Part shown: positions 1 through 64,000 of the stretch, piece by piece
Layout of the letters: each line of letters opens with the position of its first letter
Numbering within the stretch: position 1 is the first letter of the stretch
Sequence record: MN850645.1
Strand: one strand, 5' to 3'
From: Escherichia phage outra
DNA length: 64,000 nt
Program-made: the position numbers and the translations under genes
Notes under the pieces: model-generated
Seen by the model: the letters and a program-made list of their open reading frames with translations, nothing else
Databases searched by the model: none
Told to the model about the DNA's origin: nothing

Positions 1-28
1 TCATCATCTGTAAGCATTTTCTTCCCCT

Positions 29-232
29 TTAGAATGGTAATCTTTGTATGTCACTTATCCCCACACCAAGAAGTCTAGCAATATCCTTATCTAAAAGCAA
101 CTCTTTTTGTTCTAAAATGTTAATCAGATCTCCTAATACTTCTTTAATGTCACGATCATTTTTAGCAACGTGACCACCTGCGGTATCAACTTTATCTTTA
201 AAAACAAAATAATGATCCATAATACCCTCCAT
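29..232 (-). CDS. hypothetical protein (67 aa; internal ATG at 220 has GGAGGG SD)
   Basis: track ORF co-oriented with neighbours; SD-like GGAGGG upstream of second ATG. Confidence 0.45.
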   Translation of the reverse strand: MEGIMDHYFVFKDKVDTAGGHVAKNDRDIKEVLGDLINILEQKELLLDKDIARLLGVGISDIQRLPF

Positions 233-258
233 ACAAATAAAGGAGGCTTTCGCCTCCT
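231..258 (-). terminator. rho-independent terminator
   Basis: perfect 7-bp GC stem AGGAGGC/GCCTCCT with 4-nt loop at 241-258 just 3' of ATPase stop, T-rich tail on minus strand. Confidence 0.55.
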
Positions 259-266
259 TTTATCAC

Positions 267-1427
267 TTAGTAAGAACGACCACCAAACACATACTCTGTG
301 TAGTTTTTACGTTCTTTGTTTTTAATAACAACTTCAATGTTGTTACCTTTATCATCGGTGAACATAAAGTGATAACCGTCACCGCCCATTGTACGGATGT
401 GTTTTTCATCATACGTCAGCAAGATACGGTCTACACCCCAGTAGTAGTCACCTTCTTCGTCTTTATCTTCTACGGTAACGACTCCTTCCATTTCAGGAAG
501 ATGCTCTTCTCCTAGCTTATGGTCTACAGCTACAACATAACGATTACCGCTAAACAAACCCTGTGCTGTCATACCGTCAATATCGGTATCTGCCGAAACA
601 TCTCCTGTACGATCTACACCGTTAACTTTCAGAAGTTTAACTTCTTTTGCAGCATAGCGGTGTTCAGTAATACTGATACCCATTAATGCAAGTGCATCAG
701 AGAATTTGTCATTAGGGTAACGGTTAAGTTCTTCTACTAATGACTGAACAATATCAAAGTTCAAGTCCACGGACAGATTATAAAGCGTTTCAAAATCTGG
801 TAAAAAGGCTTTGTTCTCCAGATTTTTAGCCAGATAATCATCCATAGTAGCTTTAGGTAGTTTCTTATAGCTAAAGCTGTAGAAAATACGGCTAGGGCGA
901 TTACGCAAAAATTCTGATACATAACCATCATTTTTAGTCAATACAAACAGCTTGTCATAGCCACCAACACCATCCAGCAGGGTAAGCAAACCATCCTGTG
1001 CATCTTTTTCAGCATACAGTTTATCAAATTCATCGATCATAATCATCACAGGTTGTGTGATTTTAGACATAAAATTGATAAAGCCTTCACCATTAAAAGC
1101 ACTACCGATAGAAATAGTAGGAATACCCATTTCACGAAGAGCAGAAGACAGCATTTTAGCTTGCAAAGTTTTACCGCTACCCTTCGTACCCTCAAGGAGA
1201 ACACCTGTGTTTTTACCTTTGCGGCTAAGGAACGTCTTGATAATACGTTCTGATTTATCATCAGTATCACCGTATGTTACTGAAGGGACTTCCATATCGT
1301 TTTTAGGATACAGGAAGAACTCGCCACTTTGAGTAACACCTACACCAAAAGTTCCTGCTGGAATTTCTTCAATATCTGTACCAGACTTCTGACGCAGGAA
1401 GATTTGATTGCCGAATACTGTAAACAT
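267..1427 (-). CDS. AAA+ family ATPase (paralogue 1)
   Basis: Walker A GTKGSGKT, Walker B IMIDEFDK, sensor/Arg region RPSR; SD AGAGGAG before ATG; paralogous to 15995-17122. Confidence 0.8.
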   Translation of the reverse strand: MFTVFGNQIFLRQKSGTDIEEIPAGTFGVGVTQSGEFFLYPKNDMEVPSVTYGDTDDKSERIIKTFLSRKGKNTGVLLEGTKGSGKTLQAKMLSSALREMGIPTISIGSAFNGEGFINFMSKITQPVMIMIDEFDKLYAEKDAQDGLLTLLDGVGGYDKLFVLTKNDGYVSEFLRNRPSRIFYSFSYKKLPKATMDDYLAKNLENKAFLPDFETLYNLSVDLNFDIVQSLVEELNRYPNDKFSDALALMGISITEHRYAAKEVKLLKVNGVDRTGDVSADTDIDGMTAQGLFSGNRYVVAVDHKLGEEHLPEMEGVVTVEDKDEEGDYYWGVDRILLTYDEKHIRTMGGDGYHFMFTDDKGNNIEVVIKNKERKNYTEYVFGGRSY

Positions 1428-1447
1428 AGTTTTCTCCTCTATTTAAT

Positions 1448-1918
1448 TTAGTCAGATTCCCAAATGTTGTCTTTCTTAACCCACATTCGTTGATTATCTG
1501 AACCTCTATAACGTTTCGTTGTTGGTTGAGTCATATCATACTTACCATCTATTACTATGTCAACCAGTTTTTTAATTTTCTCTGGAATTTCTTCAAAAAG
1601 ATATCCTGTATATAAGACAATATCTTTTTTGTTTCTAAAACAATCTCTTACCTTCTCAAGAACATACTCTACAGTGTCAATGTTCTCTTTGTCAAGAGGT
1701 TCACCACCTAAAACTGTTAATCCTTTAATGAAAGGTCGAGATAAATCTTTCAAGATAAGATCTAATGTTTCAGTAGTGAACTCTTGTCCGTAGTTATACG
1801 ACCAGGCTTTCTGGTTAAAGCAGCCACGGCAACCGTGGCTACAACCGCTCACCCACAAAGAGCATCTTACACCATCACCGTTGAGCATGTCAACAGGTTC
1901 ATATCCGGCGTAATTCAA
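1448..1918 (-). CDS. nrdG: anaerobic ribonucleotide reductase activating protein (radical SAM)
   Basis: CSHGCRGC radical-SAM cysteine motif, GGEP motif, 156 aa, directly downstream of nrdD. Confidence 0.85.
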   Translation of the reverse strand: MNYAGYEPVDMLNGDGVRCSLWVSGCSHGCRGCFNQKAWSYNYGQEFTTETLDLILKDLSRPFIKGLTVLGGEPLDKENIDTVEYVLEKVRDCFRNKKDIVLYTGYLFEEIPEKIKKLVDIVIDGKYDMTQPTTKRYRGSDNQRMWVKKDNIWESD

Positions 1919-3714
1919 AAATGTTTCTCCCTTTCTAATACCTCTTGCATTTTACCTTTATTATAAGGGCGAGAGTTAGGGGCAGACAGGTATCCTGACA
2001 CTCTTCTGATTACAGATATAGATTCTTCCTCATGATTGCCACAACTTGGACACTCGAAGCCTTTAGCTGTTGCCTTAAATTCACCATGAAAACCACATTT
2101 GAAACACTGATCTACAGGTTGGTTCACGCCAAAATAAGGAATTTTGTTGTAGGCATAATCTACAAGGGTTTCCAGTGCTTGCAAGTTATTTTTAAGGTTT
2201 GGTGTTTCTACATAGCCTATGTTCCCACCATTACTGATTTGTGCAAAACCTTCCTCATAATCCCACTTTTGGAACGGGGTAGTGTGCATCCACACAGGTT
2301 GATGGAAAGAGTTTGTCAAGTAGTCACGATCAATAGAACCAGGATAGCGATCATTTAATGCTTTGGCAAATTTATAACACAAGGATTCTGCTGGTGTTCC
2401 ATACAAACTAAAAGCTAAACCAGAACGTTCTTTAAATGTGCCACAGATATCCTTCATATATTGAAGGATGTTTTTACCCATTGCTTTTGGATTGGTGTTA
2501 CCTGGGTATAAAATCTCCATAGCTTCTGCTAAACCTACATAACCGATACTAATAGAGGCATAACCACCTTCGAATAGCTTACCAATCTCTTCATTAGCTT
2601 CTAGTCGAGCTAAAGCCCCTTCCATAAACAATGTAGGGTTTTGAGATGCTTTGGTATGTCTAATACGGTTAACACGTAGCATATGTGCCTTATACGCCAT
2701 CTCCATATGTTGTTCCAACAGTTCAGTAAATAAGATGCCCTTTTCACGGGACTCTGCTGCAATGATAGGTAAGTTTAAAGAAACTACGCCTAAGTTGAAA
2801 CGACCATCATATTTTTCACCTTGCTCTGTTGCATAGTATGACAAGAAGCTACGGCAACCCATGCTTGTGACGCGACCATCTGAAGATCCTGTAACTTCTT
2901 TGTTTAAAGGTACAGAGATAAAATCAGGATAAATGCGTTCAGCACAACACTCCATTGCCAGTTGCTTCAAATCATAATTTGGATCGCCAGCTTTCATGTT
3001 AACACCATCTTCCAAGAAGAAGATAACTTTAGGAAACACAGGAGTTACCCTATCTTTTCCCAATCCTTGTTTGTGCACCATTAGGTAGTTTTTAGTGATC
3101 ATTCTACCAAAAGCAGAGGTATCCAAACCTAAACTAATTGTTATAAAAGGTGACTGACCATTTACACTCATTAGAGTGTTCACCTGGTAGATTAAAGTTT
3201 GCATTGCATCATAGACCTGTTTATCTACCATACGCATAGCAATATCATAATCGCCAACATCGGCATATATTTTATTAAAACTTGCTTTAACGTATTGACT
3301 AAGCCCAGTATCAACATGTGCACAAGTTTGTCCACCATATTGGCTAGAAGCTACTGCTTGAATAATTTGAGTTAGGACAGTAGTCGCTACACCGATAGAT
3401 TTTGGTTTTTCAATATGTGCATTACCAATACGGAAACCGTTCTCAAGCATATCTTGGTAATTTACCAGGCAACAATTAGTTAAAGGTGAGAGTAAATAAT
3501 CTAAATCGTGAATGTGACCATACCCACTTTTATGCCATTCTGCCAGATCTTCCGGTAAAATATGGGTCATTGCCATGTGCTTGCTTAGGATACCTGCTAG
3601 TAAGTCTCGGTGAGTATTAACAATCATTGCAGGTTTGTTTGCATTTTCACGAGTAAATTCTTCGGATGTTTGTTCGAGGAATCCGATTACATCCTCATAT
3701 AGTTTTTGGGTCAT
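1915..3714 (-). CDS. nrdD: anaerobic ribonucleoside-triphosphate reductase (class III)
   Basis: C-terminal Zn ribbon CFKCG...CPSCG and glycyl-radical motif RVSGYLS; start moved to ATG 3714 with GGAGGA SD because track start 3744 lies inside a terminator hairpin. Confidence 0.85.
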   Translation of the reverse strand: MTQKLYEDVIGFLEQTSEEFTRENANKPAMIVNTHRDLLAGILSKHMAMTHILPEDLAEWHKSGYGHIHDLDYLLSPLTNCCLVNYQDMLENGFRIGNAHIEKPKSIGVATTVLTQIIQAVASSQYGGQTCAHVDTGLSQYVKASFNKIYADVGDYDIAMRMVDKQVYDAMQTLIYQVNTLMSVNGQSPFITISLGLDTSAFGRMITKNYLMVHKQGLGKDRVTPVFPKVIFFLEDGVNMKAGDPNYDLKQLAMECCAERIYPDFISVPLNKEVTGSSDGRVTSMGCRSFLSYYATEQGEKYDGRFNLGVVSLNLPIIAAESREKGILFTELLEQHMEMAYKAHMLRVNRIRHTKASQNPTLFMEGALARLEANEEIGKLFEGGYASISIGYVGLAEAMEILYPGNTNPKAMGKNILQYMKDICGTFKERSGLAFSLYGTPAESLCYKFAKALNDRYPGSIDRDYLTNSFHQPVWMHTTPFQKWDYEEGFAQISNGGNIGYVETPNLKNNLQALETLVDYAYNKIPYFGVNQPVDQCFKCGFHGEFKATAKGFECPSCGNHEEESISVIRRVSGYLSAPNSRPYNKGKMQEVLEREKHF

Positions 3715-3720
3715 TAATCC

Positions 3721-3754
3721 TCCGTGGAAAATAAAAGCCAGCATTAAGCTGGCT
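3721..3754 (-). terminator. rho-independent terminator
   Basis: stem AGCCAGC/GCTGGCT (3736-3754) followed on minus strand by TTTATTTTCC. Confidence 0.5.
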
Positions 3755-3803
3755 TTAGGGTGGATCTTTATTTTAAATCTTTTTCGTAAGATTGTCCTTG
3801 ATC

Positions 3804-4754
3804 TTAGTCAAGGTTTTTGGTAATACGTGTACAACCATCAGAAGTCAAACCGTCAACTTGAGTTTCCCAAGTGCCATGAATATTTCGGAACAATGTTGTT
3901 ACACCTTTTGGTTCATTAATAATGATTGCCATAACAAGTTTAGGATCGATAACAGACATAATCTTTTCCTCAATACCCTCTGTAATAACATTATTACGCA
4001 CAATATTAATTACATCTTCTTGTACAGAAAGGGTACTTACGTTCTTAAGAGTATATACCTGCTGCGTAGTGTAAATGATACGAACATAACTTACAGAACG
4101 AGTAGGCACAGGTTTACGCGGTCGGCGAAAACGTGGTTTTGGTGAAGATTCAGTCTTACTTTCATTTTTTGAATAATACTCCTCAAACAGTTTAGTAAAT
4201 GTTTTTACATCAACTACAAACCGATCTTTCCTATATGGAGAATTCTTATGTGCACCATTAATACCACTGTTTTCATCGAAGAAAGTAATGTTTTCTTCAG
4301 TTGAATATGTTAGATAATGGTCTGCATCTTTCCAATGTGGTTGTGGACAATGCGGATTACAAACGGAAAGCAGATAACTAATATCTTCTTCCGTTGCACT
4401 AGTATCCAGGAAACACGTATTGTGCACAGTCAGTTGTACTTTTGCAACCATATCCATTTCTTTATCCTCGTTGGCAAGATATTCAGTACGAATAATTTCC
4501 AGAAAACCTTCAGGTGTTACTTCCATAAATGTGTATTCAGGGTGAAGTTCCATATATTCAAATCCACAACCATCTAATTGCTGTAGGAAGTTAGGATAGA
4601 AGAACAAGTCATTAACACTATGAATCAGATCATTGATTTCTGCTTCAGATGTGTAACCAAAACTTTTGTGAATTGCTTCATTAAGAATATGCAGGATACC
4701 CATCTCTTCTGCTGCTTTTTTAACTTCCAGTTTATTAGCGTAAAATGCAATCAT
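3804..4754 (-). CDS. hypothetical protein (316 aa)
   Basis: long ORF in operon orientation, no recognisable motif. Confidence 0.6.
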   Translation of the reverse strand: MIAFYANKLEVKKAAEEMGILHILNEAIHKSFGYTSEAEINDLIHSVNDLFFYPNFLQQLDGCGFEYMELHPEYTFMEVTPEGFLEIIRTEYLANEDKEMDMVAKVQLTVHNTCFLDTSATEEDISYLLSVCNPHCPQPHWKDADHYLTYSTEENITFFDENSGINGAHKNSPYRKDRFVVDVKTFTKLFEEYYSKNESKTESSPKPRFRRPRKPVPTRSVSYVRIIYTTQQVYTLKNVSTLSVQEDVINIVRNNVITEGIEEKIMSVIDPKLVMAIIINEPKGVTTLFRNIHGTWETQVDGLTSDGCTRITKNLD

Positions 4755-4771
4755 TATGTTCTCCTTCTAAA

Positions 4772-5206
4772 TTAGTTTAAAATTTCTTTGGCAATGGTAG
4801 AAGCAAGTTTTCCATCATATTGATTAGGATACTCTGCTTTAAGGTGTTTCATCATATCTGGCATTTTCTTGCCTGTCAAGGCAAATTCTTCAGCAATCGC
4901 TCGAAGGTCATCTTCAGATAGCATTTCTGGCAAATATTTTTCCAGAGTGGTGATATCACGCATAGCTCGCTCACATTTGCTAATGGAAGCATTAACTTTC
5001 TTAAGTGAGTCTAGCTCCTCTTTAGCGTGTGCAATACCAATCTTAACAATGTTAATCATAATATCATCTTCTGATTTATTTAGATTTGCCTTTTGAGTAC
5101 GCGCAAGGTCAAACTCACCAATAATATTAGTTAACAAAGCAAAAGCACCCTTATCGGTTGTACGTGCTAAGATACGATCTGCTTTCATTTGTGTCACAAT
5201 AGACAT
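4772..5206 (-). CDS. GatB/YqeY-domain protein
   Basis: LEKYLPEMLSEDDLRAIAEE and ADGKLASTIAKEIL resemble YqeY signature blocks; 144 aa as in YqeY. Confidence 0.65.
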   Translation of the reverse strand: MSIVTQMKADRILARTTDKGAFALLTNIIGEFDLARTQKANLNKSEDDIMINIVKIGIAHAKEELDSLKKVNASISKCERAMRDITTLEKYLPEMLSEDDLRAIAEEFALTGKKMPDMMKHLKAEYPNQYDGKLASTIAKEILN

Positions 5207-5218
5207 TCTATTCTCCTC

Positions 5219-5791
5219 TTATTTGCTAATGCTTTGAGTCTTGTTTACAACACGGTTTATTGCCAGTGAAGCCCTAGGCTCTGCAATACCTGTTGCATAG
5301 ATATAAGGATGACCTTTTGGAGACTCCCTCATACCGAATGAACCTAATTCTAAACCATATTCATCCTCTACGTCAACCCCAATATTAGTGGGTACTAAAT
5401 ATGTTTTAACTCCATAATAAGTAGAGAAGAAACAGCGCATAGAGTTAGCATACTCTTCAATTGTAGCATCAGGGTAGAACTCAATCAACTCCAATTTCAA
5501 GAAAATATTAAAATGGGTATCATCTAAATTTTCTTCTGTGCGGTAACATGGTGTTAGTGCCATATACGGATTACCTACTGCAAATTCAAAACCATCCTTC
5601 TCCATTTGCAGGAAAGATTGTTCTGCACTAGCTACATAGTATTTACCGTTAGGATGCCCTAATGGGCGATCCTCTTTATTTTCTGGTAGTGTATACGCCA
5701 GTATATCAGCATCCACGAGATATGGAACTTCCAACATTTGTGCAAATCGACCATAGTAATCAATAGCTTGAGCTATTACTGCAACATTCAT
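5219..5791 (-). CDS. hypothetical protein (190 aa)
   Basis: ORF in operon orientation. Confidence 0.55.
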   Translation of the reverse strand: MNVAVIAQAIDYYGRFAQMLEVPYLVDADILAYTLPENKEDRPLGHPNGKYYVASAEQSFLQMEKDGFEFAVGNPYMALTPCYRTEENLDDTHFNIFLKLELIEFYPDATIEEYANSMRCFFSTYYGVKTYLVPTNIGVDVEDEYGLELGSFGMRESPKGHPYIYATGIAEPRASLAINRVVNKTQSISK

Positions 5792-6039
5792 GATCGACCT
5801 CCATTGCGGAATGCACGTTTAGTAATGTTTGACATAGTGATCAAATCTTGAAGCGTCATACCAGGAAAATGCTGTTCAAGAACACCTTCAACAGCGCCTA
5901 CAATATCTGATAACTCAATAAGTTGCATCAGCTTGCAATCTTGATCAATAGCATCTTGAAGTTCATAAAGCTCTTCTTGAATCTTAGCAACAGAACCATA
6001 TTCCTCTTTGCTAATCTCCTTCAAATGATACCCTGCCAC
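5788..6039 (-). CDS. small all-alpha protein, possibly MazG-like NTP pyrophosphohydrolase
   Basis: EELYELQDAI...LIELSDIVGAVEGVLE pattern loosely resembles MazG/HisE EExxE...ELxDv motif; 4-nt overlap with downstream gene. Confidence 0.35.
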   Translation of the reverse strand: MAGYHLKEISKEEYGSVAKIQEELYELQDAIDQDCKLMQLIELSDIVGAVEGVLEQHFPGMTLQDLITMSNITKRAFRNGGRS

Positions 6040-6051
6040 TTTAACCCCCCC

Positions 6052-7788
6052 TTAGTTTACCAGTTTATTTATATCTGGTAAAAGATTTATTTCACCTAAG
6101 AAATCACCTTCACCTTCCTCTAGCCAACTCTCATATGCTTGTGCATGATTATAGTTACCATCAAAAGAATCTGCAACAAATTTTTCTACAGTTTTTCGAG
6201 ATGTGCCAGCGCCAAATACACCAAGTTTAATACCATTGATCGGTAAAGTGGTACTTGTGGGTACTTTCTCTGTTGCAACACGGTTGATATCTATAATCTC
6301 CTGTACGGTTGTGTTCCATTGTAAGCATTTAACACAACGGGTATGCGCTACATACAGTAGGTTTCGCTCTGCCTCTTCCAGTCCTACCCATTCACCAGTC
6401 TTTTTATCATAGTTGGAAGGAAAATCATTAGCAACAATAACCTGATCCCACTCCAAACCTTTAGACTTGTGTGCTGTAGTCAGTGTGACTTTTGCTGTAG
6501 GAGAATTTCTATGCGTTCTAAGTGTATGTGCTATAGTGTTTGCCTTACCAGAAACTACGATGTTTAACAAGCGTTTAGCATCTGGATCAGCCTCTGCACA
6601 CTCAACAAATTCATCCCAGTCTGCGTAAGGTAATACAGTTTCATGTTTTACTTTCTCAATATCTCCTCTCCGAAGAGCATTAACACTATCTACCATAGAG
6701 ATAAAATCCCTGGTATCTACGTTAATAATAATTTCTTCCCCATCTGCAATACGATCCATTGCCTCCATAAGCAAGGTTAAATTCTTGCGAAAGATGATAG
6801 TGTAAGGTTTTGTATAGTCTACAACATCTGATTTGTAGCTACCTACTACAGTATCAAAACCTTTACCAACCAAAGGATGACGCAAAGGTTCTTTATCGCT
6901 TAAAATCATATTGGCAATGTTTGCCACTTTGGGGCCAAAACGGAAGCAAGCAGTTAATGGAAGCTCTGCCCCATATGTAGAGGTTTCCTTCATCATATTT
7001 TGGCTTCCACGGAACTGGTAGATGCTCTGATATTCGTCACCCACCACTACTACTTGTTTTGCAGATTTAGCATTTCGCAGAATAGACAAGAATGCAGGGT
7101 TAACATCCTGGAATTCATCACCAAAAATAATATCATAACCAAGATCAGCACCAGATAATTCAAACAATTTTACATAGGTGTCATGCGTCATCAAAGTATC
7201 TGTGTTAGGATCGATGCGCTCTCGCCACAATTGTTTTGCATACTTAACTACTTCTGTAATTAGTTTGTGTTCGTTAATACCTTTTCTTTTAATATCTGCA
7301 AGATGTACACTAGGAAAATGTTTACGGCTGATAAAAGGATCATCCGAAAATTCAAACTTACCTACGGTTTGCTTGATCATTAAACCGATCATAGCACGAG
7401 TTAAAAGTGTTTTCCCTCGTTTATCAATAAGATTATTAATCTTAAATTTCTTTGCTATCTCACTACCTGTACCTGCAACGTTAACATACTGTCCTTCTGG
7501 TCGTGACAGTTTTGCACGTAAACGATGATCCAGGAATTGATAGCAAATAGAATGCAATGTACGGCATTCTACATTTAGTGGCATCTTACGTCGTGCTTCT
7601 TCTGCCATGCTTTTATTGAAAGCTAAGTAAAGAATGCGATCTTCTGTACTGTTAGCCAGCAAATAAAGTGTTGACGTTTTGCCTGATCCAGATTTAGCTT
7701 GGATAGTTAAAAAGCGATGGTCTGGAAAAGCCTCCTTAATAGCTGTCTGCTCTTCTGTTGGAGTGAAGCTCAACTCTTTCTTAGCCAT
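6052..7788 (-). CDS. UvrD/Rep-like superfamily-1 DNA helicase
   Basis: Walker A AKSGSGKTST, motif II FGDEFQDVN, C-terminal VAHTR; start set to ATG 7788 with GAGAGG SD (track start 7827 is TTG). Confidence 0.8.
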   Translation of the reverse strand: MAKKELSFTPTEEQTAIKEAFPDHRFLTIQAKSGSGKTSTLYLLANSTEDRILYLAFNKSMAEEARRKMPLNVECRTLHSICYQFLDHRLRAKLSRPEGQYVNVAGTGSEIAKKFKINNLIDKRGKTLLTRAMIGLMIKQTVGKFEFSDDPFISRKHFPSVHLADIKRKGINEHKLITEVVKYAKQLWRERIDPNTDTLMTHDTYVKLFELSGADLGYDIIFGDEFQDVNPAFLSILRNAKSAKQVVVVGDEYQSIYQFRGSQNMMKETSTYGAELPLTACFRFGPKVANIANMILSDKEPLRHPLVGKGFDTVVGSYKSDVVDYTKPYTIIFRKNLTLLMEAMDRIADGEEIIINVDTRDFISMVDSVNALRRGDIEKVKHETVLPYADWDEFVECAEADPDAKRLLNIVVSGKANTIAHTLRTHRNSPTAKVTLTTAHKSKGLEWDQVIVANDFPSNYDKKTGEWVGLEEAERNLLYVAHTRCVKCLQWNTTVQEIIDINRVATEKVPTSTTLPINGIKLGVFGAGTSRKTVEKFVADSFDGNYNHAQAYESWLEEGEGDFLGEINLLPDINKLVN

Positions 7789-7789
7789 T

Positions 7790-8266
7790 TCAACCTCTCT
7801 TAATTTGTTTAACAAGCATAGGAACAAAATCTCGTTTTAAAATTTGTTCAATAATGTGATCAGGTAGCTGTTGGAAATTATAATTAAATGCTACTGTCTC
7901 ACCTTTAGGTGTTTCTACCCGCACATATAACATGTTACGAAGTTTATCCACTTGTGCTGTATATTCTAAACCATGTAATTGATGCATTGCAAACATCAAA
8001 TCATCAGTTTCAGTTTGGAATCTATCATTTGCTTGCATCAAGGACAAGGTAAAAGGTAGATTTTCCCTAAGAGCCACCTTCTTAGGAACTAGTGAAGGAA
8101 AATACTCACCAATAACTTCCTGTGTAAGCTGGATACACTCTTTTTCAAGTTGGTTTTGTTCCTTGAGTTCACAAACACTTTTTTGTAAAGTGTTAACCTC
8201 TTTTTGCAAAGCTGCTAGTTGAGCACTTAACTTTCTTTTTTGATTACGACCAAAACGTTTAGACAT
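7790..8266 (-). CDS. hypothetical protein, predicted coiled-coil N-terminus
   Basis: ORF in operon orientation. Confidence 0.5.
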   Translation of the reverse strand: MSKRFGRNQKRKLSAQLAALQKEVNTLQKSVCELKEQNQLEKECIQLTQEVIGEYFPSLVPKKVALRENLPFTLSLMQANDRFQTETDDLMFAMHQLHGLEYTAQVDKLRNMLYVRVETPKGETVAFNYNFQQLPDHIIEQILKRDFVPMLVKQIKRG

Positions 8267-8275
8267 ATTTCCCCC

Positions 8276-8791
8276 CTAGTAAAACCCTTTAACAATCTGT
8301 ATTAACTCGGCACAACGGTTGACCAACTTTTCCTCATACAATACACGTTGTGGCATATGTTGTATAATATACTCCATTTGCTCATGCCATGTCCACTTCT
8401 CTTTTTTGTCTGGGATAACATCACTAGCACGAGAATTATCTTTTAATGTTTGTATAATCCAATTGCTTGGAAAGTGCTCTCCACCTTTCTTAAATGGTTT
8501 ATAGTGGCCTAGAGTAAATTGAGAATCCCCTGTTAGAGCACCCAATTTATTTAGATGGATAATCAAACTACGAAACACGTAGTATTCATAGATGTTATCC
8601 ACCGTATAGCAAGCATAATATTTCAAGATGCCCTTATCTCGCGGATACTTACCAACATCCAGATTGCACCAGTTAACATTTTCTGGATCATAGTGGTGTT
8701 CCTTAAGCCATATTTCTCTTTCATCAAAGTCTGGATATATTACCGCCCTGCTTACAGAGTCAACAAGTGGAGATTGAGCATCAAAAAACAT
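8276..8791 (-). CDS. hypothetical protein (171 aa)
   Basis: ORF in operon orientation. Confidence 0.5.
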   Translation of the reverse strand: MFFDAQSPLVDSVSRAVIYPDFDEREIWLKEHHYDPENVNWCNLDVGKYPRDKGILKYYACYTVDNIYEYYVFRSLIIHLNKLGALTGDSQFTLGHYKPFKKGGEHFPSNWIIQTLKDNSRASDVIPDKKEKWTWHEQMEYIIQHMPQRVLYEEKLVNRCAELIQIVKGFY

Positions 8792-8812
8792 TATATTTTC
8801 CTTATTGGTTTG

Positions 8813-9178
8813 TTAAACGTTTTCTAAATCTTTTAAGGCATTACCCAACGTTAGAACAATAACATCGTTTGCTGCCTCTTCCCCATTGATATTGGTGAAA
8901 TTTGGTGTGACAAAAGTAACCATATAAAACTCGTCCACCTGGAAGACAGCAATAACACCATCCATCTTAACATCTTGACGAAAGGAAAAACCAATCATCT
9001 TCTCTTGCAAAGGCATATCCCCTTCCTTCATTACCGCCAGGGAGTTTTCAGGAATGTTATATTTATCTGATCCGATGTAGATGTACGTAATGTTATCTTT
9101 ATCGTGATGATACAGGGTTGCTTTTTCCATATCTAAACCTGACAGATCAAATACGTTAATTTCTTGTGTAGTCTTCAT
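8813..9178 (-). CDS. hypothetical protein
   Basis: start moved to ATG 9178 preceded by GGGAGGA SD. Confidence 0.45.
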   Translation of the reverse strand: MKTTQEINVFDLSGLDMEKATLYHHDKDNITYIYIGSDKYNIPENSLAVMKEGDMPLQEKMIGFSFRQDVKMDGVIAVFQVDEFYMVTFVTPNFTNINGEEAANDVIVLTLGNALKDLENV

Positions 9179-9542
9179 AAATATCCTCCCAAATCCAATA
9201 ATCATCTGTGTAAGTAGGATGCCTTTTATCCCACTCTGCTCTAGCCCAAGCAACCGCTGCTACCAACACATCACCATGACAAGGTTGAGGTGCGCAGAAG
9301 CAAACTAAGTCTTTCCCTTCTAATTCTAACAAATCCTCAAGAGTGATTTTACCACAACGAATTTGTTCCCACAACCACTCTTTATATCTTTGTATAGTTG
9401 ACCCTCGTGGTTCATCATCCTTTAACTTAAAAGGATTTGCAAACTTTGAGGCTTTTAACCCCATATGAGGCATAGCTCTGCCAATGTAAACTGCACCTTC
9501 AGGTATTACTTTACCTAAGTGGTAAAAATTTAATACTTTCAT
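9156..9542 (-). CDS. hypothetical Cys/His-containing protein (CFCAPQPCHGD)
   Basis: track start 9566 is TTG; ATG at 9542 overlaps upstream stop (TAATATG). Confidence 0.45.
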   Translation of the reverse strand: MKVLNFYHLGKVIPEGAVYIGRAMPHMGLKASKFANPFKLKDDEPRGSTIQRYKEWLWEQIRCGKITLEDLLELEGKDLVCFCAPQPCHGDVLVAAVAWARAEWDKRHPTYTDDYWIWEDIYEDYTRN

Positions 9543-9543
9543 A

Positions 9544-9894
9544 TTAACCCAAACACATCTGTGCAATCAAGCCCTGTATAAATTTATTAGCTTCTTTACT
9601 GTCGTAGTCAGTCTCTTCTGGATATCCATCTTCATCGTACACAACTGTACCTTCAATATACCCTGCCTCAATTAAGGCGCGGATCATATCAAATTGCCAG
9701 CATGAGTTACCAAATGGACGTTTACCATTAAAACACTCTTCTTCTCTCCATAACGTAGAGAGTAGTTGTCGGAAATATTCCCGTACAGTGACAGTACCAA
9801 GATCTGAATCCTCAAACATAACATCCAGGGCATCAGGATTGCTTTTCTCTACGTAAGGAATATATTTAACACCATTAATAGTTACATCAAGCAT
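9544..9894 (-). CDS. hypothetical protein (116 aa)
   Basis: ORF in operon orientation. Confidence 0.5.
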   Translation of the reverse strand: MLDVTINGVKYIPYVEKSNPDALDVMFEDSDLGTVTVREYFRQLLSTLWREEECFNGKRPFGNSCWQFDMIRALIEAGYIEGTVVYDEDGYPEETDYDSKEANKFIQGLIAQMCLG

Positions 9895-10257
9895 TTATTT
9901 CTCCTTATCATCATATTCTAGGAACATATCTGCACGATATGCTTTACGCTCTTCAAACTTAGCAGGATCTACAACAATAAGCAATACAAGGTTAACATCT
10001 AAATACTTTTTAACAAATAGAAATAAATCTTTTCCACAGTTAAAACCTACACCAGTATAGGCATCCCCATATTGATCTACTGATTTAATCTTCTTACTAA
10101 CCGTACATTCTATGCTATTCTTTTCTTCTTGGTATAAGGCTTTCCCACCCCAATATGTAAAGAATTTAGTACCGTCAGCACCAAGTTTAAAACCTTCTGT
10201 TGCATGTCCAGCAAATGAAAGTAAACATAACCAAGTAATCATCAGGTACTTTAGCAT
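9895..10257 (-). CDS. putative secreted protein with signal peptide
   Basis: MLKYLMITWLCLLSFAGHA N-terminal hydrophobic signal; GGGTGG SD before ATG 10257. Confidence 0.5.
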   Translation of the reverse strand: MLKYLMITWLCLLSFAGHATEGFKLGADGTKFFTYWGGKALYQEEKNSIECTVSKKIKSVDQYGDAYTGVGFNCGKDLFLFVKKYLDVNLVLLIVVDPAKFEERKAYRADMFLEYDDKEK

Positions 10258-10258
10258 T

Positions 10259-10741
10259 TTAACCACCCAATTGCAAATGTTTAGAAAGAACAATATCCCA
10301 CTGATCACCACAACCATTATCTATGCGGAACATAATGTACGTATCATCTTCTTCTACGACATATAATACCTCATAGGAATTACAACAGCCTTCCCAATTT
10401 TTAACAGCCTCTGGTGTATGATGTGTAAGGATTTCATTACCATCATATGACCAAAACAAAGGGGTAAGGTTTTCGAAGGTCAGTGAAGTAGGGTTTACTT
10501 CATCTTTAACTGCTTCCTCATATTCTTTATGCGTTTGTACTGCTTTAGTTAGTGTACTCATGTCTATCTCCTTTTCTCCTTCTTGACTATGGAGGATAGC
10601 GAACTCTCTAAACTCCACCTCACGCCATGTTTTCAGGTAGTGCTTTATAATTTGATCAACATCTACCTGTTCAACGTTACTTTTCAAGCAATAGTAGTCA
10701 TGGTCTTCACCCATTCTACCCCATATGCTATACATTGTCAT
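10259..10741 (-). CDS. hypothetical protein (160 aa)
   Basis: ORF in operon orientation. Confidence 0.5.
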   Translation of the reverse strand: MTMYSIWGRMGEDHDYYCLKSNVEQVDVDQIIKHYLKTWREVEFREFAILHSQEGEKEIDMSTLTKAVQTHKEYEEAVKDEVNPTSLTFENLTPLFWSYDGNEILTHHTPEAVKNWEGCCNSYEVLYVVEEDDTYIMFRIDNGCGDQWDIVLSKHLQLGG

Positions 10742-11009
10742 CTGATTGATCCTTCACATTGTTCTTGGCATACACAGGAATAACATCATGGTGATCTTTA
10801 TTACTTTCGTCTGTTAAAGCCCAAAACAACTTACCTGCCGGATGTTTAAAGATGTAAGCAATAGGTTCCTCTTCCTGTGCTTCTTTGCTACGGATGCCAT
10901 CCCGCCAGGCAAGCCAAGTGTAGATCATCATCTCTTGACGTTCTTCTTCATTAGGCCACAGATGGGGTAGAAAGTTTTTATCAAACCATTGCTTAAACTC
11001 TTCAGTCAT
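10728..11009 (-). CDS. hypothetical protein (93 aa)
   Basis: ORF in operon orientation. Confidence 0.5.
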   Translation of the reverse strand: MTEEFKQWFDKNFLPHLWPNEEERQEMMIYTWLAWRDGIRSKEAQEEEPIAYIFKHPAGKLFWALTDESNKDHHDVIPVYAKNNVKDQSDDNV

Positions 11010-11064
11010 AATCTACTCCTTAGCGTACAAAGTTAACTTCTGCTTCTTTCAGCTTTGACACTTC

Positions 11065-11184
11065 TACATAACCACCATGATCATCTTTAATCCATTCTTT
11101 TCCTTTTCGGATGATAACAGGGTAGGTAGAGTGAGTAAGTTTAGGTACAGATCTTTTTGTTTTAGTGATAGAAATGTTTTGCAT
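11065..11184 (-). CDS. hypothetical small protein (39 aa)
   Basis: ATG preceded by AAGGAG SD in otherwise empty 235-bp gap. Confidence 0.3.
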
Positions 11185-11244
11185 AGTAGTCTCCTTAGTA
11201 AATTTTACATAGAATCTAGATTATTTAGTAGGTAGAGTCAATAA

Positions 11245-11511
11245 CTAATTACTGTTAGATCTGTACTCTGTCTTCCATTCACAATGGTAAACTTCAACAG
11301 GTTCTAACTTCCAGTGTTCAGGAACTAGTTCAGGACAATATCTACAAAAGAGAAATAGATAGATAACTAAGACAGGTATTAAATAGTAAAATGGTATACG
11401 ATCATAACCATACTTACGAGATAACATGTAGACATATAGATAGGGTATAACAATTAATCCTATAACTATAAGTAAGAAGAGAAGTATAAACCTTAGTGTA
11501 GTAACATCCAT
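11245..11511 (-). CDS. hypothetical membrane protein (88 aa)
   Basis: strongly hydrophobic N-terminal half. Confidence 0.5.
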   Translation of the reverse strand: MDVTTLRFILLFLLIVIGLIVIPYLYVYMLSRKYGYDRIPFYYLIPVLVIYLFLFCRYCPELVPEHWKLEPVEVYHCEWKTEYRSNSN

Positions 11512-11589
11512 AGTATTCTCCTATACAGTAATATACTCTGTTCCTGCCCCTCCATGAGTGACAGGAACAATATCTATAGAGAATACTAA

Positions 11590-11650
11590 CTCGCTTCGCT
11601 CGTCACCTTTCAGGTTTAGGGTAGCATGTTTTTCTGAAAAAGTCAATACT
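11590..11650. repeat. conserved intergenic element copy A (CTCGCTTCGCTCG ... TTAGGGTAGCATGTTTTT)
   Basis: near-identical 18-bp core and upstream CTCGCTnnCGCTCG block also present at 40282-40340. Confidence 0.6.
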
Positions 11651-11675
11651 CTCCACAAAACTTTACAAAATACTT

Positions 11676-11948
11676 TTACATAGGTACAACAGAGTCTGTT
11701 TTGAAGTCGTACATATGATTTACACCTGTGATTTTTGACATAGAGATTGCACGTTTAGCACCTGCAATTACCTGGTCTGTCTTCTTAATCTCTTCACGGA
11801 ACTTACGTACAGTTAAAGAGAAGAAACGATGATCCATCCATTGACGATTCACACGATCACGCTTGAAGTGACGGAAATCTTCAATCTGCTTATTGCGCAA
11901 TCGGCGCAGTACATGCAATAGTTGATAGTAAGGGTGTTTATTTTTCAT
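11676..11948 (-). CDS. hypothetical basic protein (90 aa)
   Basis: ORF in operon orientation. Confidence 0.5.
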   Translation of the reverse strand: MKNKHPYYQLLHVLRRLRNKQIEDFRHFKRDRVNRQWMDHRFFSLTVRKFREEIKKTDQVIAGAKRAISMSKITGVNHMYDFKTDSVVPM

Positions 11949-11951
11949 AAA

Positions 11952-12380
11952 TTATTCTCCAAATCGAAAATCGTCAATATCATCAAACCATACACAATGG
12001 CGAGTCCTTTCTTTTTCTGTTGCAGACATTGTTTCAACAGCTTTAGGACTAAGCACAACAGGAGTGTAACGAATAGGTCGTTCATAATAGTAGCCATACT
12101 TTTCTGTATTAGCTGCCTCAAAGACTTTACGGCGTTCTTCAAGATCTTCTATGGTGAATCCTACCATATAGCCATCATATTTGCTACCCCATCCTTCCTC
12201 GCTTTCAACAATCGGGATATAAAAGCCGTTACGCGTCCCTAACGCTGGTTTTTCTTGAGCCTGAAGGCAAGCCTCCCATCCTGCTTTAAAGACGTTATAG
12301 AGCGATTTACGCACGTTATGAGTGCCGCTTTCGCTTGCTGGATAGAGTTCATTAAATTTATCTTGGATTTGTTGTGTCAT
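11952..12380 (-). CDS. hypothetical protein (142 aa)
   Basis: ORF in operon orientation. Confidence 0.5.
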   Translation of the reverse strand: MTQQIQDKFNELYPASESGTHNVRKSLYNVFKAGWEACLQAQEKPALGTRNGFYIPIVESEEGWGSKYDGYMVGFTIEDLEERRKVFEAANTEKYGYYYERPIRYTPVVLSPKAVETMSATEKERTRHCVWFDDIDDFRFGE

Positions 12381-12523
12381 ACTCGCCCCTTAGTGATTAT
12401 TTGACCAGCTAAACAAATAGCTTGTAGTACAATAAAGAAGTAGCCTAATTTTACACTACCCAATACCCAGAATGCAATGTTTGCAAACAAACAAAAAGCA
12501 ATATTAAGTCTAAAGAATAACAT
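12377..12523 (-). CDS. hypothetical small membrane protein (48 aa)
   Basis: hand-translated; ATG abuts upstream stop (TAAATG), stop overlaps next ATG. Confidence 0.35.
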   Translation of the reverse strand: MLFFRLNIAFCLFANIAFWVLGSVKLGYFFIVLQAICLAGQIITKGRV

Positions 12524-12724
12524 TTAATCCCCTTCATATTTAGGTAAAGGCATATATGCCACAATAGGAGGGTAATCAAAGTGAAAATGATGGTTCACCA
12601 CAATAATCTTACCAGACATACTTTTATGCACTTCACAATACCCTTTTTCACCATCTTCCATTACCACCACATACTCACCTAGTGGGATATCGTATGGATC
12701 TTCTACTTTTACCCATTCTGTCAT
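12524..12724 (-). CDS. hypothetical protein (66 aa)
   Basis: ORF in operon orientation. Confidence 0.45.
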   Translation of the reverse strand: MTEWVKVEDPYDIPLGEYVVVMEDGEKGYCEVHKSMSGKIIVVNHHFHFDYPPIVAYMPLPKYEGD

Positions 12725-12990
12725 TTTGGAAATACCTCTTGTCCATCTTCATGCATTTGTAGTAAAGTTTCACAGATTTCATACACATCTTGGTATGTTA
12801 CAACTGAGAGATCAGATTCTTGATCTTCGACAAGCATAGCACAAAGAGCTTTAATGTCAATACCTTTACAATGTTCCGTAGCTACACGGTACATTTCACC
12901 ATCCTCCCAAACAATTGGTTGCGGGAGCAAAACATCTGTACCATCTTCACAAGTTACAATGTAGTCTGCAATATTATCACGAATTTTCAT
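12721..12990 (-). CDS. hypothetical protein (89 aa)
   Basis: 4-nt overlaps with both neighbours. Confidence 0.5.
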   Translation of the reverse strand: MKIRDNIADYIVTCEDGTDVLLPQPIVWEDGEMYRVATEHCKGIDIKALCAMLVEDQESDLSVVTYQDVYEICETLLQMHEDGQEVFPK

Positions 12991-13244
12991 TGTACTACCC
13001 CCTTAAATCCAGATGTACTGCCAGTTTTAACTTTTGCTTTAAGAGGTTCCAACTCTACCATAGGTGTTGCTACTTGTATAGGATTTTCCTCAACCTCATA
13101 AATATAATATTCATAATAAGCATACTTACCAATAGAGTGCAGATACTTAATTGCATGTTCAGGTGAATCTGCTTCAACATACCCCAAATCTTTTGTAGTG
13201 CGGCCTTCACAGTCGCCTTCTGTAGTTACGTGATAAAGTGTCAT
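12987..13244 (-). CDS. hypothetical protein (85 aa)
   Basis: 4-nt overlaps with both neighbours. Confidence 0.5.
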   Translation of the reverse strand: MTLYHVTTEGDCEGRTTKDLGYVEADSPEHAIKYLHSIGKYAYYEYYIYEVEENPIQVATPMVELEPLKAKVKTGSTSGFKGVVQ

Positions 13245-13564
13245 AAAACCTCCTTCTTGTTGGCTGCTTCAATCATAGCGTTAAGAGTCTCCATACCACT
13301 GTCAACTGCTTGAGCAATCTCTTGGAACACCGTTTTCTTAAAGATGTATAAAGATCCTGCCTGTAAGCGTTGCACACAGCATAAGATGGTTTGGTGATCC
13401 ATAACAAAATCACCATAAGCACAATCAATTTTCCCTGTGATTGGGTTGTCTCGTGAGCGAGGATCGTATTCTAATGTGATATGCGTTACACCAGGTAAAG
13501 TAACAAACTGACAACGGATATTGACACGTGGTGCAATTGACACGCTAAACAGACTGTTTGACAT
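13241..13564 (-). CDS. hypothetical protein (107 aa)
   Basis: GAGGAGG SD before ATG. Confidence 0.5.
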   Translation of the reverse strand: MSNSLFSVSIAPRVNIRCQFVTLPGVTHITLEYDPRSRDNPITGKIDCAYGDFVMDHQTILCCVQRLQAGSLYIFKKTVFQEIAQAVDSGMETLNAMIEAANKKEVL

Positions 13565-13566
13565 TT

Positions 13567-13711
13567 AAACCTCCTCATAGTAAGGTAAAGCCTTGATCAG
13601 TTGTTCTGAAGTGCCATTTTGCACCCACGTAACACCATTGTCAACAGAAACATACCCTTTTTTGTCAATAAATTTACGCAGACAGCCAGTGAACTTATTT
13701 TTGTAGATCAT
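13567..13711 (-). CDS. hypothetical small protein (48 aa)
   Basis: hand-translated; AAGGA SD before ATG. Confidence 0.35.
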
Positions 13712-13875
13712 TTCTTCTTTCCTTTTTGATTACACCCCCCATCACTCCCTTGCCAAACTTCCGATCTGAATTCCATCTCAAACCACTCACCACCGCAAAA
13801 ACGGTTATGTTCAACACGTCTATCTTCCTTCATTGCTTCTTTAGCTTCGATAGAAGTTAGTTCGATGTTTTGCAT
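13708..13875 (-). CDS. hypothetical small protein (55 aa)
   Basis: start moved to ATG 13875 preceded by AAAGGAGAAA SD; first gene of minus block. Confidence 0.45.
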   Translation of the reverse strand: MQNIELTSIEAKEAMKEDRRVEHNRFCGGEWFEMEFRSEVWQGSDGGCNQKGKKK

Positions 13876-13993
13876 TTGTTTTTCTCCTTTCATTTGGTAT
13901 GCGCTAATCTTAACAAAATAAAAATGTATGTCAATACTTGATTTGAAATTAGTTTCTGGTACTCTGTGGGTATCGTAACAAAAGAGGTTAGAT

Positions 13994-14284
13994 ATGAACA
14001 TCACACTAGCAACTAAGAATATTACAGAAACTTTTGATGGTTTTGGCATTATTATTGCTGTTCATGGGCATAACGAAAAATGGTTAGCCTCTTTTGAAGA
14101 GGACAAAGAACGCAATGTACGTTTGAATGCACCAATCAAAGTTTTACACCAGGTAGGTGAGAATAAGAAACAATGGAGATCATACAAAGAGTGGAACATT
14201 ACGAACGAGTTAATACACAAACTTGACAAAGTGATAAACATGTTCGACAATGCACCAAGCAGTGCAAAACGTGTTTTACTATAA
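13994..14284 (+). CDS. hypothetical protein (96 aa)
   Basis: first gene of plus block after divergent intergenic region. Confidence 0.5.
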   Translation: MNITLATKNITETFDGFGIIIAVHGHNEKWLASFEEDKERNVRLNAPIKVLHQVGENKKQWRSYKEWNITNELIHKLDKVINMFDNAPSSAKRVLL

Positions 14285-14295
14285 AGGAGAGTGAT

Positions 14296-14649
14296 ATGAA
14301 AATTGTACACGATGAAATTCAATTTGAAGAGAGTGATCTTCTTGATCTGGATGTGACACTAAGTAAACTGATCTACAACGCACTTTCTGCATATCGTGCA
14401 AAAGTGATAGCCACAAACAATGTTAAAATTCCTAGCGGGTTACTTCGTCGGATGTACCCACACGCTAAAGGTGACTATCTACCTTATATGGAAGAACGAG
14501 CAGCAGAACACTGGTTAGAAATTCTTGAAAAAATGGAGTCCTCTTTTAAGGATTCAACTCCACCTGAAGAAGTTAATGAAAAACAACGGCAAGAGCGTTT
14601 AGAAGGTCGTATTTTGTTTGCTAAGTATTTCCATAATTTGTGGAGCTAA
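14296..14649 (+). CDS. hypothetical protein (117 aa)
   Basis: AAGGAG SD before ATG. Confidence 0.5.
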   Translation: MKIVHDEIQFEESDLLDLDVTLSKLIYNALSAYRAKVIATNNVKIPSGLLRRMYPHAKGDYLPYMEERAAEHWLEILEKMESSFKDSTPPEEVNEKQRQERLEGRILFAKYFHNLWS

Positions 14650-14747
14650 ACATATCTGGTAAAATCACTTATATGTTCTTAGTATACTTGTGTAAAGAAG
14701 TTATCTAACAGGTGTTGAGTGGACTATTAAATTAGGAGGGCTTTAAT

Positions 14748-15086
14748 ATGTTTAGTAAAGAAATGAGAGAAGTAATTGCCACTTTGGTAGTTGATCATGG
14801 TGTTGAAGTTGAGCGTCACGTTTGGAACGATGAACCTCCTTTCTTCGATTTGGCATCACGAGCTAAAAGTCATATGCACCTGCTGGAAGACGGTAATGAG
14901 TTTGTTCTCCGTATGCGTTATGATCGAGAGTTTCGAATTCCGCTTGACACTGAACCAGATGGTGTAGTAATGTGGTTGGCAGAACATTTCGCATACGATG
15001 CACTACATGGAAGAAGTTTTGGTAATGAGCGTTGGGATGCCATTTGTCGTAAGCATAATATTGAACCAGAGTACGGAGTTTTATAA
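14748..15086 (+). CDS. hypothetical protein (112 aa)
   Basis: AGGAGG SD before ATG. Confidence 0.5.
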   Translation: MFSKEMREVIATLVVDHGVEVERHVWNDEPPFFDLASRAKSHMHLLEDGNEFVLRMRYDREFRIPLDTEPDGVVMWLAEHFAYDALHGRSFGNERWDAICRKHNIEPEYGVL

Positions 15087-15337
15087 TGTTAAGTATCAAA
15101 CCTAAAATGATAACAGCAGATGAAGCAGACTTTATTTTCAAATGTGGACGTGTATGGAGAGAATTCACAAAAGGGAATGAAGTGGTTGTTGTTGTCGAAC
15201 ACAAGATATCTATCCAGGATCTGTTTGGACAATATGTTGATGTTATTAAATTAGGTATTGACAAGGGTTTAGTTGAGGTGTTAACATTAGATCAAGTTGA
15301 AGCAGAGCACCTCGATAAAGTGGTGGTTGAATTTTAA
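15086..15337 (+). CDS. hypothetical protein (83 aa)
   Basis: start overlaps upstream stop. Confidence 0.5.
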   Translation: MLSIKPKMITADEADFIFKCGRVWREFTKGNEVVVVVEHKISIQDLFGQYVDVIKLGIDKGLVEVLTLDQVEAEHLDKVVVEF

Positions 15338-15357
15338 AATACAGACGGGAGAAAGGT

Positions 15358-15531
15358 ATGAGTTTCTTTGTTACAGTATTTATGGCTATCTGGATTGTAG
15401 TCTCACTCGTTCTTTTCCTGGTGGGTTGTCTGGAAGAGATTAAGAAAGCGGTTATTTGCGGTTTCTTTGGCTTTATTATCTCTCCTGCCTGGATGTGGTT
15501 CTTCATTATGATTGGTTTCCTTAAAAGGTAA
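15358..15531 (+). CDS. hypothetical small membrane protein (57 aa)
   Basis: hand-translated; GGGAGAAAGG SD; hydrophobic. Confidence 0.4.
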   Translation: MSFFVTVFMAIWIVVSLVLFLVGCLEEIKKAVICGFFGFIISPAWMWFFIMIGFLKR

Positions 15532-15545
15532 GTGAGGAATAAAGA

Positions 15546-15983
15546 ATGAGTAAAACAAACGCAATCGCAGATAAAGCAACGGATGTACTTCTGAACATGG
15601 TTAACGTCACTATTCAAACAATGAGTGATGTTGTAGAGTTTGGAAAACAACAAATTCCAGAAGTAATCCATCAACTATTAGTGTGGAAAGCAGTATCCGC
15701 AGGTTTATGGCAACTTTTTAGTATTTGCTTTATGTTTATTACTTTTATTGCTGTGCGGAACCTCGTAAAAGCAATTAAAGATAAAGAATGCCTGTGGTCA
15801 CGAGATCGCTATGGTGAAGTATCTGCTTTACCTATTGTTGGCCTTGTTGTCTGTGCTTTCTTTTTCTTTTTAGGATTTGTTATTTTCTTTTCGAATTTTG
15901 ATTGGCTAAAAATCATTATTGCACCAAAAGTGTATCTGATTGAATTTGCTGCTGATTTAATTCGTTCATCTCAACAAAAATAA
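15546..15983 (+). CDS. hypothetical membrane protein (145 aa)
   Basis: two long hydrophobic segments. Confidence 0.5.
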   Translation: MSKTNAIADKATDVLLNMVNVTIQTMSDVVEFGKQQIPEVIHQLLVWKAVSAGLWQLFSICFMFITFIAVRNLVKAIKDKECLWSRDRYGEVSALPIVGLVVCAFFFFLGFVIFFSNFDWLKIIIAPKVYLIEFAADLIRSSQQK

Positions 15984-15994
15984 AAGGGGTTAAA

Positions 15995-17122
15995 ATGAAA
16001 TACACGATTTATGGTGATATTGTAAGTGTAAATAAAGATATGGGCGTGGAATCTAACTATCTTCCACCTGGATTCTATACTGTTAGTCGTGATCCCCTTG
16101 GCAATTATTTTTTAAGCCGTGGTAATCTGACAGGTGTACCTGATGTTCTGTATGGTGAAACAGAAAAACGAGCAAATCACGTTATCCGTACATTCCATCG
16201 CCGGAGTGCACAAGGTAAAAATACAGGATTGCTTCTGACAGGAACTAAGGGTAGTGGTAAAACTATGTTAGCCAAACTCATTAGTCGTGACCTTGTAGAA
16301 GAAGGTATTCCAACTATTATGGTTACTCAAGCCTACAGCGATGCTAATTTCATTGAACTTATTAGCAAGATCACCGACAAAGCAGTGATTATTTTTGACG
16401 AGTTTGATAAAGTGTATGAGAAGAAACAAGATCAAGAAGCACTTCTCACTTTGTTAGATGGTACTGGCAGTGGTAATAAACTGTTTATTCTAACTAAAAA
16501 CAGTGGCTTTATCTCTGAATTCTTTCTAAATCGTCCTAGTCGTGTGTTTTATAATTTTAATTATGATAAAATCTCACTAGAAACTATGATTGACTATTTA
16601 GATAAAAACCTGGATAACAAAGCACACTTTGATAATTTCCAAAGGCTTTGGGATGTAAGTTTAGAGTTGTCCTTTGATGTGATCCAAGGTATAGTAGAAG
16701 AACTTAATTTCTACCCTGATTTATCCTTTAAAGAATGCATCTCTATGATGGGCGTTTCTTTGGGTGGTGGTAATAAGTGGGATATCAGCAGCGTTGTTAT
16801 TAATGGGAAACTTCAGAAAGTTAGCTGGGTATCTAGTTGGCATAACTTCACACCTGCAATCTTTTTAGGTGGCTCGTGCACACTAGACGTGTACTTGTCA
16901 TCTCCAAGTGATGCAGACTCTAAAGAAGCCCTTGCTAATAGCTCTTACGTGGTTTTTGATGATGAAGGAGATGCTCGAATTCCATTGAATGCGACAAAAA
17001 TGAAAGCAGATCTTATTACAGGCGGTAAAATCGTTGTGTTTAGTGATGATCCAGAAGATTCTTTCCGTATTGTTCTGGAACCAACTATCACCAATGGTGC
17101 AACTTTGGCAAGCGTGTTTTAA
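15995..17122 (+). CDS. AAA+ family ATPase (paralogue 2)
   Basis: Walker A GTKGSGKT, Walker B IIFDEFDK, NRPSR; collinear similarity to 267-1427 product. Confidence 0.8.
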   Translation: MKYTIYGDIVSVNKDMGVESNYLPPGFYTVSRDPLGNYFLSRGNLTGVPDVLYGETEKRANHVIRTFHRRSAQGKNTGLLLTGTKGSGKTMLAKLISRDLVEEGIPTIMVTQAYSDANFIELISKITDKAVIIFDEFDKVYEKKQDQEALLTLLDGTGSGNKLFILTKNSGFISEFFLNRPSRVFYNFNYDKISLETMIDYLDKNLDNKAHFDNFQRLWDVSLELSFDVIQGIVEELNFYPDLSFKECISMMGVSLGGGNKWDISSVVINGKLQKVSWVSSWHNFTPAIFLGGSCTLDVYLSSPSDADSKEALANSSYVVFDDEGDARIPLNATKMKADLITGGKIVVFSDDPEDSFRIVLEPTITNGATLASVF

Positions 17123-17140
17123 GTAAGCCAGCAAATAAAA

Positions 17141-17164
17141 ACCCGCTCCGGCGGGTTTTCTTGT
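17141..17164 (+). terminator. rho-independent terminator
   Basis: ACCCGC-TCCG-GCGGGT stem-loop followed by TTTTCTTGT. Confidence 0.7.
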
Positions 17165-17196
17165 ATTGATGCCAGATTTAATAAGAGGAGTAATAG

Positions 17197-18369
17197 ATGA
17201 CAGCACCAAAATCATGGGAACAATATAAAGAAGAATTAACACCCCTTGCTAAAAATCGCAATATTCAAATCCTGGGTTATGTTGGTGAATGGAAAGGGAA
17301 CAAGACTAAACTTAAGCTATCTTGCCCTAAACATGGAGAGTGGAACACCACGAACATTAATGATTTTAAGAAGGGACGTGGTTGTCCTATCTGTTCTGGT
17401 AAGAAGCCGTTAACATGGGAAACAGAATTGCCGATCTTGGAAGAGATAGCACAGAAGAGGGGGTATCAGGTGTTAGGGTACGTGGGAGAATGGAAAGGGA
17501 ATAAAACAAAACTTGATTTGTTGTGTCATTGTGGTAATAAATGGGATACTACAAGTATTAACAATTTTAAACGTGGTAGCGGTTGTCCACAATGTAAGAG
17601 GGAGAGACAAACAATGTCCGACGATCAACATATTGCAGATTTCTTTTCTACAGGGGAATTTAAGGAAGGCACTATCTTCACCAATACAGGGAAACGTAAC
17701 AAGCGTGATGCAGTATGGATGGTTGAGTGTCCTGTTTGCTCCCATGATGAATATGTTCAAGCAGGTGTTTGTGATGGTAAATTTTACTCTGCAGGACATA
17801 ACCTTAAACAAGGGTATATTCCGTGTCGTTGTGGGAACTATCAGTATACAGAAGACCAGATCACCTATAGGGTAAAAAAGGAAGTAGAAGGGAAAGGGTA
17901 TGTCTGGGTAGATTGGATTACCAAACCCTCTTCTATAGGTAAGTTTAAATATCTTTGTCTTGTGCATGGTGAGCAGATAGGGAGTGCTCGTAATTTATTA
18001 AGCCTCGGTCAAGGTTGTCCACAGTGTGCTGGTCATAATCAACAGCAATTATATATTAATATTGTTAAAGATAATGATATTATAGTTGCTCTTAAGTTTG
18101 GTATATCTAAAGATAGCGATAGACGATTAAACGGTCAAAATAGCCGTAATCTGTTTTTTATGGGGCGTATTTGTTTATATGATTTTAGCACAGTGAAACA
18201 ATGTAGGGCTGCTGAAAGAGCTATAAAGAAAAAATTAAAAACTGGTATTTTAACGGCAAGAGAGTTGAAAGATGGTTATACAGAAACAGTAAGTGTTTCT
18301 GATTTGGAAAATCTTCAAAAAATTATTACACAATATGGTGGCAAATTAGTATACAGTAAGGAGATGTAA
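17197..18369 (+). CDS. Zn-ribbon-repeat protein with C-terminal T5orf172/GIY-YIG-like domain
   Basis: three repeats of about 40 aa each ending in CxxC (GCPICSG, GCPQCKR, GCPQCAG); C-terminal LYINIV...ALKFGISKDSDRRL resembles T5orf172/MUG113 motif; AAGAGGAG SD. Confidence 0.5.
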   Translation: MTAPKSWEQYKEELTPLAKNRNIQILGYVGEWKGNKTKLKLSCPKHGEWNTTNINDFKKGRGCPICSGKKPLTWETELPILEEIAQKRGYQVLGYVGEWKGNKTKLDLLCHCGNKWDTTSINNFKRGSGCPQCKRERQTMSDDQHIADFFSTGEFKEGTIFTNTGKRNKRDAVWMVECPVCSHDEYVQAGVCDGKFYSAGHNLKQGYIPCRCGNYQYTEDQITYRVKKEVEGKGYVWVDWITKPSSIGKFKYLCLVHGEQIGSARNLLSLGQGCPQCAGHNQQQLYINIVKDNDIIVALKFGISKDSDRRLNGQNSRNLFFMGRICLYDFSTVKQCRAAERAIKKKLKTGILTARELKDGYTETVSVSDLENLQKIITQYGGKLVYSKEM

Positions 18370-18921
18370 ATGCGGATTACTGATAAGTATGTGTTCTTCT
18401 TCTCGGCAAAAGATGAATTTAGCAACTGGTATCTATCATCTTTTATTGAACCTTTAGCTCCCAAGTATAATAATTCTATTACAAGTTCTGTTGAATTTAC
18501 TTGTGTGGAACAATATATGATGTGGAGAAAAGCATGTTTGTTTTATGATTACAACATTGCATCTTCTATTTTAACCGGAGATCTAAGATATACAGGAGAA
18601 AAAGAACAGGCATATTATAAGCGACTAGGTAGATTAGTTAAAGATTACGATGAAGCTACTTGGACTTCTTTACGGGAGAAGATTGTCAAGCGTGGTTTGT
18701 ATCTTAAATACACACAAAATGAAGATCTCAAAAATAAACTTATCGCTTACGCAGATAAGGAGTTCGTAGAGGCAAGCCCTTATGATTCTATTTATGGTAT
18801 CAAAATGGGAATGTGGGATCGTGATGTGGAAAATAAGGACTGTTGGAAAGGACAAAATCTTTTAGGAAAATGGCATACAGACCTTGCTGTTTATCTAAAA
18901 GCACAATCTGATATTTCCTGA
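18370..18921 (+). CDS. NADAR-family (YbiA-like, DUF1768) protein
   Basis: FFFS..DEFSNW, EQYMMWRKA and FVEASPYDSIYGIKMG blocks match the YbiA/NADAR pattern; ATG overlaps upstream stop (TAAATG). Confidence 0.65.
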   Translation: MRITDKYVFFFSAKDEFSNWYLSSFIEPLAPKYNNSITSSVEFTCVEQYMMWRKACLFYDYNIASSILTGDLRYTGEKEQAYYKRLGRLVKDYDEATWTSLREKIVKRGLYLKYTQNEDLKNKLIAYADKEFVEASPYDSIYGIKMGMWDRDVENKDCWKGQNLLGKWHTDLAVYLKAQSDIS

Positions 18922-19136
18922 TATTTTGAAAATTTTTATTTTTATAAAAAGGGGTGTGGGTTTCATGTACGGAAATCCACCCTCTGAATAATATATCCAG
19001 AGTAAATATTATTCTGTACTCTGTTAATAAAGTATTTAATTTGTTTGTTTGACTATGGTATCTGATCTTTAAAAGGCATACTATCTCTTAACTACTACTT
19101 ATAACAGAACAGTAAAATCATTTTTATAAAAAGGAC

Positions 19137-19340
19137 AAAATTATTTAAAGTTTTTACAGATTTTTGGGTACAAATTTTGAAAATGAAAAGTTCAAGTTTG
19201 GTCAAAATTATTTAAAGTTTTTGTACGTATTTCTATCCAGATTTTGAAAATGAAAACTTCAATTTTTTAAAAATTCCCCAGTTTATTTAAAGTTTTTTTG
19301 CCTTTTTCCGTAGAAAAATCAAAAATGAAAAGTTCAATTT
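19137..19340. repeat. three tandem imperfect direct repeats of about 67 bp
   Basis: each unit contains TTATTTAAAGTTTTT ... GAAAATGAAAAGTTCAA. Confidence 0.7.
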
Positions 19341-19363
19341 CGTGTTTTTATGGGTGTGCGTAT

Positions 19364-19472
19364 GATAATCATTTTCATTTGTAAATGAGAATCATTATCA
19401 TTTAAGTATGTAAGTGATAATCATTCTCAGTAAGAGAATGAGAATCATTAGCAAATGAGAATTTTCTCATTT
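19364..19472. promoter_or_regulatory. cluster of Fur-box-like palindromes (AATGAGAATCATTATCA etc.)
   Basis: 19384-19400 matches 14/15 of the E. coli Fur consensus core ATGATAATCATTATC; further GATAATCATTCTC-type palindromes at 19416-19472. Confidence 0.5.
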
Positions 19473-19734
19473 AGAGAATAACGCGCAGGGGCGGTGTTTG
19501 TCTCGCGCTCCCGTGTCCCCTCGCCATACAATAAGAATAGCATAACCAACAACAAAAGCAAGCGATTATTTTTATCTTTACATTTCTTTACAAATTTATT
19601 TTAGACGAGCTACCGGCGATCAACCTTCCAACCAGTAGTGCCCTGGTATGTTAGCCCCGCCTTTACGCCGTGGGGGTGGCGCTTCCTCTTCTGTATGTAA
19701 AACAGTATAAGCCCGATCCCTGGGCTTGTCAAGA

Positions 19735-20001
19735 TTATTTTTTGTTTTCTTGCCAGGATAGGACACCTAGCCAAAAATACATGTCGCCCCGCGCCCCTGG
19801 CGGGATCTTGCTTTCCCCGCCGCCACTGCAAGCCCATAGATAACCATTTGCGAACGTATCAAAATGATCTATTTCTTCCACCTTATGATCGCCCAGGTTG
19901 AGAACGGTTTCAACCTTTAAGCCCGTTGCGCTTGCTACCTGGTGCACCGTGCCGCCTTGCCAGCCTAATGAGTGCATGAGGTGTAAAGTAGTATTTGTCA
20001 T
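19735..20001 (-). CDS. hypothetical protein (88 aa), GC-rich, divergent from island
   Basis: ATG 20001 with AAGGG SD; possible minus-strand promoter TTGCTA-18-TATTAT at 20049-20078. Confidence 0.45.
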   Translation of the reverse strand: MTNTTLHLMHSLGWQGGTVHQVASATGLKVETVLNLGDHKVEEIDHFDTFANGYLWACSGGGESKIPPGARGDMYFWLGVLSWQENKK

Positions 20002-20112
20002 GGTATCGCCCTTTCTTTGATGTGCGCCCTGGTTGGCGCGGTAGAAAGATAATAGCCCCTTTCCTTTATAGATAGCAAGCAAAAAAGAAATGAAAAAAGA
20101 TTAAAAAAGGGG

Positions 20113-20141
20113 TTGACGTTCCTCACCTGGTAGCGTATTAT
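20113..20141 (+). promoter_or_regulatory. sigma70-like promoter
   Basis: -35 TTGACG 20113-18, 17-bp spacer, -10 TATTAT 20136-41. Confidence 0.55.
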
Positions 20142-20268
20142 TCATCTTGTCGAGGGGGGCGAGGCACAACGACAATAAACAAAAGGAGGGCGCAATGCAG
20201 GACGGGCAAAGGTGAGGATCTCCACAATCCACCGTCACAATAACATTACTTATAAAAGGTTGATAACG

Positions 20269-20364
20269 ATGATCAAGAAAGAAAACAGCTTGACGGTTGG
20301 AACGATTAACGCTATCATTCTAGCCGTTCCATTTTGGATTGTAGTAGCGGTTATTATCTTTTAA
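20269..20364 (+). CDS. hypothetical membrane peptide (31 aa)
   Basis: hand-translated; hydrophobic; weak SD. Confidence 0.25.
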   Translation: MIKKENSLTVGTINAIILAVPFWIVVAVIIF

Positions 20365-20372
20365 AAATATTC

Positions 20373-20428
20373 TTGACAACGTTTTTTAATCTGATAAGAT
20401 GTATCACATAGGGCGGCAATAGTGCCGC
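20373..20428 (+). promoter_or_regulatory. sigma70-like promoter plus type-B leader hairpin
   Basis: -35 TTGACA 20373-78, -10 TAAGAT 20395-400, hairpin GCGGCA-ATAG-TGCCGC 20413-28. Confidence 0.6.
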
Positions 20429-20452
20429 TCATAACAGAAGAGAGAAATAATC

Positions 20453-20725
20453 ATGGCATCATATAGCGCATCAATGATCGTAGCTGGCATCACTGGTAAA
20501 CCTATGCGCGGTGGCGGATCTTTCGCTAACATCAATATTGATGGGCGTTTATCCCTGGATGCAGCGATCACCGTGGCACGGGAAACATTTAAAAAAGAAT
20601 GTAATTTCAATAAACAAGATTATCTCGGCTTCGTTATTGAAAAAACCGCGCGCTTTGTGGATTATAAAAGCCCGAAAATGATCGACACTACACTAAAAGC
20701 GCAAGATGTAGCGTTTTTGCTTTAA
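20453..20725 (+). CDS. hypothetical protein (90 aa)
   Basis: ORF downstream of promoter/hairpin cassette; host-like codons. Confidence 0.55.
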   Translation: MASYSASMIVAGITGKPMRGGGSFANINIDGRLSLDAAITVARETFKKECNFNKQDYLGFVIEKTARFVDYKSPKMIDTTLKAQDVAFLL

Positions 20726-20728
20726 GGC

Positions 20729-20789
20729 TTGACACTTAAAAATAATTTTGTAATATATACCACATAAGGCGGGGAAATGGTTTCCCGCC
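20729..20789 (+). promoter_or_regulatory. sigma70-like promoter plus type-A leader hairpin
   Basis: -35 TTGACA 20729-34, -10 TAATAT 20751-56, hairpin GGCGGGGAAA-TGG-TTTCCCGCC 20768-89. Confidence 0.6.
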
Positions 20790-20811
20790 AAATCAAAGAA
20801 AGGGTAATGCA

Positions 20812-21174
20812 ATGAGCAAGCAAATCAATACTATCATGTTAAACCTGGTATCTTTCCGCGACGACGTGAAAAATCTTCCACGTGATGCAGTGGATGCACG
20901 GATCGAAAGCTATCGCTCACAGATCGCAACGCTACCGCTAAAACGTGATCAACATGCCGCTAATATGATGCTTAATGCTATGCTTAAAAAGATGATTCAA
21001 TGTGATCTTACCCTGGCTTATGAATATGCTGGCGATCTCTTTGTAACATATAGCAAGCCCGTACCAGGTATGAGCACAACCGAAGAATTGCATGCCTTAA
21101 ATCTGCGACAAGATGCATGGGATAACATGCGCCGTGTTATGGTATGGGTAGAAAGCGGTAAAATTTACGAATAA
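20812..21174 (+). CDS. hypothetical protein (120 aa)
   Basis: AAAGGG SD; downstream of cassette. Confidence 0.55.
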   Translation: MSKQINTIMLNLVSFRDDVKNLPRDAVDARIESYRSQIATLPLKRDQHAANMMLNAMLKKMIQCDLTLAYEYAGDLFVTYSKPVPGMSTTEELHALNLRQDAWDNMRRVMVWVESGKIYE

Positions 21175-21180
21175 AAACGG

Positions 21181-21234
21181 TTAACATTGCACTAAAACCT
21201 GATAAGCTATCTTAAAGCGGGAACTATTCCCGCT
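21181..21234 (+). promoter_or_regulatory. weak promoter-like sequence plus leader hairpin variant
   Basis: TTAACA-16-TAAGCT, hairpin AGCGGGAA-CTA-TTCCCGCT 21216-34. Confidence 0.35.
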
Positions 21235-21252
21235 TACATAGGATAAAACTTT

Positions 21253-21402
21253 ATGAAACAATATGTAATGAGTATTCACACCAAAAACGGCGCTACTGTT
21301 ACAACTCCGGCACGGTTTGCACTTGTAAACCGTTGCAAGAGACTAAAACGAGAGTTAAAAAATAACCGTGCAACGGGCTGCTTTAAACGCTGGGGAGGAT
21401 AA
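21253..21402 (+). CDS. hypothetical small protein (49 aa)
   Basis: hand-translated. Confidence 0.4.
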   Translation: MKQYVMSIHTKNGATVTTPARFALVNRCKRLKRELKNNRATGCFKRWGG

Positions 21403-21404
21403 TC

Positions 21405-21677
21405 TTGTTTTTTCTAAAAGTTTTTGATAATGTGATCGCTTTTGAACATGCTACAACGTTCAACCTGGCGAGATACGCTATCAGGTTTAAAGATAATGTT
21501 TATCCCCGTGCTGGTGGCGGTTACACTATCTTTAATCATCGTAACGCTCAATTAACAGATATAACGAATCCAGATCCTGGAGTGTATCGCATAGGCTGGC
21601 TACCGTCAAAAGACGCGGCAAGCATGTTTAAGGTGTGTAAACTACTAACAGAAGAGGCGAACGAACATGGGGCGTGA
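21405..21677 (+). CDS. hypothetical protein (90 aa), TTG start
   Basis: GGAGGA SD before TTG. Confidence 0.45.
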   Translation: MFFLKVFDNVIAFEHATTFNLARYAIRFKDNVYPRAGGGYTIFNHRNAQLTDITNPDPGVYRIGWLPSKDAASMFKVCKLLTEEANEHGA

Positions 21678-22221
21678 ATATGTGATCCAGTCATGGGTAA
21701 AGCATGACGCTAATGATCCGCGCATAATACCAGATGACATGATCGATCACATGGTAGGGTACAGCGGGGAGCAGATAGGGAATCGAGCGGCAAAGAGCAA
21801 CGGGCACACAAAGACGCGATCCGTTCGCCCTGGTTGGCTGGCAAATGGTAACGCTGACATTGCAAGCGCCGCAGATCCAAGCGATGACGCTAAAAATAAT
21901 CCCTTATATAGCATTGATCCGGCTTTTAAGGTGTTAGAAGAGTATCCCGCTAAATTAGCCGCACTAGATAAGGCATACGAAGAAAAGCGCATGGCATGGA
22001 CTGTATACAACACCGCTAAAATGGTGCTAGATGCAAAATTGATTAAAGCCCAGGAGAAGATCAATAAACTTGTTGCAGTAGCGCAAGAGGAAGACCAGGA
22101 CGACCAGGAGGAAGAGGAAGAAATCATGCCTACCCTGGAAGAGGAAGAGATCCAGCCATACATGCCGACGGAAGAGGAAAAAAGACAAGCCCTAAAAAAT
22201 TATGAAAATTGCATTGTGTAA
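21667..22221 (+). CDS. hypothetical protein with acidic C-terminal tail (184 aa)
   Basis: ORF; C-terminus QEEDQDDQEEEEE. Confidence 0.5.
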   Translation: MGREYVIQSWVKHDANDPRIIPDDMIDHMVGYSGEQIGNRAAKSNGHTKTRSVRPGWLANGNADIASAADPSDDAKNNPLYSIDPAFKVLEEYPAKLAALDKAYEEKRMAWTVYNTAKMVLDAKLIKAQEKINKLVAVAQEEDQDDQEEEEEIMPTLEEEEIQPYMPTEEEKRQALKNYENCIV

Positions 22222-22224
22222 GGC

Positions 22225-22280
22225 TTGACATATGCAAATAAGCCCCGTAATATGTACCACATAAAGCGGGGCAACGCCCC
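22225..22280 (+). promoter_or_regulatory. sigma70-like promoter plus short GC hairpin
   Basis: -35 TTGACA 22225-30, -10 TAATAT 22248-53, hairpin GGGGC-AAC-GCCCC 22268-80. Confidence 0.5.
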
Positions 22281-22302
22281 ATAAAGTGAAATAAAAAATC
22301 AC

Positions 22303-22330
22303 TTGACACCTGAAATCAGTAAGCTATAAT
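22303..22330 (+). promoter_or_regulatory. consensus sigma70 promoter
   Basis: -35 TTGACA 22303-08, 16-bp spacer, -10 TATAAT 22325-30. Confidence 0.65.
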
Positions 22331-22367
22331 GCTTATATAGATTGAAACATTACTAAGGAATAAAAGC

Positions 22368-22547
22368 ATGGCTATTATTGCAAAAACTGAGATCGTAGGT
22401 TTAGATTCTATCATCCTGGCATATGAGGAAGCTGTAGAAATGTATGTGGTTTCCTATGGTGATTATATCCGTGAATATAAATCTATTGATCTAGCTTTTG
22501 AATGCTATATTCGCCAGGTCAATAAAGCATATGATGATTATCGTTAA
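22368..22547 (+). CDS. hypothetical small protein (59 aa)
   Basis: hand-translated; AAGGA SD. Confidence 0.45.
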   Translation: MAIIAKTEIVGLDSIILAYEEAVEMYVVSYGDYIREYKSIDLAFECYIRQVNKAYDDYR

Positions 22548-22566
22548 AAGTTTTAGTCTTGTGCTA

Positions 22567-22595
22567 TTGACAACGAACGATAGTACAAGCATAAT
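22567..22595 (+). promoter_or_regulatory. sigma70-like promoter
   Basis: -35 TTGACA 22567-72, 17-bp spacer, -10 CATAAT 22590-95. Confidence 0.5.
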
Positions 22596-22642
22596 AACTT
22601 TTATCGGGAATACTCCTAACTAATCAAAAGAGATTAAAGACT

Positions 22643-23008
22643 ATGGCTAAAAATATCAATGTTTCTGCTTATGCTACCCTGGCTAACACTGCTAAAATTG
22701 AACTATCTAGCATTGAAGCGGTACATATTAGCGCCCGTCGCTGGTTTCAAAAGTCTTATGGTAACACTTATTTCTCTTTGATGGTTGACGTTGAGATCGG
22801 CGGTAAACTGATCGAAGTCGTTAACGTTCCGTTTCACTATGGCTACGGGGATCATTTTGATACCGTTGCCCTAGAAGAGTTTAGCAAGGTTATCAACCTG
22901 GAAGGTAAAGAGTTTTCAAATTATGCCTACCTTTCCCGTTTTTGCCGTGATAATGGGATCGCTGTATACAGTCATGCAAGCGATGTTAAACGTAAAAAAG
23001 ATTTATAA
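22643..23008 (+). CDS. hypothetical protein (121 aa)
   Basis: ORF downstream of promoter. Confidence 0.55.
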   Translation: MAKNINVSAYATLANTAKIELSSIEAVHISARRWFQKSYGNTYFSLMVDVEIGGKLIEVVNVPFHYGYGDHFDTVALEEFSKVINLEGKEFSNYAYLSRFCRDNGIAVYSHASDVKRKKDL

Positions 23009-23014
23009 AAAGCA

Positions 23015-23079
23015 TTGACAGCACGAATAAAAAGCGTAAAATGTTTCATATCAGGACGGGGAACGAAGTAACACCCCGT
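23015..23079 (+). promoter_or_regulatory. sigma70-like promoter plus hairpin (no ORF immediately downstream)
   Basis: -35 TTGACA 23015-20, -10 TAAAAT 23037-42, hairpin ACGGGG...CCCCGT 23056-79. Confidence 0.45.
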
Positions 23080-23128
23080 TAAGTAGCCCAGGAGTAAGGC
23101 ACACGAAAAACTCCCCTGATAAAATAGT

Positions 23129-23186
23129 TTGACAATGGTTTCTAATAACGTATAATACTTACATCGAGAGCGGGAACACTTCCCGC
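23129..23186 (+). promoter_or_regulatory. consensus sigma70 promoter plus leader hairpin
   Basis: -35 TTGACA 23129-34, -10 TATAAT 23151-56, hairpin GCGGGAA-CAC-TTCCCGC 23170-86. Confidence 0.65.
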
Positions 23187-23211
23187 CTCACTGAAAAAAG
23201 AGATTAACATC

Positions 23212-23451
23212 ATGGCTAAATCTAAAATGTTCTTAGGTCACAAAAACAAAACTCATTGGAATGTAAGCCTTTGGATCAACAACGATGAAGGTTTTTATAA
23301 TCTTGCGCGTGAATTTATCGCAGCTAACACCAATAAGAATGACGCAGCGCGTGATATGATGTTATTTCTTGAAAGTATGGATCAAGATAAAACGCCAGAC
23401 GGTTACAAGTTCAGTAAAACCGCGATCCGTGCCGCTATGGTTGGAATGTAA
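23212..23451 (+). CDS. hypothetical protein (79 aa)
   Basis: ORF downstream of cassette. Confidence 0.55.
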   Translation: MAKSKMFLGHKNKTHWNVSLWINNDEGFYNLAREFIAANTNKNDAARDMMLFLESMDQDKTPDGYKFSKTAIRAAMVGM

Positions 23452-23546
23452 AGGAGACATAAAAATGAAACATCGTTCGACCTATCTCACAAAACGTTTT
23501 AGCTTAGATCATAAATTGGGCTATTACGGAAGAAATAGAAAATAAT

Positions 23547-23606
23547 TTGACAACGTTTTAAATTAGTGTAAGATATATCACATAGGGCGGGAAATGGTTT
23601 CCCGCC
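23547..23606 (+). promoter_or_regulatory. sigma70-like promoter plus type-A leader hairpin
   Basis: -35 TTGACA 23547-52, -10 TAAGAT 23569-74, hairpin GGCGGGAAA-TGG-TTTCCCGCC 23586-606. Confidence 0.65.
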
Positions 23607-23628
23607 AAATCAAAGAAAGGTTATCATT

Positions 23629-23856
23629 ATGGCTATCATTATTGTTCGCGTATCCGGTACGGTTGGAAGCTCCCAGGTAGTAGCAGTTATCACCGAGAAG
23701 AAAGGGGATGATCTTCACTCTTCCTTGAATAGCTGGGCGGTAGCTAACTTCGGGCAATGGTCGAGCGTTGAGTACATCGAATCCTACCAGGTGCCAACGA
23801 TTAGCCTAACCGATCTAAATGTTGATCGCTTGTTGTGCCTGGATGGATTAAACTAA
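23629..23856 (+). CDS. hypothetical protein (75 aa)
   Basis: ORF downstream of cassette. Confidence 0.55.
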   Translation: MAIIIVRVSGTVGSSQVVAVITEKKGDDLHSSLNSWAVANFGQWSSVEYIESYQVPTISLTDLNVDRLLCLDGLN

Positions 23857-23864
23857 AAATAATC

Positions 23865-23920
23865 TTGACAAGATAACTAAAATCAGTAAAATGTAATGCA
23901 TAGGGCGGCAATAGTGCCGC
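23865..23920 (+). promoter_or_regulatory. sigma70-like promoter plus type-B leader hairpin
   Basis: -35 TTGACA 23865-70, -10 TAAAAT 23887-92, hairpin GCGGCA-ATAG-TGCCGC 23905-20. Confidence 0.6.
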
Positions 23921-23943
23921 TCCTAGTGAGAGAGATTATCAAA

Positions 23944-24156
23944 ATGGCTAATATCCGCACACTGTTAAAAAATGCAAAACAAGTTTTATTTTCTGATCAC
24001 GATCATTTTAATAAAGATATTACAGGCGTGAAGAATATCAAAGAGGTAAAAAGTGTTATGGGTATCTATTGCAATATGAAGCGAGTAGGCACATTTGGTG
24101 ATAAAGTATTATATCAGGCAGGTGACTACAATTTTACTTTGACAATTATCAACTAA
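23944..24156 (+). CDS. hypothetical protein (70 aa)
   Basis: start moved to ATG 23944 (track start 23896 lies inside promoter/hairpin). Confidence 0.5.
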   Translation: MANIRTLLKNAKQVLFSDHDHFNKDITGVKNIKEVKSVMGIYCNMKRVGTFGDKVLYQAGDYNFTLTIIN

Positions 24157-24167
24157 GGGATCACAAA

Positions 24168-24326
24168 ATGAAAACTTGCCAATGTGGTAAAAAGTCTATC
24201 TCTGGTTTAAAACGTGGCGTTGCTCTTTGTCAATATCACTATAACGCTCAAACGTGGGGTAAGCAGTGGGCGGATCAGGTGGAAGAGGCAAAGAAAGAAA
24301 ATATAAAAGTAGTTGCAAAGAAATAA
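24168..24326 (+). CDS. small Zn-ribbon-like protein (52 aa)
   Basis: hand-translated; CQCG...CQYH motif. Confidence 0.4.
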   Translation: MKTCQCGKKSISGLKRGVALCQYHYNAQTWGKQWADQVEEAKKENIKVVAKK

Positions 24327-24373
24327 AAATAGAGTAAACTGTATTCATCAAGGCGGTGGAATAGCTCACCGCC
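24313..24373 (+). promoter_or_regulatory. promoter-like sequence plus leader hairpin variant
   Basis: TTGCAA-16-TAAACT, hairpin GGCGGTG...CACCGCC 24352-73. Confidence 0.4.
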
Positions 24374-24397
24374 TAACAAAGAGAAGAGGAAAACATC

Positions 24398-24568
24398 ATG
24401 ATCACTTTCGCTACCCGTGAAGCCGCTCGCAACGTTGCACGTAAAGTTAATGCCGCCAACCTGGGCGCTACGCTTAAAGCCCCGGTAAAAGATGAATCAG
24501 GTAAATGGATCTTTCCTGGTCTGCGTCACGCTGATAAGCTGGGAACATTAACGTTAAAAAATAAATAA
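24398..24568 (+). CDS. hypothetical small protein (56 aa)
   Basis: hand-translated; GAGGA SD. Confidence 0.45.
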   Translation: MITFATREAARNVARKVNAANLGATLKAPVKDESGKWIFPGLRHADKLGTLTLKNK

Positions 24569-24575
24569 TATCCGC

Positions 24576-24634
24576 TTGACAGTAGCATGGTTTATAAGTA
24601 AAGTAACAACAACGGCGGGAAATGGTTTCCCGCC
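24576..24634 (+). promoter_or_regulatory. sigma70-like promoter plus type-A leader hairpin
   Basis: -35 TTGACA 24576-81, -10 TAAAGT 24599-604, hairpin GGCGGGAAA-TGG-TTTCCCGCC 24614-34. Confidence 0.55.
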
Positions 24635-24654
24635 ATCAATAAAGAGATAAGATT

Positions 24655-25014
24655 ATGAAATCAGTAAAAGCAATCAAAACTTACATTGTATCGGCTATTT
24701 CTTTTGAAGGTACTACAACCGAAAAAGAAAAAATCACCGAACTGATGCGCCGTTTTAATTCTGAATACTGGTATCCCGATAATCAAAAACGTTACAATTA
24801 TAACGTGATCAAGGCGATAGCCTCATGGTTACAAGGTTTACCGTCAGACATTAACATTGCCTTTGATTATAACGAGATTGATCATTTATTAATTGAATGG
24901 AAGTACATAAAAGAAACAAGCAAAGAAACAACCGTTACCCGTGAGCGGGAAAATTATTGGTTATATATTGCAAGCATGATCGTAATCCTGGCAAAACAGC
25001 ATAACGTGGCGTAA
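24655..25014 (+). CDS. hypothetical protein (119 aa)
   Basis: ORF downstream of cassette. Confidence 0.55.
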   Translation: MKSVKAIKTYIVSAISFEGTTTEKEKITELMRRFNSEYWYPDNQKRYNYNVIKAIASWLQGLPSDINIAFDYNEIDHLLIEWKYIKETSKETTVTRERENYWLYIASMIVILAKQHNVA

Positions 25015-25029
25015 TTAAGAGGAAGAAAC

Positions 25030-25167
25030 ATGAACGCATCACAGCAGATCGAAAAATTCAACCGCAGCAAGGCGCGTAAAGATTGGAACGAAGAGATCAC
25101 CAAAAAAGGCGACAAGCGGAACAAAACAAAAAGAGATCGCAGCACAAAAAGATACTGGAACGAATAA
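25030..25167 (+). CDS. hypothetical small basic protein (45 aa)
   Basis: hand-translated; GAGGA SD; Lys/Arg-rich. Confidence 0.4.
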   Translation: MNASQQIEKFNRSKARKDWNEEITKKGDKRNKTKRDRSTKRYWNE

Positions 25168-25174
25168 CAAAAAA

Positions 25175-25196
25175 GGGCGCAATAAGCGCCCTTTTA
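25175..25196 (+). terminator. rho-independent terminator
   Basis: GGGCGC-AATAA-GCGCCC stem-loop followed by TTTT. Confidence 0.65.
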
Positions 25197-25286
25197 GCTT
25201 ATATAGGGGCTTGTTACCCATAGGCAATGGTAACGCCAGGGCAAGCCTATAAATCAACGTTAGACGGCTTTACAGGAGCTTTAAAA

Positions 25287-25469
25287 ATGAGATTAGAAGA
25301 AATAAGCAAGGCACTAGACCAGGAGCAAAGGTTATGCGCCCGATATCGTGATCAATATGGCTTCATAACTAGCGGCGTGATCCTGGGGATGGAAGGCAAT
25401 AAGATTTTTATTGACACGTTGAAAAACGTTGTATATAGTGACAATATAATCTCAATAAAACATATATGA
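25287..25469 (+). CDS. hypothetical small protein (60 aa)
   Basis: start moved to ATG 25287 with AGGAG SD. Confidence 0.4.
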   Translation: MRLEEISKALDQEQRLCARYRDQYGFITSGVILGMEGNKIFIDTLKNVVYSDNIISIKHI

Positions 25470-25477
25470 GGCAAGAA

Positions 25478-25879
25478 ATGAAAAACTTATTGATCGCTGG
25501 TTTAATCTCTTTTGGCATGGTTGGAACATCTAGCGCGGCGATATCCTCCACAGTAGCAGAATTAAGCGCCGTTGATGCAATGGAAAACGTCATGCTTATT
25601 AATAATGCGATCCCCGATGAAATCATGGAGGATTCACACATGATCGCTTATGGTGCTGTTACACAACTAACGGCAAAAATAGATAAATCTATTGTTAATG
25701 GCTTAAATGAAGATGTACCATGTGAAATTATTACCAGTGTGCTGACTACTCAAAATTTTACGCCGTGGTTAAAAAGTATTCAAAAAGTACACAGTACAGC
25801 CGCAGATCGTAGCAATGAAAAACTAGTGTCAGCACTTGCAACGTATACCCTAGCAAAATGCACTGAGATAAAAGATTGA
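25478..25879 (+). CDS. putative secreted/periplasmic protein
   Basis: MKNLLIAGLISFGMVGTSSA signal-peptide-like N-terminus; GAGG SD. Confidence 0.5.
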   Translation: MKNLLIAGLISFGMVGTSSAAISSTVAELSAVDAMENVMLINNAIPDEIMEDSHMIAYGAVTQLTAKIDKSIVNGLNEDVPCEIITSVLTTQNFTPWLKSIQKVHSTAADRSNEKLVSALATYTLAKCTEIKD

Positions 25880-25904
25880 CAACATAGAAAGCACGTTATA
25901 AGAT
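25876..25904 (+). promoter_or_regulatory. sigma70-like promoter
   Basis: -35 TTGACA 25876-81, 17-bp spacer, -10 TAAGAT 25899-904. Confidence 0.5.
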
Positions 25905-25926
25905 ACACACAACAAAGGAGAACTAC

Positions 25927-26229
25927 ATGAACGGCATAGCTAAAACGTTTTTTCTTTTTTCTGGTGTAAATGATCCATCAATAAAAGTCGATAGTGTAAA
26001 AGAAAAAAATACTATCACCGCTAAATTGTTTCAAGATGAAACAAATAACGTGCTAATCATTAATCTTAAAGAAGTAACGAAAGGTTATTATACTATTGCT
26101 TACCATGCGATCTATCATGCTGGTACTGGTGAGGAAGTGCAAACAAGCAACAACGAAAGCGCGGCGCTACCTGGTGATCTGGTGCTGGGCGTTATCAGTT
26201 TAATTGTCAATGATTTTTTTAAGGAGTAA
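25927..26229 (+). CDS. hypothetical protein (100 aa)
   Basis: AAAGGAG SD. Confidence 0.55.
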   Translation: MNGIAKTFFLFSGVNDPSIKVDSVKEKNTITAKLFQDETNNVLIINLKEVTKGYYTIAYHAIYHAGTGEEVQTSNNESAALPGDLVLGVISLIVNDFFKE

Positions 26230-26233
26230 AACC

Positions 26234-26329
26234 ATGCCCTATTTACATTTATTTTTCGGTATCTTATTAACAGGATCTTTTTTCTTCTGTATGCTTGTTT
26301 CTATTGTAAACCACGTTTTAAGACATTAA
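26234..26329 (+). CDS. hypothetical membrane peptide (31 aa)
   Basis: hand-translated; AAGGAG SD; hydrophobic. Confidence 0.35.
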   Translation: MPYLHLFFGILLTGSFFFCMLVSIVNHVLRH

Positions 26330-26338
26330 GGAAACAGC

Positions 26339-26458
26339 ATGAAAATTATTCCCGTACAATATAGCGTAATAAATCCAGCATATGAGGAAGGAAGGAAAAC
26401 AAGCATGGCTTTATGTTGTATTGCTACTATAGCCATGTTGTTATACATTGTGTTTTAA
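26339..26458 (+). CDS. hypothetical membrane peptide (39 aa)
   Basis: hand-translated; AAGGAA SD; hydrophobic C-terminus. Confidence 0.35.
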   Translation: MKIIPVQYSVINPAYEEGRKTSMALCCIATIAMLLYIVF

Positions 26459-26487
26459 TAGGTTTTATAGTTGTACGCTTTAAAGGC

Positions 26488-26516
26488 TTGACAATTTTTT
26501 GTTATGCTTTAAACTA
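26488..26516 (+). promoter_or_regulatory. promoter-like sequence (good -35, weak -10)
   Basis: -35 TTGACA 26488-93; -10 candidate weak. Confidence 0.3.
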
Positions 26517-26558
26517 TATCTTGAAAACGGCAAAGGCCGCAAACAAAAGGGTAAAATT

Positions 26559-26882
26559 ATGAAATCTGTGATCGGTGTTTATTTGGATAACTCTGATTTT
26601 TTCTATCATCGCGCGCGTTTACTTGATGCTATTGAAATGATAGAATCAGGCTTTAAAGAGTATCGCCTTGCACATGATGACCTGGAAGCATTACAGGGCA
26701 ATAGTGTTTTTACATTGCAAGCGAAAGCACTATGCAAAAGCCGGATCGAGATTGCAAGTAAAAAGATAGAGCGCGGCATGTCCTGGTTGCGCACCGCAGA
26801 AATCAACATGGGGCAATGGTACGGCGAAAACTTAGAAAATAAACATGCTTTTGTCAATGTAGAAAATATTGAAGATTATTGA
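26559..26882 (+). CDS. hypothetical protein (107 aa)
   Basis: start moved to ATG 26559. Confidence 0.5.
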   Translation: MKSVIGVYLDNSDFFYHRARLLDAIEMIESGFKEYRLAHDDLEALQGNSVFTLQAKALCKSRIEIASKKIERGMSWLRTAEINMGQWYGENLENKHAFVNVENIEDY

Positions 26883-26944
26883 TTGACAGCACACCGAACG
26901 GGGAGTATATTGTATCTCATAGAGCGGGGAAATGGTTTCCCCGC
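26883..26944 (+). promoter_or_regulatory. sigma70-like promoter plus type-A leader hairpin
   Basis: -35 TTGACA 26883-88, -10 TATATT 26906-11, hairpin GCGGGGAAA-TGG-TTTCCCCGC 26924-44. Confidence 0.6.
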
Positions 26945-26964
26945 CTTAAAAGAAGAGATAAGCT

Positions 26965-27249
26965 ATGAAGATCACAAAAGCACTTTCCAACTATGCAGCA
27001 CGTCGCGGCTTATGTTTAACCGTTGAAAACCTGGGGAAAGAAGATTTTTTGTGCTTTTGGGAGCTTGAGAATGATAATGAGTGGATCTTCTCTTATTCTA
27101 TCTGCGAAGATCAAAACGGTTGTTTATTAGCCTGGCGCGGTAATATCTATCTACCGGAAGAAATCAAAGAAGAATTACCAGGCACGATCATGACTGAGAA
27201 ACAGCTTAAGGAAGTGATCAATTTTGTAGGGCAAAACATTAAAAAATAA
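26965..27249 (+). CDS. hypothetical protein (94 aa)
   Basis: ORF downstream of cassette. Confidence 0.55.
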   Translation: MKITKALSNYAARRGLCLTVENLGKEDFLCFWELENDNEWIFSYSICEDQNGCLLAWRGNIYLPEEIKEELPGTIMTEKQLKEVINFVGQNIKK

Positions 27250-27250
27250 T

Positions 27251-27307
27251 TTGACACTAGGCAAACAACGTAGTAAAGTTTATCACATAGGGCGGCAATA
27301 GTGCCGC
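27251..27307 (+). promoter_or_regulatory. sigma70-like promoter plus type-B leader hairpin
   Basis: -35 TTGACA 27251-56, -10 TAAAGT 27274-79, hairpin GCGGCA-ATAG-TGCCGC 27292-307; leader nearly identical to 20401-20452. Confidence 0.6.
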
Positions 27308-27330
27308 TCATAACAGAAGAGAAACAAATC

Positions 27331-27501
27331 ATGATCCCAACTATGTTTTATGTATCGCGCAAAGGTCACAATATTTTTTGGTCTGAAGATTTAAATGAAG
27401 CCATGACGTTTGCCCGTGATCGTGTCGCTATCGGTGGCGTTAACATTACCGTAACCGATGAAAATGGCATTGAATACTATAACGGCGACGATGAAGAGTA
27501 A
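27331..27501 (+). CDS. hypothetical small protein (56 aa)
   Basis: start moved to ATG 27331 (track start inside hairpin). Confidence 0.5.
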   Translation: MIPTMFYVSRKGHNIFWSEDLNEAMTFARDRVAIGGVNITVTDENGIEYYNGDDEE

Positions 27502-27508
27502 TTAATGA

Positions 27509-27529
27509 GGCGGGGGAATATTCCCCGCC
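27509..27529 (+). promoter_or_regulatory. intercistronic leader-type hairpin
   Basis: GGCGGGGGAA-TA-TTCCCCGCC between two ORFs without a recognisable promoter. Confidence 0.45.
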
Positions 27530-27548
27530 GTCAATAAAGAGGTAAATC

Positions 27549-27818
27549 ATGAAAATATCATTGGACGTTGCAATCAAGGCCATCGAATCCGGTTACACCC
27601 TGGTAAAAGATGATAAGGCTAAAATAGTGCATCATGTTAACAAGGAAACAGGCGAAAGCATGATCACATATAAAGCCGCCTACTTTCTCCAATCAGTAGC
27701 AGATCCGCGCGTACAACGCCAGGTTACGGCGGCTATTGCTAAAAAAGTATGTGCTTTACAGGGTACAAGTTTTAACGAGATCGCCCCGTGTTTTGACTGG
27801 TCGAGCTTGAAAAAATAG
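27549..27818 (+). CDS. hypothetical protein (89 aa)
   Basis: GAGG SD. Confidence 0.55.
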   Translation: MKISLDVAIKAIESGYTLVKDDKAKIVHHVNKETGESMITYKAAYFLQSVADPRVQRQVTAAIAKKVCALQGTSFNEIAPCFDWSSLKK

Positions 27819-27819
27819 T

Positions 27820-27847
27820 TTGACAATATGCGGTTATCTGGTAAAGT
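27820..27847 (+). promoter_or_regulatory. sigma70-like promoter (degenerate hairpin follows)
   Basis: -35 TTGACA 27820-25, -10 TAAAGT 27842-47. Confidence 0.5.
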
Positions 27848-27899
27848 GTACGACATAGGGCGGGGCAATAAGGCAACGCCCACTAATGAGGGTAAAATC

Positions 27900-28004
27900 A
27901 TGTTAGAGAAAATTTTCACGGTTGTAGTAGTGGGCCTGGCGTTATCGGTTGGAGTGATTGCAACTATGGCTAACATGATCCTATCTTCCCACGGTATTGG
28001 ATAA
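27900..28004 (+). CDS. hypothetical membrane peptide (34 aa)
   Basis: hand-translated; GAGGG SD; hydrophobic. Confidence 0.35.
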   Translation: MLEKIFTVVVVGLALSVGVIATMANMILSSHGIG

Positions 28005-28014
28005 GGTGAATCAA

Positions 28015-28230
28015 ATGATCACGAATAAGACAGGTAAAACAGAATTTTTACGCGGCTTGCAAATTGGTAAACCTGAAATATGGCATTGCACTAAATCCGC
28101 GCATAATGAGATGAAAGACTTTACCGCCACGTTACAACGTGTTAAAATATCTATTACGCAGAAAAAAGCCTTATTAGTAGTAGAAAACGAGATACCGCAA
28201 ACCATTATTATTGTCGAGCGTACAGCATGA
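28015..28230 (+). CDS. hypothetical protein (71 aa)
   Basis: start moved to ATG 28015 with AAGGTG SD. Confidence 0.45.
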   Translation: MITNKTGKTEFLRGLQIGKPEIWHCTKSAHNEMKDFTATLQRVKISITQKKALLVVENEIPQTIIIVERTA

Positions 28231-28613
28231 AAACTGAAATCATTATTGAAATCATCAACGGTTATAAAGAAGCCTTTATTTTTGCTGAATCAGCCAGGGA
28301 TCATGAAGGTAATTTTGTAAACGACATGACTGACTATGATTTTTCAGATCAAGCCCATCAGCGGATCATTCATGACGTAGCGGCTTATTGTGATGCCAAT
28401 GATGCTGCTATCTCTGAGGCAATGAGCGACGGCGCAACAGCAAACCAGATCGGGAATGACTTACATTTCACCCGTAACGGTCACGGCGTAGGCTTTTGGG
28501 ATCGCCCTGAAATATACACTACTAACACCGCCAACCGCCTAACAAATGCAGCTAAATTAATGCCATCGGTGCATGCTTACATTGGTGAAGATAATTTGAT
28601 TTATATTGAATAA
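28227..28613 (+). CDS. hypothetical protein (128 aa)
   Basis: 4-nt overlap with upstream gene. Confidence 0.55.
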   Translation: MKTEIIIEIINGYKEAFIFAESARDHEGNFVNDMTDYDFSDQAHQRIIHDVAAYCDANDAAISEAMSDGATANQIGNDLHFTRNGHGVGFWDRPEIYTTNTANRLTNAAKLMPSVHAYIGEDNLIYIE

Positions 28614-28619
28614 AAAGTA

Positions 28620-28678
28620 TTGACACCGATCCCCGATATGTTATTATTTACCACGTAGGCGGGAAATGGTTTCCCGCC
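28620..28678 (+). promoter_or_regulatory. sigma70-like promoter plus type-A leader hairpin
   Basis: -35 TTGACA 28620-25, -10 TATTAT 28642-47, hairpin GGCGGGAAA-TGG-TTTCCCGCC 28658-78. Confidence 0.65.
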
Positions 28679-28702
28679 AGGTAATCAAAAAAGGTAAATA
28701 CT

Positions 28703-29092
28703 ATGCGCAACCTGGTTTCTGTTTCTAACGTTGAAAAATTTCAATCCTTGCAGGGTATCGTTAACAACGTAGCGCCTTTTCTAGTCAATGGCTTGATTGC
28801 AAAGATGAAAAATAAACATCATGCAGCATGGTCTGCTTACTGCTTTGATAATGATGAAAAAGCGGCTGAAATGATGTTAAATATGCTGTTAGATAGTGTA
28901 GAATCATCTTTACCGGAAAACATCGCAGAAGAGATCACCTATCGTTATAATATGGCGATCACCTATCAGGAGGTTGCGCAATTCAATATGATGGACGATG
29001 ACGAACAACAGGATCAGGAAATGTTTTGGGAATATGCAGATCGTCAATCGGCTTTTGATGAAAAGTTAGCGATGTATTATAACGAATATTAA
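28703..29092 (+). CDS. hypothetical acidic protein (129 aa)
   Basis: AAAGG SD; downstream of cassette. Confidence 0.55.
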   Translation: MRNLVSVSNVEKFQSLQGIVNNVAPFLVNGLIAKMKNKHHAAWSAYCFDNDEKAAEMMLNMLLDSVESSLPENIAEEITYRYNMAITYQEVAQFNMMDDDEQQDQEMFWEYADRQSAFDEKLAMYYNEY

Positions 29093-29108
29093 TACACGGT
29101 AAAAGAAA

Positions 29109-29133
29109 GGGGCGCACTAAGCGCCCTTTTTTG
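29109..29133 (+). terminator. rho-independent terminator
   Basis: GGGGCGC-ACTA-AGCGCCC stem-loop followed by TTTTTTG. Confidence 0.7.
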
Positions 29134-29477
29134 TATTCTTTTTCACGATGGAAGTAACACGTAAAGAATAAACGTAAGAGGTGGCGTAAAACAGCCTAAA
29201 ACCGATTATAACCGCTTAAACAAGGTAGTAATGACTAATCACCTTGCCAGGATGAAAAAGCTGTTATAAAGCTATCTAGAGCGTTTAAAGCACATAGGAA
29301 ATAATTTGCTTTTTATCTTGCCTTTTATCCTGCTTTTGATTATTATTATGGAACGGGCGGCACCTGGGGACAGGGGAAGATAATCACCGGAAGATCCCGC
29401 TATATATTAATAGCTAATACCTATCAAACAACAAAACATCAAAGGAATAAACTATCAAATCTTTACAATCCTACCTA

Positions 29478-29537
29478 TTGACACAGGATCACCCTTATAC
29501 TAATATGTATCCCGTAGGGCGGGAAATGGTTTCCCGC
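29478..29537 (+). promoter_or_regulatory. sigma70-like promoter plus type-A leader hairpin
   Basis: -35 TTGACA 29478-83, 17-bp spacer, -10 TAATAT 29501-06, hairpin GCGGGAAA-TGG-TTTCCCGC 29519-37. Confidence 0.65.
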
Positions 29538-29556
29538 TTGATATAGGAATCATACC

Positions 29557-29790
29557 ATGATCGAACAAATTAAAAGCACTACACCAAATGTTAACGGCAA
29601 TGTTTCACACTTTATCGGTGATAATGAAAGGGGCACACCATACGCCGCCGTAACCGTGCAACCTAACGGGGATTATTGGTTTACCGTGTACGGATCATAC
29701 TCTTTCGGACGCCCGGCACATGATAAGATCTTGCAAGCGGTTAAACCTGCGGGGAAGAATATCACAGTAGAAAAATTCTATGAAAAATAA
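29557..29790 (+). CDS. hypothetical protein (77 aa)
   Basis: ORF downstream of cassette. Confidence 0.55.
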   Translation: MIEQIKSTTPNVNGNVSHFIGDNERGTPYAAVTVQPNGDYWFTVYGSYSFGRPAHDKILQAVKPAGKNITVEKFYEK

Positions 29791-29865
29791 CTTGCTTTAT
29801 AGCCTCTGTTAATTTATAGTTATCGTGTAGGGCAAACAATTTTAAACGGTAAACGAGGAATCACC

Positions 29866-30249
29866 ATGAGCAATATCATCAACCTGGCAGCGACTGTAAA
29901 CGGTAAAGATTTTAACGGCGCTGTAGATCATGATCCTATGTGGTGCTTATCAGTGTTTAAAGGTGACTTGGTTGAAGTTAGAACAACCGAAGGTTATAGC
30001 GACGATTATAAATGCGAGATTCATTTACACAACTGGTACACGGGTAAAACTTATGCGCTGAATCATGCGTTTATCGGCAAGGTTGAATATAGGGAAATGA
30101 TCGACGAAGAAACGGGGCAAGATTTTAGCGATTATGTTTATATTCGTTCCGAGACATTAGCCGAACGTTTGATCGAGAAAATGAAAGCAAAAAATAAAAT
30201 TAATTTAGCTCATTGGATTGATATAACAAACGATCCTGCTTATCAGTAA
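29866..30249 (+). CDS. hypothetical protein (127 aa)
   Basis: GAGGAA SD. Confidence 0.55.
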   Translation: MSNIINLAATVNGKDFNGAVDHDPMWCLSVFKGDLVEVRTTEGYSDDYKCEIHLHNWYTGKTYALNHAFIGKVEYREMIDEETGQDFSDYVYIRSETLAERLIEKMKAKNKINLAHWIDITNDPAYQ

Positions 30250-30263
30250 ATAACATTTCAAAC

Positions 30264-30292
30264 AAGGGCGCTTATTGCGCCCTTTCTTTTTA
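30264..30292 (+). terminator. rho-independent terminator (end of island)
   Basis: AGGGCGC-TTATT-GCGCCCT stem-loop followed by TTCTTTTT. Confidence 0.7.
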
Positions 30293-30496
30293 CCTAAATA
30301 AAGATGATAGCTTTTACCTATCAAAAACGTTCACCGAAAAAAGTGAATAGATCGCGGTATCGAGCTAATCAGGGAGCAGATGAACAACCATACCATGAAG
30401 ATCATAAGGCGCTTACAACGGCTTTTAGACCGCTTATTTTTAATTTCTTCATGCAACTATCTGGCAAAAACAGCCTTTTTCTTGTCTTTCCTCTTA

Positions 30497-30570
30497 AATG
30501 ATAATCATTCTTATTTATAGCTGATTATTTATGCAATAAACTGCATAATGCAATAATGATAATCATTCTT
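30497..30570. promoter_or_regulatory. two Fur-box-like sites (AAATGATAATCATTCTTA; AATAATGATAATCATTCTT)
   Basis: GATAATCATT core shared with Fur consensus. Confidence 0.45.
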
Positions 30571-31424
30571 AACTTATGACCATCTAACCTATAAAATAAT
30601 AAGCTATCTAACTAAATTAAAACTAATTATCTCACCTTTATTTATAACTTACTGTTACTATCTCATTGATAACCTTATATTAAACAACAATAACTAATAT
30701 AAATCATTACTAAGCTAAATATAATCTATCTAACCTTTAAAACTATAACTATAATCTATCGAATTGTTGCACAAAGTAACTATTAAATTGTTAGTAACAT
30801 TGCTAAATAATTAATATCCTATCTATTTATGATCTAATCTTTACCTTCCTATTTATTACCTAAATAACCATTTCATATAGTAATTATTTCATACAATAAC
30901 TATAACAAGAAACATAATTCGCAAGCGTATCATTAGCAGCCTATGCCGGACACATAGGCGGCTAATAATAACGCAACTACACACCCCACATAATAACCAT
31001 CACCGATAGTTATTATTTGTGCTTATGTAGCTTGCAACAATTGCAAGCGCAACAATATACTAAGGTATATTGTATCCCTTACATTGTTGCGGTGCGTTAT
31101 TATTAGCTAATGTTTAGAACATTGGCTATAATATAAGCTGCATATAATAAGCTATTCAATAATAAACATCGTGAATAATGACATTGATGATCATAATGCG
31201 CCACCCTCCAGGGGGCGCTATGTGAACACAAAGAAATCTTTCTTATCAAGAAAATATTATCACTATTGCGCAAAATTATTTACATCTGAATAGATGATTT
31301 TTCATACTATTATTGTTATTTGTTGAGCATAGTTATAGCCTATTTGTTGAGCCTACTTTCTTAAAAGCGCAATAAATCAGAATTATCTTGATTTTTAGTG
31401 CGTTTTATAGTATAGAAAATATGC

Positions 31425-31443
31425 AAATGATAATCATTATCAG
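31425..31443. promoter_or_regulatory. near-consensus Fur box (AATGATAATCATTATC)
   Basis: 16 contiguous bases identical to positions 4-19 of E. coli Fur consensus GATAATGATAATCATTATC. Confidence 0.55.
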
Positions 31444-31607
31444 CTATCTTCCACGGGTAGCACTATTTCACGCCAGATCATTTCATTTGGCAAGGTGTAT
31501 ATAGATGTTTAGACTTGCCAAGTTATTGATTTACTTAGAATTTATCTATTTTGTTGTGAGTAGTACCTTTCTTGCTTAGAAAATAATCAAAAGTCTTATA
31601 AGTCATT

Positions 31608-31640
31608 GAATGATAATACAAATGATAATTATTCTCATTG
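31608..31640. promoter_or_regulatory. Fur-box-like tandem site (TGAATGATAATACAAATGATAATTATTCTCATTG)
   Basis: repeated GATAAT hexamers and palindromic half-sites. Confidence 0.4.
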
Positions 31641-31998
31641 ATATTTGAGGGGGACGGTCGGCAGAAATCGGGGGGTGCTGAAAATCGCGTTAAGCACCTC
31701 TCGCAAGCGAGCAGTATTTTGCGGCAAGTTATTGATATTATTGGCTTTACGCTTATGAAAAGGGGGTGTGTCGAAATAAAGCGGGTATACCGGAAAATTT
31801 TTGTGGCATAGATATTTATTTGTCTATATTATGTACAAAGGGGTGTGTTAAAAATATTAGGTATATATAGAATAATTGATAGGGAAATCCTATACTAATC
31901 CCTCCATTAATGATGTTTCTATGTTACTGTTCTTGTAATAGATGAAAAGACGCTGTATGATGTGTGGCATGAAACGTAAACTTATAAAGGAGTCTGAT

Positions 31999-32376
31999 AT
32001 GTGTGTTCCTCTTAGCAGTCCACTGCTGTTAGAATTTTATAAAGCATGGATGCAAGATCATTCCTCAATGCATCGTGAGAATGTTGGTTTGTGTATTTGC
32101 CTTATGGATTATCTGGCAACCACTATGTCAAAGAAAAAACCTACGCGAGAAGATATAGAACATTTCAAGATGGTTCGTAGTAAAACGCTGGAAGAGATGA
32201 AATTGCAATTCACGTGTGCTGGGCTATCCTCCTTCCTGCCCTTTAATGATGATCTTCTGTGTTATGAAGATGAAGGTAAGAAACATTCTTGCCATACTAA
32301 CCCAGAGAGATTGCAGTGGGTGAAAGATCGTATTGCCGATTCGTGTTTGGTGTTAGGGGGTGACAATGAAAAGTAA
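31999..32376 (+). CDS. paralogue-family protein A1 (Cys/His-rich, 125 aa)
   Basis: AAGGAG SD before ATG 31999; shares S..LL.FY..W, GLC.CL.DY, QFTCAGL..LPFN, CHTN..RLQWV..RI.D with three downstream paralogues. Confidence 0.6.
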   Translation: MCVPLSSPLLLEFYKAWMQDHSSMHRENVGLCICLMDYLATTMSKKKPTREDIEHFKMVRSKTLEEMKLQFTCAGLSSFLPFNDDLLCYEDEGKKHSCHTNPERLQWVKDRIADSCLVLGGDNEK

Positions 32377-32734
32377 TATTCCGTTGAGTAGTGCAGCTTT
32401 AATACGATTCTATAAAGCATGGATTGCCAACCATCCGGCAATGAATCGCACAACGAGTGGCTTGTGTGGTTGTCTGGTAGATTATGTAGATGATTTTGTT
32501 GGTGAGGTAACTAGAGAAGAAGATAAAAGATGGCGTGATCGTTTGTTGGATAGTTTGAAATACGAAATGAGGAAACAATTTACATGTGCAGGACTGGACT
32601 ACAATCTTCCGTTCAATGCAGATTGCATGGATTACCTTTCAGAATGTATAGACTTGGCGTGTCATACCAACACGTTACGTCTTCAATGGGTGAAAAACAG
32701 AATCGAAGATGCAAATAATGCTTGCATTGAATAG
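32360..32734 (+). CDS. paralogue-family protein A2 (124 aa)
   Basis: same conserved blocks as A1. Confidence 0.6.
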   Translation: MTMKSNIPLSSAALIRFYKAWIANHPAMNRTTSGLCGCLVDYVDDFVGEVTREEDKRWRDRLLDSLKYEMRKQFTCAGLDYNLPFNADCMDYLSECIDLACHTNTLRLQWVKNRIEDANNACIE

Positions 32735-32804
32735 AAATGCCTGTACACTGTGTTCCATAAGATATGCAATATCGCGCATAACAAACTACTAATGAGAGGT
32801 GTAA

Positions 32805-33263
32805 ATGAAAACTGTATCTTTGTATCTTGCTAACACGGAGCGTGTACATAATCTTGTAAAAGAATGTGGTGTGAGTGTTCAATTTAACACAGGAAAGCCT
32901 TCTGTGGTGATAGGCAGTGAGATGTGTGTTATTGATTTCATCAATGAATATTTTCGTGGGAAGCCTATTGCTCGTCACTTCATCCGAGAAATGCGAGATG
33001 TACAACAGGATTATGAATTCTACCCAGAAATTTGTGAACGCTATGAAACTATTCTTAGTTCTGTAGAAGATCCAGATACCAGTGAAACAGGTGCTTCCCA
33101 CTTACTGTGGATGTTGAATGAAATTCAGGATGGGTGTAATGGTATGTCTGAAACCAAACGCCATCGTTGGCTAGGTTATATTCAGGGTGTTATGGTTATG
33201 AAAAACCTTATTACAGTGAATGACGAACGTAATGCTACACGCCCCGTCTTTAATGGAGCATAA
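32805..33263 (+). CDS. hypothetical protein (152 aa)
   Basis: GAGAGG SD. Confidence 0.55.
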   Translation: MKTVSLYLANTERVHNLVKECGVSVQFNTGKPSVVIGSEMCVIDFINEYFRGKPIARHFIREMRDVQQDYEFYPEICERYETILSSVEDPDTSETGASHLLWMLNEIQDGCNGMSETKRHRWLGYIQGVMVMKNLITVNDERNATRPVFNGA

Positions 33264-33264
33264 C

Positions 33265-33480
33265 ATGAAAAGGATTCAGGTGTGTATTGAAAATAATTGT
33301 GGTTATCTGGGGTTGACACACGTTGCTTTCCCTCTTATATTAGATGCTGATATCGCTTACAGCGGAGTTGCTTATGTGTCATTCAAGACAATGAGCCAAG
33401 TACCTGGCTGGAAGTGGGAAGTAGTTGATGTTGTTGAAGGAGAAGATTATGTTTTCCTTCCACACGAATATACTGTTTAA
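33265..33480 (+). CDS. hypothetical protein (71 aa)
   Basis: start moved to ATG 33265. Confidence 0.45.
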   Translation: MKRIQVCIENNCGYLGLTHVAFPLILDADIAYSGVAYVSFKTMSQVPGWKWEVVDVVEGEDYVFLPHEYTV

Positions 33481-33495
33481 AGAGAGGAAAAGAAG

Positions 33496-33672
33496 ATGGA
33501 TAAACAAACTACTGTGTACTTAGTAACAAAGAATACCCCAGGCTGGAGCCAATGCAGCACTGTCCCTTACAAGATCTGTGCAACATTAGAACTAGCACAA
33601 CGTGCAGAAGCAGAAGTGAATGCCATGCAATACAGCTATGGTGAAATCATTCCTTTTACTCTTGAACAATAA
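33496..33672 (+). CDS. hypothetical small protein (58 aa)
   Basis: hand-translated; GAGAGGAAAAG SD. Confidence 0.4.
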   Translation: MDKQTTVYLVTKNTPGWSQCSTVPYKICATLELAQRAEAEVNAMQYSYGEIIPFTLEQ

Positions 33673-33683
33673 GGAGTTGTGTA

Positions 33684-34136
33684 ATGTTTGAAATTGGTAA
33701 AGTGTATCGTTTTAAAAACCCATCTTATATCCGTAAGTTTGCTAACATGTCTGAGTGCAATAGCAGGATTGCTTCTTTTTTAGGTGATTCCTATTTTCGT
33801 GTATTAGATGTGGATGATTGGTATGGTGTCACTGCTTTGCAATCCTTAGCAGGAGAACAAGAAATTATCGCTCAAAATGAAGGAGACTTTCTTCAGTGTT
33901 ACACGTTGCTTGCAAAAAGTGAGTTTGAGTATTTTGTAGAAGTCTTAGAGGAAGCACCAAAAAGTAAACACGAAGAGAAATACCTGCTTGTAGTGGATGG
34001 AGTTCCGATCATGGAAACCATCTCCCGTGAGGAAGTTGAAAAAGAGGCGAAACGTTACAAGCTGGATCGTACACAGAGTGTAGTTGAAGTCTATTCTCTT
34101 GTTGGTGTTGCAGATATTAGTGTGAACATCGTATAA
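33684..34136 (+). CDS. hypothetical protein (150 aa)
   Basis: AAGGAG SD. Confidence 0.55.
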   Translation: MFEIGKVYRFKNPSYIRKFANMSECNSRIASFLGDSYFRVLDVDDWYGVTALQSLAGEQEIIAQNEGDFLQCYTLLAKSEFEYFVEVLEEAPKSKHEEKYLLVVDGVPIMETISREEVEKEAKRYKLDRTQSVVEVYSLVGVADISVNIV

Positions 34137-34139
34137 TAT

Positions 34140-34352
34140 ATGTGTAATGACAGATACATTCTTCGTGTATCTGATAAGTCTCCTATGTTTGACTGGCGGG
34201 GCTGGTGGCTACTAGCTCCGATGCAAGGTCTGACAGACGTGGAAAAGGAGGCTTATGTGTATACAAAAGAAGAGATAGAAGATAGTCTTTATTTGACAGA
34301 TAACATTAAGAATGGTATCTTTGAGTGTAAATTGAAAGGAGAGGAAGAATGA
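34140..34352 (+). CDS. hypothetical protein (70 aa)
   Basis: ORF in operon. Confidence 0.45.
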   Translation: MCNDRYILRVSDKSPMFDWRGWWLLAPMQGLTDVEKEAYVYTKEEIEDSLYLTDNIKNGIFECKLKGEEE

Positions 34353-34648
34353 CTGTTACAGAAAAACTGCGTTGTATTGCAAAGCAAAGTGGAGAAGGTT
34401 TATGGTTTCCTATTGAGGAAATTATTCAGGACTGTTATGATCAGGCTAAGACTGGCAAATATTCCAAAGCATTTAAACCATCTGTTTTCGGTTTGGATGA
34501 CTATCCAAAAAATGAACAAGCAAAGAAACGACAAGTTGATTTGATTGATCTTGCTATGGAAGCACTACGAGAGCATGGACTTAGTAAGGTGTATGCTTTA
34601 AACACCAAAGAGGGCTTTGTAGATTCAGTGATCGTAGACTGGTATTAA
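34349..34648 (+). CDS. hypothetical protein (99 aa)
   Basis: 4-nt overlap; GGAGAGGAAG SD. Confidence 0.5.
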   Translation: MTVTEKLRCIAKQSGEGLWFPIEEIIQDCYDQAKTGKYSKAFKPSVFGLDDYPKNEQAKKRQVDLIDLAMEALREHGLSKVYALNTKEGFVDSVIVDWY

Positions 34649-34657
34649 GGAGAAGTC

Positions 34658-35026
34658 ATGCAAGAGAATACTAAAGTGTGTAGCATGAAAAGCAGCCCCT
34701 ATTTGCTACAATTTTATGCGTGGTGGTTAGAACAAGAAGATACAAACTTTAGCAAAAAGCATTATGGTCTTTGCACGTGTCTTGTAGACTTCTTATACAA
34801 TATTGCTTGGATAAAAGATGTTGAGAATGTAGCAAACCTCCAATCCTCTGTACGAGAGGAAATGAAGGAACAATTTAAGAAAGCGGGTTTGAACCATTTA
34901 CATCCGTTTAATACGGATTTCTCGCACTACTTTACGGAAACAGAGTTAGGCATTGCACACCTTAATAAAGAACGTGTACAATGGGTGATTGATCGTATTC
35001 GTGATATGGAGGAATACAATGGTTAA
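34658..35026 (+). CDS. paralogue-family protein A3 (122 aa)
   Basis: YLLQFYAWW, GLCTCLVDF, HPFN, RVQWVIDRIRD blocks. Confidence 0.6.
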   Translation: MQENTKVCSMKSSPYLLQFYAWWLEQEDTNFSKKHYGLCTCLVDFLYNIAWIKDVENVANLQSSVREEMKEQFKKAGLNHLHPFNTDFSHYFTETELGIAHLNKERVQWVIDRIRDMEEYNG

Positions 35027-35237
35027 GTTTAAAACTTTCTGTGCAATCACTGTTTGTCTTATTCTTGCATACGTGTTATTCTCTGGTATCGTTCGTTTAG
35101 GTGAGTATATGGCAAGAGAAGCTCGTGAAAGTGCAGCTAAAAAAGAACAGTGTATTGTGTTCAAGCATCAAAGAGATGCTGAAAAGTTTCTCGCACTTGA
35201 TTGCAATCGTTATGTATCTTATCAAATGTATGAGTAA
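35019..35237 (+). CDS. small membrane-anchored protein (72 aa), paralogue of 39728-39952
   Basis: start moved to ATG 35019 with GGAGGA SD; shares KE.CI..KH...AE.FL...CN.Y motif. Confidence 0.5.
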   Translation: MVKFKTFCAITVCLILAYVLFSGIVRLGEYMAREARESAAKKEQCIVFKHQRDAEKFLALDCNRYVSYQMYE

Positions 35238-35246
35238 GGAGGGTTT

Positions 35247-35471
35247 ATGGTAAAACGTCTGGAATGGGATGCGTGTACTGCTCACGCTTGTCACTGTGAT
35301 ATTGTTGAAGATCCTAATGGAGAAATGGTGTATTATGAAGATTACGAAGCATTGCATAATGCTGTGATCGCTTTACTGGATGATATTAGCTCACGCTATC
35401 CAGGACAACAGTTTACGTGTCCACATATTCAACTGTTAGCCAAACTTACGGAGTATCCAAGTGTTCCATAA
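35247..35471 (+). CDS. hypothetical Cys/His protein (74 aa), shares CDIV.DP.G motif with 40604-40876
   Basis: AAGGAGGG SD. Confidence 0.5.
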   Translation: MVKRLEWDACTAHACHCDIVEDPNGEMVYYEDYEALHNAVIALLDDISSRYPGQQFTCPHIQLLAKLTEYPSVP

Positions 35472-35472
35472 T

Positions 35473-35640
35473 ATGGGTGTCCCTGAACAACTCCTCTTTA
35501 TTGTAGGACTAGTAGGCTTATTGGCGGCTGGCGCTAAAGCCGCTTCTCACACGCATCACATAATGTTAAGATTTCTATTCCTGCTCCCTTCTATCCTCGT
35601 GTTATTAGTCATACTGATCGATAATATTTTGCACAATTAA
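35473..35640 (+). CDS. hypothetical membrane protein (55 aa)
   Basis: hand-translated; no SD (TAATATG coupling). Confidence 0.3.
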   Translation: MGVPEQLLFIVGLVGLLAAGAKAASHTHHIMLRFLFLLPSILVLLVILIDNILHN

Positions 35641-35649
35641 GGAGAGGTT

Positions 35650-36234
35650 ATGAGTAAAATTATACCAAGCAGTTATGAATTATTGCAGTTTTATGTCTAT
35701 TATATAGACTGGGTTACTAGATCGAATGTTAAAGACAATGCGATGTTTAGTAAAAACATCTGTTTAACAGAAAGTATCTTCCGTTACTGGCACACAGGCA
35801 GAAAGTGTACACACAGTGAAGCTATGCGCATTGTAGGAGAATATCTGGAGCAATTGCAAAAAGCAGAGTTACCTGTCCTTCACCCATTCAACGAATCTAA
35901 AGAAGAATTAGAACAAGAGTGTAGAGAAGGTAAGTGCCATTTGAATGAAAAACGTATCGAATGGGTGAGGCAACGTTTAGCCGATACAGGAAAGCCTCCT
36001 AGTGACTCTGACTATACGTGGTATGATGTAGAGGGTTTAGTTCAAGGTTTTGAGGCTTGTGCTATAGATAATACCAACTTTGCCAAAGTTTTATGCGAGG
36101 CTTATGATCTGGCAGATAAAATCCGAAATCAAGGATGGAAACAAGAGCATAAAGAATCATATGAACGTCTTGACAAGATTTTCAAACAGATCTATTCTAA
36201 CCACAAAGAGATGTTCCAAATGGAGGATGTGTAA
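35650..36234 (+). CDS. paralogue-family protein A4 with C-terminal extension (194 aa)
   Basis: ELLQFYVYY, HPFN, CHLNEKRIEWVRQRLAD blocks; AAGGAGAGG SD. Confidence 0.6.
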   Translation: MSKIIPSSYELLQFYVYYIDWVTRSNVKDNAMFSKNICLTESIFRYWHTGRKCTHSEAMRIVGEYLEQLQKAELPVLHPFNESKEELEQECREGKCHLNEKRIEWVRQRLADTGKPPSDSDYTWYDVEGLVQGFEACAIDNTNFAKVLCEAYDLADKIRNQGWKQEHKESYERLDKIFKQIYSNHKEMFQMEDV

Positions 36235-36917
36235 TGAAAGAGATTATGTTTGAAGGTCATCGTTACGAAGTTCCAGACAATGCAAATTTCATGGCTCGTG
36301 ATATCACTGGAGATGTGTTCTGGTTTGAAGATGAACCTGTGTTTTCGAACAAACACTGGTTTTCACAACAATCTTCTTCGGAAAATATGACTTTTGGTTA
36401 TGTAGAACCTAAAGTACGTTGCAAAGCAGCTTCTTCTTTGGTAAAAATTTCCCAAGATGACCAAGAAAATACTCAAGATGTTGTTAGTGCGCTACTGAAG
36501 TACATTGCAGAACTTGAGAAGAAAATTAAAGAAGCAGAAACTAAGGTGGAAGCACGATCAGCAATCATCGAAGCTATGTCTGAACGTATTTTAGAACTAG
36601 AAGATTTGTGTGGAGAGGCTTATCAAGTGGTTGGTGCACTGGCTTGTGAAGCACAAATGTTTGAAACTTCAGAACAAGTTTCACATATGTTAGATAATTT
36701 GAGTGAATGTAAAATGATTCATGATGATGTGTTACCATTTTGTTGCAATGTTAACAAAACAGAGCAAACACAAGATTCAGAAACAGTTTATGTTCCGCTA
36801 ATGTGTGTTCCAGATCATCTAAAAGGTGTATTCTCTTGTAAATGGTCGCTGTTGAGCGTTACTAATTGTGGTGAAAACTATTCTGCTAACATTGAATTGC
36901 TAAAACACGTTAAATAA
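36234..36917 (+). CDS. hypothetical protein (227 aa)
   Basis: ATG overlaps upstream stop. Confidence 0.55.
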   Translation: MKEIMFEGHRYEVPDNANFMARDITGDVFWFEDEPVFSNKHWFSQQSSSENMTFGYVEPKVRCKAASSLVKISQDDQENTQDVVSALLKYIAELEKKIKEAETKVEARSAIIEAMSERILELEDLCGEAYQVVGALACEAQMFETSEQVSHMLDNLSECKMIHDDVLPFCCNVNKTEQTQDSETVYVPLMCVPDHLKGVFSCKWSLLSVTNCGENYSANIELLKHVK

Positions 36918-36927
36918 GGAGAGTAAG

Positions 36928-37332
36928 ATGTGGTCTGTTAAAATCAAATATAATGCACAGTATTATGGTGGACAACCTTATGAAGTTGTTATTTGTGACT
37001 GTATCTCTAAAGAAGTTGCACAGCTTTGTGGCACTGGTGTTAGTGAAGCTATGAACAAAATGCATAACTCGACTGTGCGTTACCTGGATCAAGATATTCC
37101 AGAAGATGTAAATGATTATGGTTACGAAATTATTTACAGTGAAGGTAAGAAGCTCTCTATTGAAGATGCACTTAAAGCACTACCTGCTATGTGCAATCCA
37201 ACACCAGAAGCAGTTAAAAAGATTTTACCAGAATCCAACCCCGATGAATATGCTGCTATGGTTGCTTCAGACATGTGGAATCTCTGTCGAGAAACTATGA
37301 TTAAAAATCTGGTGGAAATGGCGCATGAGTAA
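36928..37332 (+). CDS. hypothetical protein (134 aa)
   Basis: AAGGAGAG SD. Confidence 0.55.
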   Translation: MWSVKIKYNAQYYGGQPYEVVICDCISKEVAQLCGTGVSEAMNKMHNSTVRYLDQDIPEDVNDYGYEIIYSEGKKLSIEDALKALPAMCNPTPEAVKKILPESNPDEYAAMVASDMWNLCRETMIKNLVEMAHE

Positions 37333-37543
37333 AACGCACTTTATACATCCATTTGATCCAAAGAACAAGGCGGTTATACACCGCCGTTGGACTGAAACGC
37401 GCATTACAAAATGTCCTGTGCCAGCAGCAGAGGAATATAACAAAACATATAAAGCAGAATTTGTGGAGTACACCTTTGTGAATAACAAAGGGAAAGAGGT
37501 TTATGTTCCAGAATACTGCCTTTGGATAAAATGGGAGGAATAA
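37325..37543 (+). CDS. hypothetical protein (72 aa)
   Basis: overlapping start. Confidence 0.45.
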   Translation: MSKTHFIHPFDPKNKAVIHRRWTETRITKCPVPAAEEYNKTYKAEFVEYTFVNNKGKEVYVPEYCLWIKWEE

Positions 37544-37710
37544 TGCAAACATTTTTTATCGACAAGTTCAATAAAAATATGAACACGTGGATGGCAACAT
37601 TCACTATGCAATTTGCATCGTTTAAAGAAGCTCAAGAATGGTGCGATCAACACAAGGATTTTGATTTTTACTATCAAATCAATCCGAATCTCTCTCCAGA
37701 GGAGAAATAA
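37543..37710 (+). CDS. hypothetical small protein (55 aa)
   Basis: start moved to ATG 37543 with GGAGGA SD. Confidence 0.45.
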   Translation: MQTFFIDKFNKNMNTWMATFTMQFASFKEAQEWCDQHKDFDFYYQINPNLSPEEK

Positions 37711-37711
37711 T

Positions 37712-38056
37712 ATGTTGGCTGATATTGAAATCCTTATGTACCGACAAGGTATGATCAAAATGTGGCTAGATTCTTTTAGCAACATATACTGCACAGTGCG
37801 ATCAGCAGAGGAGCGTAAAACGCTTATTTTATCTGCTATTGTTGATAAACAACGTTTCTTCAAAGAAGTTTTGCAAACAGGCTTCTCCGATGCAGGAGTA
37901 GAAATTGCAACTCTTAGTCTTGGGGTGCTGTCTTACTTGGAATCCGTTGTTTTATATGTCTTCTCTTTAGAAGAACACTTGCAATTTGAAGCATTAAAAC
38001 TTATCTTAGATGCTGCAATTGACATAGAACAAAATCGAATTGATTCTTTTGAATAA
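37712..38056 (+). CDS. hypothetical protein (114 aa)
   Basis: start moved to ATG 37712 with AGAGGAG SD. Confidence 0.5.
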   Translation: MLADIEILMYRQGMIKMWLDSFSNIYCTVRSAEERKTLILSAIVDKQRFFKEVLQTGFSDAGVEIATLSLGVLSYLESVVLYVFSLEEHLQFEALKLILDAAIDIEQNRIDSFE

Positions 38057-38072
38057 AAATAAGGAGGAAACT

Positions 38073-38531
38073 ATGCAAGAGGTTAAACATTATCCACATG
38101 GTCGTAGTTTTGTAGCTGTATGGCATGTTCCTGCTCGTAATGAACTATTTTGTGCATCTTTTCATTACAAAGATGGACAATATTTCACCTATGACGAGAC
38201 AATGGATGATTTTATCCCAGAGTGCGATCACGGGTATACACCAATGTTCTTTAAACGTATGAAAGCTCGTTTCTTCGTTACAGATGTTGATGGTGAACCT
38301 ACTTGGCATATCGAAGAAGATTGGCAAGATTCTGTAGATATTAAAGAAGCCCCAGAATGGGCTACATTACTGGTACACGTCAAAACCCCTACTCTTGACG
38401 TTATGGCGTGGGTTAATCATGATGATACCCATTACCAATACATAAATGGTAGCACAGAGATTTCTGGTGAGATTATTGGTCGTTGGAAGCCTACGAATCA
38501 GGTTGCCATTGTCGGGTATAAGACAGTATAA
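38073..38531 (+). CDS. hypothetical protein (152 aa)
   Basis: start moved to ATG 38073 with AAGGAGGA SD. Confidence 0.55.
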   Translation: MQEVKHYPHGRSFVAVWHVPARNELFCASFHYKDGQYFTYDETMDDFIPECDHGYTPMFFKRMKARFFVTDVDGEPTWHIEEDWQDSVDIKEAPEWATLLVHVKTPTLDVMAWVNHDDTHYQYINGSTEISGEIIGRWKPTNQVAIVGYKTV

Positions 38532-38532
38532 T

Positions 38533-38727
38533 ATGAAAAATAGTGTAGACTGGGATGATTTATCCGATTTTGAAAAATGGTTCTTAGGTAGTGGTTGTTA
38601 TGCAGATGGGGATCTCGAAAGAGATCCTTCTGGAAATTACACTATGCCATTAACCCAAGGTTTTTATGAGTGCTGGTGCGCAGCACAAAACAACGTACTG
38701 AATAAGGAGACAACACAATGCAATTAA
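38533..38727 (+). CDS. hypothetical small protein (64 aa)
   Basis: start moved to ATG 38533. Confidence 0.4.
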   Translation: MKNSVDWDDLSDFEKWFLGSGCYADGDLERDPSGNYTMPLTQGFYECWCAAQNNVLNKETTQCN

Positions 38728-38957
38728 ACATCGGACAACCAATTTTTGATGCAGATACTGGTCAATATGCAGTGATTGTTGCTCGTATGAGCGGTGATGA
38801 CCTTATTGTTTCAGAACTACTCGGATCAGATCCGCAACTGCGCGTAGTATGTGACCTATATCTTCGAGACGAAAGTGATCGCATTGCACTGAAAGAAGAT
38901 GGTATGCTCTACTACACCTGGACTAGAGATCCTGGGGTAACGGAGGTAGAGGTATAA
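38718..38957 (+). CDS. hypothetical protein (79 aa)
   Basis: AAGGAGA SD. Confidence 0.5.
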   Translation: MQLNIGQPIFDADTGQYAVIVARMSGDDLIVSELLGSDPQLRVVCDLYLRDESDRIALKEDGMLYYTWTRDPGVTEVEV

Positions 38958-39256
38958 TGGTAAGGAATAGGGGTTTACATAAAAGAAGACACCTTACTTA
39001 CTGGCATCGTAAAGTACATGAACCTGTATCAAAGAAAGAATGGCAATATCTGCCTTATGGGAAGGAGCGAAGAAAGTATTTGTTAGCTCATTTAAGGGTA
39101 CATGGTTCTCTTCCTGTTAACAGTAAGTGGCAATTGCAAACAGCTTATGACGAAGATATGAAATATCTGTTAAAGAGAGGCATTATTTGCCTTGTTAAGA
39201 TAGGACGATGGAAATCTCGTCAATCTTATATCGTACTTAAACAGGAGAAACGATGA
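38957..39256 (+). CDS. hypothetical basic protein (99 aa)
   Basis: GGAGGTAGAGG SD. Confidence 0.5.
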   Translation: MVRNRGLHKRRHLTYWHRKVHEPVSKKEWQYLPYGKERRKYLLAHLRVHGSLPVNSKWQLQTAYDEDMKYLLKRGIICLVKIGRWKSRQSYIVLKQEKR

Positions 39257-39504
39257 ATATCAAAGATGTTGTAGCATACGTAGAAGATGAAGTTAAAAAC
39301 CATACAAGTTTACTGAAAGTAATGGTTGTGGTTAAAGATGGTATTGGACAAGTAAACGTACAACATGTCTTATCTGACACTGTATATAATGTGTTTGAAT
39401 GTAAAGAAACACCTCATGGAGTACGTGTGGTTTATATTGATAACAATTTCAAAGAATGTGTGAGACATACCTTAGAAAATGAACTAAGGATCACAATCTT
39501 ATGA
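39253..39504 (+). CDS. hypothetical protein (83 aa)
   Basis: 4-nt overlap. Confidence 0.5.
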   Translation: MNIKDVVAYVEDEVKNHTSLLKVMVVVKDGIGQVNVQHVLSDTVYNVFECKETPHGVRVVYIDNNFKECVRHTLENELRITIL

Positions 39505-39674
39505 GTTATTATGTTGTACCTTATGCCAATAAGTGGAGAGTAAGAGAAACTTGTTTTCTATTCTCCTGGTGGGCTACGTTCGGAGATGGTTGTGGAAATG
39601 ATACAGGAAAGCCTGTAGAGTACGACACAAAAGAAGAATGTGAACAGTGGATAAAATTAACACAAAGATGTTGA
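39501..39674 (+). CDS. hypothetical small Cys-containing protein (57 aa)
   Basis: hand-translated; ATGA overlap. Confidence 0.35.
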   Translation: MSYYVVPYANKWRVRETCFLFSWWATFGDGCGNDTGKPVEYDTKEECEQWIKLTQRC

Positions 39675-39727
39675 CACGATCTTAACTTCTTGTTAGTATC
39701 AATGTGTACTAACGATAAGGAGGGTTT

Positions 39728-39952
39728 ATGAAGTCTGTAAACAAGTTGCAACAATTTTTGTTATCAACAGCAATCTTTTTGCTTTTGTTAATTGGTATTC
39801 TGTATGGTGCATCTAACTTATACAATCTACATAATGATGTAGAACAGAATAAAGAGAAGTGCATCATTCTAAAACACAAGAAACAAGCAGAAGATTTCTT
39901 AAAGAATAAGTGTTACAACTACATTGATTATGAGGAGACAAACAATGATTAA
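39728..39952 (+). CDS. small membrane-anchored protein (74 aa), paralogue of 35019-35237
   Basis: AAGGAGGG SD; hydrophobic N-terminus; shared C-terminal motif. Confidence 0.55.
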   Translation: MKSVNKLQQFLLSTAIFLLLLIGILYGASNLYNLHNDVEQNKEKCIILKHKKQAEDFLKNKCYNYIDYEETNND

Positions 39953-40187
39953 AGAATTAGGTATGCGAGTATACAGTGAGTGGACTCCAAGCAATGGCCC
40001 AGGAGTTGTTGCAGCTAAATGTATCAATGGTCGTATTGAGTACCTGGAAGGGTATGAAGATAATGAAGAGTTAGTAGATTATGCTAAATCTTTTATTGAA
40101 GATGATACAGACTTTATTGTATTATATGATACAGGAGAGTTAGAGTATGGATATGATGGAGATGGGGATATCTTTGAACTTCAATAA
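39945..40187 (+). CDS. hypothetical acidic protein (80 aa)
   Basis: start moved to ATG 39945 with GAGGAG SD. Confidence 0.45.
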   Translation: MIKELGMRVYSEWTPSNGPGVVAAKCINGRIEYLEGYEDNEELVDYAKSFIEDDTDFIVLYDTGELEYGYDGDGDIFELQ

Positions 40188-40281
40188 GAGTAGTAAGTAA
40201 GGTATAAAGAGTATATAGTTAGTTATAGAGTTAGTAACATTACATATACTCTTTCCATGTATAACATGGAATATTCTCTAC

Positions 40282-40340
40282 CTCGCTATCGCTCGGTATA
40301 TAAGATTAGGGTAGCATGTTTTTTACGAAAAGTAAAACTG
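40282..40340. repeat. conserved intergenic element copy B (CTCGCTATCGCTCGG ... TTAGGGTAGCATGTTTTTT)
   Basis: 18-bp core identical to 11616-11633. Confidence 0.6.
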
Positions 40341-40394
40341 TTTATACCGATTGATAGCAGGTTTTTAATAGATTCTATCTATGAGGAGTAGAAA

Positions 40395-40613
40395 GTGTAC
40401 AAATTATATAAAGGAAAAGATAAGTTTACGGGTAATACATCTGGTTTCTATGTAACACCACGTGGCGTTGCTGTATTTGACTGGATTCCTGGTACTCCAG
40501 ATCGTGAAATGATCTCTCTTGTAAAACTGTCGGAACAAGAGTACACTTACGGTGACATTACAACATTCTATTCTCGTGCAGAAAATCCAAAACTGATTGC
40601 GGAGTGGGAATAA
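40395..40613 (+). CDS. hypothetical protein (72 aa), GTG start
   Basis: GAGGAG SD 6 nt before GTG. Confidence 0.5.
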   Translation: MYKLYKGKDKFTGNTSGFYVTPRGVAVFDWIPGTPDREMISLVKLSEQEYTYGDITTFYSRAENPKLIAEWE

Positions 40614-40876
40614 TGGTTACACGATATGATTTAGAGGTGTACAGCCAAGGTGCTGCTGGTCAATGTGATATTGTACCAGATCCAGAAGGAGACTATGTTC
40701 TTCTTGCTGATTACAATAAGCTAGAAGAAAGGCTTCGGGCTGTGTATGCTAAAGAGAACAAAACAATCTGTCCTTATTGCAGTGGAATGGGTTGGGTGGT
40801 TGCAGATGTTGGACAAATGTATGAATGTGTACCTTGTAAAACCACAGGCTTTATTGAAAAGGATACTGACAAATGA
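40604..40876 (+). CDS. small Zn-ribbon protein (90 aa)
   Basis: CPYCSG...CVPCK pair of CxxC motifs; N-terminus shares CDIVPDPEG motif with 35247-35471. Confidence 0.5.
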   Translation: MGIMVTRYDLEVYSQGAAGQCDIVPDPEGDYVLLADYNKLEERLRAVYAKENKTICPYCSGMGWVVADVGQMYECVPCKTTGFIEKDTDK

Positions 40877-41121
40877 CTGTAGCAGATAAAATGAGAGAAC
40901 TGGCAGAAAACGCAGAACTTAACAAAGCAAAAGAGAGTTTACAAAGCATCTACGCGTATATTGAAAGAGCAGCTAAAGATGGAGACAGAGAAGCTGCTAT
41001 ATACACGCTTTATCCAACTTTCGTAAAAGTTAGCTTGGATGCTGAAGGTTTTTCAACTTTTATTGATACAGAAACATCTCATTACGATGAAAACTTTACT
41101 CGAATAGTTATTCGATGGTAA
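40873..41121 (+). CDS. hypothetical protein (82 aa)
   Basis: 4-nt overlap. Confidence 0.5.
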   Translation: MTVADKMRELAENAELNKAKESLQSIYAYIERAAKDGDREAAIYTLYPTFVKVSLDAEGFSTFIDTETSHYDENFTRIVIRW

Positions 41122-41226
41122 ATTTCTGATATTTATGCGCCCTGGCTACCTGGGCGTAATAAATTCAGCTTATATTTGATCCGCGCCTTCGGCGCTTAGG
41201 CAAAGCCACGCCACATAGGAGAGTTT

Positions 41227-41637
41227 ATGTTCAAATGGTTAAAAGGGTTTCTAACATCTTTGGCAGAACCTAAGCAAGATGTTATTAAAAGCTCTATCAC
41301 AGGAAAACCGCTTGTTATAGTTACAGGCGGCTTTGGTCATGGGTTTTCTCTTAAACAAACAGATATAGGTTTACAGGGATGCTTGATTAGCTTTAGAATC
41401 ACTCAATTAGGAGATAATAGACAAACAATCTTAGACCTTTTCAATGGGGAATTTGATGATTATTTATCTAAGAGTGGTAAAGAACGTCTGATCGAACATA
41501 TAAAACACCGCTATGAGCATGGTGGTTACTACTTAGATACAAAACGTAATGCACAAGGTGATCTTGACATAGTTCGTATAGCGTGGGATAATGAATTTAA
41601 AACTAAACTTGGTAAACTTCTGGAGGAGTTATGGTAA
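41227..41637 (+). CDS. hypothetical protein (136 aa)
   Basis: AGGAGAG SD. Confidence 0.55.
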   Translation: MFKWLKGFLTSLAEPKQDVIKSSITGKPLVIVTGGFGHGFSLKQTDIGLQGCLISFRITQLGDNRQTILDLFNGEFDDYLSKSGKERLIEHIKHRYEHGGYYLDTKRNAQGDLDIVRIAWDNEFKTKLGKLLEELW

Positions 41638-41813
41638 ATATTAAAACAGGTGATATTGTACGTCTTGCCAGTGAAGAAATGTTAATGACTGTAATGGTAT
41701 CTACCTATGATACTTGCGAAGTGGTATGGTTTGATGTTAATGAACAACTACAGAAAGCTACATTTGATAAACGTATGCTTCGTAAAGTTGAAGAAGTGAA
41801 GGAGGAAGAATAA
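41631..41813 (+). CDS. hypothetical protein (60 aa)
   Basis: overlapping start. Confidence 0.45.
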   Translation: MVNIKTGDIVRLASEEMLMTVMVSTYDTCEVVWFDVNEQLQKATFDKRMLRKVEEVKEEE

Positions 41814-41814
41814 T

Positions 41815-42027
41815 ATGACAATGTTGCTTCGTATGTTTGTGTTTCTTATGTTCTGGATTATCGTTGGTAACGGTATTGTATTTTTGATTTTTCCTGAAGT
41901 AATGACAGGTAATGAAAATAAGGCAGTGCCTTACATTATGCTTATCGGTTACGGTATTGGTACACTTGGATTACTGTTTGCTGACTGGTTAGTCAATACC
42001 TTGTTCTCTAAGTACAGGAACAACTAA
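41815..42027 (+). CDS. hypothetical membrane protein (70 aa)
   Basis: two hydrophobic helices; GGAGGAAG SD. Confidence 0.5.
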   Translation: MTMLLRMFVFLMFWIIVGNGIVFLIFPEVMTGNENKAVPYIMLIGYGIGTLGLLFADWLVNTLFSKYRNN

Positions 42028-42028
42028 T

Positions 42029-42301
42029 ATGTCGGAAAAATTACCTAATGTTTTCTTTTGTTTTGTAGATTGTGTTACACAAGAAATTATAGTTGACGAA
42101 GAAGGTATGTTTACTTATTTTGCATCTGAAGAAGAGGCAAAACTATCAGCTATGAAATGTATAAGCCAATTGTCAGTACCTGCTGTCAACAGGTTCGGTA
42201 TTGCACAGGTGTATAAAACAGTAACAGAGTTTACACCAGATCGAAAACTAACTTTTCTTAACGTTCACTTTGTTTGTAAGTTTAGTGAACTACGACATTA
42301 A
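42029..42301 (+). CDS. hypothetical protein (90 aa)
   Basis: ORF in operon. Confidence 0.5.
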   Translation: MSEKLPNVFFCFVDCVTQEIIVDEEGMFTYFASEEEAKLSAMKCISQLSVPAVNRFGIAQVYKTVTEFTPDRKLTFLNVHFVCKFSELRH

Positions 42302-42314
42302 AGCAGGAGTAAAA

Positions 42315-42914
42315 ATGAAAGAATATTGGAGTGGTGAGAAGGGCTTACTAAAGCCAGGAATGCTTTTGCGAGTAAAGAACATGTTGATCACACAAGATTA
42401 CATAATGCCTAATCCTGGAGCATTAGTAGAATTCCTTACTGCGCGAGATCAACCTGGGGTTGGTGAAATGTGGATTGTAACGTGGATATCTCTCGATAGT
42501 AAATTGCGCGTTGCTCCTATTGACCCAAAACACCTAGAATCTCCTTACGCCAGTATTGATCCTCGGATCATAGATTTGGCTAGAGTTTATAAGGCTAGGA
42601 CTGGTGTAGAATTAGATGTAGAAATTTTAAATCAATGTATTGACTTCTTACCTGAAAAAGTGCATAATGCACAACAAGAAGATAGCAGTTTAGAAGTTAT
42701 TCTTCTGAATGATGGGATGTTCTCTGGTTTGGCATCTGTAGATTTTCCAATAACATTAAGATTGTTACCTGGAGAATACGTACTGGATGAAGATACTATT
42801 GCTATATCCTCTAAAATTTTAGAACTCATTCCAGGTGCAAGGTGTGTTGGTGATACATCTTCCTTGCTGTTTACTCTGAATGAAGAAGCCATTATAGTTA
42901 AAAAGGAGAAGTAA
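42315..42914 (+). CDS. hypothetical protein (199 aa)
   Basis: start moved to ATG 42315 with AGGAG SD. Confidence 0.55.
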   Translation: MKEYWSGEKGLLKPGMLLRVKNMLITQDYIMPNPGALVEFLTARDQPGVGEMWIVTWISLDSKLRVAPIDPKHLESPYASIDPRIIDLARVYKARTGVELDVEILNQCIDFLPEKVHNAQQEDSSLEVILLNDGMFSGLASVDFPITLRLLPGEYVLDEDTIAISSKILELIPGARCVGDTSSLLFTLNEEAIIVKKEK

Positions 42915-43019
42915 ATGATGACGTTTATTGTTGGTGTTGTTGTTGGTTATTTTGGTCACAAGTACCAAGATGTTATCATCGCTAAAGTTGACGAAGTAAT
43001 CGAAAAATTTAAACACTAA
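42915..43019 (+). CDS. hypothetical membrane peptide (34 aa)
   Basis: hand-translated; AAGGAGAAG SD. Confidence 0.35.
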   Translation: MMTFIVGVVVGYFGHKYQDVIIAKVDEVIEKFKH

Positions 43020-43070
43020 TTTTCTAAAAGGCTGTACTATTGTGCAGCCTATCTTTCAAAGGAGAGTAAA

Positions 43071-43244
43071 ATGTTCAAAGATACCAATTATAAATGTGTA
43101 CATTGTGGTAAATCTTTTGGTGATCACCAAGCTAAAACATTCAATTGTCCACGAAAAGGGCGAGGTAGCTTTAAAGGTTTTAATCCATCCCACGTTTATT
43201 CTCCCAACTACGAGAAACCAGAAGAAGAAAAATTTGTAATCTGA
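43071..43244 (+). CDS. small Zn-ribbon-like protein (57 aa)
   Basis: hand-translated; AAAGGAGAG SD; CVHCGK...NCPRKG. Confidence 0.45.
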   Translation: MFKDTNYKCVHCGKSFGDHQAKTFNCPRKGRGSFKGFNPSHVYSPNYEKPEEEKFVI

Positions 43245-43253
43245 GGAGGCAAT

Positions 43254-43541
43254 ATGGAACTAGTGCAAGAAGTTTATGAAAAACTGAAAGAAGAGAATCT
43301 TGATTGGCCTGAACATGCTCTTATTGTCGTCAAAGATACTAATGGTGAAATAAAATTCTCAAGTGTAAGTGAAGATGATGTTGTCTTAAGTCCTACAGGA
43401 TATTATATGAGAGGTGTTACGTGTCTATTCAACACCAAAGTGTATCCTGAAATTAAACTTAGTTACGGTGAACCTGATCATCCAGAAATCGTTACACGTA
43501 ATGAATATGAAAATTATTATTTTGCTCGTGAAAGCAAATAA
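43254..43541 (+). CDS. hypothetical protein (95 aa)
   Basis: GAGGAGG SD. Confidence 0.55.
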   Translation: MELVQEVYEKLKEENLDWPEHALIVVKDTNGEIKFSSVSEDDVVLSPTGYYMRGVTCLFNTKVYPEIKLSYGEPDHPEIVTRNEYENYYFARESK

Positions 43542-43549
43542 GGAAAACT

Positions 43550-43873
43550 ATGCAAAAAATAAACACTGGTTCTCGTCCTAAACAGAAGCAAACAAAAGCA
43601 AGGGTATCTTATGTTGACAACTCTTGTTATAATTTCAAAAATGTTAAAGAAGTTATCATTGATGAAAAAGAAGGTTTGATTCACATTTCATCTGAACGTT
43701 TGAAAGGTAGTGTTACTCTTCGTGAGAATGTATCTATACCTATGAAAGTTGTGGCTACACTCTGTGTTGATAAACCAGATGTTGTTAACTACTATGTGTT
43801 CCGTGATAGTTGTATTTCATTACATAATAAGATTTTTAAATCTTCGCACGTTAAAACAAAACACATTGTATAA
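43550..43873 (+). CDS. hypothetical protein (107 aa)
   Basis: AAGGAAA SD. Confidence 0.55.
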   Translation: MQKINTGSRPKQKQTKARVSYVDNSCYNFKNVKEVIIDEKEGLIHISSERLKGSVTLRENVSIPMKVVATLCVDKPDVVNYYVFRDSCISLHNKIFKSSHVKTKHIV

Positions 43874-43880
43874 CACATAA

Positions 43881-43904
43881 ACCCGCTTCGGCGGGTTTTC
43901 TTGT
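43881..43904 (+). terminator. rho-independent terminator
   Basis: ACCCGC-TTCG-GCGGGT stem-loop followed by TTTTCTTGT. Confidence 0.7.
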
Positions 43905-43958
43905 ATGTGTGTTCTTTATTTGTTATAAGTATTCTTAGCATAAACAATAGGAGGTATT

Positions 43959-44180
43959 ATGTCTGTAGTTGTAGAAGGTAGTATTGGTTTCTTAGTAGAT
44001 AACCCTCACCCTTTCGTGGTTAAGGTTCATATTCAAGAAAAGGTAAGCAACAATACGTGGTTGTGCTTGTTAGATAGTAAGATACACTCTTATACAGAGG
44101 TTTATCTTCACACTTGGCAAATTGGTACGATAACAGCAGAGGATGAATTGATAATTGAATTATATGAACGAGATCTATAG
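43959..44180 (+). CDS. hypothetical protein (73 aa)
   Basis: AGGAGG SD. Confidence 0.5.
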   Translation: MSVVVEGSIGFLVDNPHPFVVKVHIQEKVSNNTWLCLLDSKIHSYTEVYLHTWQIGTITAEDELIIELYERDL

Positions 44181-44261
44181 ATGACTTTACTAGAGAGTAT
44201 CGTAGTGTTAATCATCTTTATCATTGTTGTCATAGGATATTTTACAGAAGACTAAAATAAA

Positions 44262-44292
44262 GCCCCTAGAAGCGATTCTAGGGGCTTTTGTT
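44262..44292. terminator. bidirectional rho-independent terminator at strand switch
   Basis: 8-bp stem GCCCCTAG/CTAGGGGC with T-runs on both sides; lies between convergent gene blocks. Confidence 0.6.
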
Positions 44293-44355
44293 TGCATTAG
44301 ATAGGGAAACGTATTACTAAAATAAAAAGTGCGTTAGAATGCGTTACAGGAGGTT

Positions 44356-44613
44356 TTAAGAATGCATAAAATCTTCTTCAGGGCAGGTTGAGAGATAAGA
44401 GATGCACGTTGGGACAACAACAACATTATCTTTAAGGTTTGCAACCAAGCCTTTTGTAATTCCAGCCACTGCCCCGTTAATATCTGCTTGACGGATACCA
44501 AAACCTTGTTGTGCGGATAGATAACAAAATCCCTCACCTTTCTGTTGATTATTATTGAAGTAATAAACGTAGTGCATCATAAAATGGTCTTTAACGATTT
44601 GTTCTGTGGTCAT
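44356..44613 (-). CDS. hypothetical protein (85 aa)
   Basis: GGAGAA SD. Confidence 0.5.
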   Translation of the reverse strand: MTTEQIVKDHFMMHYVYYFNNNQQKGEGFCYLSAQQGFGIRQADINGAVAGITKGLVANLKDNVVVVPTCISYLSTCPEEDFMHS

Positions 44614-44621
44614 AATATTCT

Positions 44622-44647
44622 CCTATAAGAAAAGGGGCTTTCGCCCC
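44622..44647 (-). terminator. rho-independent terminator
   Basis: GGGGC-TTTC-GCCCC stem-loop 3' of Sir2-like gene. Confidence 0.5.
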
Positions 44648-44657
44648 CTTGGTCAAG

Positions 44658-45470
44658 TTACTTAGTCAAATGATCTTCTATCATTTTTATGAAAGCAGGA
44701 TTGCTAAAAGCCTCTGCTGCCTTTTCTCTATAAACAAAGACTCCTCTATCTTCGTAAAGAAGAGTTTCTTCGTAATTAATTCCTGGGTTAACAACAATCA
44801 TTTTTGTACCCATATTAAGTGCAGGAAATAATTCCCAATTAAAATTGATAACTTGGTTTGAACATCCTACTACAACAACCAAATCTTGCATGGTCAGAGT
44901 ATCAAACAAGTAAGCCATATCTGCATACAAAGGTGCAGCCTCGCCAAAAAATACAACATTAGGCTTCACCCAGTTATAATCATCTATGTTTATACTATTG
45001 TAACCAATGTCTACCAGTGTTTTGTAATCTCCAGGATGCATACGGTAAACTACTTCAGGAAGATACCCGTGCACGTGAATAACAGAATCCCTGTCCACAC
45101 CTGCTCGCTCTAGTAGATCATCAACGTTTGTTGTCAAGTTTACTACTTGGTTAGGATATTCCTTAAACCACTTTGCTATTTGAATATGTGCAGCATTAGG
45201 TTGTACATCTTTAAGCTCAACACGTCTTTTGTTATAAAATTCGTGTGTTTTGGCATACAAATCCATACCGTTCTCGTCTACACCACCGACCACTGGAAGA
45301 TCTGGAGATGTTCTAACACGATAACCTGCTTGGAAAGCTCCAATATCGCAGACCTCTTCTAAATCATATTCTTCCCATAAGGCACGACCACTATCTGTGT
45401 CTGTTCGGAATGTTCGAATCCCACTGTCTGCACTTAAACCTGCGCCACTAACAAAAATTACTCTTCGCAT
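44658..45470 (-). CDS. Sir2-family (sirtuin-like) NAD-dependent protein
   Basis: N-terminal GAGLSADSGIRTFR, NAAH...TTNVDDLLERAG...IHVHG, VVFFGE blocks match sirtuin motifs; no CxxC...CxxC Zn ribbon seen. Confidence 0.7.
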   Translation of the reverse strand: MRRVIFVSGAGLSADSGIRTFRTDTDSGRALWEEYDLEEVCDIGAFQAGYRVRTSPDLPVVGGVDENGMDLYAKTHEFYNKRRVELKDVQPNAAHIQIAKWFKEYPNQVVNLTTNVDDLLERAGVDRDSVIHVHGYLPEVVYRMHPGDYKTLVDIGYNSINIDDYNWVKPNVVFFGEAAPLYADMAYLFDTLTMQDLVVVVGCSNQVINFNWELFPALNMGTKMIVVNPGINYEETLLYEDRGVFVYREKAAEAFSNPAFIKMIEDHLTK

Positions 45471-46012
45471 TCAATATCCTCTTCGTAATCATCATCCCAA
45501 GAAGATGCGTCGTAACGCTCTTCCTCTTCGAAATCCCAATTAATTTCTACTCCAAAATCTAAAAACAATTTAACAATGTTTTCTGTAGAATAGTATTTAT
45601 CATAAGCGTTAGCTAGTTCCCAATACTTGTCACTCAATTTTTTATAAATAGGATCATTATAGTCATAATCTACTTTATAACCATAGTCATACATCTCTTG
45701 TTCAGCTTTAAGCATAGCTTCTGGTGTAAGAAGATTAGGGAACGGACGATTTCTTTCTTTTAACTTAGAAGCGATCCAGTTTGCAACATTCGCCACTTCA
45801 CCATCTCGATTATCACCTAAACAACTTGCATAATCTCCATCTTGGTAAGTGCCTAAATCCCCACTAACTTCATGTACAATACTTGAATACGATCCACACG
45901 TTTCACAATCTGAAAAAGTGTCTACTGTTGTAATATCAATAGATAAAACTGGTAAAGCCATAGCTTCTTTCACACAAGCCTCCTCATATAATAACATATC
46001 ATCAAAACCCAT
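45458..46012 (-). CDS. hypothetical acidic protein (about 184 aa; start uncertain)
   Basis: track start 46027 is TTG; ATG 46012 has GGAGGA SD. Confidence 0.45.
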   Translation of the reverse strand: MGFDDMLLYEEACVKEAMALPVLSIDITTVDTFSDCETCGSYSSIVHEVSGDLGTYQDGDYASCLGDNRDGEVANVANWIASKLKERNRPFPNLLTPEAMLKAEQEMYDYGYKVDYDYNDPIYKKLSDKYWELANAYDKYYSTENIVKLFLDFGVEINWDFEEEERYDASSWDDDYEEDIECEE

Positions 46013-46020
46013 ATATCCTC

Positions 46021-46049
46021 CACACAAATAAAGCCCCTGATTGGGGCTT
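46021..46049 (-). terminator. rho-independent terminator or attenuator
   Basis: AAGCCCC-TGATT-GGGGCTT stem-loop plus T-rich tail on minus strand. Confidence 0.5.
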
Positions 46050-46066
46050 TGGTTAAGTTTTACGGA

Positions 46067-46675
46067 TTATACCAGACTTTTAAGGTACTTGTCAAGGGCT
46101 TCTTGATCACCTTGACAAACATAGCAACGGAAATCTTGAGCCGAGGGTTCTTTGTCCTCGTCCCAATCCCAATAAACAGTACCTTTATAACGTGAACCTG
46201 GGAACTCGAAATATGCTGTATGAGTGATATGATGTGGGCCACCCCAAAACTGTATAAAAGTAAATTGAGGATATGCTGCTTTAACTGTATTTTCAAACCA
46301 AGTTTTACGATCTAATGCTTCGTTTATAAAATAAGCATGGCGTTCCATTTCATCCCAGTTTTTCCAAACGCATTTTTCATCCAGAGAAAAAACAAAATCT
46401 TCACTGTTGAATTCATCTGTATCTTCCAAAATATCATAATCATGTGCACTAGGTATCCACCATCCAGCTTCTAATAGTGCTTTCACGGGTACAAAACCTT
46501 TTTCAGCATATTGATCAAATTCTTTTACTCTACGTACAGTGCAGTATTCATCTTCACCACCAATGTCCAGCAGACAAGCACCTTTGCGTCTTGCTGCAAG
46601 ACCATGTGTATCAAAAACTACAACACTACCTTCACCATCTTCACGATCTACTTGATATGCAACTTTTTGAGTCAT
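46067..46675 (-). CDS. hypothetical protein (202 aa)
   Basis: ORF in operon orientation. Confidence 0.55.
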   Translation of the reverse strand: MTQKVAYQVDREDGEGSVVVFDTHGLAARRKGACLLDIGGEDEYCTVRRVKEFDQYAEKGFVPVKALLEAGWWIPSAHDYDILEDTDEFNSEDFVFSLDEKCVWKNWDEMERHAYFINEALDRKTWFENTVKAAYPQFTFIQFWGGPHHITHTAYFEFPGSRYKGTVYWDWDEDKEPSAQDFRCYVCQGDQEALDKYLKSLV

Positions 46676-46676
46676 A

Positions 46677-46799
46677 TTACCCCCAATGTATATGGGAAAT
46701 TAACCAAAAGATAAATTCCCAAAAACACCAACCAAGAAAAGTTAATGGAATTATAAAAGCTATCAGAGCAGTCTTCCAGCCTTTCCACAATGTTTCCAT
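46677..46799 (-). CDS. hypothetical membrane peptide (40 aa)
   Basis: hand-translated; GGAGGAAT SD; Trp-rich hydrophobic. Confidence 0.35.
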   Translation of the reverse strand: METLWKGWKTALIAFIIPLTFLGWCFWEFIFWLISHIHWG

Positions 46800-47788
46800 T
46801 ATTCCTCCATACATTTAAGAATATGTGCAATGACAGGTATAGTCCAACCGTTGCCTAACATCTTATATGCTTGTGTGTTACTACTCACTTTAAAGTAATC
46901 ATCTGGAACACCTTGTAAGCGGCAACACTCTTTAACCGTTAACTTTCTATAATGTACGCCTTCACTCAATTTTTCAAAGGCATCTAGATATCTTCCAGGT
47001 GGAATGTAGGCTAATAGTACGTCTTTCGGCACAGTCGTGAGGCAACGAGTTTTTTCACTGTCCTGAACTTCCAAACAATGTACCAAACGATCAGTTTTAG
47101 ATGTACTACGTTTGCCATTTTCATTAATTCTACGCCCATATATTGCTGCCGGATAAAAAACCAGTTGTCTGCGACTCTTTTCAAAATACTGTTCTATATT
47201 ACCACCTTTGGCATAATTTGCATCTATGCAATAAGCCTTATCTCTGTCTACGATACTATCATCTTCAATGATATCTTGCAACACTTCATTGGTAATATCC
47301 CAAGGTTTTATTTCCCAATTGCACCAGTATAAACGTTGTCTATTCTGTGCCGTGAAATCTGCGGAGTTAATGAACACGGGATCAACACCTAAGTAACTTG
47401 TGATCACGTTTTCCCACTCCACCTTCATCTTAACGTTCTCAAGCATGAACTTAACATTAGGGTTAAACTTTTTAATATGTTCAAGAATTTCAACATATTC
47501 AAAGAACAGTTTAGATCGCGGATCTTGAAAGTTCAAACCCTTACCAGAAGAAGAGAAGCCTTGGCACGGGCTACCACCTAACAAAAGATCAATTTCTCCC
47601 CACGGGATATCCCATTCTCTCCATTTTGTAACATCACCTAACTGAATAATATCTGGAAAATTTGCTTGGCTTTCGGCTATGGCAAATTTGTCTAATTCTG
47701 AAGCATAATATGTATCTACTTCAATACCTGCACTTTTTAGCGCAAGCATTCCTCCTGACATACCATCAAAAAGACTTAAAACTTTCAT
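46799..47788 (-). CDS. DNA (cytosine-5)-methyltransferase
   Basis: motif I LFDGMSGG, motif IV GGSPCQGFS, ENV motif. Confidence 0.85.
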   Translation of the reverse strand: MKVLSLFDGMSGGMLALKSAGIEVDTYYASELDKFAIAESQANFPDIIQLGDVTKWREWDIPWGEIDLLLGGSPCQGFSSSGKGLNFQDPRSKLFFEYVEILEHIKKFNPNVKFMLENVKMKVEWENVITSYLGVDPVFINSADFTAQNRQRLYWCNWEIKPWDITNEVLQDIIEDDSIVDRDKAYCIDANYAKGGNIEQYFEKSRRQLVFYPAAIYGRRINENGKRSTSKTDRLVHCLEVQDSEKTRCLTTVPKDVLLAYIPPGRYLDAFEKLSEGVHYRKLTVKECCRLQGVPDDYFKVSSNTQAYKMLGNGWTIPVIAHILKCMEE

Positions 47789-47790
47789 TA

Positions 47791-48201
47791 TTACTTCTTC
47801 TCCTTAACACTAGCTGGTAATTCTGCCTTGAGGCAGAAGTTTAAACGGTAAGCCTCATTCTCATTTAAAAGTACAGATTCACACGATAACCAGAACAAGA
47901 GATCCTCAATACCAGGGCTGTTAAGCCAACAGTGCAGAAGAGAATGTTGTTCTATATCAATGTAATTTAGTAACAAGGCTTGTAAGGCGTAACTAGTTCC
48001 CGTCGTTTTTGCTTTTTCAAGGATGATATCGTGTTTACTAACAACTTTCTTCTTAAGACCAAACCATTTATTAACAACAACAGTCTCCTCTTGTAGTTGT
48101 TTTCTTATTTTCTCACATTCTTTAACTACAATCTGCATCTTATCCACTGCCGATTGAAGTTGTTCTTTTGTTGGGTTTACAAAATAATCACTATAATACA
48201 T
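47791..48201 (-). CDS. hypothetical protein (136 aa)
   Basis: ORF in operon orientation. Confidence 0.5.
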   Translation of the reverse strand: MYYSDYFVNPTKEQLQSAVDKMQIVVKECEKIRKQLQEETVVVNKWFGLKKKVVSKHDIILEKAKTTGTSYALQALLLNYIDIEQHSLLHCWLNSPGIEDLLFWLSCESVLLNENEAYRLNFCLKAELPASVKEKK

Positions 48202-48253
48202 GCTAATCTCCTCTTCTGTTTTTCTGTAGTTTATTCGAAAAAACTGGTGTTGT

Positions 48254-48279
48254 CAACAAAAAACCCGCCGAAGCGGGTT
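48254..48279 (-). terminator. rho-independent terminator
   Basis: AACCCGC-CGAA-GCGGGTT stem-loop, TTTTGTTG tail on minus strand. Confidence 0.65.
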
Positions 48280-48283
48280 TATA

Positions 48284-48541
48284 TTATTCTACAGGAACTT
48301 CTTCACCAAGAGAAACTTCTAAACGGAATGCTTTACTTTCAATACACTCACTACCTTTTAGAAAATCAAATTGCACTATAGACTGACTTAATAGAATAGA
48401 TAGGATCACATCGCAATCTTCACTAGGGGCTAGATGTTTGTATTCTTCCTTCAAGGTAACATCATAAAAACATAAATCCCCTACTCCTAGTTCATCCCAT
48501 CCTTCCCACGCATCTACAAAGTTAAACTCTAAACCTTTCAT
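48284..48541 (-). CDS. hypothetical acidic protein (85 aa)
   Basis: ORF in operon orientation. Confidence 0.5.
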   Translation of the reverse strand: MKGLEFNFVDAWEGWDELGVGDLCFYDVTLKEEYKHLAPSEDCDVILSILLSQSIVQFDFLKGSECIESKAFRLEVSLGEEVPVE

Positions 48542-49062
48542 ACAACCTCCTCGTAGTTGTTATTGTGTTTTACTGTCTCAACATACAATAAAGATTCCAT
48601 CTGTAATACATTACCAGAAATAATAAACCCATAAGCCATTTCAGATGTGTCTATATCATATGCCCCGTCTTCCGGTTTAGCAAAGTGTAAAACTATTTCA
48701 TCCGGGTTTTCTTCATCCCATATTTTAGAAATTTTCCGAACCAGAATGTTAGCTAAGATAGTTGACATTCGGGATAAAGCTGTATCCTCATATCTTTTAA
48801 AACCTAGCCAATAGAGATTAAGAATTTCTACTTCTTCTTGTGTTAAGTTTTTGTCTAAAGTAATCAGATCTGTAGAGCACGGCGTTTTTGTTGAACCCAC
48901 TGTTACAAAACCTGGAGTGTTATGAAAAACAATCTTAACTTTATCACGTATAAAGTTTAAACCTTGTGCCTCAACTATATATTGTATTGTAGGTACAATA
49001 TCGTTTGTTACATCAATAAAACTATCTTTAATGACGCTTATATTATTTCTGGACAAGACCAT
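48538..49062 (-). CDS. hypothetical protein (174 aa)
   Basis: 4-nt overlap. Confidence 0.5.
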   Translation of the reverse strand: MVLSRNNISVIKDSFIDVTNDIVPTIQYIVEAQGLNFIRDKVKIVFHNTPGFVTVGSTKTPCSTDLITLDKNLTQEEVEILNLYWLGFKRYEDTALSRMSTILANILVRKISKIWDEENPDEIVLHFAKPEDGAYDIDTSEMAYGFIISGNVLQMESLLYVETVKHNNNYEEVV

Positions 49063-49621
49063 TCTCCTCTAAGATAGGCTTAATAAATTCGAAAATTTGT
49101 TTTTTACTTTTACCTCGAATATTAAAACAAGGAACATTAAACTTTTTAGCCAACATCCAAGCTGTTCTTGTACCACCTAAAGGATCTCCATTTTTATCTG
49201 TATTTGCACAAGCTAAAAGAAAACAAGATGGTTTTGGATTCTCAAGATCTCTTCCAAGAACTTGGTGGATATTTCTTTGATGTAATTTTTTAGCACCTTG
49301 AGATAATCTGTCCCAAGCTGGATGCAATTCTTTTGCATATTGCAAGGTTAAAGCATAGTTTACACTATCTGGTCTATCAAGAACAATAACCTCTCCCTCT
49401 ATCTCATTACCTTTAAACGAGAGCCAAGGAATGTATATTTCTTTCTTTGTATTGTTCCCACTATCATATACCCCGCATTCAAATGCGGAATCTGCACCTC
49501 CTGCTTTACCAGATCGCAAAATGAACCATGTAGATAACCATTTTGCAACAGATACCATAGTATCCCACTCTTCGTCTGTAATATCTCTGCTACCAACACC
49601 TGTGTAGAATAAATCGCTCAT
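49043..49621 (-). CDS. DprA/Smf-like (SLOG Rossmann-fold) protein
   Basis: YTGVGSRDITDEE ... SGKAGGADSAFECG resembles DprA GxGSR / GGAxGxD blocks; start moved to ATG 49621 with AAGGAGAAAACC SD. Confidence 0.4.
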   Translation of the reverse strand: MSDLFYTGVGSRDITDEEWDTMVSVAKWLSTWFILRSGKAGGADSAFECGVYDSGNNTKKEIYIPWLSFKGNEIEGEVIVLDRPDSVNYALTLQYAKELHPAWDRLSQGAKKLHQRNIHQVLGRDLENPKPSCFLLACANTDKNGDPLGGTRTAWMLAKKFNVPCFNIRGKSKKQIFEFIKPILEENGLVQK

Positions 49622-49631
49622 GGTTTTCTCC

Positions 49632-49952
49632 TTAACAAGTAATATTGGGAGTAACAATAGGATTAACAATTGGAGTAATAGGGTACGTAAACCAAGGGCT
49701 TCCAATTTCCCAAGGATAATAAGGTCTACGAGGATCATATGGAGGAGTTACTTCAGGCTTTTTCCAAATCTCCGCTAGTTGTTTCTTCCATTTATCCCTT
49801 GCTGTCTCATTATCTTCATCCAACTGTTCATCATTATCTTTTATTTCTGGTTTTGGAAATAAAAGCTCTTTGACTAACTCAACATCTTCCGTCTCAATAG
49901 TAGTTTCTTTCGTAAGTTCTCCTACTGTTTCTTTAATTGTGATTTTATACAT
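49632..49952 (-). CDS. hypothetical Pro-rich protein (106 aa)
   Basis: ORF in operon orientation. Confidence 0.45.
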   Translation of the reverse strand: MYKITIKETVGELTKETTIETEDVELVKELLFPKPEIKDNDEQLDEDNETARDKWKKQLAEIWKKPEVTPPYDPRRPYYPWEIGSPWFTYPITPIVNPIVTPNITC

Positions 49953-50698
49953 TAGTCCTCCTCTAAAGTAGAATAAAATTGTAACGTATTTGAATCATCA
50001 AAATATGCAAAGGTTAAATTACCATTGAAGCAAGATCCTGTGTCCATATATACCCTATTACTGCTAATTACAGGTTTAGGAACATAAGAATGCCCGTGAA
50101 ATACATAATCTACTCCTGAGACTCTAGGAAGAAGAATCCCTTCAAGTGCGCAATCTATCATATCACGATCCCACATTAAAGATTCTGTGAATCGAGAAAC
50201 TTGCTCTTTATTCATATTCAAACAAAATGGCAAAACTTCTGTCACTGGTAAATGTTCCAAAACTGAAGGATACCCACCGTGAATAAAGCCTAGTTTCATA
50301 TTACGATAATTGACAACAAGTACAACAGGTAAATCTTCTAGCATCAAAGCAAGAGCAGTTGCACCCTCTTCTCCACACTCGTCTAGAACTGTATGGCCTC
50401 CGTTCTGAAACCAACATTCGTAATATCGTCTATCACCTTCTAGCAACCCTTTAATCATCATATCTTCATGATTTCCACGAATACCATAACGATTTAGCTT
50501 TCTGGTGAATTCAACAACACAACGAAAATTCTGCTTGCCGCGATCTGTAAGATCTCCTAAAGATACAACAACATCTTGATCTCGGATACCTAAAGTATTA
50601 ACACCTTTCTGGTACAAATCAAAGCAACCATGTAAATCACCAATAATAAACAGGTCTTGATCATCTTTTACACTAATTTCTTGATATACTAGCATCAA
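49952..50698 (-). CDS. Ser/Thr protein phosphatase (calcineurin-like metallophosphoesterase)
   Basis: GDLHG, GDLTDRG, GNHE motifs. Confidence 0.85.
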   Translation of the reverse strand: MMLVYQEISVKDDQDLFIIGDLHGCFDLYQKGVNTLGIRDQDVVVSLGDLTDRGKQNFRCVVEFTRKLNRYGIRGNHEDMMIKGLLEGDRRYYECWFQNGGHTVLDECGEEGATALALMLEDLPVVLVVNYRNMKLGFIHGGYPSVLEHLPVTEVLPFCLNMNKEQVSRFTESLMWDRDMIDCALEGILLPRVSGVDYVFHGHSYVPKPVISSNRVYMDTGSCFNGNLTFAYFDDSNTLQFYSTLEED

Positions 50699-51021
50699 CT
50701 CTCCTCAAAATCCATAAGTATAAAGATATTAACTTTACCTTCTATATTATGTTCTACAACAAGATCTGCAAATTCTTTGTAGGCTTTTTCTTCTATTTGT
50801 TCAATGTGAGACGCTACATCTTTGTATATAGCGTCACCATCTACTTTAACAAGGAGGAATAGAGATCTCACTTCAATCTCTTTATTTTTACGGGGTAGAA
50901 AATCGACGGCTTCTTGTATACGCCAGCCGAGATACCCTGGAGTCCTTTGAATATCCTCCAAATGACTTTCTAAGATTTCCCTTCCTTTGTCTATTAAAGC
51001 CTGTTCTGTCGTTATTTTCAT
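50695..51021 (-). CDS. hypothetical protein (108 aa)
   Basis: 4-nt overlap. Confidence 0.5.
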   Translation of the reverse strand: MKITTEQALIDKGREILESHLEDIQRTPGYLGWRIQEAVDFLPRKNKEIEVRSLFLLVKVDGDAIYKDVASHIEQIEEKAYKEFADLVVEHNIEGKVNIFILMDFEES

Positions 51022-51031
51022 CCCCTTCTCC

Positions 51032-51604
51032 TTAATGTGTTAATGAAACTGCATAACTAAACACAGGTTCAGATATTACATCGGCTACAGTAATAAAAAC
51101 GTCTTCGTCTTGAGTTGTTTCTACACGACATACAGTTACACCATTCACCACGAATTCAACGCAATGTGGAATATCTTCACAAACGAAGGTAGTGTAAGTA
51201 ACACCCAAAGCATCATACAAAGATTTAACAGTGTTTGCAAGTGTCGCAGTTTCTTCTTTTTCTGAGACAATGAATGCTGTAACAATAAGATTGTTTGCAT
51301 AGTTTAGACTGTCCTCTATAGCCAATGATTTACAAGGTAGTAATGCAAAATATTTACCTGGTTTAATCAGACCTGCTTCCCATTGATTCAAAATTGCCTG
51401 GGATGGTTTAGTAATATAAAACAGATTTTCACTTGGGTTATCAATATTACTTCTGGCGATACAACGTGAAGGATTATTAATATCAAATACATGATCAAAA
51501 TCTACACAAACAGGTAAACTGAAAGGTGTGAATTTTTTATCTAATAATCCTATGGCTGATAATATGTTTGCTGTGCTTATCTTCCCGTTAAAAGCTAAAC
51601 GCAT
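51032..51604 (-). CDS. hypothetical protein (190 aa)
   Basis: ORF in operon orientation. Confidence 0.5.
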   Translation of the reverse strand: MRLAFNGKISTANILSAIGLLDKKFTPFSLPVCVDFDHVFDINNPSRCIARSNIDNPSENLFYITKPSQAILNQWEAGLIKPGKYFALLPCKSLAIEDSLNYANNLIVTAFIVSEKEETATLANTVKSLYDALGVTYTTFVCEDIPHCVEFVVNGVTVCRVETTQDEDVFITVADVISEPVFSYAVSLTH

Positions 51605-51615
51605 ATTTAACTCCT

Positions 51616-51819
51616 TTAACTAGCAACCGTAACTTCCGAACTTTCTTCTTTCGTGCTGTCTACGATATGCCTGGTGGCAATATACGAGACTTGCCAGTTA
51701 CCATCTGGTGTAGTCTCAATAAGTACCCTATCTACTTCGAGAAAATGCAAAAATTCAACCATCGCTCGCTTCGATAGGAATTGTTTTTTAACAGTCTCCT
51801 CAAAAGATTGAACTGCCAT
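51616..51819 (-). CDS. hypothetical protein (67 aa)
   Basis: ORF in operon orientation. Confidence 0.45.
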   Translation of the reverse strand: MAVQSFEETVKKQFLSKRAMVEFLHFLEVDRVLIETTPDGNWQVSYIATRHIVDSTKEESSEVTVAS

Positions 51820-51828
51820 GTTTCCTCC

Positions 51829-52491
51829 TTATTTAATATTCAATTTTGCACAAAGACGTTGTACCGCTTTGGCATCGAACAAACTCCCACGAATAGTTCT
51901 CTTTCCTGATTCATTCAGATGCTTTGCAATCGTCATATATGGCGTTTTACAAGCTCTGTATGCAACTAAAGAATCTTTTAAAGAAAGCGCAAACTCTCTT
52001 GAGCGTTTTGCTTCTTCCGTTTTCGTATAATCTGTTCTTTTGTATTTAGGGTTTGCTGCACCAAGAAGCGTTCCCTTCGCTTTTGCTACCTTAAGGCTCT
52101 TCTTAACACGATCAGATATTGCACGAGCCTCTTCTTCTGCCAGAACTGCTAAAATATTTATTATCATATTTTCAGCGGAGGGCATAGTTGCTATTCGTAC
52201 ATTAATCATCTCTAACAAGGTTGCAACAGAAGCTGTGTTACGTCCCAGACGGTCAACCTTAGCAACAACAAGTGTAGCACCTGTTTCCTTGCAAAGATTA
52301 ACAGCTTTTACAAGCTCTCTACGTTGCTTCCAATCACCTTTACCAGAATAAAACTCTGCAAAGCTACCTACAATAGTATAATTTTCTTGTGAATCCAGGA
52401 AGCGTTGGATATCTGCTTCCTGTGATTCTATACCATACTGGTTGCCTTGTTGTTTCTTCTTAGAAAGTCGATGATACAGTACAAACTTCAT
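51829..52491 (-). CDS. serine recombinase (resolvase/invertase family)
   Basis: N-terminal YHRLSKKKQ (catalytic Ser), VDRLGRN motif, C-terminal HTH-like region; 220 aa. Confidence 0.75.
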   Translation of the reverse strand: MKFVLYHRLSKKKQQGNQYGIESQEADIQRFLDSQENYTIVGSFAEFYSGKGDWKQRRELVKAVNLCKETGATLVVAKVDRLGRNTASVATLLEMINVRIATMPSAENMIINILAVLAEEEARAISDRVKKSLKVAKAKGTLLGAANPKYKRTDYTKTEEAKRSREFALSLKDSLVAYRACKTPYMTIAKHLNESGKRTIRGSLFDAKAVQRLCAKLNIK

Positions 52492-52548
52492 AATACCCTC
52501 CTGTTCTGTTGCAGGAAGTATGCACTACCTTAATGTTAAAGTCAACAG

Positions 52549-52752
52549 TTAAGTAGTGGTAATATCATCTTCTTGAATATCAGGGTCAACTTCTGCAAAG
52601 ATAGCCTCTACAGGAATTTCTTCACCTGCTATTCTAGAAAGAAGCACTGAACCAATAGCTTTTGCGTGTTCTTCGGATTCCGCATAAACATTAGTTCCTG
52701 TGTCTTTTTTCTTAGTTTCGTTAAAATATACCAGATAGTAATTGTATGCCAT
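52549..52752 (-). CDS. hypothetical acidic protein (67 aa)
   Basis: ORF in operon orientation. Confidence 0.45.
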   Translation of the reverse strand: MAYNYYLVYFNETKKKDTGTNVYAESEEHAKAIGSVLLSRIAGEEIPVEAIFAEVDPDIQEDDITTT

Positions 52753-53003
52753 TATTCATCCCAATCGTTGTTGCGAGCACTTTCAAGAACCTTGACAACT
52801 TCTGCGTACTCTACAGCTAAACCAGCACACACTTCAGCTTGTTTTGCAATTGCTTGCTTAAAGAACATAGCGATTGCAACACTCTGTGTTGTGTGAATGT
52901 TATCTGCTTTAGTTGATACATGAAGATCAAAATCTTCTTCATCAAAGGTGAGTTCCATAGTAACAATAAATTTCTCGGTCATAAAAATGCTCCTCTTAAA
53001 CAA
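52752..53003 (-). CDS. hypothetical protein (83 aa)
   Basis: ORF in operon orientation. Confidence 0.45.
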   Translation of the reverse strand: MFKRSIFMTEKFIVTMELTFDEEDFDLHVSTKADNIHTTQSVAIAMFFKQAIAKQAEVCAGLAVEYAEVVKVLESARNNDWDE

Positions 53004-53505
53004 AATAGAAAGGTTGAGTTAAACCCAGCCTGTTTTTTGGGTCGTAGACGTACCAAGCATATGCTGTCTTATCAGTACCACCTGCAACAAAAGATGGTCG
53101 TTCAGAAAGAACAATCAAATTTGTTGGTGGATTCTGTTTATGGAATTCCCTTCGTTTAATAGACTCTAGGAACCCAAGACGCAACAAGTATATGCAAACG
53201 TCTGCTTCTTTTAAGCTCTTTTGCAAGAACTCAAGTGCAAGTCTGAATGGTGGATTTGTGATTATAATATCCGGCTTAGTATGCCATTCGTGGTTAAAAT
53301 AATCCTTCCCTTCTTCTAACTCACAATATTCTGATCCTTCTGGAAAATGTTGATAAATTGCAGCAGCAGCGCCTTTACACGGTTCTGCAAAAATAAAACC
53401 TTCTTCTTTAAGGTTATTAAAATCTATTACACTAAATAATGCATTTATACATTTTTGTGGAGTAGGATAGTAATCAGTCGGTGGACGATCATACTTATTT
53501 GCCAC
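52996..53505 (-). CDS. small amino-methyltransferase-like protein (putative phage Dam-type N6-adenine MTase)
   Basis: FAEPCKGAAAA (SAM-binding-like) and IITNPPF (NPPF catalytic motif); 169 aa. Confidence 0.5.
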   Translation of the reverse strand: MANKYDRPPTDYYPTPQKCINALFSVIDFNNLKEEGFIFAEPCKGAAAAIYQHFPEGSEYCELEEGKDYFNHEWHTKPDIIITNPPFRLALEFLQKSLKEADVCIYLLRLGFLESIKRREFHKQNPPTNLIVLSERPSFVAGGTDKTAYAWYVYDPKNRLGLTQPFYFV

Positions 53506-53923
53506 TACTTAAAATCTCCTCTTTTGTGATTTCAGGGTCTTCTTCAAAAACCATAATATCTCTTAAGAACGTTAATTCTTCCATAGATACTGGTATTGTA
53601 TCTTCTTCTGTTTTTCGTTTACATAAATCGTCAAGAAAGTTTTTAAAGTTTTCTGACAAATCGTAAAATTTCAACAGTTGATAATCACAGGAGGAGATCC
53701 TACCCAGTTCTAACATTCTTTCTAAGATATTTTCTGTGTTGCCATACAGCACACGAACTTCTCCGAAAGGGTTGACTGAATATTGTGAAGTTCTGAACCA
53801 TCCCTTTTTAGATACAGTGTAACGCTGTTCTGCTAAACTTTCAATAAAATTTTTAGCTCTTTTACAGTTTTGTTCTAAAGAGTAGTAGGCTTTTTCTACA
53901 AAGGTTACAGGTACTGGTAACAT
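53495..53923 (-). CDS. hypothetical protein (142 aa)
   Basis: AGGAGGAG SD. Confidence 0.5.
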   Translation of the reverse strand: MLPVPVTFVEKAYYSLEQNCKRAKNFIESLAEQRYTVSKKGWFRTSQYSVNPFGEVRVLYGNTENILERMLELGRISSCDYQLLKFYDLSENFKNFLDDLCKRKTEEDTIPVSMEELTFLRDIMVFEEDPEITKEEILSSGK

Positions 53924-53964
53924 ATCTCCTCCTAATAACCCCCTTGCGGGGGGTTTATACTAGA

Positions 53965-54618
53965 TTAATTATCAGAGGACACTTTATCAAGTTTTTCAGA
54001 GACTGTCAATACTTTTTCTTGTGATTCTTTCATTTCTGCTAAAATACTTTCAGCTTCATCACTATCAGGATCACCAGTCAACAGCATACTAATTAGTTGC
54101 TCCTTGCTGAAGTTCAGAATATCTTCCGCTGTTAACTCCAGTTGTTCTTCGATCTCTTCGATAAAAGTTTCACCGCCTGAAAAAGCATCTCGCAGTTTTG
54201 CAACTTCCATCGCTTCTTCTGGGGTTGCCCCAGCGTCTAAAGCTGCTAAAGCAAAATCTGCCCCACTACCAACAGCATAATAATCTTCAGTTAAAGGATA
54301 TGCTCGCGTTGGATTGTTACCCTCGTGCATATAAATTTTACCATCTGGGTGAACAACTAATGCCACAAACTCTTCATCTTCTTTATCAGGATCTGACTGG
54401 ATCACCAAACCTGGGATTGTCTCTTGTGCTGCTTGGCATTGTAAGTTTTGTTCGAACCAAGAAAAGAAAGTCAGGATAGAAGACAGACGTCCTGCACCAC
54501 CAACAAGGTAATCCCCAATTTTACGCACTTTCTTGAAATTTAAAGTGTCTACACGACTACCTACTGTTACTTTACCGTCAGACAGAATTTTGTTACGTGT
54601 TGCAATAATTGTTGTCAT
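53965..54618 (-). CDS. HslV-like proteasome-family Ntn hydrolase
   Basis: N-terminal MTTII (Thr directly after Met), KKVRK, GGAG, YYAVGSGADFALAALDAG blocks align with HslV; extra acidic C-terminal tail of about 50 aa. Confidence 0.6.
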   Translation of the reverse strand: MTTIIATRNKILSDGKVTVGSRVDTLNFKKVRKIGDYLVGGAGRLSSILTFFSWFEQNLQCQAAQETIPGLVIQSDPDKEDEEFVALVVHPDGKIYMHEGNNPTRAYPLTEDYYAVGSGADFALAALDAGATPEEAMEVAKLRDAFSGGETFIEEIEEQLELTAEDILNFSKEQLISMLLTGDPDSDEAESILAEMKESQEKVLTVSEKLDKVSSDN

Positions 54619-55109
54619 TGTACTTCCTCCTGTAGTGTTTTAAGGACTGCTTTACCACCGCTTACATATTTACGGAGGTAATCAATAGCTCTTAGTGTTT
54701 CTTTATCCACAAGAATTTTATTAGTTCTTGTTAGTGGATGATTTAGTAAATCACTGCAATTTCTTACTAACATAGATTTCTTGTGAAAGATACTGCTAAG
54801 AAAAAGAAGTTTAGAATCTTCTTCATCAATCAGGAGTAATTCTGAATTAGACCCAGCTATATTTATTATACACTCAAACAAGCCTTCTTGACTATCAGAT
54901 AATTCCTGGTAATATTTAGTTAGCCAATCCTCGCCTTTTAACCAACTAAAAAACATCTGAACTTTTTGCAAAGTTGTCATGTTCTCTAAACGAAGAGATA
55001 TCTCTTTTTCAATCTTGTCAATATAAATCTGTCTAAACTCATTCGGCTTAACTAAGCCAGCTTGATAGCATTCATCAATACCATTGCGATCAATCTCAAT
55101 TAGCGTCAT
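54615..55109 (-). CDS. hypothetical protein (164 aa)
   Basis: 4-nt overlap with HslV-like gene. Confidence 0.5.
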   Translation of the reverse strand: MTLIEIDRNGIDECYQAGLVKPNEFRQIYIDKIEKEISLRLENMTTLQKVQMFFSWLKGEDWLTKYYQELSDSQEGLFECIINIAGSNSELLLIDEEDSKLLFLSSIFHKKSMLVRNCSDLLNHPLTRTNKILVDKETLRAIDYLRKYVSGGKAVLKTLQEEVQ

Positions 55110-55145
55110 TTAACCTCCATAACAGGCATCCTTGCCTTGTAATTA

Positions 55146-55898
55146 TTAATATACTTCCGTGATGAACTGAGACAAACGGGAACGTTGGTTATCAGCAGTT
55201 GTCATTTCAACATAACCAATAAAATCCACAATAGCTTCCCTTTCTCCTTCTTCATTAATAGGAACAACACGATCTAACAAATCACCTAACCCGTTAGCTC
55301 TTCGTTTAATTGCATATGTTTGATTAATATCACCCATAATGACAATACGTGTATTAAGACCTGCTCGCTCAAGGAGAAGTTTTACTGTATTTGGTGACAT
55401 AAGTTGAACTTCATCAATAAGAATAATGCTGTTATCCCACGTAGCACCTAGTGCATAGTTTGGAATATTAAGTTCAATTTTGCCACTTGCAATATCGTTT
55501 TCCAATTTATTTGCAGTCATAAACTGTTGGAAAATTCTTTTAGTTGATTCGTAGTGTGCTGCTAGTTTATCAGTCTTATCTCCAGATAAGAAACCAATTT
55601 GATCATCACCTACTTCTGTCGGGTTTTTAAGGAAAATCAACTTTCTGAAATCACCAGCTTTAAGCATTTGCAATGCTTTCCATAGTGCTGTTGTCGTTTT
55701 TCCTGTTCCTGCTGGGGCGTTAACAATGGTTAAATCATTCCAAACCATGCTTCTTACAATAGCTTCTTGATTCCCAACAGGGGTAAATTCATCAAGACGG
55801 TAATCATCATTTCCTACTGCTTTAGCCGCATAACGACTGGCACGTTTGTCATCATTGGCTGCTGATTGACGACGAGCCTTTGCGGTTTTATTTCCCAT
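55146..55898 (-). CDS. phoH: PhoH-family ATPase
   Basis: Walker A NAPAGTGKTT, Walker B ILIDEVQ, IVIMGDINQ; AAGGAG SD. Confidence 0.85.
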   Translation of the reverse strand: MGNKTAKARRQSAANDDKRASRYAAKAVGNDDYRLDEFTPVGNQEAIVRSMVWNDLTIVNAPAGTGKTTTALWKALQMLKAGDFRKLIFLKNPTEVGDDQIGFLSGDKTDKLAAHYESTKRIFQQFMTANKLENDIASGKIELNIPNYALGATWDNSIILIDEVQLMSPNTVKLLLERAGLNTRIVIMGDINQTYAIKRRANGLGDLLDRVVPINEEGEREAIVDFIGYVEMTTADNQRSRLSQFITEVY

Positions 55899-55915
55899 GT
55901 TTGCACTCCTTATAA

Positions 55916-55934
55916 AAGGGGCTTTCGCCCCTTT
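55916..55934 (-). terminator. rho-independent terminator or attenuator
   Basis: AAGGGGC-TTTC-GCCCCTT stem-loop between lysozyme and phoH. Confidence 0.45.
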
Positions 55935-55936
55935 GT

Positions 55937-56437
55937 TTAGTTATAAGCGTCTAATGTTCCAGTTTTAAGCACCTGAATTACACGCTCTGCGCGATTAGGC
56001 GTTTGGCGATACCATTTACTTTTACGTAAATTTATAGAGGCTTGAGTATAATATGAATTACTCACTAAAGTCAAGCTATTTTTGAAAGATTCTGCACCTT
56101 TCAACCCCATTTGAAATACCATATTAATAATAGCCATTTTACGATTAGGACTTACTTTATCGTAAATAGGAGATAATATGGTACTTGAATGGATTTGTTG
56201 TATCGCTTTCTTTACATCACTTTCAAAGATTCTTCTAGCTTCCGCTTCAGTAATAACTCCATTGGTTTTTCTACCTACTAAGTTATCAAGAATGCGTATA
56301 GCTTCTGCTTTATCTTTGAGTTTTGTCAGAAGGTGTCCAATACCAACTGTCCAATACCCTTCGGTATCAGGATATACAGTTAGCTTTAGTCCTTCATCAA
56401 AACGTAACATATCAAACACATCAACTACTTTAGCCAT
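55937..56437 (-). CDS. T4-type lysozyme (GH24 endolysin)
   Basis: MLRFDEGLKLTVYPDTEGYWTVGIGHLL matches the T4 lysozyme catalytic region (Glu, Asp, Thr); 166 aa. Confidence 0.9.
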   Translation of the reverse strand: MAKVVDVFDMLRFDEGLKLTVYPDTEGYWTVGIGHLLTKLKDKAEAIRILDNLVGRKTNGVITEAEARRIFESDVKKAIQQIHSSTILSPIYDKVSPNRKMAIINMVFQMGLKGAESFKNSLTLVSNSYYTQASINLRKSKWYRQTPNRAERVIQVLKTGTLDAYN

Positions 56438-56449
56438 GTTTTCCTTATA

Positions 56450-56593
56450 TTAGTCGCCCTCCCCATGATCTAGCTCTTGAAACAGTAGGTGTTCAGGAGA
56501 CATTTCACGTTTAGGCTTCGTCTTTTTAGTTTGGGACTTAAGCTCTGTTGCCAAAGCACGAGAAAAGATCTTACGTTTCTGTTTACCTTTCAT
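56450..56593 (-). CDS. hypothetical small basic protein (47 aa)
   Basis: hand-translated; GGAG SD. Confidence 0.3.
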   Translation of the reverse strand: MKGKQKRKIFSRALATELKSQTKKTKPKREMSPEHLLFQELDHGEGD

Positions 56594-56597
56594 ATTG

Positions 56598-56864
56598 TTA
56601 CTCCGCAATCTGAGCCATGAATTCACGTAGTTCAGAAAAACCTCCTACGTGGGTTAGCTGTTCACCATCTTCCACAAAAATTTGAGGAAATGTGCGTGGT
56701 AGAACACCTGTTTTCTCTAAAACCAGATTCTGAATCTGATCTAAAGAATAGTCTTCATCTAAGGTAAGGTATTTAAAATCCTGTTCACGCTGTTCTAGTA
56801 GAATCTTAGCGTTAGTGCAGAAAGGACAATTTGGTTTACCGTAGATAATAAAATTCATTTTCAC
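56598..56864 (-). CDS. glutaredoxin (T4 NrdC-like)
   Basis: YGKPNCPFC active-site CxxC, 88 aa, thioredoxin-fold length. Confidence 0.8.
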   Translation of the reverse strand: MKMNFIIYGKPNCPFCTNAKILLEQREQDFKYLTLDEDYSLDQIQNLVLEKTGVLPRTFPQIFVEDGEQLTHVGGFSELREFMAQIAE

Positions 56865-57691
56865 TCCTTGTTTAAAAGTATAGTTAAAGTTTTTACAATA
56901 CCGCTATCAACACTTCGCGGATTTAAAGTAGGATCTGTTTTTAAATAAGATGTTGCTGGTCTGACTGCTTTGGAATTATAGGTTGAAGCAGATACAGGAT
57001 TAACTGTAACAGACAAATCTATAACAAGAAATATCTTTCGTGCAAAATCATACCAAGAAATATAATCTGCACCTGCATAGTGTACAATTTTACTATTTAC
57101 ACCATCTTTTACAAGTTTAAAAATTGTTTCTGCAAGATCAGGTGCATAAGTAGGACATGATAAATGATCACATACTACATTAAATTCTTTTTGACCACCG
57201 TTGTAGCGTTCCAACATAGTTTTCAAAAAGTTATGTCCAAATTCACTATAAACAGAAGCTGTTCTGATAATAAGTGCTGTAGGACAAACTGCTTGTACTA
57301 AAGTTTCACCTAATTGTTTACTGTAACCGTAGGTGTTCAAGGGGTTTGTTTTACTCTCTTCTGTGCCAGCAACATGCCCATCAAAAACATAGTCTGTTGA
57401 AATATGTACAAACTGTATCAGTAAATCATTACATGCTTTGGCAATGTTTGTTGCACCGTATGCATTAACATTTATACAGGTGTTAACATCTTCTTCAGCT
57501 TTATCTACTGCCGTGTAAGCCGCACAATTCACAACAACATCAGGCACGTGCTGTACAAGACTATTCATAACATCTTTAAAGTTGGTAATGTCTATATCAC
57601 TTGCTTCAATCAAAATAACATCTTCGGGCGCAACTTTTGCCAAAGACTGTCCTAATTGACCTTTTGAACCAAAGATTAAAAATTTTGTCAA
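56861..57691 (-). CDS. rmlD: dTDP-4-dehydrorhamnose reductase
   Basis: N-terminal Rossmann FGSKGQLG, 276 aa, operon context after rmlC. Confidence 0.75.
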   Translation of the reverse strand: MTKFLIFGSKGQLGQSLAKVAPEDVILIEASDIDITNFKDVMNSLVQHVPDVVVNCAAYTAVDKAEEDVNTCINVNAYGATNIAKACNDLLIQFVHISTDYVFDGHVAGTEESKTNPLNTYGYSKQLGETLVQAVCPTALIIRTASVYSEFGHNFLKTMLERYNGGQKEFNVVCDHLSCPTYAPDLAETIFKLVKDGVNSKIVHYAGADYISWYDFARKIFLVIDLSVTVNPVSASTYNSKAVRPATSYLKTDPTLNPRSVDSGIVKTLTILLNKE

Positions 57692-58242
57692 AATATCATC
57701 TCCTTTAGTGTTTTGGCTTGCTGATCTTTTTGTGACAAGATAGGTTTAAAATTAATATCATTAAAGATTAAATCAAAACCCCAATCTACATTGATATCTG
57801 GATCATTCCACGCAAGACTACACTCGGAAGTCGGATCGTAATATTCTGTACATTTATATTCAAAATCAGCAATGTCGCTAATCACAACAAAACCATGAGC
57901 GAAACCAGGAGGAATCCAAAATTGTGTTTTATTCTTTTCAGATAAAAGAACACCTACCCATTCTCCAAATGTTGGACTACCAACCCTAATATCTACAGCA
58001 ACATCATAAACTTCACCACGAACACAACGTACTAACTTCCCTTGTGGGTTTTTCTTTTGAAAATGAAGCCCACGTAGAACTCCTCGAATAGAACGTGAGT
58101 GGTTATCCTGGACAAAGTTTTGTTTACCTATGTATTGATCATATAAAGCCTGATTAAAACTTTCTAAGAAAAAGCCACGTTCATCTCCGTAAACGTCAGG
58201 TTGAATGATCAACAAATCTTCGATTTTTGTTGCTTGAATCAT
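57688..58242 (-). CDS. rmlC: dTDP-4-dehydrorhamnose 3,5-epimerase
   Basis: 184 aa cupin-like, RGLHFQ motif, operon context. Confidence 0.75.
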   Translation of the reverse strand: MIQATKIEDLLIIQPDVYGDERGFFLESFNQALYDQYIGKQNFVQDNHSRSIRGVLRGLHFQKKNPQGKLVRCVRGEVYDVAVDIRVGSPTFGEWVGVLLSEKNKTQFWIPPGFAHGFVVISDIADFEYKCTEYYDPTSECSLAWNDPDINVDWGFDLIFNDINFKPILSQKDQQAKTLKEMIF

Positions 58243-58254
58243 TTAATCTCCCCT

Positions 58255-59124
58255 TTATTTTAATTTAAGTAAATACTTGCCGTAGTCTGTTTTACTTAAA
58301 ACCTCTCCAGAACTTTTTACGGAATCTAAAGTAATCCATTCATTTTTAAAAGCAATCTCTTCTAGGCATGCAACCTTCATACCTTGTTGCTTTTCTATTG
58401 CATGAACAAATTGAGATGCTTCCATAAGACTTTCATGTGTTCCTGTATCCAACCAAGTGAAACCTCTTCCTAGCTTACAGACACGTAAAGCCTTTTCTTT
58501 CCAGTACATCTCATTTATATCTGTGATCTCTAACTCCCCTCTAGCAGAAGGCTTAACGCTTTTAGCTTTCTGTATAACAGAATTATCGTAAAAGTACAAG
58601 CCTGTAATTGCATAGTTGCTTTTTGGTGCTTTTGGTTTTTCTTCAATACTTACCACTGTACCTTCAGAATCAAACTCAACAACACCAAACCTTTCAGGAT
58701 CATTTACGTGATACCCAAAAATATTAGCTCCACCATTCTTTTCAATATGTTCTCTAGCAGAATCTAAAATGCTACCAAAACTCTGACCAAAGAATAAATT
58801 ATCACCTAGAACAAGTGCTACAGAATCTTCACCAATAAAGCTCTCACCAATAATAAACGCTTCTGCTAAACCTTTTGGGCTGTCCTGTATTGCATACTGT
58901 AGGGAAACACCAAAAGAAGAACCATCACCTAAAAGATTTACAAAATTAATTTGATCTTCTGGTGTTGTAATTATTAGTATTTCCCTAATTCCAGAAAGCA
59001 TTAGGACAGAGAGTGGATAATAAATCATAGGTTTATCATAAATTGGTAATAGTTGTTTACTAACCCCTTTAGTAACTGGGTAAAGTCTTGTTCCACTACC
59101 ACCTGCTAAGATAATACCTTTCAT
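58255..59124 (-). CDS. rmlA: glucose-1-phosphate thymidylyltransferase
   Basis: [18 protein letters not shown] nucleotidyltransferase signature, 289 aa. Confidence 0.85.
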
Positions 59125-59132
59125 ACTCCTCC

Positions 59133-60122
59133 TTAAACTTTATTTTCCCACCACTCTTTGTTATCTACATACCAATCAATGGTTGAATAAAGTTTTTCTT
59201 CAAATGTGCCTTTAGCTTTCCACCCTAATTCCTTTTCAATCTTATAAGGATTCACTTCATATCTTAAATCATGCCCAGGCCTATCTGTAACCATCTCAAT
59301 GAGGCTACAAGCATCTGTTTCAGATGGATATACCGCATCCATATAATCGCAAATCATATAGATTACATCAATATTAGTTCTAGGGTTTCTGCTCCCAATA
59401 TTATATGTCTCTCCAGATTTGCCTTTAGTTACTACTAGGTGTAATGCTTCTGCGTGATCGTCAACGTATAACCAATCTCTTACTTGAAGACCATTGCCAT
59501 AAACAGGGATTGGTTTATTCATTAAGATATTTGTTATCGTCTTAGGTATTAGTTTTTCTGGATGATGATATGCTCCAAAATTATTTGAACAATTTGTTAT
59601 AACTGTCGGAATACCATAAGTACGATGCCACGCTCTTACCAAATGATCGCTTGCAGCTTTAGATGCAGCATATGGACTACTTGGTTTATAAGGATTCTGT
59701 TCTGTAAACGGATAATCCCCTTCTTCCATATCACCATACACTTCATCTGTTGAAATATGATGGAACATTTTAAGATTTGATTTATCTCCCATTAAACGAA
59801 CAGCTTCTAGAAGATTAAATGTCCCAACAATATTTGAATTTATAAAAACACTCGGTGATGCTATTGAATTATCTACGTGACTTTCTGCTGCAAGATGCAT
59901 TATATAATCTGGATTAACATCTGCCACAATCTTAGCAGTTAACTGTGCATTTGTCAAGTCAACACGACAAAACTTTACATTAGGTGTTTCTGATAAATTT
60001 CTAGGGTCTGAAGCGTAACCCCATTTATCTATAACGTAAATATCATTCTTAGTATTTTTAGCTAGGAAACGAACTACCGCACTTCCAATAAAGCCTAAAC
60101 CACCTGTTACTAAGTATTTCAT
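59133..60122 (-). CDS. rmlB: dTDP-glucose 4,6-dehydratase
   Basis: TGGLGFIGS Rossmann motif, YAASK (YxxxK) catalytic motif, 329 aa. Confidence 0.8.
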
Positions 60123-60316
60123 TTAGTCTCCTTCCAATTATTCCCTTCAGTAAAAATAATACCTTCATAAAACAACCATCTGGAACCTTTTTCAACAGGA
60201 ACAGGAAGCTCTTCTTCAGTAAAGTTATAAACCTCTCTAGCATCTTCTAAAAGTGATGCAAATGTTTTTGGACTTACTGTTACGCGAGGAGCATTGATCA
60301 GTTGATCTAGCATCAT
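60119..60316 (-). CDS. hypothetical protein (65 aa)
   Basis: start moved to ATG 60316 with AAGGAGGA SD. Confidence 0.4.
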   Translation of the reverse strand: MMLDQLINAPRVTVSPKTFASLLEDAREVYNFTEEELPVPVEKGSRWLFYEGIIFTEGNNWKETK

Positions 60317-60329
60317 TCTACTATCCTCC

Positions 60330-60656
60330 TTACCAAACGTGTTGAGAAATAATAGTTTCCGTTTCAATGTTATATTTTTCAAGAAGTTGTGCATAGGCTT
60401 CTTTTGCATTTTTATTTAGTTGCTCAAGATCTACAGCTACACTTCCTTCGCCACCTTCTAAATAAATGCCATATATGCAATAAGATTCATCAGCGTCATA
60501 GAAAGGAGAGATACGACTTAAATCAAGACCTTCTTGTAAGAACCAGTTAAAATCTCCATCAAATTCTTCTTCAATTCTAGGATCTTCTCCTACAGCTTCT
60601 TCCCATTTATTAAAAGGTGCGCCCTGTAACATACGCCATTCAATATTAGTTCCCAT
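60330..60656 (-). CDS. hypothetical acidic protein (108 aa)
   Basis: ORF in operon orientation. Confidence 0.5.
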   Translation of the reverse strand: MGTNIEWRMLQGAPFNKWEEAVGEDPRIEEEFDGDFNWFLQEGLDLSRISPFYDADESYCIYGIYLEGGEGSVAVDLEQLNKNAKEAYAQLLEKYNIETETIISQHVW

Positions 60657-60792
60657 TATCTTCCTCTTCTTCTTTTTCTTTAGTATGAACGAAACCTAGA
60701 CCGTTACAATTCCAACAAGGAATAAATTGTTCCATACTAACAATAAAATTCCCAGTACCCCCGCAGATAGGACAAATACTCACACCATCCAT
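60646..60792 (-). CDS. small Zn-ribbon protein (48 aa)
   Basis: hand-translated; CPICGG...CWNCNG. Confidence 0.35.
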   Translation of the reverse strand: MDGVSICPICGGTGNFIVSMEQFIPCWNCNGLGFVHTKEKEEEEDNGN

Positions 60793-60794
60793 TA

Positions 60795-61001
60795 TTAAAG
60801 CTCCTCAATCTTTTCTAACATCTGTTTTAACTCATTCTCTGTTAACAGAATTTCTGTGATACCATCGTAAGTTTCTACCATCAGAGTAAAACATTTTTCC
60901 CCATCCGAACACACAAAAGCACCACCTTCCTCTTCTGTTAAGTCAGAATTAATATCTACATCAACAAAATCAATCATCTTTTTCTCCTTTGATAATTTCA
61001 A
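60795..61001 (-). CDS. hypothetical acidic protein (68 aa)
   Basis: ORF in operon orientation. Confidence 0.45.
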   Translation of the reverse strand: MKLSKEKKMIDFVDVDINSDLTEEEGGAFVCSDGEKCFTLMVETYDGITEILLTENELKQMLEKIEEL

Positions 61002-61188
61002 ACTTGGCTACACCATTAACTATAATATGACCGCAAGACATAACTCCTAGCCAATGATCACCATTCTTTTTTAAACGTTTGCCGTAAACATCACAGAAAC
61101 CATTCTGTAATTCGGAAGCCTCGTAAGAGGCTCCCTTTTCGAAAACGTCTTTGAAGTCAGAAATTAATCCAACACAAAGTAGTTTCAT
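60970..61188 (-). CDS. hypothetical protein (72 aa)
   Basis: ORF in operon orientation. Confidence 0.45.
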   Translation of the reverse strand: MKLLCVGLISDFKDVFEKGASYEASELQNGFCDVYGKRLKKNGDHWLGVMSCGHIIVNGVAKFEIIKGEKDD

Positions 61189-62273
61189 TAAAAGTCTAAC
61201 TCCTCGTCATCACTTACATCTTTATTTGCTGAATTCAGTTTGTAAGCTGTAATTTGGATCTCCTGTGCTGCTGCTTGAATTTGATCTGGATTTAACCAAA
61301 CATCCATCCAAGGCAGTGGACTTTTCTTCGGTGCACGGAATTTGTGTTTCATTTTCAGTCTGCGATAGATAGGTGCAGCATTGAAGTAAACCCAAAGTTT
61401 GAACAACTCTGCGTTACCACCAACGATAACCCTTCCTTCACTAAACAGATAGTCACACCAATCTTCCTCTTGTCCAACTACCGTATCGAGAATTTCTGTC
61501 AGAACGTCGATATTGTCTTCGTATACTTTTCTCCAGACAGGATCTTTCAGCAGTGCATCAATAATAGCATAATCCATTTTAACGTGCAATAGTTCATCCA
61601 ACATAATTTTTTGAATGAGTTTAGCTGCACCTACAAACAATTGCTGCTCTGCTAAGGCAAATGTTGCAGCAAAAGAGGAGATGAACTGAATACCTTCCAG
61701 ACCGATAAGTGCAATCATTCCTTTCAGGATCAGTAGACGAAGGTTATCATCCTTCTCAATCAGACCTAGAGCATATTTATGTCCTGCCTCTGCCAGATCA
61801 CTCATTATCTCTTCAACTATACCCATCCTCTGGAAGATTCTTTCATTCTCCATGATCTGATCGATAACTTCATTTGGATTAGGGATACACTGACGAATAA
61901 TTTCAGAATATGTCAAAGCGTGTAAAACTTCCATTTCTGATTGCTTCATCATCATTGCACATGCTTCGTTGTTACTTAAAAATGGTGCAAACAAAGTGAT
62001 GATTGATTTAGCAAGTGAATCATTTTCCCATTGGAAAGATAGGTTTTTGATCATAACATCATAGTTGCTTTTAGAACAAGCTACGAAATCTTTTCGTGTC
62101 TGATCTAAGTTTACTTCGTTTTCATCCCAATCTTGCTGTTTTTGTAGTTTGTACAGACGATGCATTTCTGGGTATGTTACATTAATAGAATCAAAAATAC
62201 CTAACTGTTCGCCCAAAAATACAGGGTAGAAACCTTCTTTGTAAGTGTCGTTGTATAAATTAATTGCTGCCAT
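61188..62273 (-). CDS. nrdB: ribonucleotide reductase small (beta) subunit, class I
   Basis: di-iron ligand blocks EVLH and LEGIQFISSFAATFALAE...LDELLH, acidic C-terminal tail. Confidence 0.85.
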   Translation of the reverse strand: MAAINLYNDTYKEGFYPVFLGEQLGIFDSINVTYPEMHRLYKLQKQQDWDENEVNLDQTRKDFVACSKSNYDVMIKNLSFQWENDSLAKSIITLFAPFLSNNEACAMMMKQSEMEVLHALTYSEIIRQCIPNPNEVIDQIMENERIFQRMGIVEEIMSDLAEAGHKYALGLIEKDDNLRLLILKGMIALIGLEGIQFISSFAATFALAEQQLFVGAAKLIQKIMLDELLHVKMDYAIIDALLKDPVWRKVYEDNIDVLTEILDTVVGQEEDWCDYLFSEGRVIVGGNAELFKLWVYFNAAPIYRRLKMKHKFRAPKKSPLPWMDVWLNPDQIQAAAQEIQITAYKLNSANKDVSDDEELDF

Positions 62274-62595
62274 TTAAATCCTCCACAATATCACACATTG
62301 CTTTTATTGTATCAATGTGTTCTTTCTCCATACCATGCTCTATGTAAGCCTTCTCTAATGCGTTCCATACACTCTTTGTGAGTAGTACAGTAACTTCTCC
62401 CTCATATCTTGCCCTGGTTAAAGCATACCAGGTAGCTATGGGATCATTGGAAGCCCATATTTCAACACTGGAAAATTGAAAACCTGCAATATAATGACAA
62501 CACCAATCGAATGTAAAATCTTTACTATCTACCAGTGTATAATTGCCCCAACGCCTTTGTGGTGTTGCCCCAGGTAATACAACTAATGTAGGCAT
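62260..62595 (-). CDS. hypothetical protein (111 aa) between nrdA and nrdB
   Basis: start moved to ATG 62595 with AAGGAGGAAT SD. Confidence 0.45.
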   Translation of the reverse strand: MPTLVVLPGATPQRRWGNYTLVDSKDFTFDWCCHYIAGFQFSSVEIWASNDPIATWYALTRARYEGEVTVLLTKSVWNALEKAYIEHGMEKEHIDTIKAMCDIVEDLNGSN

Positions 62596-62636
62596 ATTCC
62601 TCCTTAAGAAATGGGGGACAAAGCCCCCTAGCTTCA

Positions 62637-64000
62637 TTACATCTTACAAGCCTCACAACCGGATTCTTCATCCTCTTGAGCGAGTGAGGTTGCTGATTTT
62701 GTTCGACTATTTAGATAGTACAAAGATTTACCACCAAGTTTTGCAAACTGAAGAATATATTGCATTTCTGATTTAATGGATAAACGACCACCTTCCATCT
62801 TAGAATAGTCAATCCACTTGTCACATGATGCACCTTGATCTAAGAATTTAGTCAACAGTCCATATGCTTCAGCCATATCTTTATCTGGCGTATCCCAAGC
62901 CGATTGGTAAATATCTTTTAGTTTATCGTAATCTGGCACAATAAACAGAACATTACCTTTTTGGCTTTGTTTATAAACTATAGTATCACGTACAGGATAC
63001 ACAGAGTTAGTCGTATTACTTACAAGACTACTGGACTCATTCGGAGCAATAGCTGCTAATACACTATTTCGGATACCGCCTTGTGCAATGATATCTTGTC
63101 GTAAACCTTCCCAATCCATTTTAAGTTTAAAATTGCCAATATCATCTACAGCTTTAGCGTAGGTGTCAATAGGCAACCATCCTTCAGGCCATTTGGTTTT
63201 ATGCATCCATTCTGCATTACCTTTCTCTTTTGCCAAACGAAGAGAAGCTCTTGCTAACCAATAATAATGTCTTTCTGCTAATTCGTGAATTAGTTTTTTG
63301 CCGTAAGGATCTGAATAAGTAACAAAATTACTTGCCAGATAATGTGCAAGGTTTGTAATACCTACACCGATAGACCTACGTGCTTTAGCAGTGATTTCGT
63401 TATGTTTAAACGGATACTGCATTGTTTCAATCACATTATCAATAGTTAGAACGGTATAATATGCAACATCTTCATATTCTTCTGGTGTAACACGACCAGC
63501 TACAATAGAAGACAGGAAGCATAATGCCAATTCTTGATCTTCTGTATTCTCACCTGTGAAAAGATCAGTCATATTGTGAAATGCTTTCGTAGGTAAGAAA
63601 ATTTCTTGGCACAAGTTTGACTGGTAAATAACATCCTTAAACGGAGTATGCTTATTAGCATTATCCGCAAAGAACATATAAATACGTCCTGTTTCTGCTC
63701 TTTGTGTAATAATTTCTGCCAGAAGATCTCTTGCTTTTACAAACTTCTTCTTAATTCGTTTGCGACTAACTTTTTCATATACTTCTTCAAACTCTTCCTC
63801 GCTTTTATAAAGCGCCTCATAGAGTTCTGGTGCTTCGTCATAACTGACTAGCATCCAATCTTTACCTTTTGCTGCACGTCGCAGGAAAGCATTGTTTACT
63901 ACAATAGAGTAATCAAGTTTATCTACTCGTTTTTCACTAACAGTAGTTGGGTTTTTCAAACGTACCAGATCTTCAAAATCAGGTTCTAATATTGTAAACG
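62637..64000 (-). CDS. nrdA: ribonucleotide reductase large (alpha) subunit, class I; 3' portion only, 5' end beyond window
   Basis: active-site SNLCQEI block and C-terminal ESGCEACKM tail; catalytic block lies only about 100 aa into the track ORF, so the N-terminal half must be outside the window. Confidence 0.85.
   Translation of the reverse strand, partial: FTILEPDFEDLVRLKNPTTVSEKRVDKLDYSIVVNNAFLRRAAKGKDWMLVSYDEAPELYEALYKSEEEFEEVYEKVSRKRIKKKFVKARDLLAEIITQRAETGRIYMFFADNANKHTPFKDVIYQSNLCQEIFLPTKAFHNMTDLFTGENTEDQELALCFLSSIVAGRVTPEEYEDVAYYTVLTIDNVIETMQYPFKHNEITAKARRSIGVGITNLAHYLASNFVTYSDPYGKKLIHELAERHYYWLARASLRLAKEKGNAEWMHKTKWPEGWLPIDTYAKAVDDIGNFKLKMDWEGLRQDIIAQGGIRNSVLAAIAPNESSSLVSNTTNSVYPVRDTIVYKQSQKGNVLFIVPDYDKLKDIYQSAWDTPDKDMAEAYGLLTKFLDQGASCDKWIDYSKMEGGRLSIKSEMQYILQFAKLGGKSLYYLNSRTKSATSLAQEDEESGCEACKM

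Follow-up and report, generated by a model that had tools for sequence, protein, structure and literature searches.

A recombining family of probable early-gene expression cassettes with a putative 5' stabiliser hairpin in a Justusliebigvirus-type coliphage

The early ORFan array and its repeated cassettes

The window, that is, the whole stretch of 64,000 nucleotides of Escherichia phage outra (MN850645.1) that we analysed, comes from a Justusliebigvirus-like coliphage of the phi92/phAPEC8 type, with ~97% identity to ESCO8, Nernie and Paula. Its early ORFan array lies on the + strand at 20.1-30.3 kb and holds 13 complete cassettes together with promoter-only and hairpin-only relatives, a family of ~16 members in which a promoter, a predicted 5' hairpin and a ribosome site precede unrelated small early genes. 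A complete cassette consists, in order, of an AT-rich UP element, TTGACA-16/17-TAnnnT, a gap of 9-12 nt (6 nt in one of the 13), an 8-10 bp G+C hairpin without a T tract, an unstructured, A-rich, SD-bearing spacer of 17-24 nt, and the ATG. The promoters match 10-12 of the 12 consensus positions and have AAAAATAAT-type tracts upstream, and the initial transcribed motif GTAyCACATAG is conserved among the cassettes. Strong sigma70-like sites number 20 on the + strand vs 2 on the - strand. Behind each cassette lie one or a few unrelated small ORFans, and the proteins downstream of the cassettes all fall into distinct PHROGs of unknown function. Between 9 and 17 cassettes were found in each of eight related phages, and phAPEC8, phi92, and Certrevirus CR3 and PcCB7V share the architecture.

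Table 1 Cassettes, related elements and contrasting terminators in the window.
Feature	Coordinates	Strand	Elements
First array promoter	20113..20200	+	TTGACG-17-TATTAT
Cassette A1	20373..20455	+	-35 20373-20378, -10 20395-20400; ATG 20453 (90-aa ORFan MASYSAS...)
Cassette A1 hairpin	20411-20430	+	GGGCGGCA/ATAG/TGCCGCTC; then A-rich spacer with SD
Cassette with B-like hairpin	20729..20814	+	hairpin 20768-20789; ATG 20812 (120 aa); GCCAAATCAAAGAAAGG in common with B1
Cassette E	21181..21255	+	hairpin 21215-21235 (AAGCGGGAA/CTA/TTCCCGCTT); ATG 21253
Promoter with short hairpin	22225..22280	+	hairpin 22268-22280; then hairpin-less second promoter 22303-22330, ATG 22368
Orphan promoter with hairpin	23015..23080	+	hairpin 23055-23080; no ORF ahead of next promoter
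Cassette C	23129..23214	+	hairpin 23166-23189; ATG 23212 (79 aa)
Cassette B1	23547..23631	+	hairpin 23586-23606 (GGCGGGAAA/TGG/TTTCCCGCC); ATG 23629 (75 aa)
Cassette A2	23865..23946	+	A hairpin 23903-23922; ATG 23944 (70-aa ORFan)
Cassette G	24313..24400	+	weaker -35 (TTGCAA); hairpin 24351-24374 (AGGCGGTGG/AATAGC/TCACCGCCT); ATG 24398
Cassette B2	24576..24657	+	hairpin 24614-24634; ATG 24655 (119 aa)
Bidirectional intrinsic terminator, for contrast	25171..25195	.	A tract, stem, T tract
Cassette F	26883..26967	+	hairpin 26924-26944 (GCGGGGAAA/TGG/TTTCCCCGC); ATG 26965 (94 aa)
Cassette A3, twin of A1	27251..27333	+	-35 27251-27256, -10 27274-27279; hairpin 27290-27309; ATG 27331 (56-aa ORFan MIPTMF...)
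Family hairpin without promoter	27509..27551	+	hairpin 27509-27529 directly after stop codon; then SD, ATG 27549
Cassette D	27820..27902	+	hairpin 27858-27881; ATG 27900
Cassette B3	28620..28705	+	hairpin 28658-28678; ATG 28703 (129 aa)
Cassette B4	29478..29559	+	hairpin 29517-29539, two G.U pairs; ATG 29557 (77 aa)
Further true terminators	29104-29132 and 30264-30284		A and T tracts

Structure and conservation of the hairpin

The A hairpin, GGGCGGCA-AUAG-UGCCGCUC, has a predicted folding energy of -14.4 kcal/mol (z = -4.3 and -4.7), and the SD and ATG stay unpaired in the predicted leader fold. Across the cassettes, the stems are 8-10 bp long and the hairpins range from -12 to -17 kcal/mol. 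A fold of <= -12 kcal/mol within the first 42 transcribed nt occurs at 11 of the 20 strong + strand promoters at 19-31.5 kb, compared with 2.4% of background windows, giving a promoter-hairpin association of p about 2e-13. A covariance model matched the 64-kb window nowhere outside 20.4-29.6 kb, with better scores on the + strand. The hairpin is missing from strong sigma70-like promoters in other parts of the window and is therefore no general requirement of phage mRNAs, and the promoter-less family hairpin at 27509 indicates that not every copy is 5'-terminal in a primary transcript.

Among 53 distinct hairpins from 11 sources, pairing was kept in 97.5% of cells and two-sided changes were found at 5 of 9 pairs. 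Double-change cells numbered 68 vs 20 in shuffles, with none of 500 shuffles reaching 68 and slid-register controls far lower. The hairpins differ in stem sequence, in stem length (7-10 bp) and in loop length (3-12 nt) while retaining pairing; some conservation is seen in the outer stem (G/A-GCGG...CCGC-T/C), and AAUGG and AAUAG are favoured among the loops. The + strand rows contain 17 G.U pairs vs 3 A.C, a suggestive difference only, as the counts come from related sequences and amount to roughly 8 vs 2 independent events. Compensatory-looking change in small palindromes can also come from template-switch ('quasipalindrome') mutation without selection, and an apical inversion in PD114 demonstrates that such events do occur in these hairpins.

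Near-identical leaders ahead of unrelated genes

The sequence-only reading had started from two near-identical leaders that precede dissimilar proteins, and this was borne out: 20402-20443 equals 27281-27322 exactly over 42 nt, and the whole A1 and A3 leaders up to the ATG agree in 48 of 52 columns with one 1-nt gap. The interval 27283-27333 that it gave for the second leader is off by ~3 nt and takes in the ATG. A 42-nt exact repeat within 64 kb cannot have originated by chance. A second leader pair that it had pointed out is likewise real (20767-20806 vs 23584-23623, 93% identical, both containing GCCAAATCAAAGAAAGG, at 20787-20803 and 23604-23620), again ahead of unrelated proteins. It had overlooked the sigma70-type promoter directly ahead of each leader, a third A copy at 23887-23935, and the membership of these leaders in a family of ~16.

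A simple duplication, in which the leaders are left over from a duplicated gene with its leader and the coding parts have diverged past recognition, would account for the near-identity of the leaders and is extremely improbable on everything else. The MASYSAS (90 aa) and MIPTMF (56 aa) proteins have no similarity whatever, with no BLASTP alignment at E <= 100 and assignment to different PHROG families; homology between them was the result on which the sequence-only reading had let its proposal fall. Moreover, the 42-nt identity stops no more than 10 nt before the ATG, the two cassettes have different promoter spacers, and Paula, EC.P2 and PD06 carry the same MIPTMF ortholog with the same flanks and another hairpin. 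The failure of the proteins to align and the different hairpin on the orthologous leader in these relatives refute duplication.

Recombination at the cassettes

The earlier proposal of a modular shuffling of cassettes stands in its core, the unit being promoter, 5' hairpin and ribosome site and not the leader alone. As it had predicted, the same leader or hairpin is found ahead of different genes in related phages: behind hairpin type A lie genes of 8 unrelated protein families, and behind type B likewise 8. The promoter of the MIPTMF leader with the A hairpin stands ahead of a different gene in phage nepoznato, and in SD2 the MIPTMF promoter with a B hairpin is joined to yet another gene. The Vequintavirus NHEP1 is mosaic here, with its MIPTMF gene (94% identity) lying behind a B hairpin and a promoter like that of the cassette at 23547.

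Compared with 8 relatives, 21 of 31 indel breakpoints fall inside cassettes, which make up 19.7% of the region (p about 9e-9), an enrichment that is partly expected since coding indels are selected against and cassettes occupy most of the intergenic space. Junctions of inter-phage deletions, insertions and replacements lie within the -35 or -10 box or within the hairpin, and create functional-looking chimeric cassettes. The muut deletion 23908->24333 has its join within the -10, hairpin B contains the SD2 crossover, and a deletion of 20158-20410 in EC.P2 and SD2 fuses the first array promoter to hairpin A with the join at GGGCG. Extra cassettes in relatives are bordered by repeats of the -35 region, and one such gene cassette is inserted at the -35 region of cassette D (27810-27826). 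The orphan promoter with hairpin at 23015..23080 is absent in ESCO8 by a clean 114-nt promoter-to-promoter indel. The sequence common to the cassettes is sufficient substrate for homologous or microhomology recombination, and these alignments support the view that the cassettes recombine with one another.

The orthologous MIPTMF leader, compared in 15 phages, has near-invariant flanks, between which the hairpin occurs as allele A, B, B' or I, or as an I whose apex is inverted; one leader thus carries at least four alleles, all of which fold. The hairpin of cassette A3 is thus polymorphic between phages; 17 records have the A allele and 33 have B. The MASYSAS leader has allele A in every phage examined. 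The different hairpin on the same gene and flanks in relatives means that the identity of the twins is recent and limited to the hairpin patch. We suggest that short-patch conversion exchanges hairpin alleles between cassettes, and that in the lineage of the window, ESCO8 and muut the MIPTMF-leader hairpin was replaced by the MASYSAS-type A hairpin; such a replacement on already similar flanks would produce the 42-nt identity. The twin in the window is best explained by this short-patch conversion, which would have swapped the hairpin of an existing leader, rather than by transfer of a whole cassette, and this refines the shuffling proposal.

Proposed function of the hairpin and alternative explanations

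Host RNA polymerase would start ~7 nt past the -10, so that the hairpin would begin at about +3 to +6. For assumed start sites 6-8 nt downstream of the -10, the 5' tail left unpaired would measure 2-5 nt. As a 5'-terminal stem-loop, the hairpin would shield early mRNAs from 5'-end-dependent decay (RppH, RNase E), and it may also insulate the ribosome site from the attached coding sequence, so that any ORF put behind it would be expressed. We infer both the 5'-transcript position and the stabiliser/insulator role from the predicted promoters and folds; the literature searched for this phage group contained no reports of transcription start sites, half-lives or reporters. All in all, the elements probably form a multicopy family of early-gene expression cassettes of a Justusliebigvirus-type phage, which recombine with one another and whose hairpin would serve as a 5' stabiliser/insulator.

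The hairpins could instead be terminators or attenuators that block read-through from upstream cassettes, as proposed for the PeSL cassettes of T4-like phages, or that act on the minus strand. The GenBank record of Paula annotates several as opposite-strand terminators, the G+C stem-loop of a T4-like PeSL reduced lacZ downstream of it to a degree similar to rrnB T1 (PMC2839356), and the promoter-less copy at 27509 sits between two genes. We nevertheless consider this unlikely, since every copy is followed on the + strand by A-rich sequence and none by a T tract, and the minus-strand terminator scan of ~16 hairpins passed one (24638-24610); the genuine terminators nearby (25171, 29104, 30264), with A and T tracts, look different. 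The minus-strand ORFs at 20.1-30.3 kb are nested in or overlap with coding sequence of the + strand, and related records annotate no minus-strand CDS there. Efficient termination by a hairpin downstream of its own promoter would, besides, abort the cassette's own transcript. A DNA-level inverted repeat, either an operator for a phage dimeric repressor of early promoters or a phage-specific promoter element, is very unlikely. The palindrome does cover roughly +4 to +25, where operators classically lie, and the motif CACATAGGGCGG, which is loosely like the T7-type CACTATAGGGAGA, would count for a promoter element, as would the phAPEC8 record, where GTAGGGCGGCAATGGTGCCG is marked 'putative promoter determined with PHIRE'. 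However, variation of stem sequence, stem length and loop length with pairing kept is the reverse of the pattern expected for a sequence-specific half-site, G.U exceeds A.C on the sense strand, and a near-consensus sigma70 promoter already lies upstream of the copies. Related phages, moreover, have no RNA polymerase gene (PMC7344957), and use of sigma70-like early promoters is described for one of them (PMC7344957; also rV5).

A post-transcriptional regulon, in which a phage or host protein binds the hairpin and times translation or decay of all early mRNAs jointly, would fit the conserved 5'-end position on many unrelated mRNAs, the partly conserved outer stem and the biased loops. We regard it as quite unlikely, because the variable inner stem and loop argue against specific protein contact, the loops lack a CsrA-type GGA motif, and no candidate binding protein was found. 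The hairpins also matched no Rfam family, the sole match at E <= 1 in 18.5-32 kb being the terminator at 25155-25200, with 25 bits vs a gathering score of 50. The palindrome might, finally, be a passenger without function of its own, spread by cassette duplication or conversion and perfected by template-switch correction; its confinement to this cassette family, with none at the other promoters of the window, and the PD114 inversion are in favour. Still, structure and exact placement persist over two phage subfamilies despite different stem sequences, a single leader has at least four alleles, every one of which folds, and the sense strand tolerates G.U more than A.C, so we give this account little credence.

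Relation to known systems

The stabiliser proposed here has precedents in the 5'-terminal stem-loops of the E. coli ompA 5' UTR (hp1) and of the phage T7 gene 10 leader used in pET vectors. In both, a stable hairpin lies a few nt from the 5' end and is followed by an unstructured A/U-rich SD segment, although they have no sequence relationship to the window's hairpins, for which the function is deduced from position. The single-stranded 5' tail of 2-5 nt predicted here falls at the limit of the reported protective range.

As a cassette system, the array most closely resembles the PeSL (promoter-early stem-loop) cassettes of the T4-like phages RB49/phi1, T4/PST and KVP40/nt-1 (Arbiol et al. 2010, PMC2839356; Comeau et al. 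2014, PMC4122927). Both are repeated composites of an AT-rich region, a sigma70-like early promoter, a G+C stem-loop, SD and ATG, clustered in a hyperplastic region of small ORFans, and in both the crossovers of indels and replacements between close relatives fall in the motif, so that genes travel with their own expression signals. Descriptions of the PeSL stem-loop put it ahead of the -35, in the spacer between the -35 and -10, across the -10, or immediately 5' of the start site, and thus outside its own cassette's transcript, and it is read as a terminator of upstream transcription. In the window, by contrast, the hairpin lies 9-12 nt after the -10, in the predicted 5' UTR with fixed SD spacing, and the phages belong to other lineages (Stephanstirmvirinae and Vequintavirinae). 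Swaps of hairpin alleles within one orthologous leader do not appear in the PeSL descriptions of these papers that we consulted.

For Certrevirus, Buttimer et al. (2020, PMC7344957) described a conserved sigma70-like early promoter, AAAA(N3)TGTTGAC(N19)TATAAT, which is of the same class with a UP element and is clustered among short hypothetical early ORFs. In CR3 and PcCB7V, a CACATAGGGCGG... hairpin follows some of these promoters; that paper describes the promoter alone, a search of its text turned up neither 'hairpin' nor 'stem-loop', and its promoter passages are silent on recombination.

The array is also reminiscent of integron attC cassettes, being made of small, mostly single-gene modules with foldable imperfect inverted repeats at their boundaries that are common to unrelated genes, a comparison that Arbiol et al. 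also drew for PeSL (PMC2839356). Integron cassettes are promoterless, whereas those of the window have their own promoters; no integrase is present here, and the junctions resemble homologous or microhomology crossovers and not site-specific ones. The NHEP1 mosaic, the hairpin-allele swaps and the apical inversion are compatible with an integron-like reading and do not prove it. Rather improbably, the hairpin could be both an RNA element and the preferred crossover point of a recombinase-independent, integron-like cassette system that extends over Stephanstirmvirinae and Vequintavirinae. If so, a cruciform or hairpin formed at the element would draw in the phage's structure-specific machinery for recombination or repair, and ORFan cassettes, perhaps as excised circles, would be swapped between co-infecting phages, always ending up behind a working promoter and before a working ribosome site.

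Twin leaders and their genomic setting

The two leaders under study lie in an early array of small hypothetical genes, carried on a single strand near the right genome end and corresponding to gp225-gp248 in phi92 numbering. The surrounding 8 kb showed 94-97% identity to numerous Justusliebigvirus genomes (Stephanstirmvirinae, about 147 kb), among them the Escherichia phages ESCO8, Nernie and Paula, and matches reached Phapecoctavirus. Ten array proteins were sampled, and they fell into 10 different PHROGs, every one of unknown function; in Pfam, only the last of the same ten, Gp30.8-like, had a match.

The sequence-only reading had described two nearly identical leaders in front of unrelated genes, and both parts of this description held. 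The leader of the 90-aa MASYSAS gene (ATG at 20453) and that of the 56-aa MIPTMF gene (ATG at 27331) agree over 42 nt without a difference (20402-20443 and 27281-27322), and when the Shine-Dalgarno (SD) and ATG region is included, 48 of 52 columns match with one gap. At the 5' side the identity begins inside the promoter spacer: both leaders have a TTGACA -35, followed by unrelated spacers and by -10 hexamers of TAAGAT and TAAAGT. At the 3' side it stops a few bases short of the ATG, and no alignment could be obtained between the two proteins. The second pair it had named is also genuine, since 20787-20803 and 23604-23620 lie within a 40-nt stretch at 93% identity before unrelated proteins.

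Several features of the array flanks were recorded as separate observations. Genes for an AAA ATPase, a CapR/T5orf172 (homing-endonuclease-like) protein and a NADAR-domain protein lie 5' of the array, the latter two at window 17197-18921, just before it; because NADAR proteins reverse DarT-type DNA ADP-ribosylation, the NADAR gene is a possible anti-defence candidate. The non-coding stretch before the array holds three tandem repeats of about 70 nt each, 72% identical (window 19120-19340), and three dispersed 37-nt repeats follow the array (31178-31652). As the phi92 terminal repeat lies about 1.1 kb past the gp248 homologue, the physical genome end may fall within the 30.3-31.7 kb stretch. 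Both long non-coding stretches flanking the array carry Fur-box-like sites (GATAATGATAATCATTATC, at most 3 mismatches; 5 matches against 0.09 expected), and iron/Fur control of the early region would be unusual in a virulent phage.

Features of the early region and of hairpins in related phages
Feature	Record	Position	Strand	Detail
Early array	window	about 20.1-30.3 kb	+	
Lone 88-aa ORF	window	19735-20001	-	phi92 gp224 homologue, no Pfam match; divergent from first early promoter
31-aa hydrophobic peptide gene	window	20269-20364	+	behind promoter 20113; deleted in EC.P2 and SD2
Promoter with short hairpin, then second promoter	window	22225-22330	+	
Promoter and hairpin (23055-23080), no ORF before next promoter	window	23015-23080	+	
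Family hairpin without promoter	window	27509-27529	+	
Fur-box-like sites	window	19381-19399, 19434-19452, 30552-30570, 31423-31441		at most 3 mismatches; 31423-31441 has 2
MIPTMF leader, allele A	window, ESCO8, muut, one IMG/VR contig			GGGCGGCA-ATAG-TGCCGCTC
MIPTMF leader, allele B	Paula, EC.P2, PD06, NHEP1, A145			GGGCGGGAAA-TGG-TTTCCCGCTC
MIPTMF leader, allele B'	WPEC2			AGGCGGGAAG-TGG-TTTCCCGCT
MIPTMF leader, allele I	phAPEC8, dw-ec; variants in ECO340P2, ABPW7			GAGCGGCGGA-ATGG-TCCACCGCTC
MIPTMF leader, allele I, apical 12 nt inverted	PD114			GAGCGGTGGA-CCAT-TCCGCCGCTC
Mosaic	NHEP1 (L019)	1-383		29671-29786-like gene end, 77%; 23538-23614-like promoter and hairpin, 92%; 27281-27510 hairpin and gene, 94%
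PHIRE-labelled hairpins	phAPEC8 (L007)	556-575, 937-956, 1787-1806, 3202-3221		
Terminator-labelled hairpins	Paula (L001)	3769-3793, 7092-7115, 9662-9685, others		

A family of promoter-hairpin cassettes

A search for repeats and scans for promoters and for hairpins all agreed on one cassette architecture, with 13 complete cassettes of common layout in the window. Each has an AT-rich tract followed by TTGACA, 16-17 nt and TAnnnT, then a gap of 9-12 nt (6 in one), usually GTAyCACATAG, then a hairpin with an 8-10 bp stem (interrupted in cassette D) and a 3-6 nt loop, and finally 17-24 A-rich nt with a purine-rich SD up to the ATG. In leader folds the hairpin is isolated and the SD and ATG are unpaired. 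Between 19 and 31.5 kb, 11 of 20 strong plus-strand promoters had a fold of at most -12 kcal/mol in the first 42 transcribed nt, against 2.4% of background windows across the 64 kb (binomial p about 2e-13). A covariance model built from 12 hairpins with 9-bp stems, searched with filters off, gave matches confined to 20.4-29.6 kb of the 64-kb window, every one scoring higher on the plus strand than on the minus strand. A few array promoters lack the hairpin, as do promoters outside the array. An Rfam scan of 18.5-32 kb returned no relevant family, and an IMG/VR scan with a 22-nt promoter word found 2 contigs, too few for a population survey.

Further sites deserve mention in their own right. 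The consensus promoter with its hairpin in 23015-23128 could yield a non-coding transcript of roughly 90 nt, and ESCO8 lacks 114 nt of this region (window 23045-23158) by a clean promoter-to-promoter indel. Outside the array, minus-strand consensus promoters at 46095-46030 and 54009-53937 are followed within 15-25 nt by terminator-like hairpins (AAAGCCCC...GGGGCTTT and AACCCCC...GGGGGTT) with an SD and ATG directly behind; these are either spurious promoter matches or another type of 5' hairpin.

Pairing is kept while hairpin sequence varies

MAFFT with RNAalifold, applied to 27 hairpins that differ in length, produced a 4-pair consensus in poor register and was replaced by a covariance-model alignment, which took in the window together with eight loci from Stephanstirmvirinae and two from Certrevirus. 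Among 53 distinct hairpins aligned in this way, 97.5% of cells were paired, a figure biased toward structure since the alignment is fitted to the model; pairing dropped to 43-75% when the register was slid by 1-3 columns. Changes on both sides were found in 5 of 9 pairs; 68 cells were double changes, where column shuffling gave 20.4 and none of 500 shuffles came as high. Even with that bias, the stems differ plainly, as in GGGCGGCA/TGCCGCTC, GGCGGGAAA/TTTCCCGCC, AAGCGGGAA/TTCCCGCTT, AGGCGGTGG/CCACCGCCT, GAGCGGCGGA/TCCACCGCTC and others.

Small palindromes can also be kept perfect by template-switch mutation without any selection, and such events do occur in these hairpins. In PD114 (L016, about 190-215) the apical 12 nt are reverse-complemented relative to phAPEC8 (L007, 2150-2175), from CGGAATGGTCCA to TGGACCATTCCG, which converts a C.A mismatch into U.G; a flip of this kind is typical of template switching at a hairpin. 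On the side of selection, the sense-strand rows hold 17 G.U against 3 A.C, or roughly eight against two independent events once kinship is considered, which is the direction expected under selection on the sense RNA and, because the sequences are related, is only suggestive. This asymmetry and the loop sequences are the only strand-informative features of the hairpins; that the G-rich arm is always 5' was dropped as strand evidence, being invariant under reverse complementation.

The orthologous MIPTMF leader, compared in 15 phages, hardly varies between the -10 and the outer stem or between the outer stem and the ATG, whereas its inner stem and loop are hypervariable. In phage-collection records at 95% or more, 17 match the A version and 33 the B version, and most Phapecoctavirus records are equally distant from both. 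The MASYSAS leader carries type A in all genomes examined, including ATAAC after the stem. Between the window and Paula, the flanks of the MIPTMF leader are identical, but the hairpin differs at about ten of 25 positions. These comparisons are most simply read as a short patch of conversion, 20 nt or longer, behind the twin identity, by which the A hairpin would have been copied into the MIPTMF leader in the window's lineage; its putative left and right bounds are TATCACATAGGGCGG and AACAGAAGAGA, both of them shared. The 20790/23607 pair follows the same pattern, its post-stem sequence being AAATCAAAGAAAGG in the window, AGGCCATCAAAGAAAGG in Paula and AAAACAAAGAAAGG in SD2.

Probable shuffling of cassettes between phages

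We aligned the array with Paula, ESCO8, EC.P2, PD06, muut, SD2, phAPEC8 and phi92. Among 31 distinct indel or replacement breakpoints, 21 fell in cassette intervals, which make up 19.7% of the region (p about 9e-9), an enrichment that is partly expected because only intergenic junctions are viable; three more lay 1-4 nt from a cassette interval. In muut, where two genes are absent, the promoter of cassette 23865 is fused to cassette 24313 within the -10 (AGTAAA), and the junction keeps promoter geometry. The crossover in SD2 falls inside the shared hairpin, since there the MIPTMF promoter is followed by a B hairpin and then by the leader and coding sequence of another ORF, of 34 aa. EC.P2 and SD2 both lack 20158-20410, and promoter 20113 meets hairpin A at GGGCG. 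At the window promoter 27820, relatives have an extra cassette with hairpin A and a 64-aa ORF, set between copies of a 17-nt repeat from the -35 region, and ESCO8 has another insertion with CTATTGAC repeats at its flanks (29472-29482).

Across genomes, the A hairpin (at most 3 mismatches) stands before eight unrelated protein families, and the B hairpin likewise before eight. The MIPTMF-type leader of nepoznato, with its promoter, A hairpin and SD region, precedes and drives another gene. The MIPTMF gene of the Vequintavirus NHEP1 (94% identical) stands behind a B hairpin and a promoter 92% identical to that of window cassette 23547, and it comes after a homologue of the window's 29557 gene; this mosaic indicates apparent cassette exchange across phage subfamilies with altered gene order. 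The modular shuffling of expression cassettes proposed from the sequence is supported, with the same leader or hairpin before different genes in related phages and crossovers inside cassettes, and a recombining cassette family very likely accounts for the twin leaders. Separately, WPEC2 (L018, 261-357 of a 159-kb record) carries the leader and gene start of window 20389-20482 inverted just past the MIPTMF gene start, which points either to a genuine inversion between cassettes or to misassembly.

Possible role of the hairpin

Several known identities were considered for the hairpin and rejected. Intrinsic termination was ruled out by the A-rich sequence after each hairpin; genuine terminators with A and T tracts, unlike the cassette hairpins, occur at 25171, 29104 and 30264. 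The 8-10 bp stems are too short for an RNase III site, the unpaired SD and ATG rule out a thermosensor or riboswitch, and the loops have no GGA for CsrA. The HK022 put antitermination RNA comprises two stem-loops of about 70 nt in total, and a put-like element was ruled out by size for a single 20-nt hairpin. A likeness to T7-type promoters (CACATAGGG vs CACTATAGGG) was set aside, given canonical sigma70 promoters and related phages without an RNA polymerase gene. Existing annotations conflict with the anatomy seen here: the phAPEC8 record labels the hairpins 'putative promoter determined with PHIRE', right behind MEME-predicted host promoters, and the Paula record labels them as minus-strand terminators, probably two misreadings of one hairpin.

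The data directly support the repeated architecture limited to the early array, the conserved fold, crossovers in cassettes and allele swapping. Beyond this, a role of the hairpin as mRNA stabiliser or insulator is the best available inference, at roughly even odds. Host sigma70 RNA polymerase would use the cassette promoters. Their sequences lie close to consensus, an RNA polymerase gene is absent from the related phage CB7 (PMC7344957), and in rV5 every promoter is of E. coli-like type (PMC3606486). With a start 6-8 nt past the -10, the hairpin would begin at +3 to +6. A stable stem-loop so near the 5' end is a classical determinant of resistance to 5'-end-dependent decay, as in ompA hp1 and the T7 gene 10 leader. 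Irrespective of the ORF behind, the hairpin would also prevent base pairing between the first 25 nt and the ribosome site, and such insulation fits a cassette repeatedly set before new genes. Three points count against a stabiliser or insulator: the copy at 27509 has no promoter and so cannot form the 5' end of a primary transcript, the hairpin is missing behind promoters outside the array, and template switching, as in the PD114 flip, can preserve small palindromes in the absence of selection.

Relation to PeSL cassettes and significance

The nearest known system is the promoter-early stem-loop (PeSL) cassettes of T4-like phages (PMC2839356, PMC4122927). Both share an AT-rich region, a sigma70 promoter, a G+C stem-loop, an SD and an ATG, and both cluster among ORFans in hyperplastic regions with crossovers in the motif. 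In PeSLs the stem-loop is found 5' of the -35, between the promoter hexamers, overlapping them, or immediately ahead of the start site, and it is read as a terminator, with one reporter test behind that reading; in the window, by contrast, it lies inside the 5' UTR at a fixed distance to the -10 and SD, without a T tract. We therefore classify the window cassettes as a PeSL variant in a different phage lineage rather than strict members, because they differ in one defining feature, the position and terminator role of the stem-loop. Cassette shuffling is an already described mode of phage genome evolution, and what is new here is the lineage and the transcribed position of the structured element. 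Our search of the literature on Stephanstirmvirinae and Vequintavirinae found no description of these hairpins and no specific transcriptome or start-site study.

The PeSL idea, that conserved regulatory cassettes give ORFan genes portable handles for recombination, is thereby extended past T4-like phages to therapeutic coliphages of the rV5, phi92 and phAPEC8-like kind, a large group. Because the structured element is transcribed, a 20-nt hairpin could serve expression (mRNA protection, insulation) and genome plasticity at once. The cassettes are also compact natural promoter and 5' UTR modules, potentially reusable for phage engineering, and they flag sites where early, host-takeover and anti-defence candidate genes swap between phages.

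Follow-up and report, generated by a model that had tools for sequence, protein, structure and literature searches.

The window analysed here (64,000 nucleotides of Escherichia phage outra, sequence record MN850645.1) comes from a Justusliebigvirus (phi92-like) coliphage and contains, from position 30250 to position 31998, a gene-free gap of ~1.7 kb in a region that is 94-96% identical to Justusliebigvirus genomes. The gap is flanked by homologues of phi92 gp248 and gp001/002, and the GC content is 0.31-0.33 over positions 30001-32000 compared to ~0.38 in the flanks. On the left, a rightward operon whose last gene is T4 30.8-like (29866-30249) is closed by an intrinsic terminator on the plus strand (30264-30284; AAGGGCGC-TTATT-GCGCCCTT followed by a T-run), which was detected by a terminator scan, is annotated in phages PATM and phAPEC8, and is kept as a hairpin in all clades. 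On the right, the next gene starts at the ATG at 31999, preceded by the ribosome-binding site AAGGAG (31987-31992), rather than at the ATG at 31942. The initial annotation described an AT-rich non-coding region, which is borne out over 30250-31998, where no conserved ORF is present; an ORF-free gap of ~1.5 kb is found at the equivalent position in all clades. A search for tRNA and tmRNA found none. Comparison of the whole window with Rfam gave no match at gathering thresholds; over the region, nothing relevant was found at E<=5, and the folded element described below had no family match at either setting. When the flanking T4 30.8 homologue was used as a query, ~1,000 T4-like records, and not Vequintavirinae, were returned, and the search of IMG/VR with the flanking protein led to five loci, the more distant of which end before their non-coding gap.

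The phi92 annotation places copies of a direct terminal repeat (DTR) at 1-343 (DTR-L) and 148270-148612 (DTR-R). This repeat aligns to positions 31350-31692 of the window with 96.8% identity over 343 bp, and its sequence is present in the window in one copy only. Exact repeats at both record ends are also found for phi1_175008 (343 bp, copies 100% identical) and WPEC4 (328 bp), two other genera being represented, and the end of the VEcB record is at the position equivalent to 31349. A 342-bp DTR was determined for BME3 by PhageTerm (PMC12210895), and Stephanstirmvirinae genomes were described to "terminate with direct terminal repeats" (PMC12695924). The repeat annotated in BME3 is shifted by 73 bp relative to that of phi92. 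We infer by homology that 31350-31692 is a collapsed single copy of a 343-bp DTR and that the physical ends of the virion DNA of this phage lie at 31350 and 31692. The DTR itself is already known: in sequence, flanking genes and borders the repeat is like the T7-style short exact DTRs of phi92 and other Stephanstirmvirinae, which are 328-343 bp long across genera. With the DTR at this position, the region therefore consists of a right-end spacer, the DTR, and a left-end leader.

Both DTR borders carry, in at least five clades, a motif of the GTTR^AGCACCT type (in the form GTTR^AGCACCTyCTC, where the caret marks the border), and three independent GenBank records, those of phi92, phi1_175008 and WPEC4, end at CGCGTT(A). 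In the window, the right border, AAATCGCGTT(A)^AGCACCTCTC (31682-31702, plus strand), which was placed from the border alignment and the record ends, is a putative terminase cut motif, and the same GTTR^AGCACCTyCTC motif is the left-border marker in other clades. The left-border copy is degenerate in this genus (AGCCTACTTTC). Repeat detection revealed a tandem, TATTTGTTGAGC(A/C)TA x2, on the plus strand at 31317-31358, which looks like duplicated cut-site context because its second copy crosses the left DTR border. As a repeated cut signal, AAATCGCGKTA is not significant within the window alone, yet both copies are conserved. Compared to the described phi92 DTRs, the core is the same, while the border motif and the repeat content (Fur-like arrays and promoter-like modules) are additions of the present work; neither is described in the records and papers on these DTRs that were compared.

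The spacer opens with block A (30285-30580), which was delimited by BLAST blocks and a multi-clade alignment and is ~69% identical to Phapecoctavirus; together with the folded element, it is the only part of the spacer that can be aligned with Phapecoctavirus. Conserved features of block A are two inverted repeats (GATAG..CTATC and TTCAC..GTGAA) and a hairpin, TTATGCA-N6-TGCATAA, which lies at 30529-30548 between two Fur-like boxes; the block also contains the motif AGATCGCGGTATCGAGCTAATCA (30349-30371). It is followed by an AT-rich tract (30580-30920) that is poor in G on the plus strand (G ~5%, GC skew ~-0.56); the tract sequence is genus-specific and cannot be aligned outside the genus, while the G depletion is seen in all clades, including 25 of the 25 element-bearing loci for which the left flank is available. 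The ATCTATCTAAC-like repeats reported in this tract by the initial annotation were its weakest claim: three copies of ATCTAAC and three of CTATCTA do exist, but the local P is only ~0.01 and the repeats are genus-specific. Inside the DTR, promoter-like module 1 (TTGATT-N12-TATAGT; 31388-31411, plus strand) is conserved across clades with a non-canonical spacing. The DTR segment 31468-31558, which has the inverted repeats GCACTATT and AGTAGTAC at its flanks, contains TTGGCA-17-TAGACT (31487-31515), whose first hexamer is TTGACA in phi92; the orientation of the segment is reversed in phage pEC-M2929-1AR.1. According to the multi-clade alignment, a block on the plus strand at 31606-31645, composed of TAAGTYATTGAAT, a Fur-like hexamer array and TGATATTTG, is universally conserved and includes module 2 (TTGAAT-N12-GATAAT). 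The leader (31693-31998, plus strand), which was defined by alignment and conserved motifs and precedes the first left-arm gene, contains conserved GGGGGTGT motifs at 31760-31770 and 31837-31847, the palindrome GGTATACC, and module 3 (TTGATA-N12-ACTAAT; 31876-31899). The two reported copies of AAAGGGGTGTG are found here, one exact at 31837 and one with a single mismatch at 31760. A third AAAGGGGTGTG copy lies outside the gap, at 18948. The reported GGGGTGTG motifs are likewise present in the gap. The search for repeats recovered the palindromes and inverted repeats, but Tandem Repeats Finder gives only two weak arrays. The number of sigma-70-like sites in the region (15) does not exceed that expected from shuffles (15.5), and TTGATW-N12-nATAAT was rejected as a genome-wide phage promoter (16 matches compared to 9.7 expected).

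The large palindromes noticed around 30940-31100 are real (15-nt perfect arms at 30961-30975 and 31093-31107, and an 18-nt hairpin at 30928-30970) and fall in a conserved five-helix element of ~180 nt on the minus strand (30930-31110), which was defined from folds, 26 homologues and covariation. In this element, a 15-bp closing stem surrounds a variable arm together with three hairpins, with a GC-rich hairpin alongside. The fold z-scores are -5.2 for plus-strand RNA, -8.2 for minus-strand RNA and -6.3 for DNA. In the set of 26 distinct homologues (four pattern matches, L025, L028, L034 and L035, were dropped as false positives), 13 of the 45 pairs have compensatory changes on both sides, and 99.3% of cells are paired compared to 26-53% when the structure is slid, with none of 500 shuffles being as good. 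The consensus structure of the minus strand contains 63 G:U cells and 1 A:C cell, while the structure derived from the plus strand contains 28 A:C cells, which are wobble pairs on the minus strand, and 2 G:U cells; the minus strand folds better by ~17 kcal/mol in all 26 sequences. The single strand of minus polarity appears to be the form under selection. Part of the wobble asymmetry could come from strand-biased mutation (G to A on the plus strand) and not from selection, and the asymmetry fits RNA or minus-strand single-stranded DNA equally and cannot separate the two. A candidate promoter found by the promoter scan, TTGAAT-18-TATATT (31130-31159, minus strand), is directed leftward into the element; across clades, no promoter was found at a fixed distance from it. 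The only terminator-like hairpin downstream of the element in the leftward direction is at 30284-30264. The end of the element is overlapped by a palindrome, TAGCTAATGTT-TAG-AACATTGGCTA (31104-31128), which is one of several GCTAAT/ATTAGC-type repeats on its right flank. The folded element appears to be undescribed, and the functions proposed for it here are putative.

It is probable, in our opinion, that a phi92-like, DTR-packaging myophage has its genome-end (concatemer-junction) control region in this gap. In that case, the assembly would be circularly permuted, with the two terminal repeats collapsed to one copy, and the concatemer would read from the last right-arm gene through the terminator, ~1.07 kb of untranslated right-end spacer, the 343-bp DTR and ~0.3 kb of leader to the first left-arm gene. 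Cleavage by the terminase would take place at both border motifs, and packaging would include duplication of the repeat. The 180-nt element would function in single-stranded form, with minus polarity; in the most likely case it would be the 5' domain of a transcript that proceeds leftward across the G-depleted tract up to the hairpin at 30284-30264, and this transcript may be a regulatory RNA or, alternatively, an R-loop or primer RNA for replication. The initial annotation proposed a replication origin or a regulatory hub and failed to recognise the physical genome end. "Regulatory hub" is a fair term for a region where Fur-like operators, promoter-like modules, a terminator and a covarying element are concentrated. 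A phage regulatory switch in the sense of lambda does not fit: all named relatives are isolated coliphages of the phi92/phAPEC8 group, which is described as lytic, and no regulator gene is annotated beside the gap.

An origin of replication would be compatible with a genome end. In this scenario, which we regard as possible and put forward tentatively, the folded element, the GCTAAT-type repeats and the AT-rich tract make up an origin of either the iteron type or the RNA-primed type; in the latter, a leftward transcript with a folded 5' domain would keep its G-rich, C-poor body as a persistent R-loop on the AT-rich tract. In RNA-primed origins (ColE1 RNA II and the R-loop origins oriF and oriG of T4) and G4-type single-strand initiation signals, a strand-specific domain of several folded hairpins is combined with an AT-rich tract for unwinding, and RNA:DNA hybrids are favoured when the transcript strand is rich in G and poor in C. 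The locus shares with these systems the strand-specific multi-hairpin domain and the AT-rich tract; it differs in that the element resembles none of them in sequence or in Rfam, and priming is a candidate function. A candidate unwinding tract that is 78-80% AT (~78% at 30580-30920) and strand-asymmetric in all clades adjoins the element, whose conserved structure has minus-strand polarity and which is single-copy in the window and in one whole related genome. The GC skew changes sign at the element in all clades, from about -0.2 to -0.6 on the left to 0 to +0.24 on the right in most of them. GCTAAT-type direct repeats recur on the right flank in all clades and are regular in the Klebsiella-phage clade; the regular array, GCTAATAATACC x4, is seen only in the KP13-26 clade. 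In the window there is no such regular iteron array, and the enrichment of GCTAAT is weak and not significant (5 observed compared to 2.5 expected, P = 0.10), while the ATCTAAC repeats are few and confined to the genus. DnaA boxes (TTATCCACA, at most 1 mismatch) are absent from 30285-31941, and the neighbouring genes do not include an initiator gene. The repeat-rich gap at 18922-19735 is a second origin candidate and equally good; a folded RNA downstream of the Fur array in that gap was rejected, its folding energy being no better than that of shuffles. Also counting against an origin, the skew analysis of rV5 revealed only switches linked to the direction of transcription (PMC3606486).

Alternatively, the hairpins and repeats, which lie 240 bp left of the DTR, may constitute a packaging element that works at the DNA level, either as a TerS-binding array similar to lambda cosB or pac, or through a hairpin intermediate that regenerates the terminal repeat. 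We consider this doubtful. Terminase-binding repeats of the lambda cosB/pac kind are short motifs that occur in either orientation at distances of up to a few hundred bp from the cut sites, and a hairpin intermediate has been proposed for T7 concatemer processing. The element is close to the left DTR border (31110 and 31350, respectively), the GCTAAT/ATTAGC motifs are repeated in both orientations near the cut sites as in cosB/pac, and the cut motifs at the DTR borders are conserved; in other clades, short covarying palindromes directly adjoin the left cut on its left side. In addition, a motif resembling the right border (AGATCGCGGTA) recurs at 30349, where it is conserved. However, binding of a protein to the duplex or extrusion of a cruciform predicts strand-symmetric arms, whereas the non-Watson-Crick pairs of the element are nearly all minus-strand wobbles. 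The covariation maintains hairpins of wholly different sequence between clades, which would be unusual for a protein recognition site. The strand-asymmetric wobble and the covarying hairpins set the element apart from cosB/pac and point to a single-stranded form rather than a protein site in duplex DNA.

The Fur-like boxes reported by the initial annotation have also proved real. Four sites with at most 2 mismatches from TGATAATNATTATCA are present compared to 0.10 expected under a local Markov model, and none of 500 simulations reached four. The boxes, all on the plus strand, match the 19-bp Fur consensus at 14-17 of 19 positions. Box 1 (TTAAATGATAATCATTCTT, with the core AATGATAATCATTCTTA; 30494-30512; 14/19) has a homologue, TGCAATGATAACCATTATC, kept at the equivalent place in Phapecoctavirus, and box 2 (AATAATGATAATCATTCTT; 30552-30570; 16/19) is 58 bp away from it. 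Box 3 (GCAAATGATAATCATTATC; 31423-31441; 17/19) is 74 nt from the left terminus, and box 4 (31618-31636; 14/19, and 15/19 in phi92), which is part of the universally conserved block, ends 56 nt from the right terminus. At the left terminus, all ten DTRs examined have a site with at least 14/19 matches at +72 to +100, compared to 2% of control windows, and a 14-16/19 site is located 53-60 nt from the right terminus in nine of the ten. Across these ten DTRs the positions of the boxes relative to the termini are conserved while their sequences drift within the NATWAT-hexamer pattern; as read from the alignment, arrays of at least three adjacent NATWAT hexamers exist in all clades but one (for example, GCGAAT GATAAT GATAAT TATTCT CATTGA in phiWec190). 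In a 148-kb relative, sites with at most 3 mismatches are confined to two non-coding gaps, this one and one other. Functional Fur boxes of E. coli may match the consensus at just 11-13 of 19 positions (PMC3145626). A literature search covering Fur boxes of lytic phages and transcriptomes from this subfamily found nothing relevant, and the Fur arrays in this gap appear to be undescribed. A scan of IMG/VR for the perfect 17-nt Fur core matched >120 unrelated contigs and was thus uninformative.

The sites are similar to E. coli Fur operators (GATAATGATAATCATTATC; NATWAT hexamer arrays) in their 14-17/19 matches and 3-5 hexamer units, and differ from them in being on a lytic phage genome, at fixed distances from DNA termini, and not demonstrably over a -35/-10 pair. 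Boxes 3 and 4 are on or just past TTGAWW-N12-nATAAT modules with a non-canonical spacer, and their overlap with promoters is only a candidate one, because sigma-70-like sites are not enriched, the spacers are 12 bp long and the modules are not genome-wide. In another interpretation, the boxes serve as operators for a regulator encoded by the phage, or are AT-rich promoter elements, and their resemblance to the Fur consensus is fortuitous. The boxes share a phage-specific flavour, TGA(T/G)AAT-N-ATT(C/A)TCA, and lack a clear overlap with canonical promoters, a homologous array is absent from E. coli genomes, and the binding of Fur is here a prediction from sequence. We nevertheless find this interpretation unlikely, given that the match to a consensus defined independently in the host is as high as 17/19, that arrays of 3-5 NATWAT hexamers are retained despite sequence drift across clades, and that the enrichment is extreme and limited to two gaps. 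A host origin of the Fur array was rejected, because no homologue of it was found in E. coli chromosomes. In the genome-end reading preferred here, host Fur-Fe would bind the predicted operator arrays ~55-100 bp from each terminus and in the spacer, and this binding would either couple the first phage transcripts to the iron status of the host or titrate Fur.

That the gap conceals one or more small protein genes, and that its conservation reflects coding, is very improbable. The gap contains 13 mechanical ORFs of at least 25 codons. In the longest (65, 57 and 56 aa) and in several shorter ones, the frame is broken by a stop or a frameshift in one or more close relatives. A doubtful 46-codon ORF (30380-30520, plus strand) has GGGAG 3 nt upstream and is the sole ORF of the gap that is intact in close relatives (n=6). 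Its substitutions are distributed 4:2:5 over the codon positions, i.e., without a third-position bias, and its start codon is changed from ATG to ACG in Phapecoctavirus although the DNA still aligns. Automated pipelines called 7-9 tiny CDSs per record in the gap in some records, while careful annotations (PATM, alia, phi92, phAPEC8 and ZCKP1) left it without genes, and the best-conserved blocks are accounted for by pairing or by palindromic operator motifs.

A large ORF-free stretch at a genome end of a large lytic coliphage, with dense conserved repeats and palindromes and arrays of predicted sites for a host DNA-binding protein, has a parallel in phage T5, whose left terminal repeat includes an untranslated (injection-stop-signal) region with repeats, palindromes and ordered host DnaA boxes (Davison, bioRxiv 10.1101/866236). 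The two regions differ in several respects. The host factor would be Fur in the phage studied here and not DnaA, and the DTR measures 0.34 kb, while that of T5 is ~10 kb long. The greater part of the gap is outside the repeat, the sequences are not homologous, and phi92-like phages are not known to inject their DNA in two steps. As a tentative generalisation, Fur arrays at fixed distances from both termini and in two untranslated hubs may serve iron gating of the first transcripts or Fur titration throughout the lytic Stephanstirmvirinae, and the ~180-nt single-stranded element next to the termini may prime replication or control the processing of ends.

The assignment of the gap as the genome end of phi92-type phages fixes the orientation of their genomes and flags spurious calls of tiny CDSs and inconsistent DTR annotations in public records. 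The phi92-type phages include therapy candidates and the BASEL phages EmilieFrey, JohannJBalmer and PaulScherrer. The folded element would provide a mutable handle on the start of replication or the regeneration of terminal repeats in this group. If Fur does bind, a lytic phage would be reading or manipulating the iron regulator of its host from the DNA injected first, in parallel to what was proposed for the DnaA-box array of T5, and this would be relevant to the performance of such phages under iron limitation, as in the gut, urine and serum.

Querying with the 1.7-kb gap, we found end-to-end matches in 47 Justusliebigvirus genomes (phi92-like Stephanstirmvirinae coliphages), most of them at 92-96% identity. 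Full-length matches at 94.5% identity were given by MG065639, MG065645, MG065656 and MG065689, which are named "Campylobacter phage" with C. jejuni as host; this label is probably wrong, or there was contamination. The left neighbour (29866-30249) encodes a homologue of phi92 gp248, a T4 30.8-like protein, and the genes on the right include homologues of phi92 gp002, gp004 and gp005; the gap thus lies at the exact point at which the phi92 record opens. Since the next gene has a start supported by a ribosome-binding site at ATG 31999, the gap extends from 30250 to 31998, and all fetched Phapecoctavirus and related genomes have some 1.5 kb free of ORFs at the equivalent position. The initial annotation had described the stretch as AT-rich and non-coding, and both points hold: GC content is 0.31-0.33 versus about 0.38 in the flanks, and of the mechanical ORFs the longest three (65, 57 and 56 aa) are each broken by a stop or frameshift in at least one of the five close relatives compared. 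A 46-codon ORF (30380-30520) is open in every close relative compared; it has no codon-position bias (substitutions 4:2:5), and in Phapecoctavirus its ATG is absent though the DNA aligns. Three paralogues among the first left-arm genes (31999-32376, 32360-32734 and 34658-35026) share the motif ..FYKAW..GLCxCLxDY..LQWV.. and form a small family of early proteins that has expanded.

That this gap is a genome end with a direct terminal repeat (DTR) is already known, and the assignment is solid. The phi92 record annotates a 343-bp DTR at both ends, and alignment of the window with both places it at 31350-31692, from AGCCTACTTT to AAATCGCGTTA, the window holding a single copy. In other genera, exact repeats stand at both record ends of Klebsiella phage phi1_175008 (343 bp) and WPEC4 (328 bp), and the VEcB record ends at the equivalent of 31349. 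Terminal direct repeats have been described for genomes of the subfamily (PMC12695924), a 342-bp DTR determined with PhageTerm is reported for BME3 (PMC12210895), and the rV5 genome map has a box marked "non-coding" (PMC3606486). In the BME3 record (PP239276), the annotated 342-bp "DTR-L" corresponds to window 31423-31764, 73 bp right of the phi92 DTR, an offset that we treat as an annotation discrepancy. The ends of this record carry the DTR unit about 2.8 times, a structure seemingly at odds with phi92, phi1_175008 and WPEC4. In phage pEC-M2929-1AR.1 (OP177727, 2262-2369), about 100 bp of the DTR (window equivalent about 31468-31558), with a promoter-like site TTGGCA-17-TAGACT, lies in inverted orientation; the short inverted repeats GCACTATT and AGTAGTAC flank it, and the inversion could be a natural polymorphism or an artefact of assembly.

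One motif is common to both DTR borders in at least five clades: across clades, the left border reads (T)ATGTTG followed by AGCACCTTCTCTTAAA, and the right one ATCGCGTT followed by AAGCACCTCTCGCAA. We read GTTR^AGCACCT as the terminase cut context, which is a strong inference. Directly left of the putative left cut, other clades have a short palindrome whose sequence varies by clade while its symmetry is kept, and this genus has a tandem TATTTGTTGAGC in its place. A right-border-like motif also occurs at 30349-30371, about 100 bp past the gp248 stop codon (AGATCGCGGTA, compared with AAATCGCGTTA at 31682-31692); it is kept in all clades, and tested on the window by itself its recurrence does not reach statistical significance.

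Comparison of sub-blocks with relatives by BLAST divides the gap into seven parts: a terminator (30264-30284); block A (30285-30580), which shares about 69% identity with Phapecoctavirus and has a conserved hairpin between two Fur-like boxes 58 bp apart; block B (30580-30920), whose sequence is genus-specific; a structured element (30930-31110), about 80% conserved in all clades; the genus-specific block D (31115-31349); the DTR, in which conserved islands coincide with two Fur-like arrays and the borders; and a leader, in which a AGGGGGTGT motif is conserved and a TTGATA-N12-nATAAT module is present.

The structured element was originally noted as a large imperfect palindrome; the inverted repeats are indeed there, and folding of the region is far stronger than that of shuffled sequence. 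It is present once in the window and once in a whole related genome, and a set of 26 distinct homologues was assembled from phage records, IMG/VR and metagenomes. Their RNAalifold consensus has five helices with 45 pairs, 13 of which show two-sided compensatory changes; 99.3% of cells are paired, versus 26-53% when partners are slid by 1-3 columns, and none of 500 shuffles attained the observed values. The element is real. Read as the minus strand, the consensus contains 63 G:U cells versus 1 A:C, and the structure predicted for the plus strand has 28 A:C cells in 9 columns, equal to minus-strand wobble, versus 2 G:U. All 26 sequences fold better as the minus strand, by about 17 kcal/mol. The 350 nt to the left, unalignable between clades, are strongly G-depleted on the plus strand at every one of the 25 loci with flank (GC skew -0.22 to -0.63), and skew on the right is about -0.1 in Justusliebigvirus loci and zero or positive in other clades.

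Covariation, strand asymmetry, energy and flanking composition, taken together, point to the minus strand as the one that occurs in single-stranded form, most likely as a leftward transcript, although the same pattern would result from minus-strand single-stranded DNA or from strand-biased mutation. There is a leftward promoter-like site at 31159-31130, and no leftward promoter at a fixed distance from the element is conserved across clades. Our preferred reading is a leftward RNA that is regulatory or serves as an R-loop or primer RNA together with the AT-rich tract. Alternatively, the element may work at the DNA level, in packaging or end regeneration. The outer 10 bp of its closing stem are invariant and are part of a GCTAAT/ATTAGC repeat family with further copies on the right flank, and so a protein-binding role is possible for this outer stem. 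An origin in the classical sense is another rival; iterons and DnaA boxes were tested for in the gap and not found, and the ATCTAAC-type repeats reported earlier amount to three copies (P about 0.01) in a tract unalignable outside the genus, the weakest item of that description. The earlier observations are confirmed, and the proposal of a candidate replication origin or regulatory hub is partly supported.

The Fur-like boxes stood up well: the window has four positions with at most 3 mismatches to the 19-bp consensus (0.09 expected), and the gap four sites with at most 2 mismatches to the 15-bp core (0.10 expected even when a Markov model of the local AT-rich composition is used). Agreement of the boxes with GATAATGATAATCATTATC is 14-17 of 19 positions; functional E. 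coli Fur boxes can have as few as 11-13 (PMC3145626). In a complete 148-kb relative, all sites with at most 3 mismatches are confined to the gap and a second gap (equivalent of window 18922-19735). Of ten DTRs from at least five clades, all have a site of at least 14/19 at 72-100 nt from the left terminus, and nine have a second one at 53-60 nt from the right terminus; the 14/19 level is attained in only 2% of 135-nt control windows. The arrays drift in sequence by clade and keep NATWAT hexamer runs within an invariant frame (TAAGTYATTGAAT..TGATATTTG), which suggests selection on a binding motif. The DTR boxes lie on, or just after, TTGAWW-N12-nATAAT modules with a non-canonical spacer. Three such modules, each conserved across clades, are present in the DTR and leader (31388-31411, 31606-31629 and 31876-31899); this is not a genome-wide motif, and canonical promoter-like sites are not enriched in the region. 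The 12-bp spacer is closer to the distance between box and minus-10 in activator-dependent phage promoters, T4 middle promoters among them, than to the -35/-10 spacing of sigma-70. The array of the gap has no homologue in E. coli. An unrelated viral contig (IMGVR_UViG_3300033068_002045, 10765-11322) carries at its end the exact 17-nt Fur core AATGATAATCATTATCA eight times, about 45-90 bp apart, with the copies split three to five between the strands.

The second large ORF-free gap (18922-19735) lies between convergent genes and contains AAAGGGGTGTG (18948), a tandem run of three units, each about 62 bp long (19135-19350), at least four Fur-like boxes in an array (19358-19452) followed by the palindrome AATGAGAATTTTCTCATT, and a strong leftward promoter-like site, TTGACA-17-TATACT (19732-19704). 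Its array likewise has no E. coli homologue, and 19476-19752 folds no better than shuffles. The motif AAAGGGGTGTG, first listed as two copies, is exact at 31837 and has one mismatch at 31760, the copy at 18948 being a third. The octamer GGGGTGTG occurs in the window at 18948, 30980 (minus strand), 31763 and 31840, and only four times in the 148-kb relative OZ035770, always in the two non-coding gaps. The leader copy at 31760 aligns with the AGGGGGTGT motif retained in all clades; that at 31837 is shared with the Phapecoctavirus group only.

The literature searched on Fur boxes reports none for these phages, and Rfam has no family matching the structured element; the closest precedent for the arrays is the untranslated terminal region of phage T5 with its ordered DnaA-box array (bioRxiv 10.1101/866236). 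The gap is a region of a known kind, the untranslated terminal control region of a DTR phage, and two of its conserved components are apparently undescribed: the structured element and the Fur-like arrays, for which the sequence predicts Fur binding with unusually good support.

Follow-up and report, generated by a model that had tools for sequence, protein, structure and literature searches.

Fur-like boxes on both sides of the immediate-early genes, one set at the genome terminus, in the virulent Escherichia phage outra

In phage outra, a virulent phi92-like myovirus (Justusliebigvirus), two sets of boxes that are most likely sites for the host's ferric uptake regulator, Fur, a repressor that senses iron, bracket a conserved block of right-terminal immediate-early genes: one lies in a 1.7-kb non-coding gap of 31% G+C that is the physical genome terminus, and the other, an array of four to five Fur-like boxes at 19358–19470, lies at the inner border of the block. 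The Fur box is a textbook element, and its known examples on phages are mainly switches of temperate-phage cargo genes; here the boxes occur in the non-coding terminus of a virulent phage, in its terminal repeat and at the inner border of its immediate-early genes. The Fur-class identity of the sites rests on their sequence and on comparison among relatives, and from these we infer a regulatory consequence; the two terminus boxes inside the terminal repeat suggest that Fur serves the phage at the ends of its DNA or in the first transcription of its genes. Coordinates refer to the whole stretch analysed (64,000 nucleotides of record MN850645.1, 'the window'); plus-strand features are marked (+), and the boxes carry no strand.

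Fur-like boxes at the genome terminus

The terminus is marked by a direct terminal repeat (DTR; 343 bp, 31350–31692, no strand), present in the window as one collapsed copy. In phi92 the repeat is annotated as DTR-L (1–343) and DTR-R (148270–148612); the phi92 left end (first 562 bases, repeat included) matches the window at 97% identity starting at 31350, and the alignment of its right end stops at 31692. The same repeat start is seen in UAB_1, where it is annotated as the left terminal repeat, and in the VEcB, W22 and PD114 records. From the phi92 and UAB_1 annotations, the outra DTR would be duplicated at both ends of the virion DNA. What the original prediction took for the downstream edge of an island is the physical end of the genome, the DTR holding two of the four sites, and the 'island' is not foreign but the conserved right-terminal immediate-early block of a phi92-like phage. 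This block, of 11–12 kb or about 8% of the genome, is dense with strong sigma-70 promoters (20 in all) and is transcribed toward the end.

Fur boxes were defined by a 19-bp consensus (GATAATGATAATCATTATC) or a 7-1-7 motif (TGATAATNATTATCA), and scored by mismatch counts against the consensus only, without a Fur weight matrix. Box A (30494–30512; core AATGATAATCATT at 30497–30509) lies approximately 850 nt upstream of the DTR and is followed by box B (30552–30570; core at 30555–30567). Box C (31423–31442) falls within the DTR, 74–93 nt from its left edge, and tandem D (31609–31639), composed of a half-box AATGATAAT at 31609–31617 and then AATGATAATTATTCTCATT at 31621–31639, falls within it 53–83 nt from its right edge. 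Since C and D are inside the 343-bp DTR, both physical ends of the DNA would have a Fur box less than 100 nt away. Box C contains the exact 16-mer AATGATAATCATTATC, a 16/16 consensus match which had been predicted correctly but one base off (31425–31440 rather than 31426–31441), and a perfect 7-1-7 motif, TGATAATCATTATCA, at 31428–31442; it scores 15/15 against that motif and 17/19 against the 19-bp consensus. One or two mismatches to the 7-1-7 motif are found in A, B and D, as expected of Fur boxes, and the related sites predicted at 30497–30514, 30552–30570 and 31608–31640 are real, with slightly different limits at A and D.

Footprinted Fur clusters of E. coli are reported to be built of sites that overlap at offsets of 6 bp (or 3 bp) (PMC2189734). 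Sites overlapping at 6 bp were found in the terminus set at 31618/31624 and 31174/31180, and three times in the partner array (19358/19364, 19381/19387 and 19410/19416), and in this respect both sets are clustered as Fur boxes are; A, B and C each consist of one strong site. The pair at 31174/31180 forms a weak, degenerate fifth box (31174–31198; 5 mismatches to the 19-mer), which is variable, with 18-bp duplications in two relatives.

The boxes are far more numerous than base composition would lead one to expect. Allowing up to 3 mismatches to the 16-mer, the window contains 22 matches (1.94 expected), a count reached in 0/100 shuffles. When as many as 2 mismatches are allowed, the 7-1-7 motif is matched nine times (0.91 expected), eight of them in the two non-coding gaps. 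When the AT-rich 1.7-kb gap alone was shuffled with dinucleotides preserved, its four 13-mer cores with at most 1 mismatch (0.031 expected) were matched in none of 1000 shuffles, bearing out the claim that sites of the Fur-box class exceed composition-matched shuffled sequence. In the complete genome of a close relative, EmilieFrey (146.7 kb), all cores with at most 1 mismatch fall in the two homologous gaps. The two sets being the only such sites in the genome, the block between them is truly bracketed, as the original prediction had proposed from the terminus set and the cluster at 19.4 kb.

Several other elements share the gap and its surroundings. The genome's last gene, T4 gp30.8-like by the annotation of phi92 gp248 (29866–30249), is followed 3′ by an intrinsic terminator hairpin (30264–30284, +) that is kept in Phapecoctavirus. 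A multi-hairpin inverted-repeat element (30920–31115, no strand; perfect 15-nt arms at 30961–30975 and 31093–31107) has a single-stranded DNA fold z of −6.3 and is kept across genera. Directly before the left edge of the DTR are TATTTGTTG repeats (31317–31349, +), in 1 to 5 copies among relatives, which are a candidate terminase recognition or cut signal. The central DTR segment (31466–31560, +) is flanked by GGCACTATT-type inverted repeats and is inverted in one lineage; a phase-variable promoter between C and D was considered and rejected, the inversion occurring in only 2/55 records, apparently of one phage, and being treated here as a single evolutionary event. Beyond the repeat, a strongly conserved block (AAAGGGGTGTG ... 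GGTATATATAG ... ATAATTGATAGG; 31837–31890, +) lies upstream of the first gene, which likely starts at the ATG at 31999, after AAGGAG.

Conservation and kinship with known Fur sites

Among 12 close relatives, the box columns varied at 6/82 positions, against a background of 19%, and the box C 16-mer was invariant in 12/12 Justusliebigvirus genomes. Across genera, 42/52 core columns were conserved (background 45%) while the flanks diverged. Boxes A, C and D are retained in Phapecoctavirus despite their diverged flanks: 12/13 columns of the box A core are kept relative to two Phapecoctavirus genomes, as are 12/13 columns of the box C core across genera, and AATGATAATTATTCTCATT of tandem D is identical in phiWec190 and phAPEC8, again between diverged flanks. 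Only the left half of box B (TGATAAT) is conserved there. A Klebsiella Mydovirus and further relatives carry comparable boxes in analogous gaps, and the spacing of the bracket is kept in other genera, at approximately 12 kb in KP2025 and tuntematon and approximately 10.5 kb in KpS8. Conservation of such boxes thus extends to three or more genera, all of large virulent phages. Their consensus, AAATGAKAATCATTCTCATT, is slightly narrower than the general Fur box.

The best match to box C on the E. coli chromosome is the fepB-entC intergenic region, which has the 16-mer AAATGATAATCATTAT in common with it; fepB and entC are among the DNase-footprinted Fur regions (PMC2189734). In E. coli entC, as here, the box lies just downstream of a −35/−10-like pair. 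However, the phage boxes are on a virulent phage, in or beside a terminal repeat, and differ from E. coli Fur operators in that most lack an overlapping promoter and have no iron-related gene downstream. Capture of the host entC promoter was rejected, the similarity being confined to the box and its immediate neighbourhood, with an upstream GAAAAT hexamer out of register in the alignment. The 15-mer TGATAATCATTATCA also occurs, identical, in the Qin prophage of K-12, upstream of nohA. This copy appears to be the published Fur-binding nohA site, which was shifted with purified Fur and was positive in a Fur titration screen (PMC2189734). Prophages of O157:H7 have an exact 21-mer, TGCAAATGATAATCATTATCA, in common with box C, and a Stx1-converting phage is also among the matches. 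Cargo genes of temperate phages, the sitABCD operon and stx1, are controlled by host Fur boxes on phage DNA (PMC6969025), but there each box belongs to the promoter of a recognizable gene, iron-related or encoding a toxin, and the phage is lysogenic, whereas no such gene lies downstream here.

The perfect 15-mer of box C is found in lambda 36 nt from the right cohesive end, which is the end that leaves the capsid first, and the box has cosQ and cosN as neighbours in lambda and Qin alike. It too is tens of bases from a physical end of phage DNA, although the lambda-type phages differ in being temperate and in having cohesive ends and only one box, whereas outra is virulent, with direct terminal repeats, four boxes and a distant array. 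T5 has boxes of the same class (AAATGAGAATCATT), at least five of them at 9558–9712, inside the annotated injection stop signal (iss) and surrounding the calculated shear point at about 9618, and the T5-like phage DT571/2 has eight in the same untranslated region. The T5-like Vibrio phage VF16 has one weak box only, and generality among T5-like phages was accordingly rejected. In T5 and outra alike, a terminal early block that is transcribed endward has at its inner border a large region, untranslated and rich in repeats, in which the boxes lie; the terminal repeat of T5, however, is approximately 10 kb and holds the pre-early genes and iss, unlike the 343-bp DTR, and no two-step entry of the T5 kind is known for phi92-like phages. 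Searches (tblastn) of the window and EmilieFrey with dmp, A1, A2, T5.002, T5.005 and T5.007 of DT571/2 gave no match at E ≤1, and the first-step machinery of T5, in which A1 and A2 release the stop, was on the absence of A1, A2 and dmp homologues rejected as a shared feature. The T5 analysis cited for iss ascribes it to DnaA boxes and never mentions Fur, and searches of the literature turned up neither an account of Fur boxes in T5, phi92-like or rV5-like phages nor transcript or expression data for these phages. Boxes near the DNA ends in lambda and in the injection-stop region of T5 point to a role other than classical gene regulation.

Promoters and possible roles of the boxes

Promoter-like sites in the gap numbered 12 against 11.2 expected, which is not above chance, and the best scored 9/12. 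Upstream of box C is a promoter-like element (31388–31416, +) with −35 TTGATT, a 17-nt spacer and TATAGA; this −10 is a poor one, ending in A where T is highly conserved, and the element was for that reason missed by the promoter scan. TTGATT is nonetheless kept 30–31 nt from box C in Phapecoctavirus, although the sequence between them differs. The best sigma-70-like promoter of the DTR is TTGGCA-17-TAGACT (31487–31515, +), its −35 being TTGACA in phi92, and box B adjoins a weak promoter-like TTAACT-17-TAAAAT (30569–30597). The sigma-70 promoter scan gave no convincing overlapping promoter for boxes A and D or for the 19.4-kb array, D and the array having not even a candidate, and boxes A and B have no coding sequence downstream of them on the linear DNA of the virion. 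A 46-codon ORF ending inside box A (30381–30521) was discarded as probably non-coding, its ATG being ACG in Phapecoctavirus. With most boxes lacking a convincing overlapping sigma-70 promoter, a simple operator reading is unproven; of the 'operator-like palindromes' originally predicted, it is membership of the Fur-box class that stands.

A small RNA under Fur control, of the RyhB type, was also rejected: the gap had no Rfam match at gathering scores (the sole hit being a chance microRNA match, E = 0.65), and no part of the DTR is less conserved than the one downstream of box C.

The reading that we favour, tentatively and at a little below an even chance, is that host Fur sites bracketing the immediate-early block make early transcription iron-gated. 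In iron-replete cells, Fur-Fe2+ dimers would occupy the boxes of incoming and replicating phage DNA. Box C would sit at about +1 to +20 of the conserved weak promoter TTGATT-17-TATAGA, an arrangement resembling that of E. coli entC, and as C and D flank the main DTR promoter, Fur would damp rightward transcription from the terminal repeat toward the first genes. Iron starvation would lift this damping, making the earliest phage transcription iron-responsive. Involvement of Fur is argued for by the perfect 7-1-7 motif, the overlapping 6-bp sites, the enrichment, the restriction to two gaps, the links to fepB-entC and nohA, and the conservation. Against iron gating, it is hard to see why a virulent phage should have its early genes damped by a host repressor that is abundant; promoters in the gap are at chance level, the −10 before box C is poor and the 19.4-kb array is placed between convergent genes; and A, D and that array lack a convincing promoter, as A and B lack downstream coding sequence.

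It is possible, though unlikely, that Fur or another host protein acts at the boxes on DNA ends or entry instead of on promoters, by capturing or protecting the first-entering DNA or by pausing entry at the inner array, such that the right-terminal 11–12 kb would behave like the first-step-transfer DNA of T5. The placing of C and D near the two edges of the repeat, the lambda 15-mer close to the right cohesive end, the boxes of T5 and DT571/2 in the injection-stop/untranslated region, the parallel in layout with T5 (a terminal block of about 8%, endward transcription and a repeat-rich, non-coding inner border with an array) and the bracket spacing conserved across genera would all be explained. 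The argument is positional only, however: homologues of T5 A1, A2 and dmp were not found, VF16 departs from the pattern, and the reading would depend on which end of phi92-like DNA enters first. Nor is any Fur requirement known for the growth of lambda or T5, for which fur mutants are routine hosts. Rather less likely still is a Fur sink, in which replication would multiply the strong boxes, of which each genome has roughly ten or more, so that they titrate Fur and derepress host iron uptake, supplying iron to the phage's iron-dependent ribonucleotide reductases. EmilieFrey is annotated with reductases of class I and class III, most boxes are away from promoters, the boxes lie in clusters and are predicted to bind Fur with high affinity, C and D would be doubled by the terminal repeat, and plasmid-borne Fur boxes do titrate Fur in the Fur titration assay (PMC2189734). 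A sink, though, has no need of conserved positions, yet from genus to genus the boxes hold their positions with respect to TTGATT and the edges of the repeat; the single box of lambda is too few to titrate, and a sink would presuppose that host genes are still transcribed once phage DNA has reached a high copy number.

The boxes might also be operators of a phage-encoded DNA-binding protein that happens to have the specificity of Fur, which we consider distinctly improbable. Several small predicted DNA-binding proteins or transcription factors are annotated in the early region of EmilieFrey, and the slightly narrower consensus would fit such a protein; but phage-encoded Fur itself was rejected, a tblastn search with an E. 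coli Fur sequence as query giving a chance match only (E ~6), and Pfam returned nothing for five candidate early regulators, a small minus-strand ORF and the first three genes, a serine recombinase being the only match. Moreover, the box class recurs in lambda/Qin, in T5-like and phi92-like phages and in Mydovirus, among which no shared protein of this kind is known, and host Fur binds in vitro to the published nohA site, apparently the Qin copy. Recognition by terminase, for cuts at the DTR edges, is very unlikely. Its attraction is that C and D are within the DTR, A and B just upstream, and the lambda/Qin box beside cosQ and cosN; the strongest array, however, is approximately 11 kb from any end, the boxes are at neither edge, and the left edge is marked by the other repeat, TATTTGTTG, whose copy number varies there. 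That the boxes are functionless, chance AT-rich palindromes or promoter-like low-complexity sequence would be conceivable in a gap of such low G+C, Fur boxes resembling −35 and −10 hexamers, but this explanation is extremely improbable, being effectively refuted by the local dinucleotide shuffles, the restriction to two gaps of a 146.7-kb genome and the conservation across genera between diverged flanks.

Implications for phage entry and early expression

A wider proposal is that high-affinity Fur boxes within approximately 100 nt of genome ends, or at the border of first-entering DNA, are a recurrent and unremarked feature of unrelated enterobacterial phages; we hold this to be unlikely. Examples may be the lambda cos region, the T5 injection-stop region, the DTR and inner array of phi92-like phages, and Mydovirus. 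If true, host Fur would be exploited at entering DNA ends, for end capture, for protection or for a pause delimiting the first-step block of about 12 kb, and would be a candidate host factor for the T5 injection stop, which has been unexplained for more than 50 years. The cross-family pattern of lambda cos, T5 injection stop and phi92 DTR is a cheap, testable lead to a host factor at entering ends. If Fur binds the boxes described here, the earliest steps of a virulent phage would be tied to the iron status of its host, which is the main nutritional signal in the gut and in infection, with consequences for phage therapy in iron-limited tissue.

Fur-like boxes in the non-coding gap at the genome terminus

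The 1.7-kb gap at 30250–31941 (31% G+C), which lies between two plus-strand genes and holds no convincing ORF, contained several sites resembling the box of the host ferric uptake regulator, Fur. The exact 16-mer AATGATAATCATTATC was found at 31426–31441, confirming the identity given in the original prediction, although its coordinates had been one base too far left; the same box (box C) includes a perfect match to the 7-1-7 Fur motif model, TGATAATCATTATCA, at 31428–31442. The related sites that had been proposed were present as box A (30494–30512) and box B (30552–30570), which have a 17-mer in common, and as tandem D (31609–31639), comprising AATGATAAT at 31609–31617 and AATGATAATTATTCTCATT at 31621–31639. 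A fifth, degenerate site was seen at 31174–31198. In the region of this weak box (31160–31200), EC_OE_11 and KKP_3264 carried an 18-bp duplication of the TGAATAATGACA type, suggesting that half-boxes turn over by slippage.

Across the whole window the 16-mer was matched 22 times at ≤3 mismatches (1.94 expected) and the 7-1-7 motif nine times at ≤2 mismatches (0.91 expected), with 8/9 of the latter falling within the two gaps. The AT-rich gap alone held four 13-mer box centres (‘cores’), compared with 0.031 expected from dinucleotide-preserving shuffles, a count reached in 0/1000 gap shuffles. Across the 146,666-bp EmilieFrey genome, a complete sequence from a close relative, cores at ≤1 mismatch were confined to the two homologous gaps. 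A lack of enrichment over composition-matched shuffles had been named as refuting the sites; they were strongly enriched, and the observation therefore stands.

The gap shared 94–96% identity with genomes of Justusliebigvirus (phi92, alia, arall, muut, EmilieFrey and others), whose members are virulent myoviruses of E. coli, ~146 kb in size, within the subfamily Stephanstirmvirinae. The phi92 record annotates 343-bp direct terminal repeats at 1–343 and 148270–148612. In blastn alignments to the window, the left end of phi92 began at 31350 (97% identity) and the right end stopped at 31692, which places the terminal repeat at 31350–31692 and makes the ‘downstream edge’ of the predicted island the physical genome end. 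This start was shared by the annotated left terminal repeat of UAB_1 and by the VEcB, W22 and PD114 records. From left to right, the last gene (T4 gp30.8-like, 29866–30249) and its terminator are followed by 1.1 kb of non-coding DNA holding boxes A and B, by the repeat holding C and D and, after ~300 nt more, by the first gene, which likely starts at 31999. Box C would be 74–93 nt from the left end of virion DNA, and tandem D 53–83 nt from its right end; these distances are taken from the phi92 annotation, the window having one collapsed copy of the repeat.

Upstream of the gap, 20 plus-strand sigma-70 promoters at ≥10/12 (18/20 with perfect TTGACA) occupied 20113–29506 (9.4 kb), approximately one per small gene and all directed toward the right genome end, with far lower density on either side. 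The island between the terminus boxes and their partner cluster at 19358–19470 (the 19.4-kb array) is the right-terminal early block. Fur-class sites do bracket this block, as had been claimed, but what they bracket is a terminal early region, with two of the sites inside the terminal repeat.

Both gaps had further features. An inverted-repeat element at 30920–31115 (perfect 15-nt arms; single-stranded DNA fold z = −6.3), kept in Phapecoctavirus and with a similar element in the comparison sequence L003 and Klebsiella phage KpS8, may serve as an origin or as a hairpin for concatemer processing. Directly upstream of the 19.4-kb array were three ~60-bp direct repeats, each ending TTTGAAAATGAAAAGTTCAA (19130–19330); a comparable unit lies ahead of the KpS8 box at position 11857 of its comparison sequence (L010). 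A G+C-rich minus-strand ORF of 88 codons (19735–20001) is annotated in EmilieFrey and not in arall. Blocks 30300–30375 and 31837–31890 were nearly invariant across genera, and the only three window copies of AAAGGGGTGTG (18948, 31760 and 31837) each fell within one of the two large gaps. Four ‘Campylobacter phage’ records, MG065639, MG065645, MG065656 and MG065689 (A150, A145, C3 and A110a), were 94% identical to the entire coliphage terminus region; probably their hosts are mislabelled, or else the records are contaminants.

Conservation and likeness to known Fur sites

Variation among 12 Justusliebigvirus genomes affected 19% of gap columns, compared with 6/82 box columns, and the box C 16-mer was invariant; this within-genus test is weak, as relatives this close are alike over much of the gap. 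The cross-genus test is stronger: between this phage and two Phapecoctavirus (phiWec190 and phAPEC8), 45% of columns were identical in all three, compared with 42/52 core columns (nominal binomial P = 2e-7, the columns not being independent). Box D (AATGATAATTATTCTCATT) was identical in both genera amid diverged flanks, and the core count understates its conservation since the phAPEC8 copy was misaligned by 6 nt; of box B, Phapecoctavirus kept the left half alone. The more distant L003 and KpS8 (Mydovirus, Vequintavirinae) had such boxes in analogous gaps. The distance from inner array to terminus gap was ~11 kb here, ~12 kb in KP2025 and tuntematon and ~10.5 kb in KpS8, indicating that the bracket is a conserved arrangement.

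As sequence elements the sites are Fur boxes, a known kind. Some consisted of overlapping sites offset by 6 bp, as is characteristic of E. coli Fur clusters mapped by footprinting (PMC2189734). On the E. coli chromosome, box C was best matched in the fepB–entC intergenic region, which has an identical 16-mer, AAATGATAATCATTAT; the Fur regions footprinted in that paper include fepB and entC. The 15-mer of box C recurs identically in the K-12 Qin prophage, ahead of nohA near 1636597 (position 3598 of comparison sequence L029) and ~35 nt from the cosN sequence GGGCGGCGACCT. The published nohA site, picked up by a Fur titration screen and shifted by purified Fur (PMC2189734), appears to be this Qin box, its coordinates coming from an older genome version. 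Lambda (NC_001416) has the same 15-mer, a perfect 7-1-7 box, at 48452–48466 (L030 553–567), 36 nt from the right cohesive end and adjoining cosQ and cosN. O157:H7 prophages (L011 2501–2521) have an exact 21-mer in common with box C, between lysis and terminase genes. A tblastn search with an E. coli Fur sequence as query detected no homologue in the phage. Judged by sequence, host Fur would probably bind boxes A–D in vitro.

Possible roles of the boxes

We tentatively favour, at a little short of an even chance, the reading that the boxes make early transcription iron-gated, binding step included. Box C would lie at about +1 to +20 of TTGATT-17-TATAGA (31388–31416), an arrangement resembling that of entC. 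Phapecoctavirus keeps TTGATT and its 30–31 nt distance to box C across a differing spacer sequence, its −10 region reading TGtTAAGAA or TGtTAATAA. The best promoter of the terminal repeat, TTGGCA-17-TAGACT (31487–31515; TTGACA in phi92), is flanked by boxes C and D. Against iron-gating, promoter-like sites in the gap were at a chance-level count, the −10 before box C has no conserved final T, and no convincing promoter was found at boxes A, B or D or at the 19.4-kb array, which is placed between convergent genes.

Compared with 53 other records, the central repeat segment with the best sigma-70-like promoter (31466–31560) was inverted in AMO3598 (L022 ~1660–1760) and in pEC-M2929-1AR.1, which seems to be identical to it; the segment is flanked by GGCACTATT-type inverted repeats. 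EmilieFrey has a gene for a 220-aa serine recombinase (Pfam Resolvase) at 110996–111658.

A role for the boxes at DNA ends or in DNA entry seems unlikely, although T5 (NC_005859) has at least five boxes of the same class at 9558–9712 (L027), inside the annotated injection stop signal and around the calculated shear point, and DT571/2 (KM979355) has eight in the same untranslated region, at 6969 and 7332–7580 (L026). With the cos-proximal box of lambda and boxes <100 nt from each phi92-type end, these form a cross-family pattern; moreover, the layout here matches T5 first-step DNA in that ~8% of the genome forms a terminal block, which is read toward the end and has an array bordering it on the inner side. 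However, homologues of A1 and A2 were not found, a Vibrio T5-like phage is without the array, and no Fur requirement is known for lambda or T5.

That the boxes serve as a sink for Fur is distinctly unlikely, and that they are operators for a phage protein slightly more so. Recognition by terminase is very improbable, weakened by a different repeat, TATTTGTTG, which marks the left repeat edge with varying copy number: among relatives, one to five copies precede the edge CTATTTGTTG/AGCCTAC (window 31317–31349; slash at the edge). These repeats and the repeat-edge sequences, the right edge being GCGTTA/AGCACC, are candidate terminase signals. Chance, the explanation addressed by the shuffles, is scarcely credible.

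Phage-borne Fur boxes already on record include those of temperate-phage cargo genes (sitABCD; PMC6969025) and the nohA site (PMC2189734). No description of them in phi92-like, rV5-like or T5 phages was found in the literature, the phi92 genome paper lying outside the search, and a T5 injection-stop analysis explains the stop by DnaA boxes, with no mention of Fur. It is conceivable, if on balance rather unlikely, that the phage boxes belong to a more general use of Fur at the ends of phage DNA that has so far gone undescribed.
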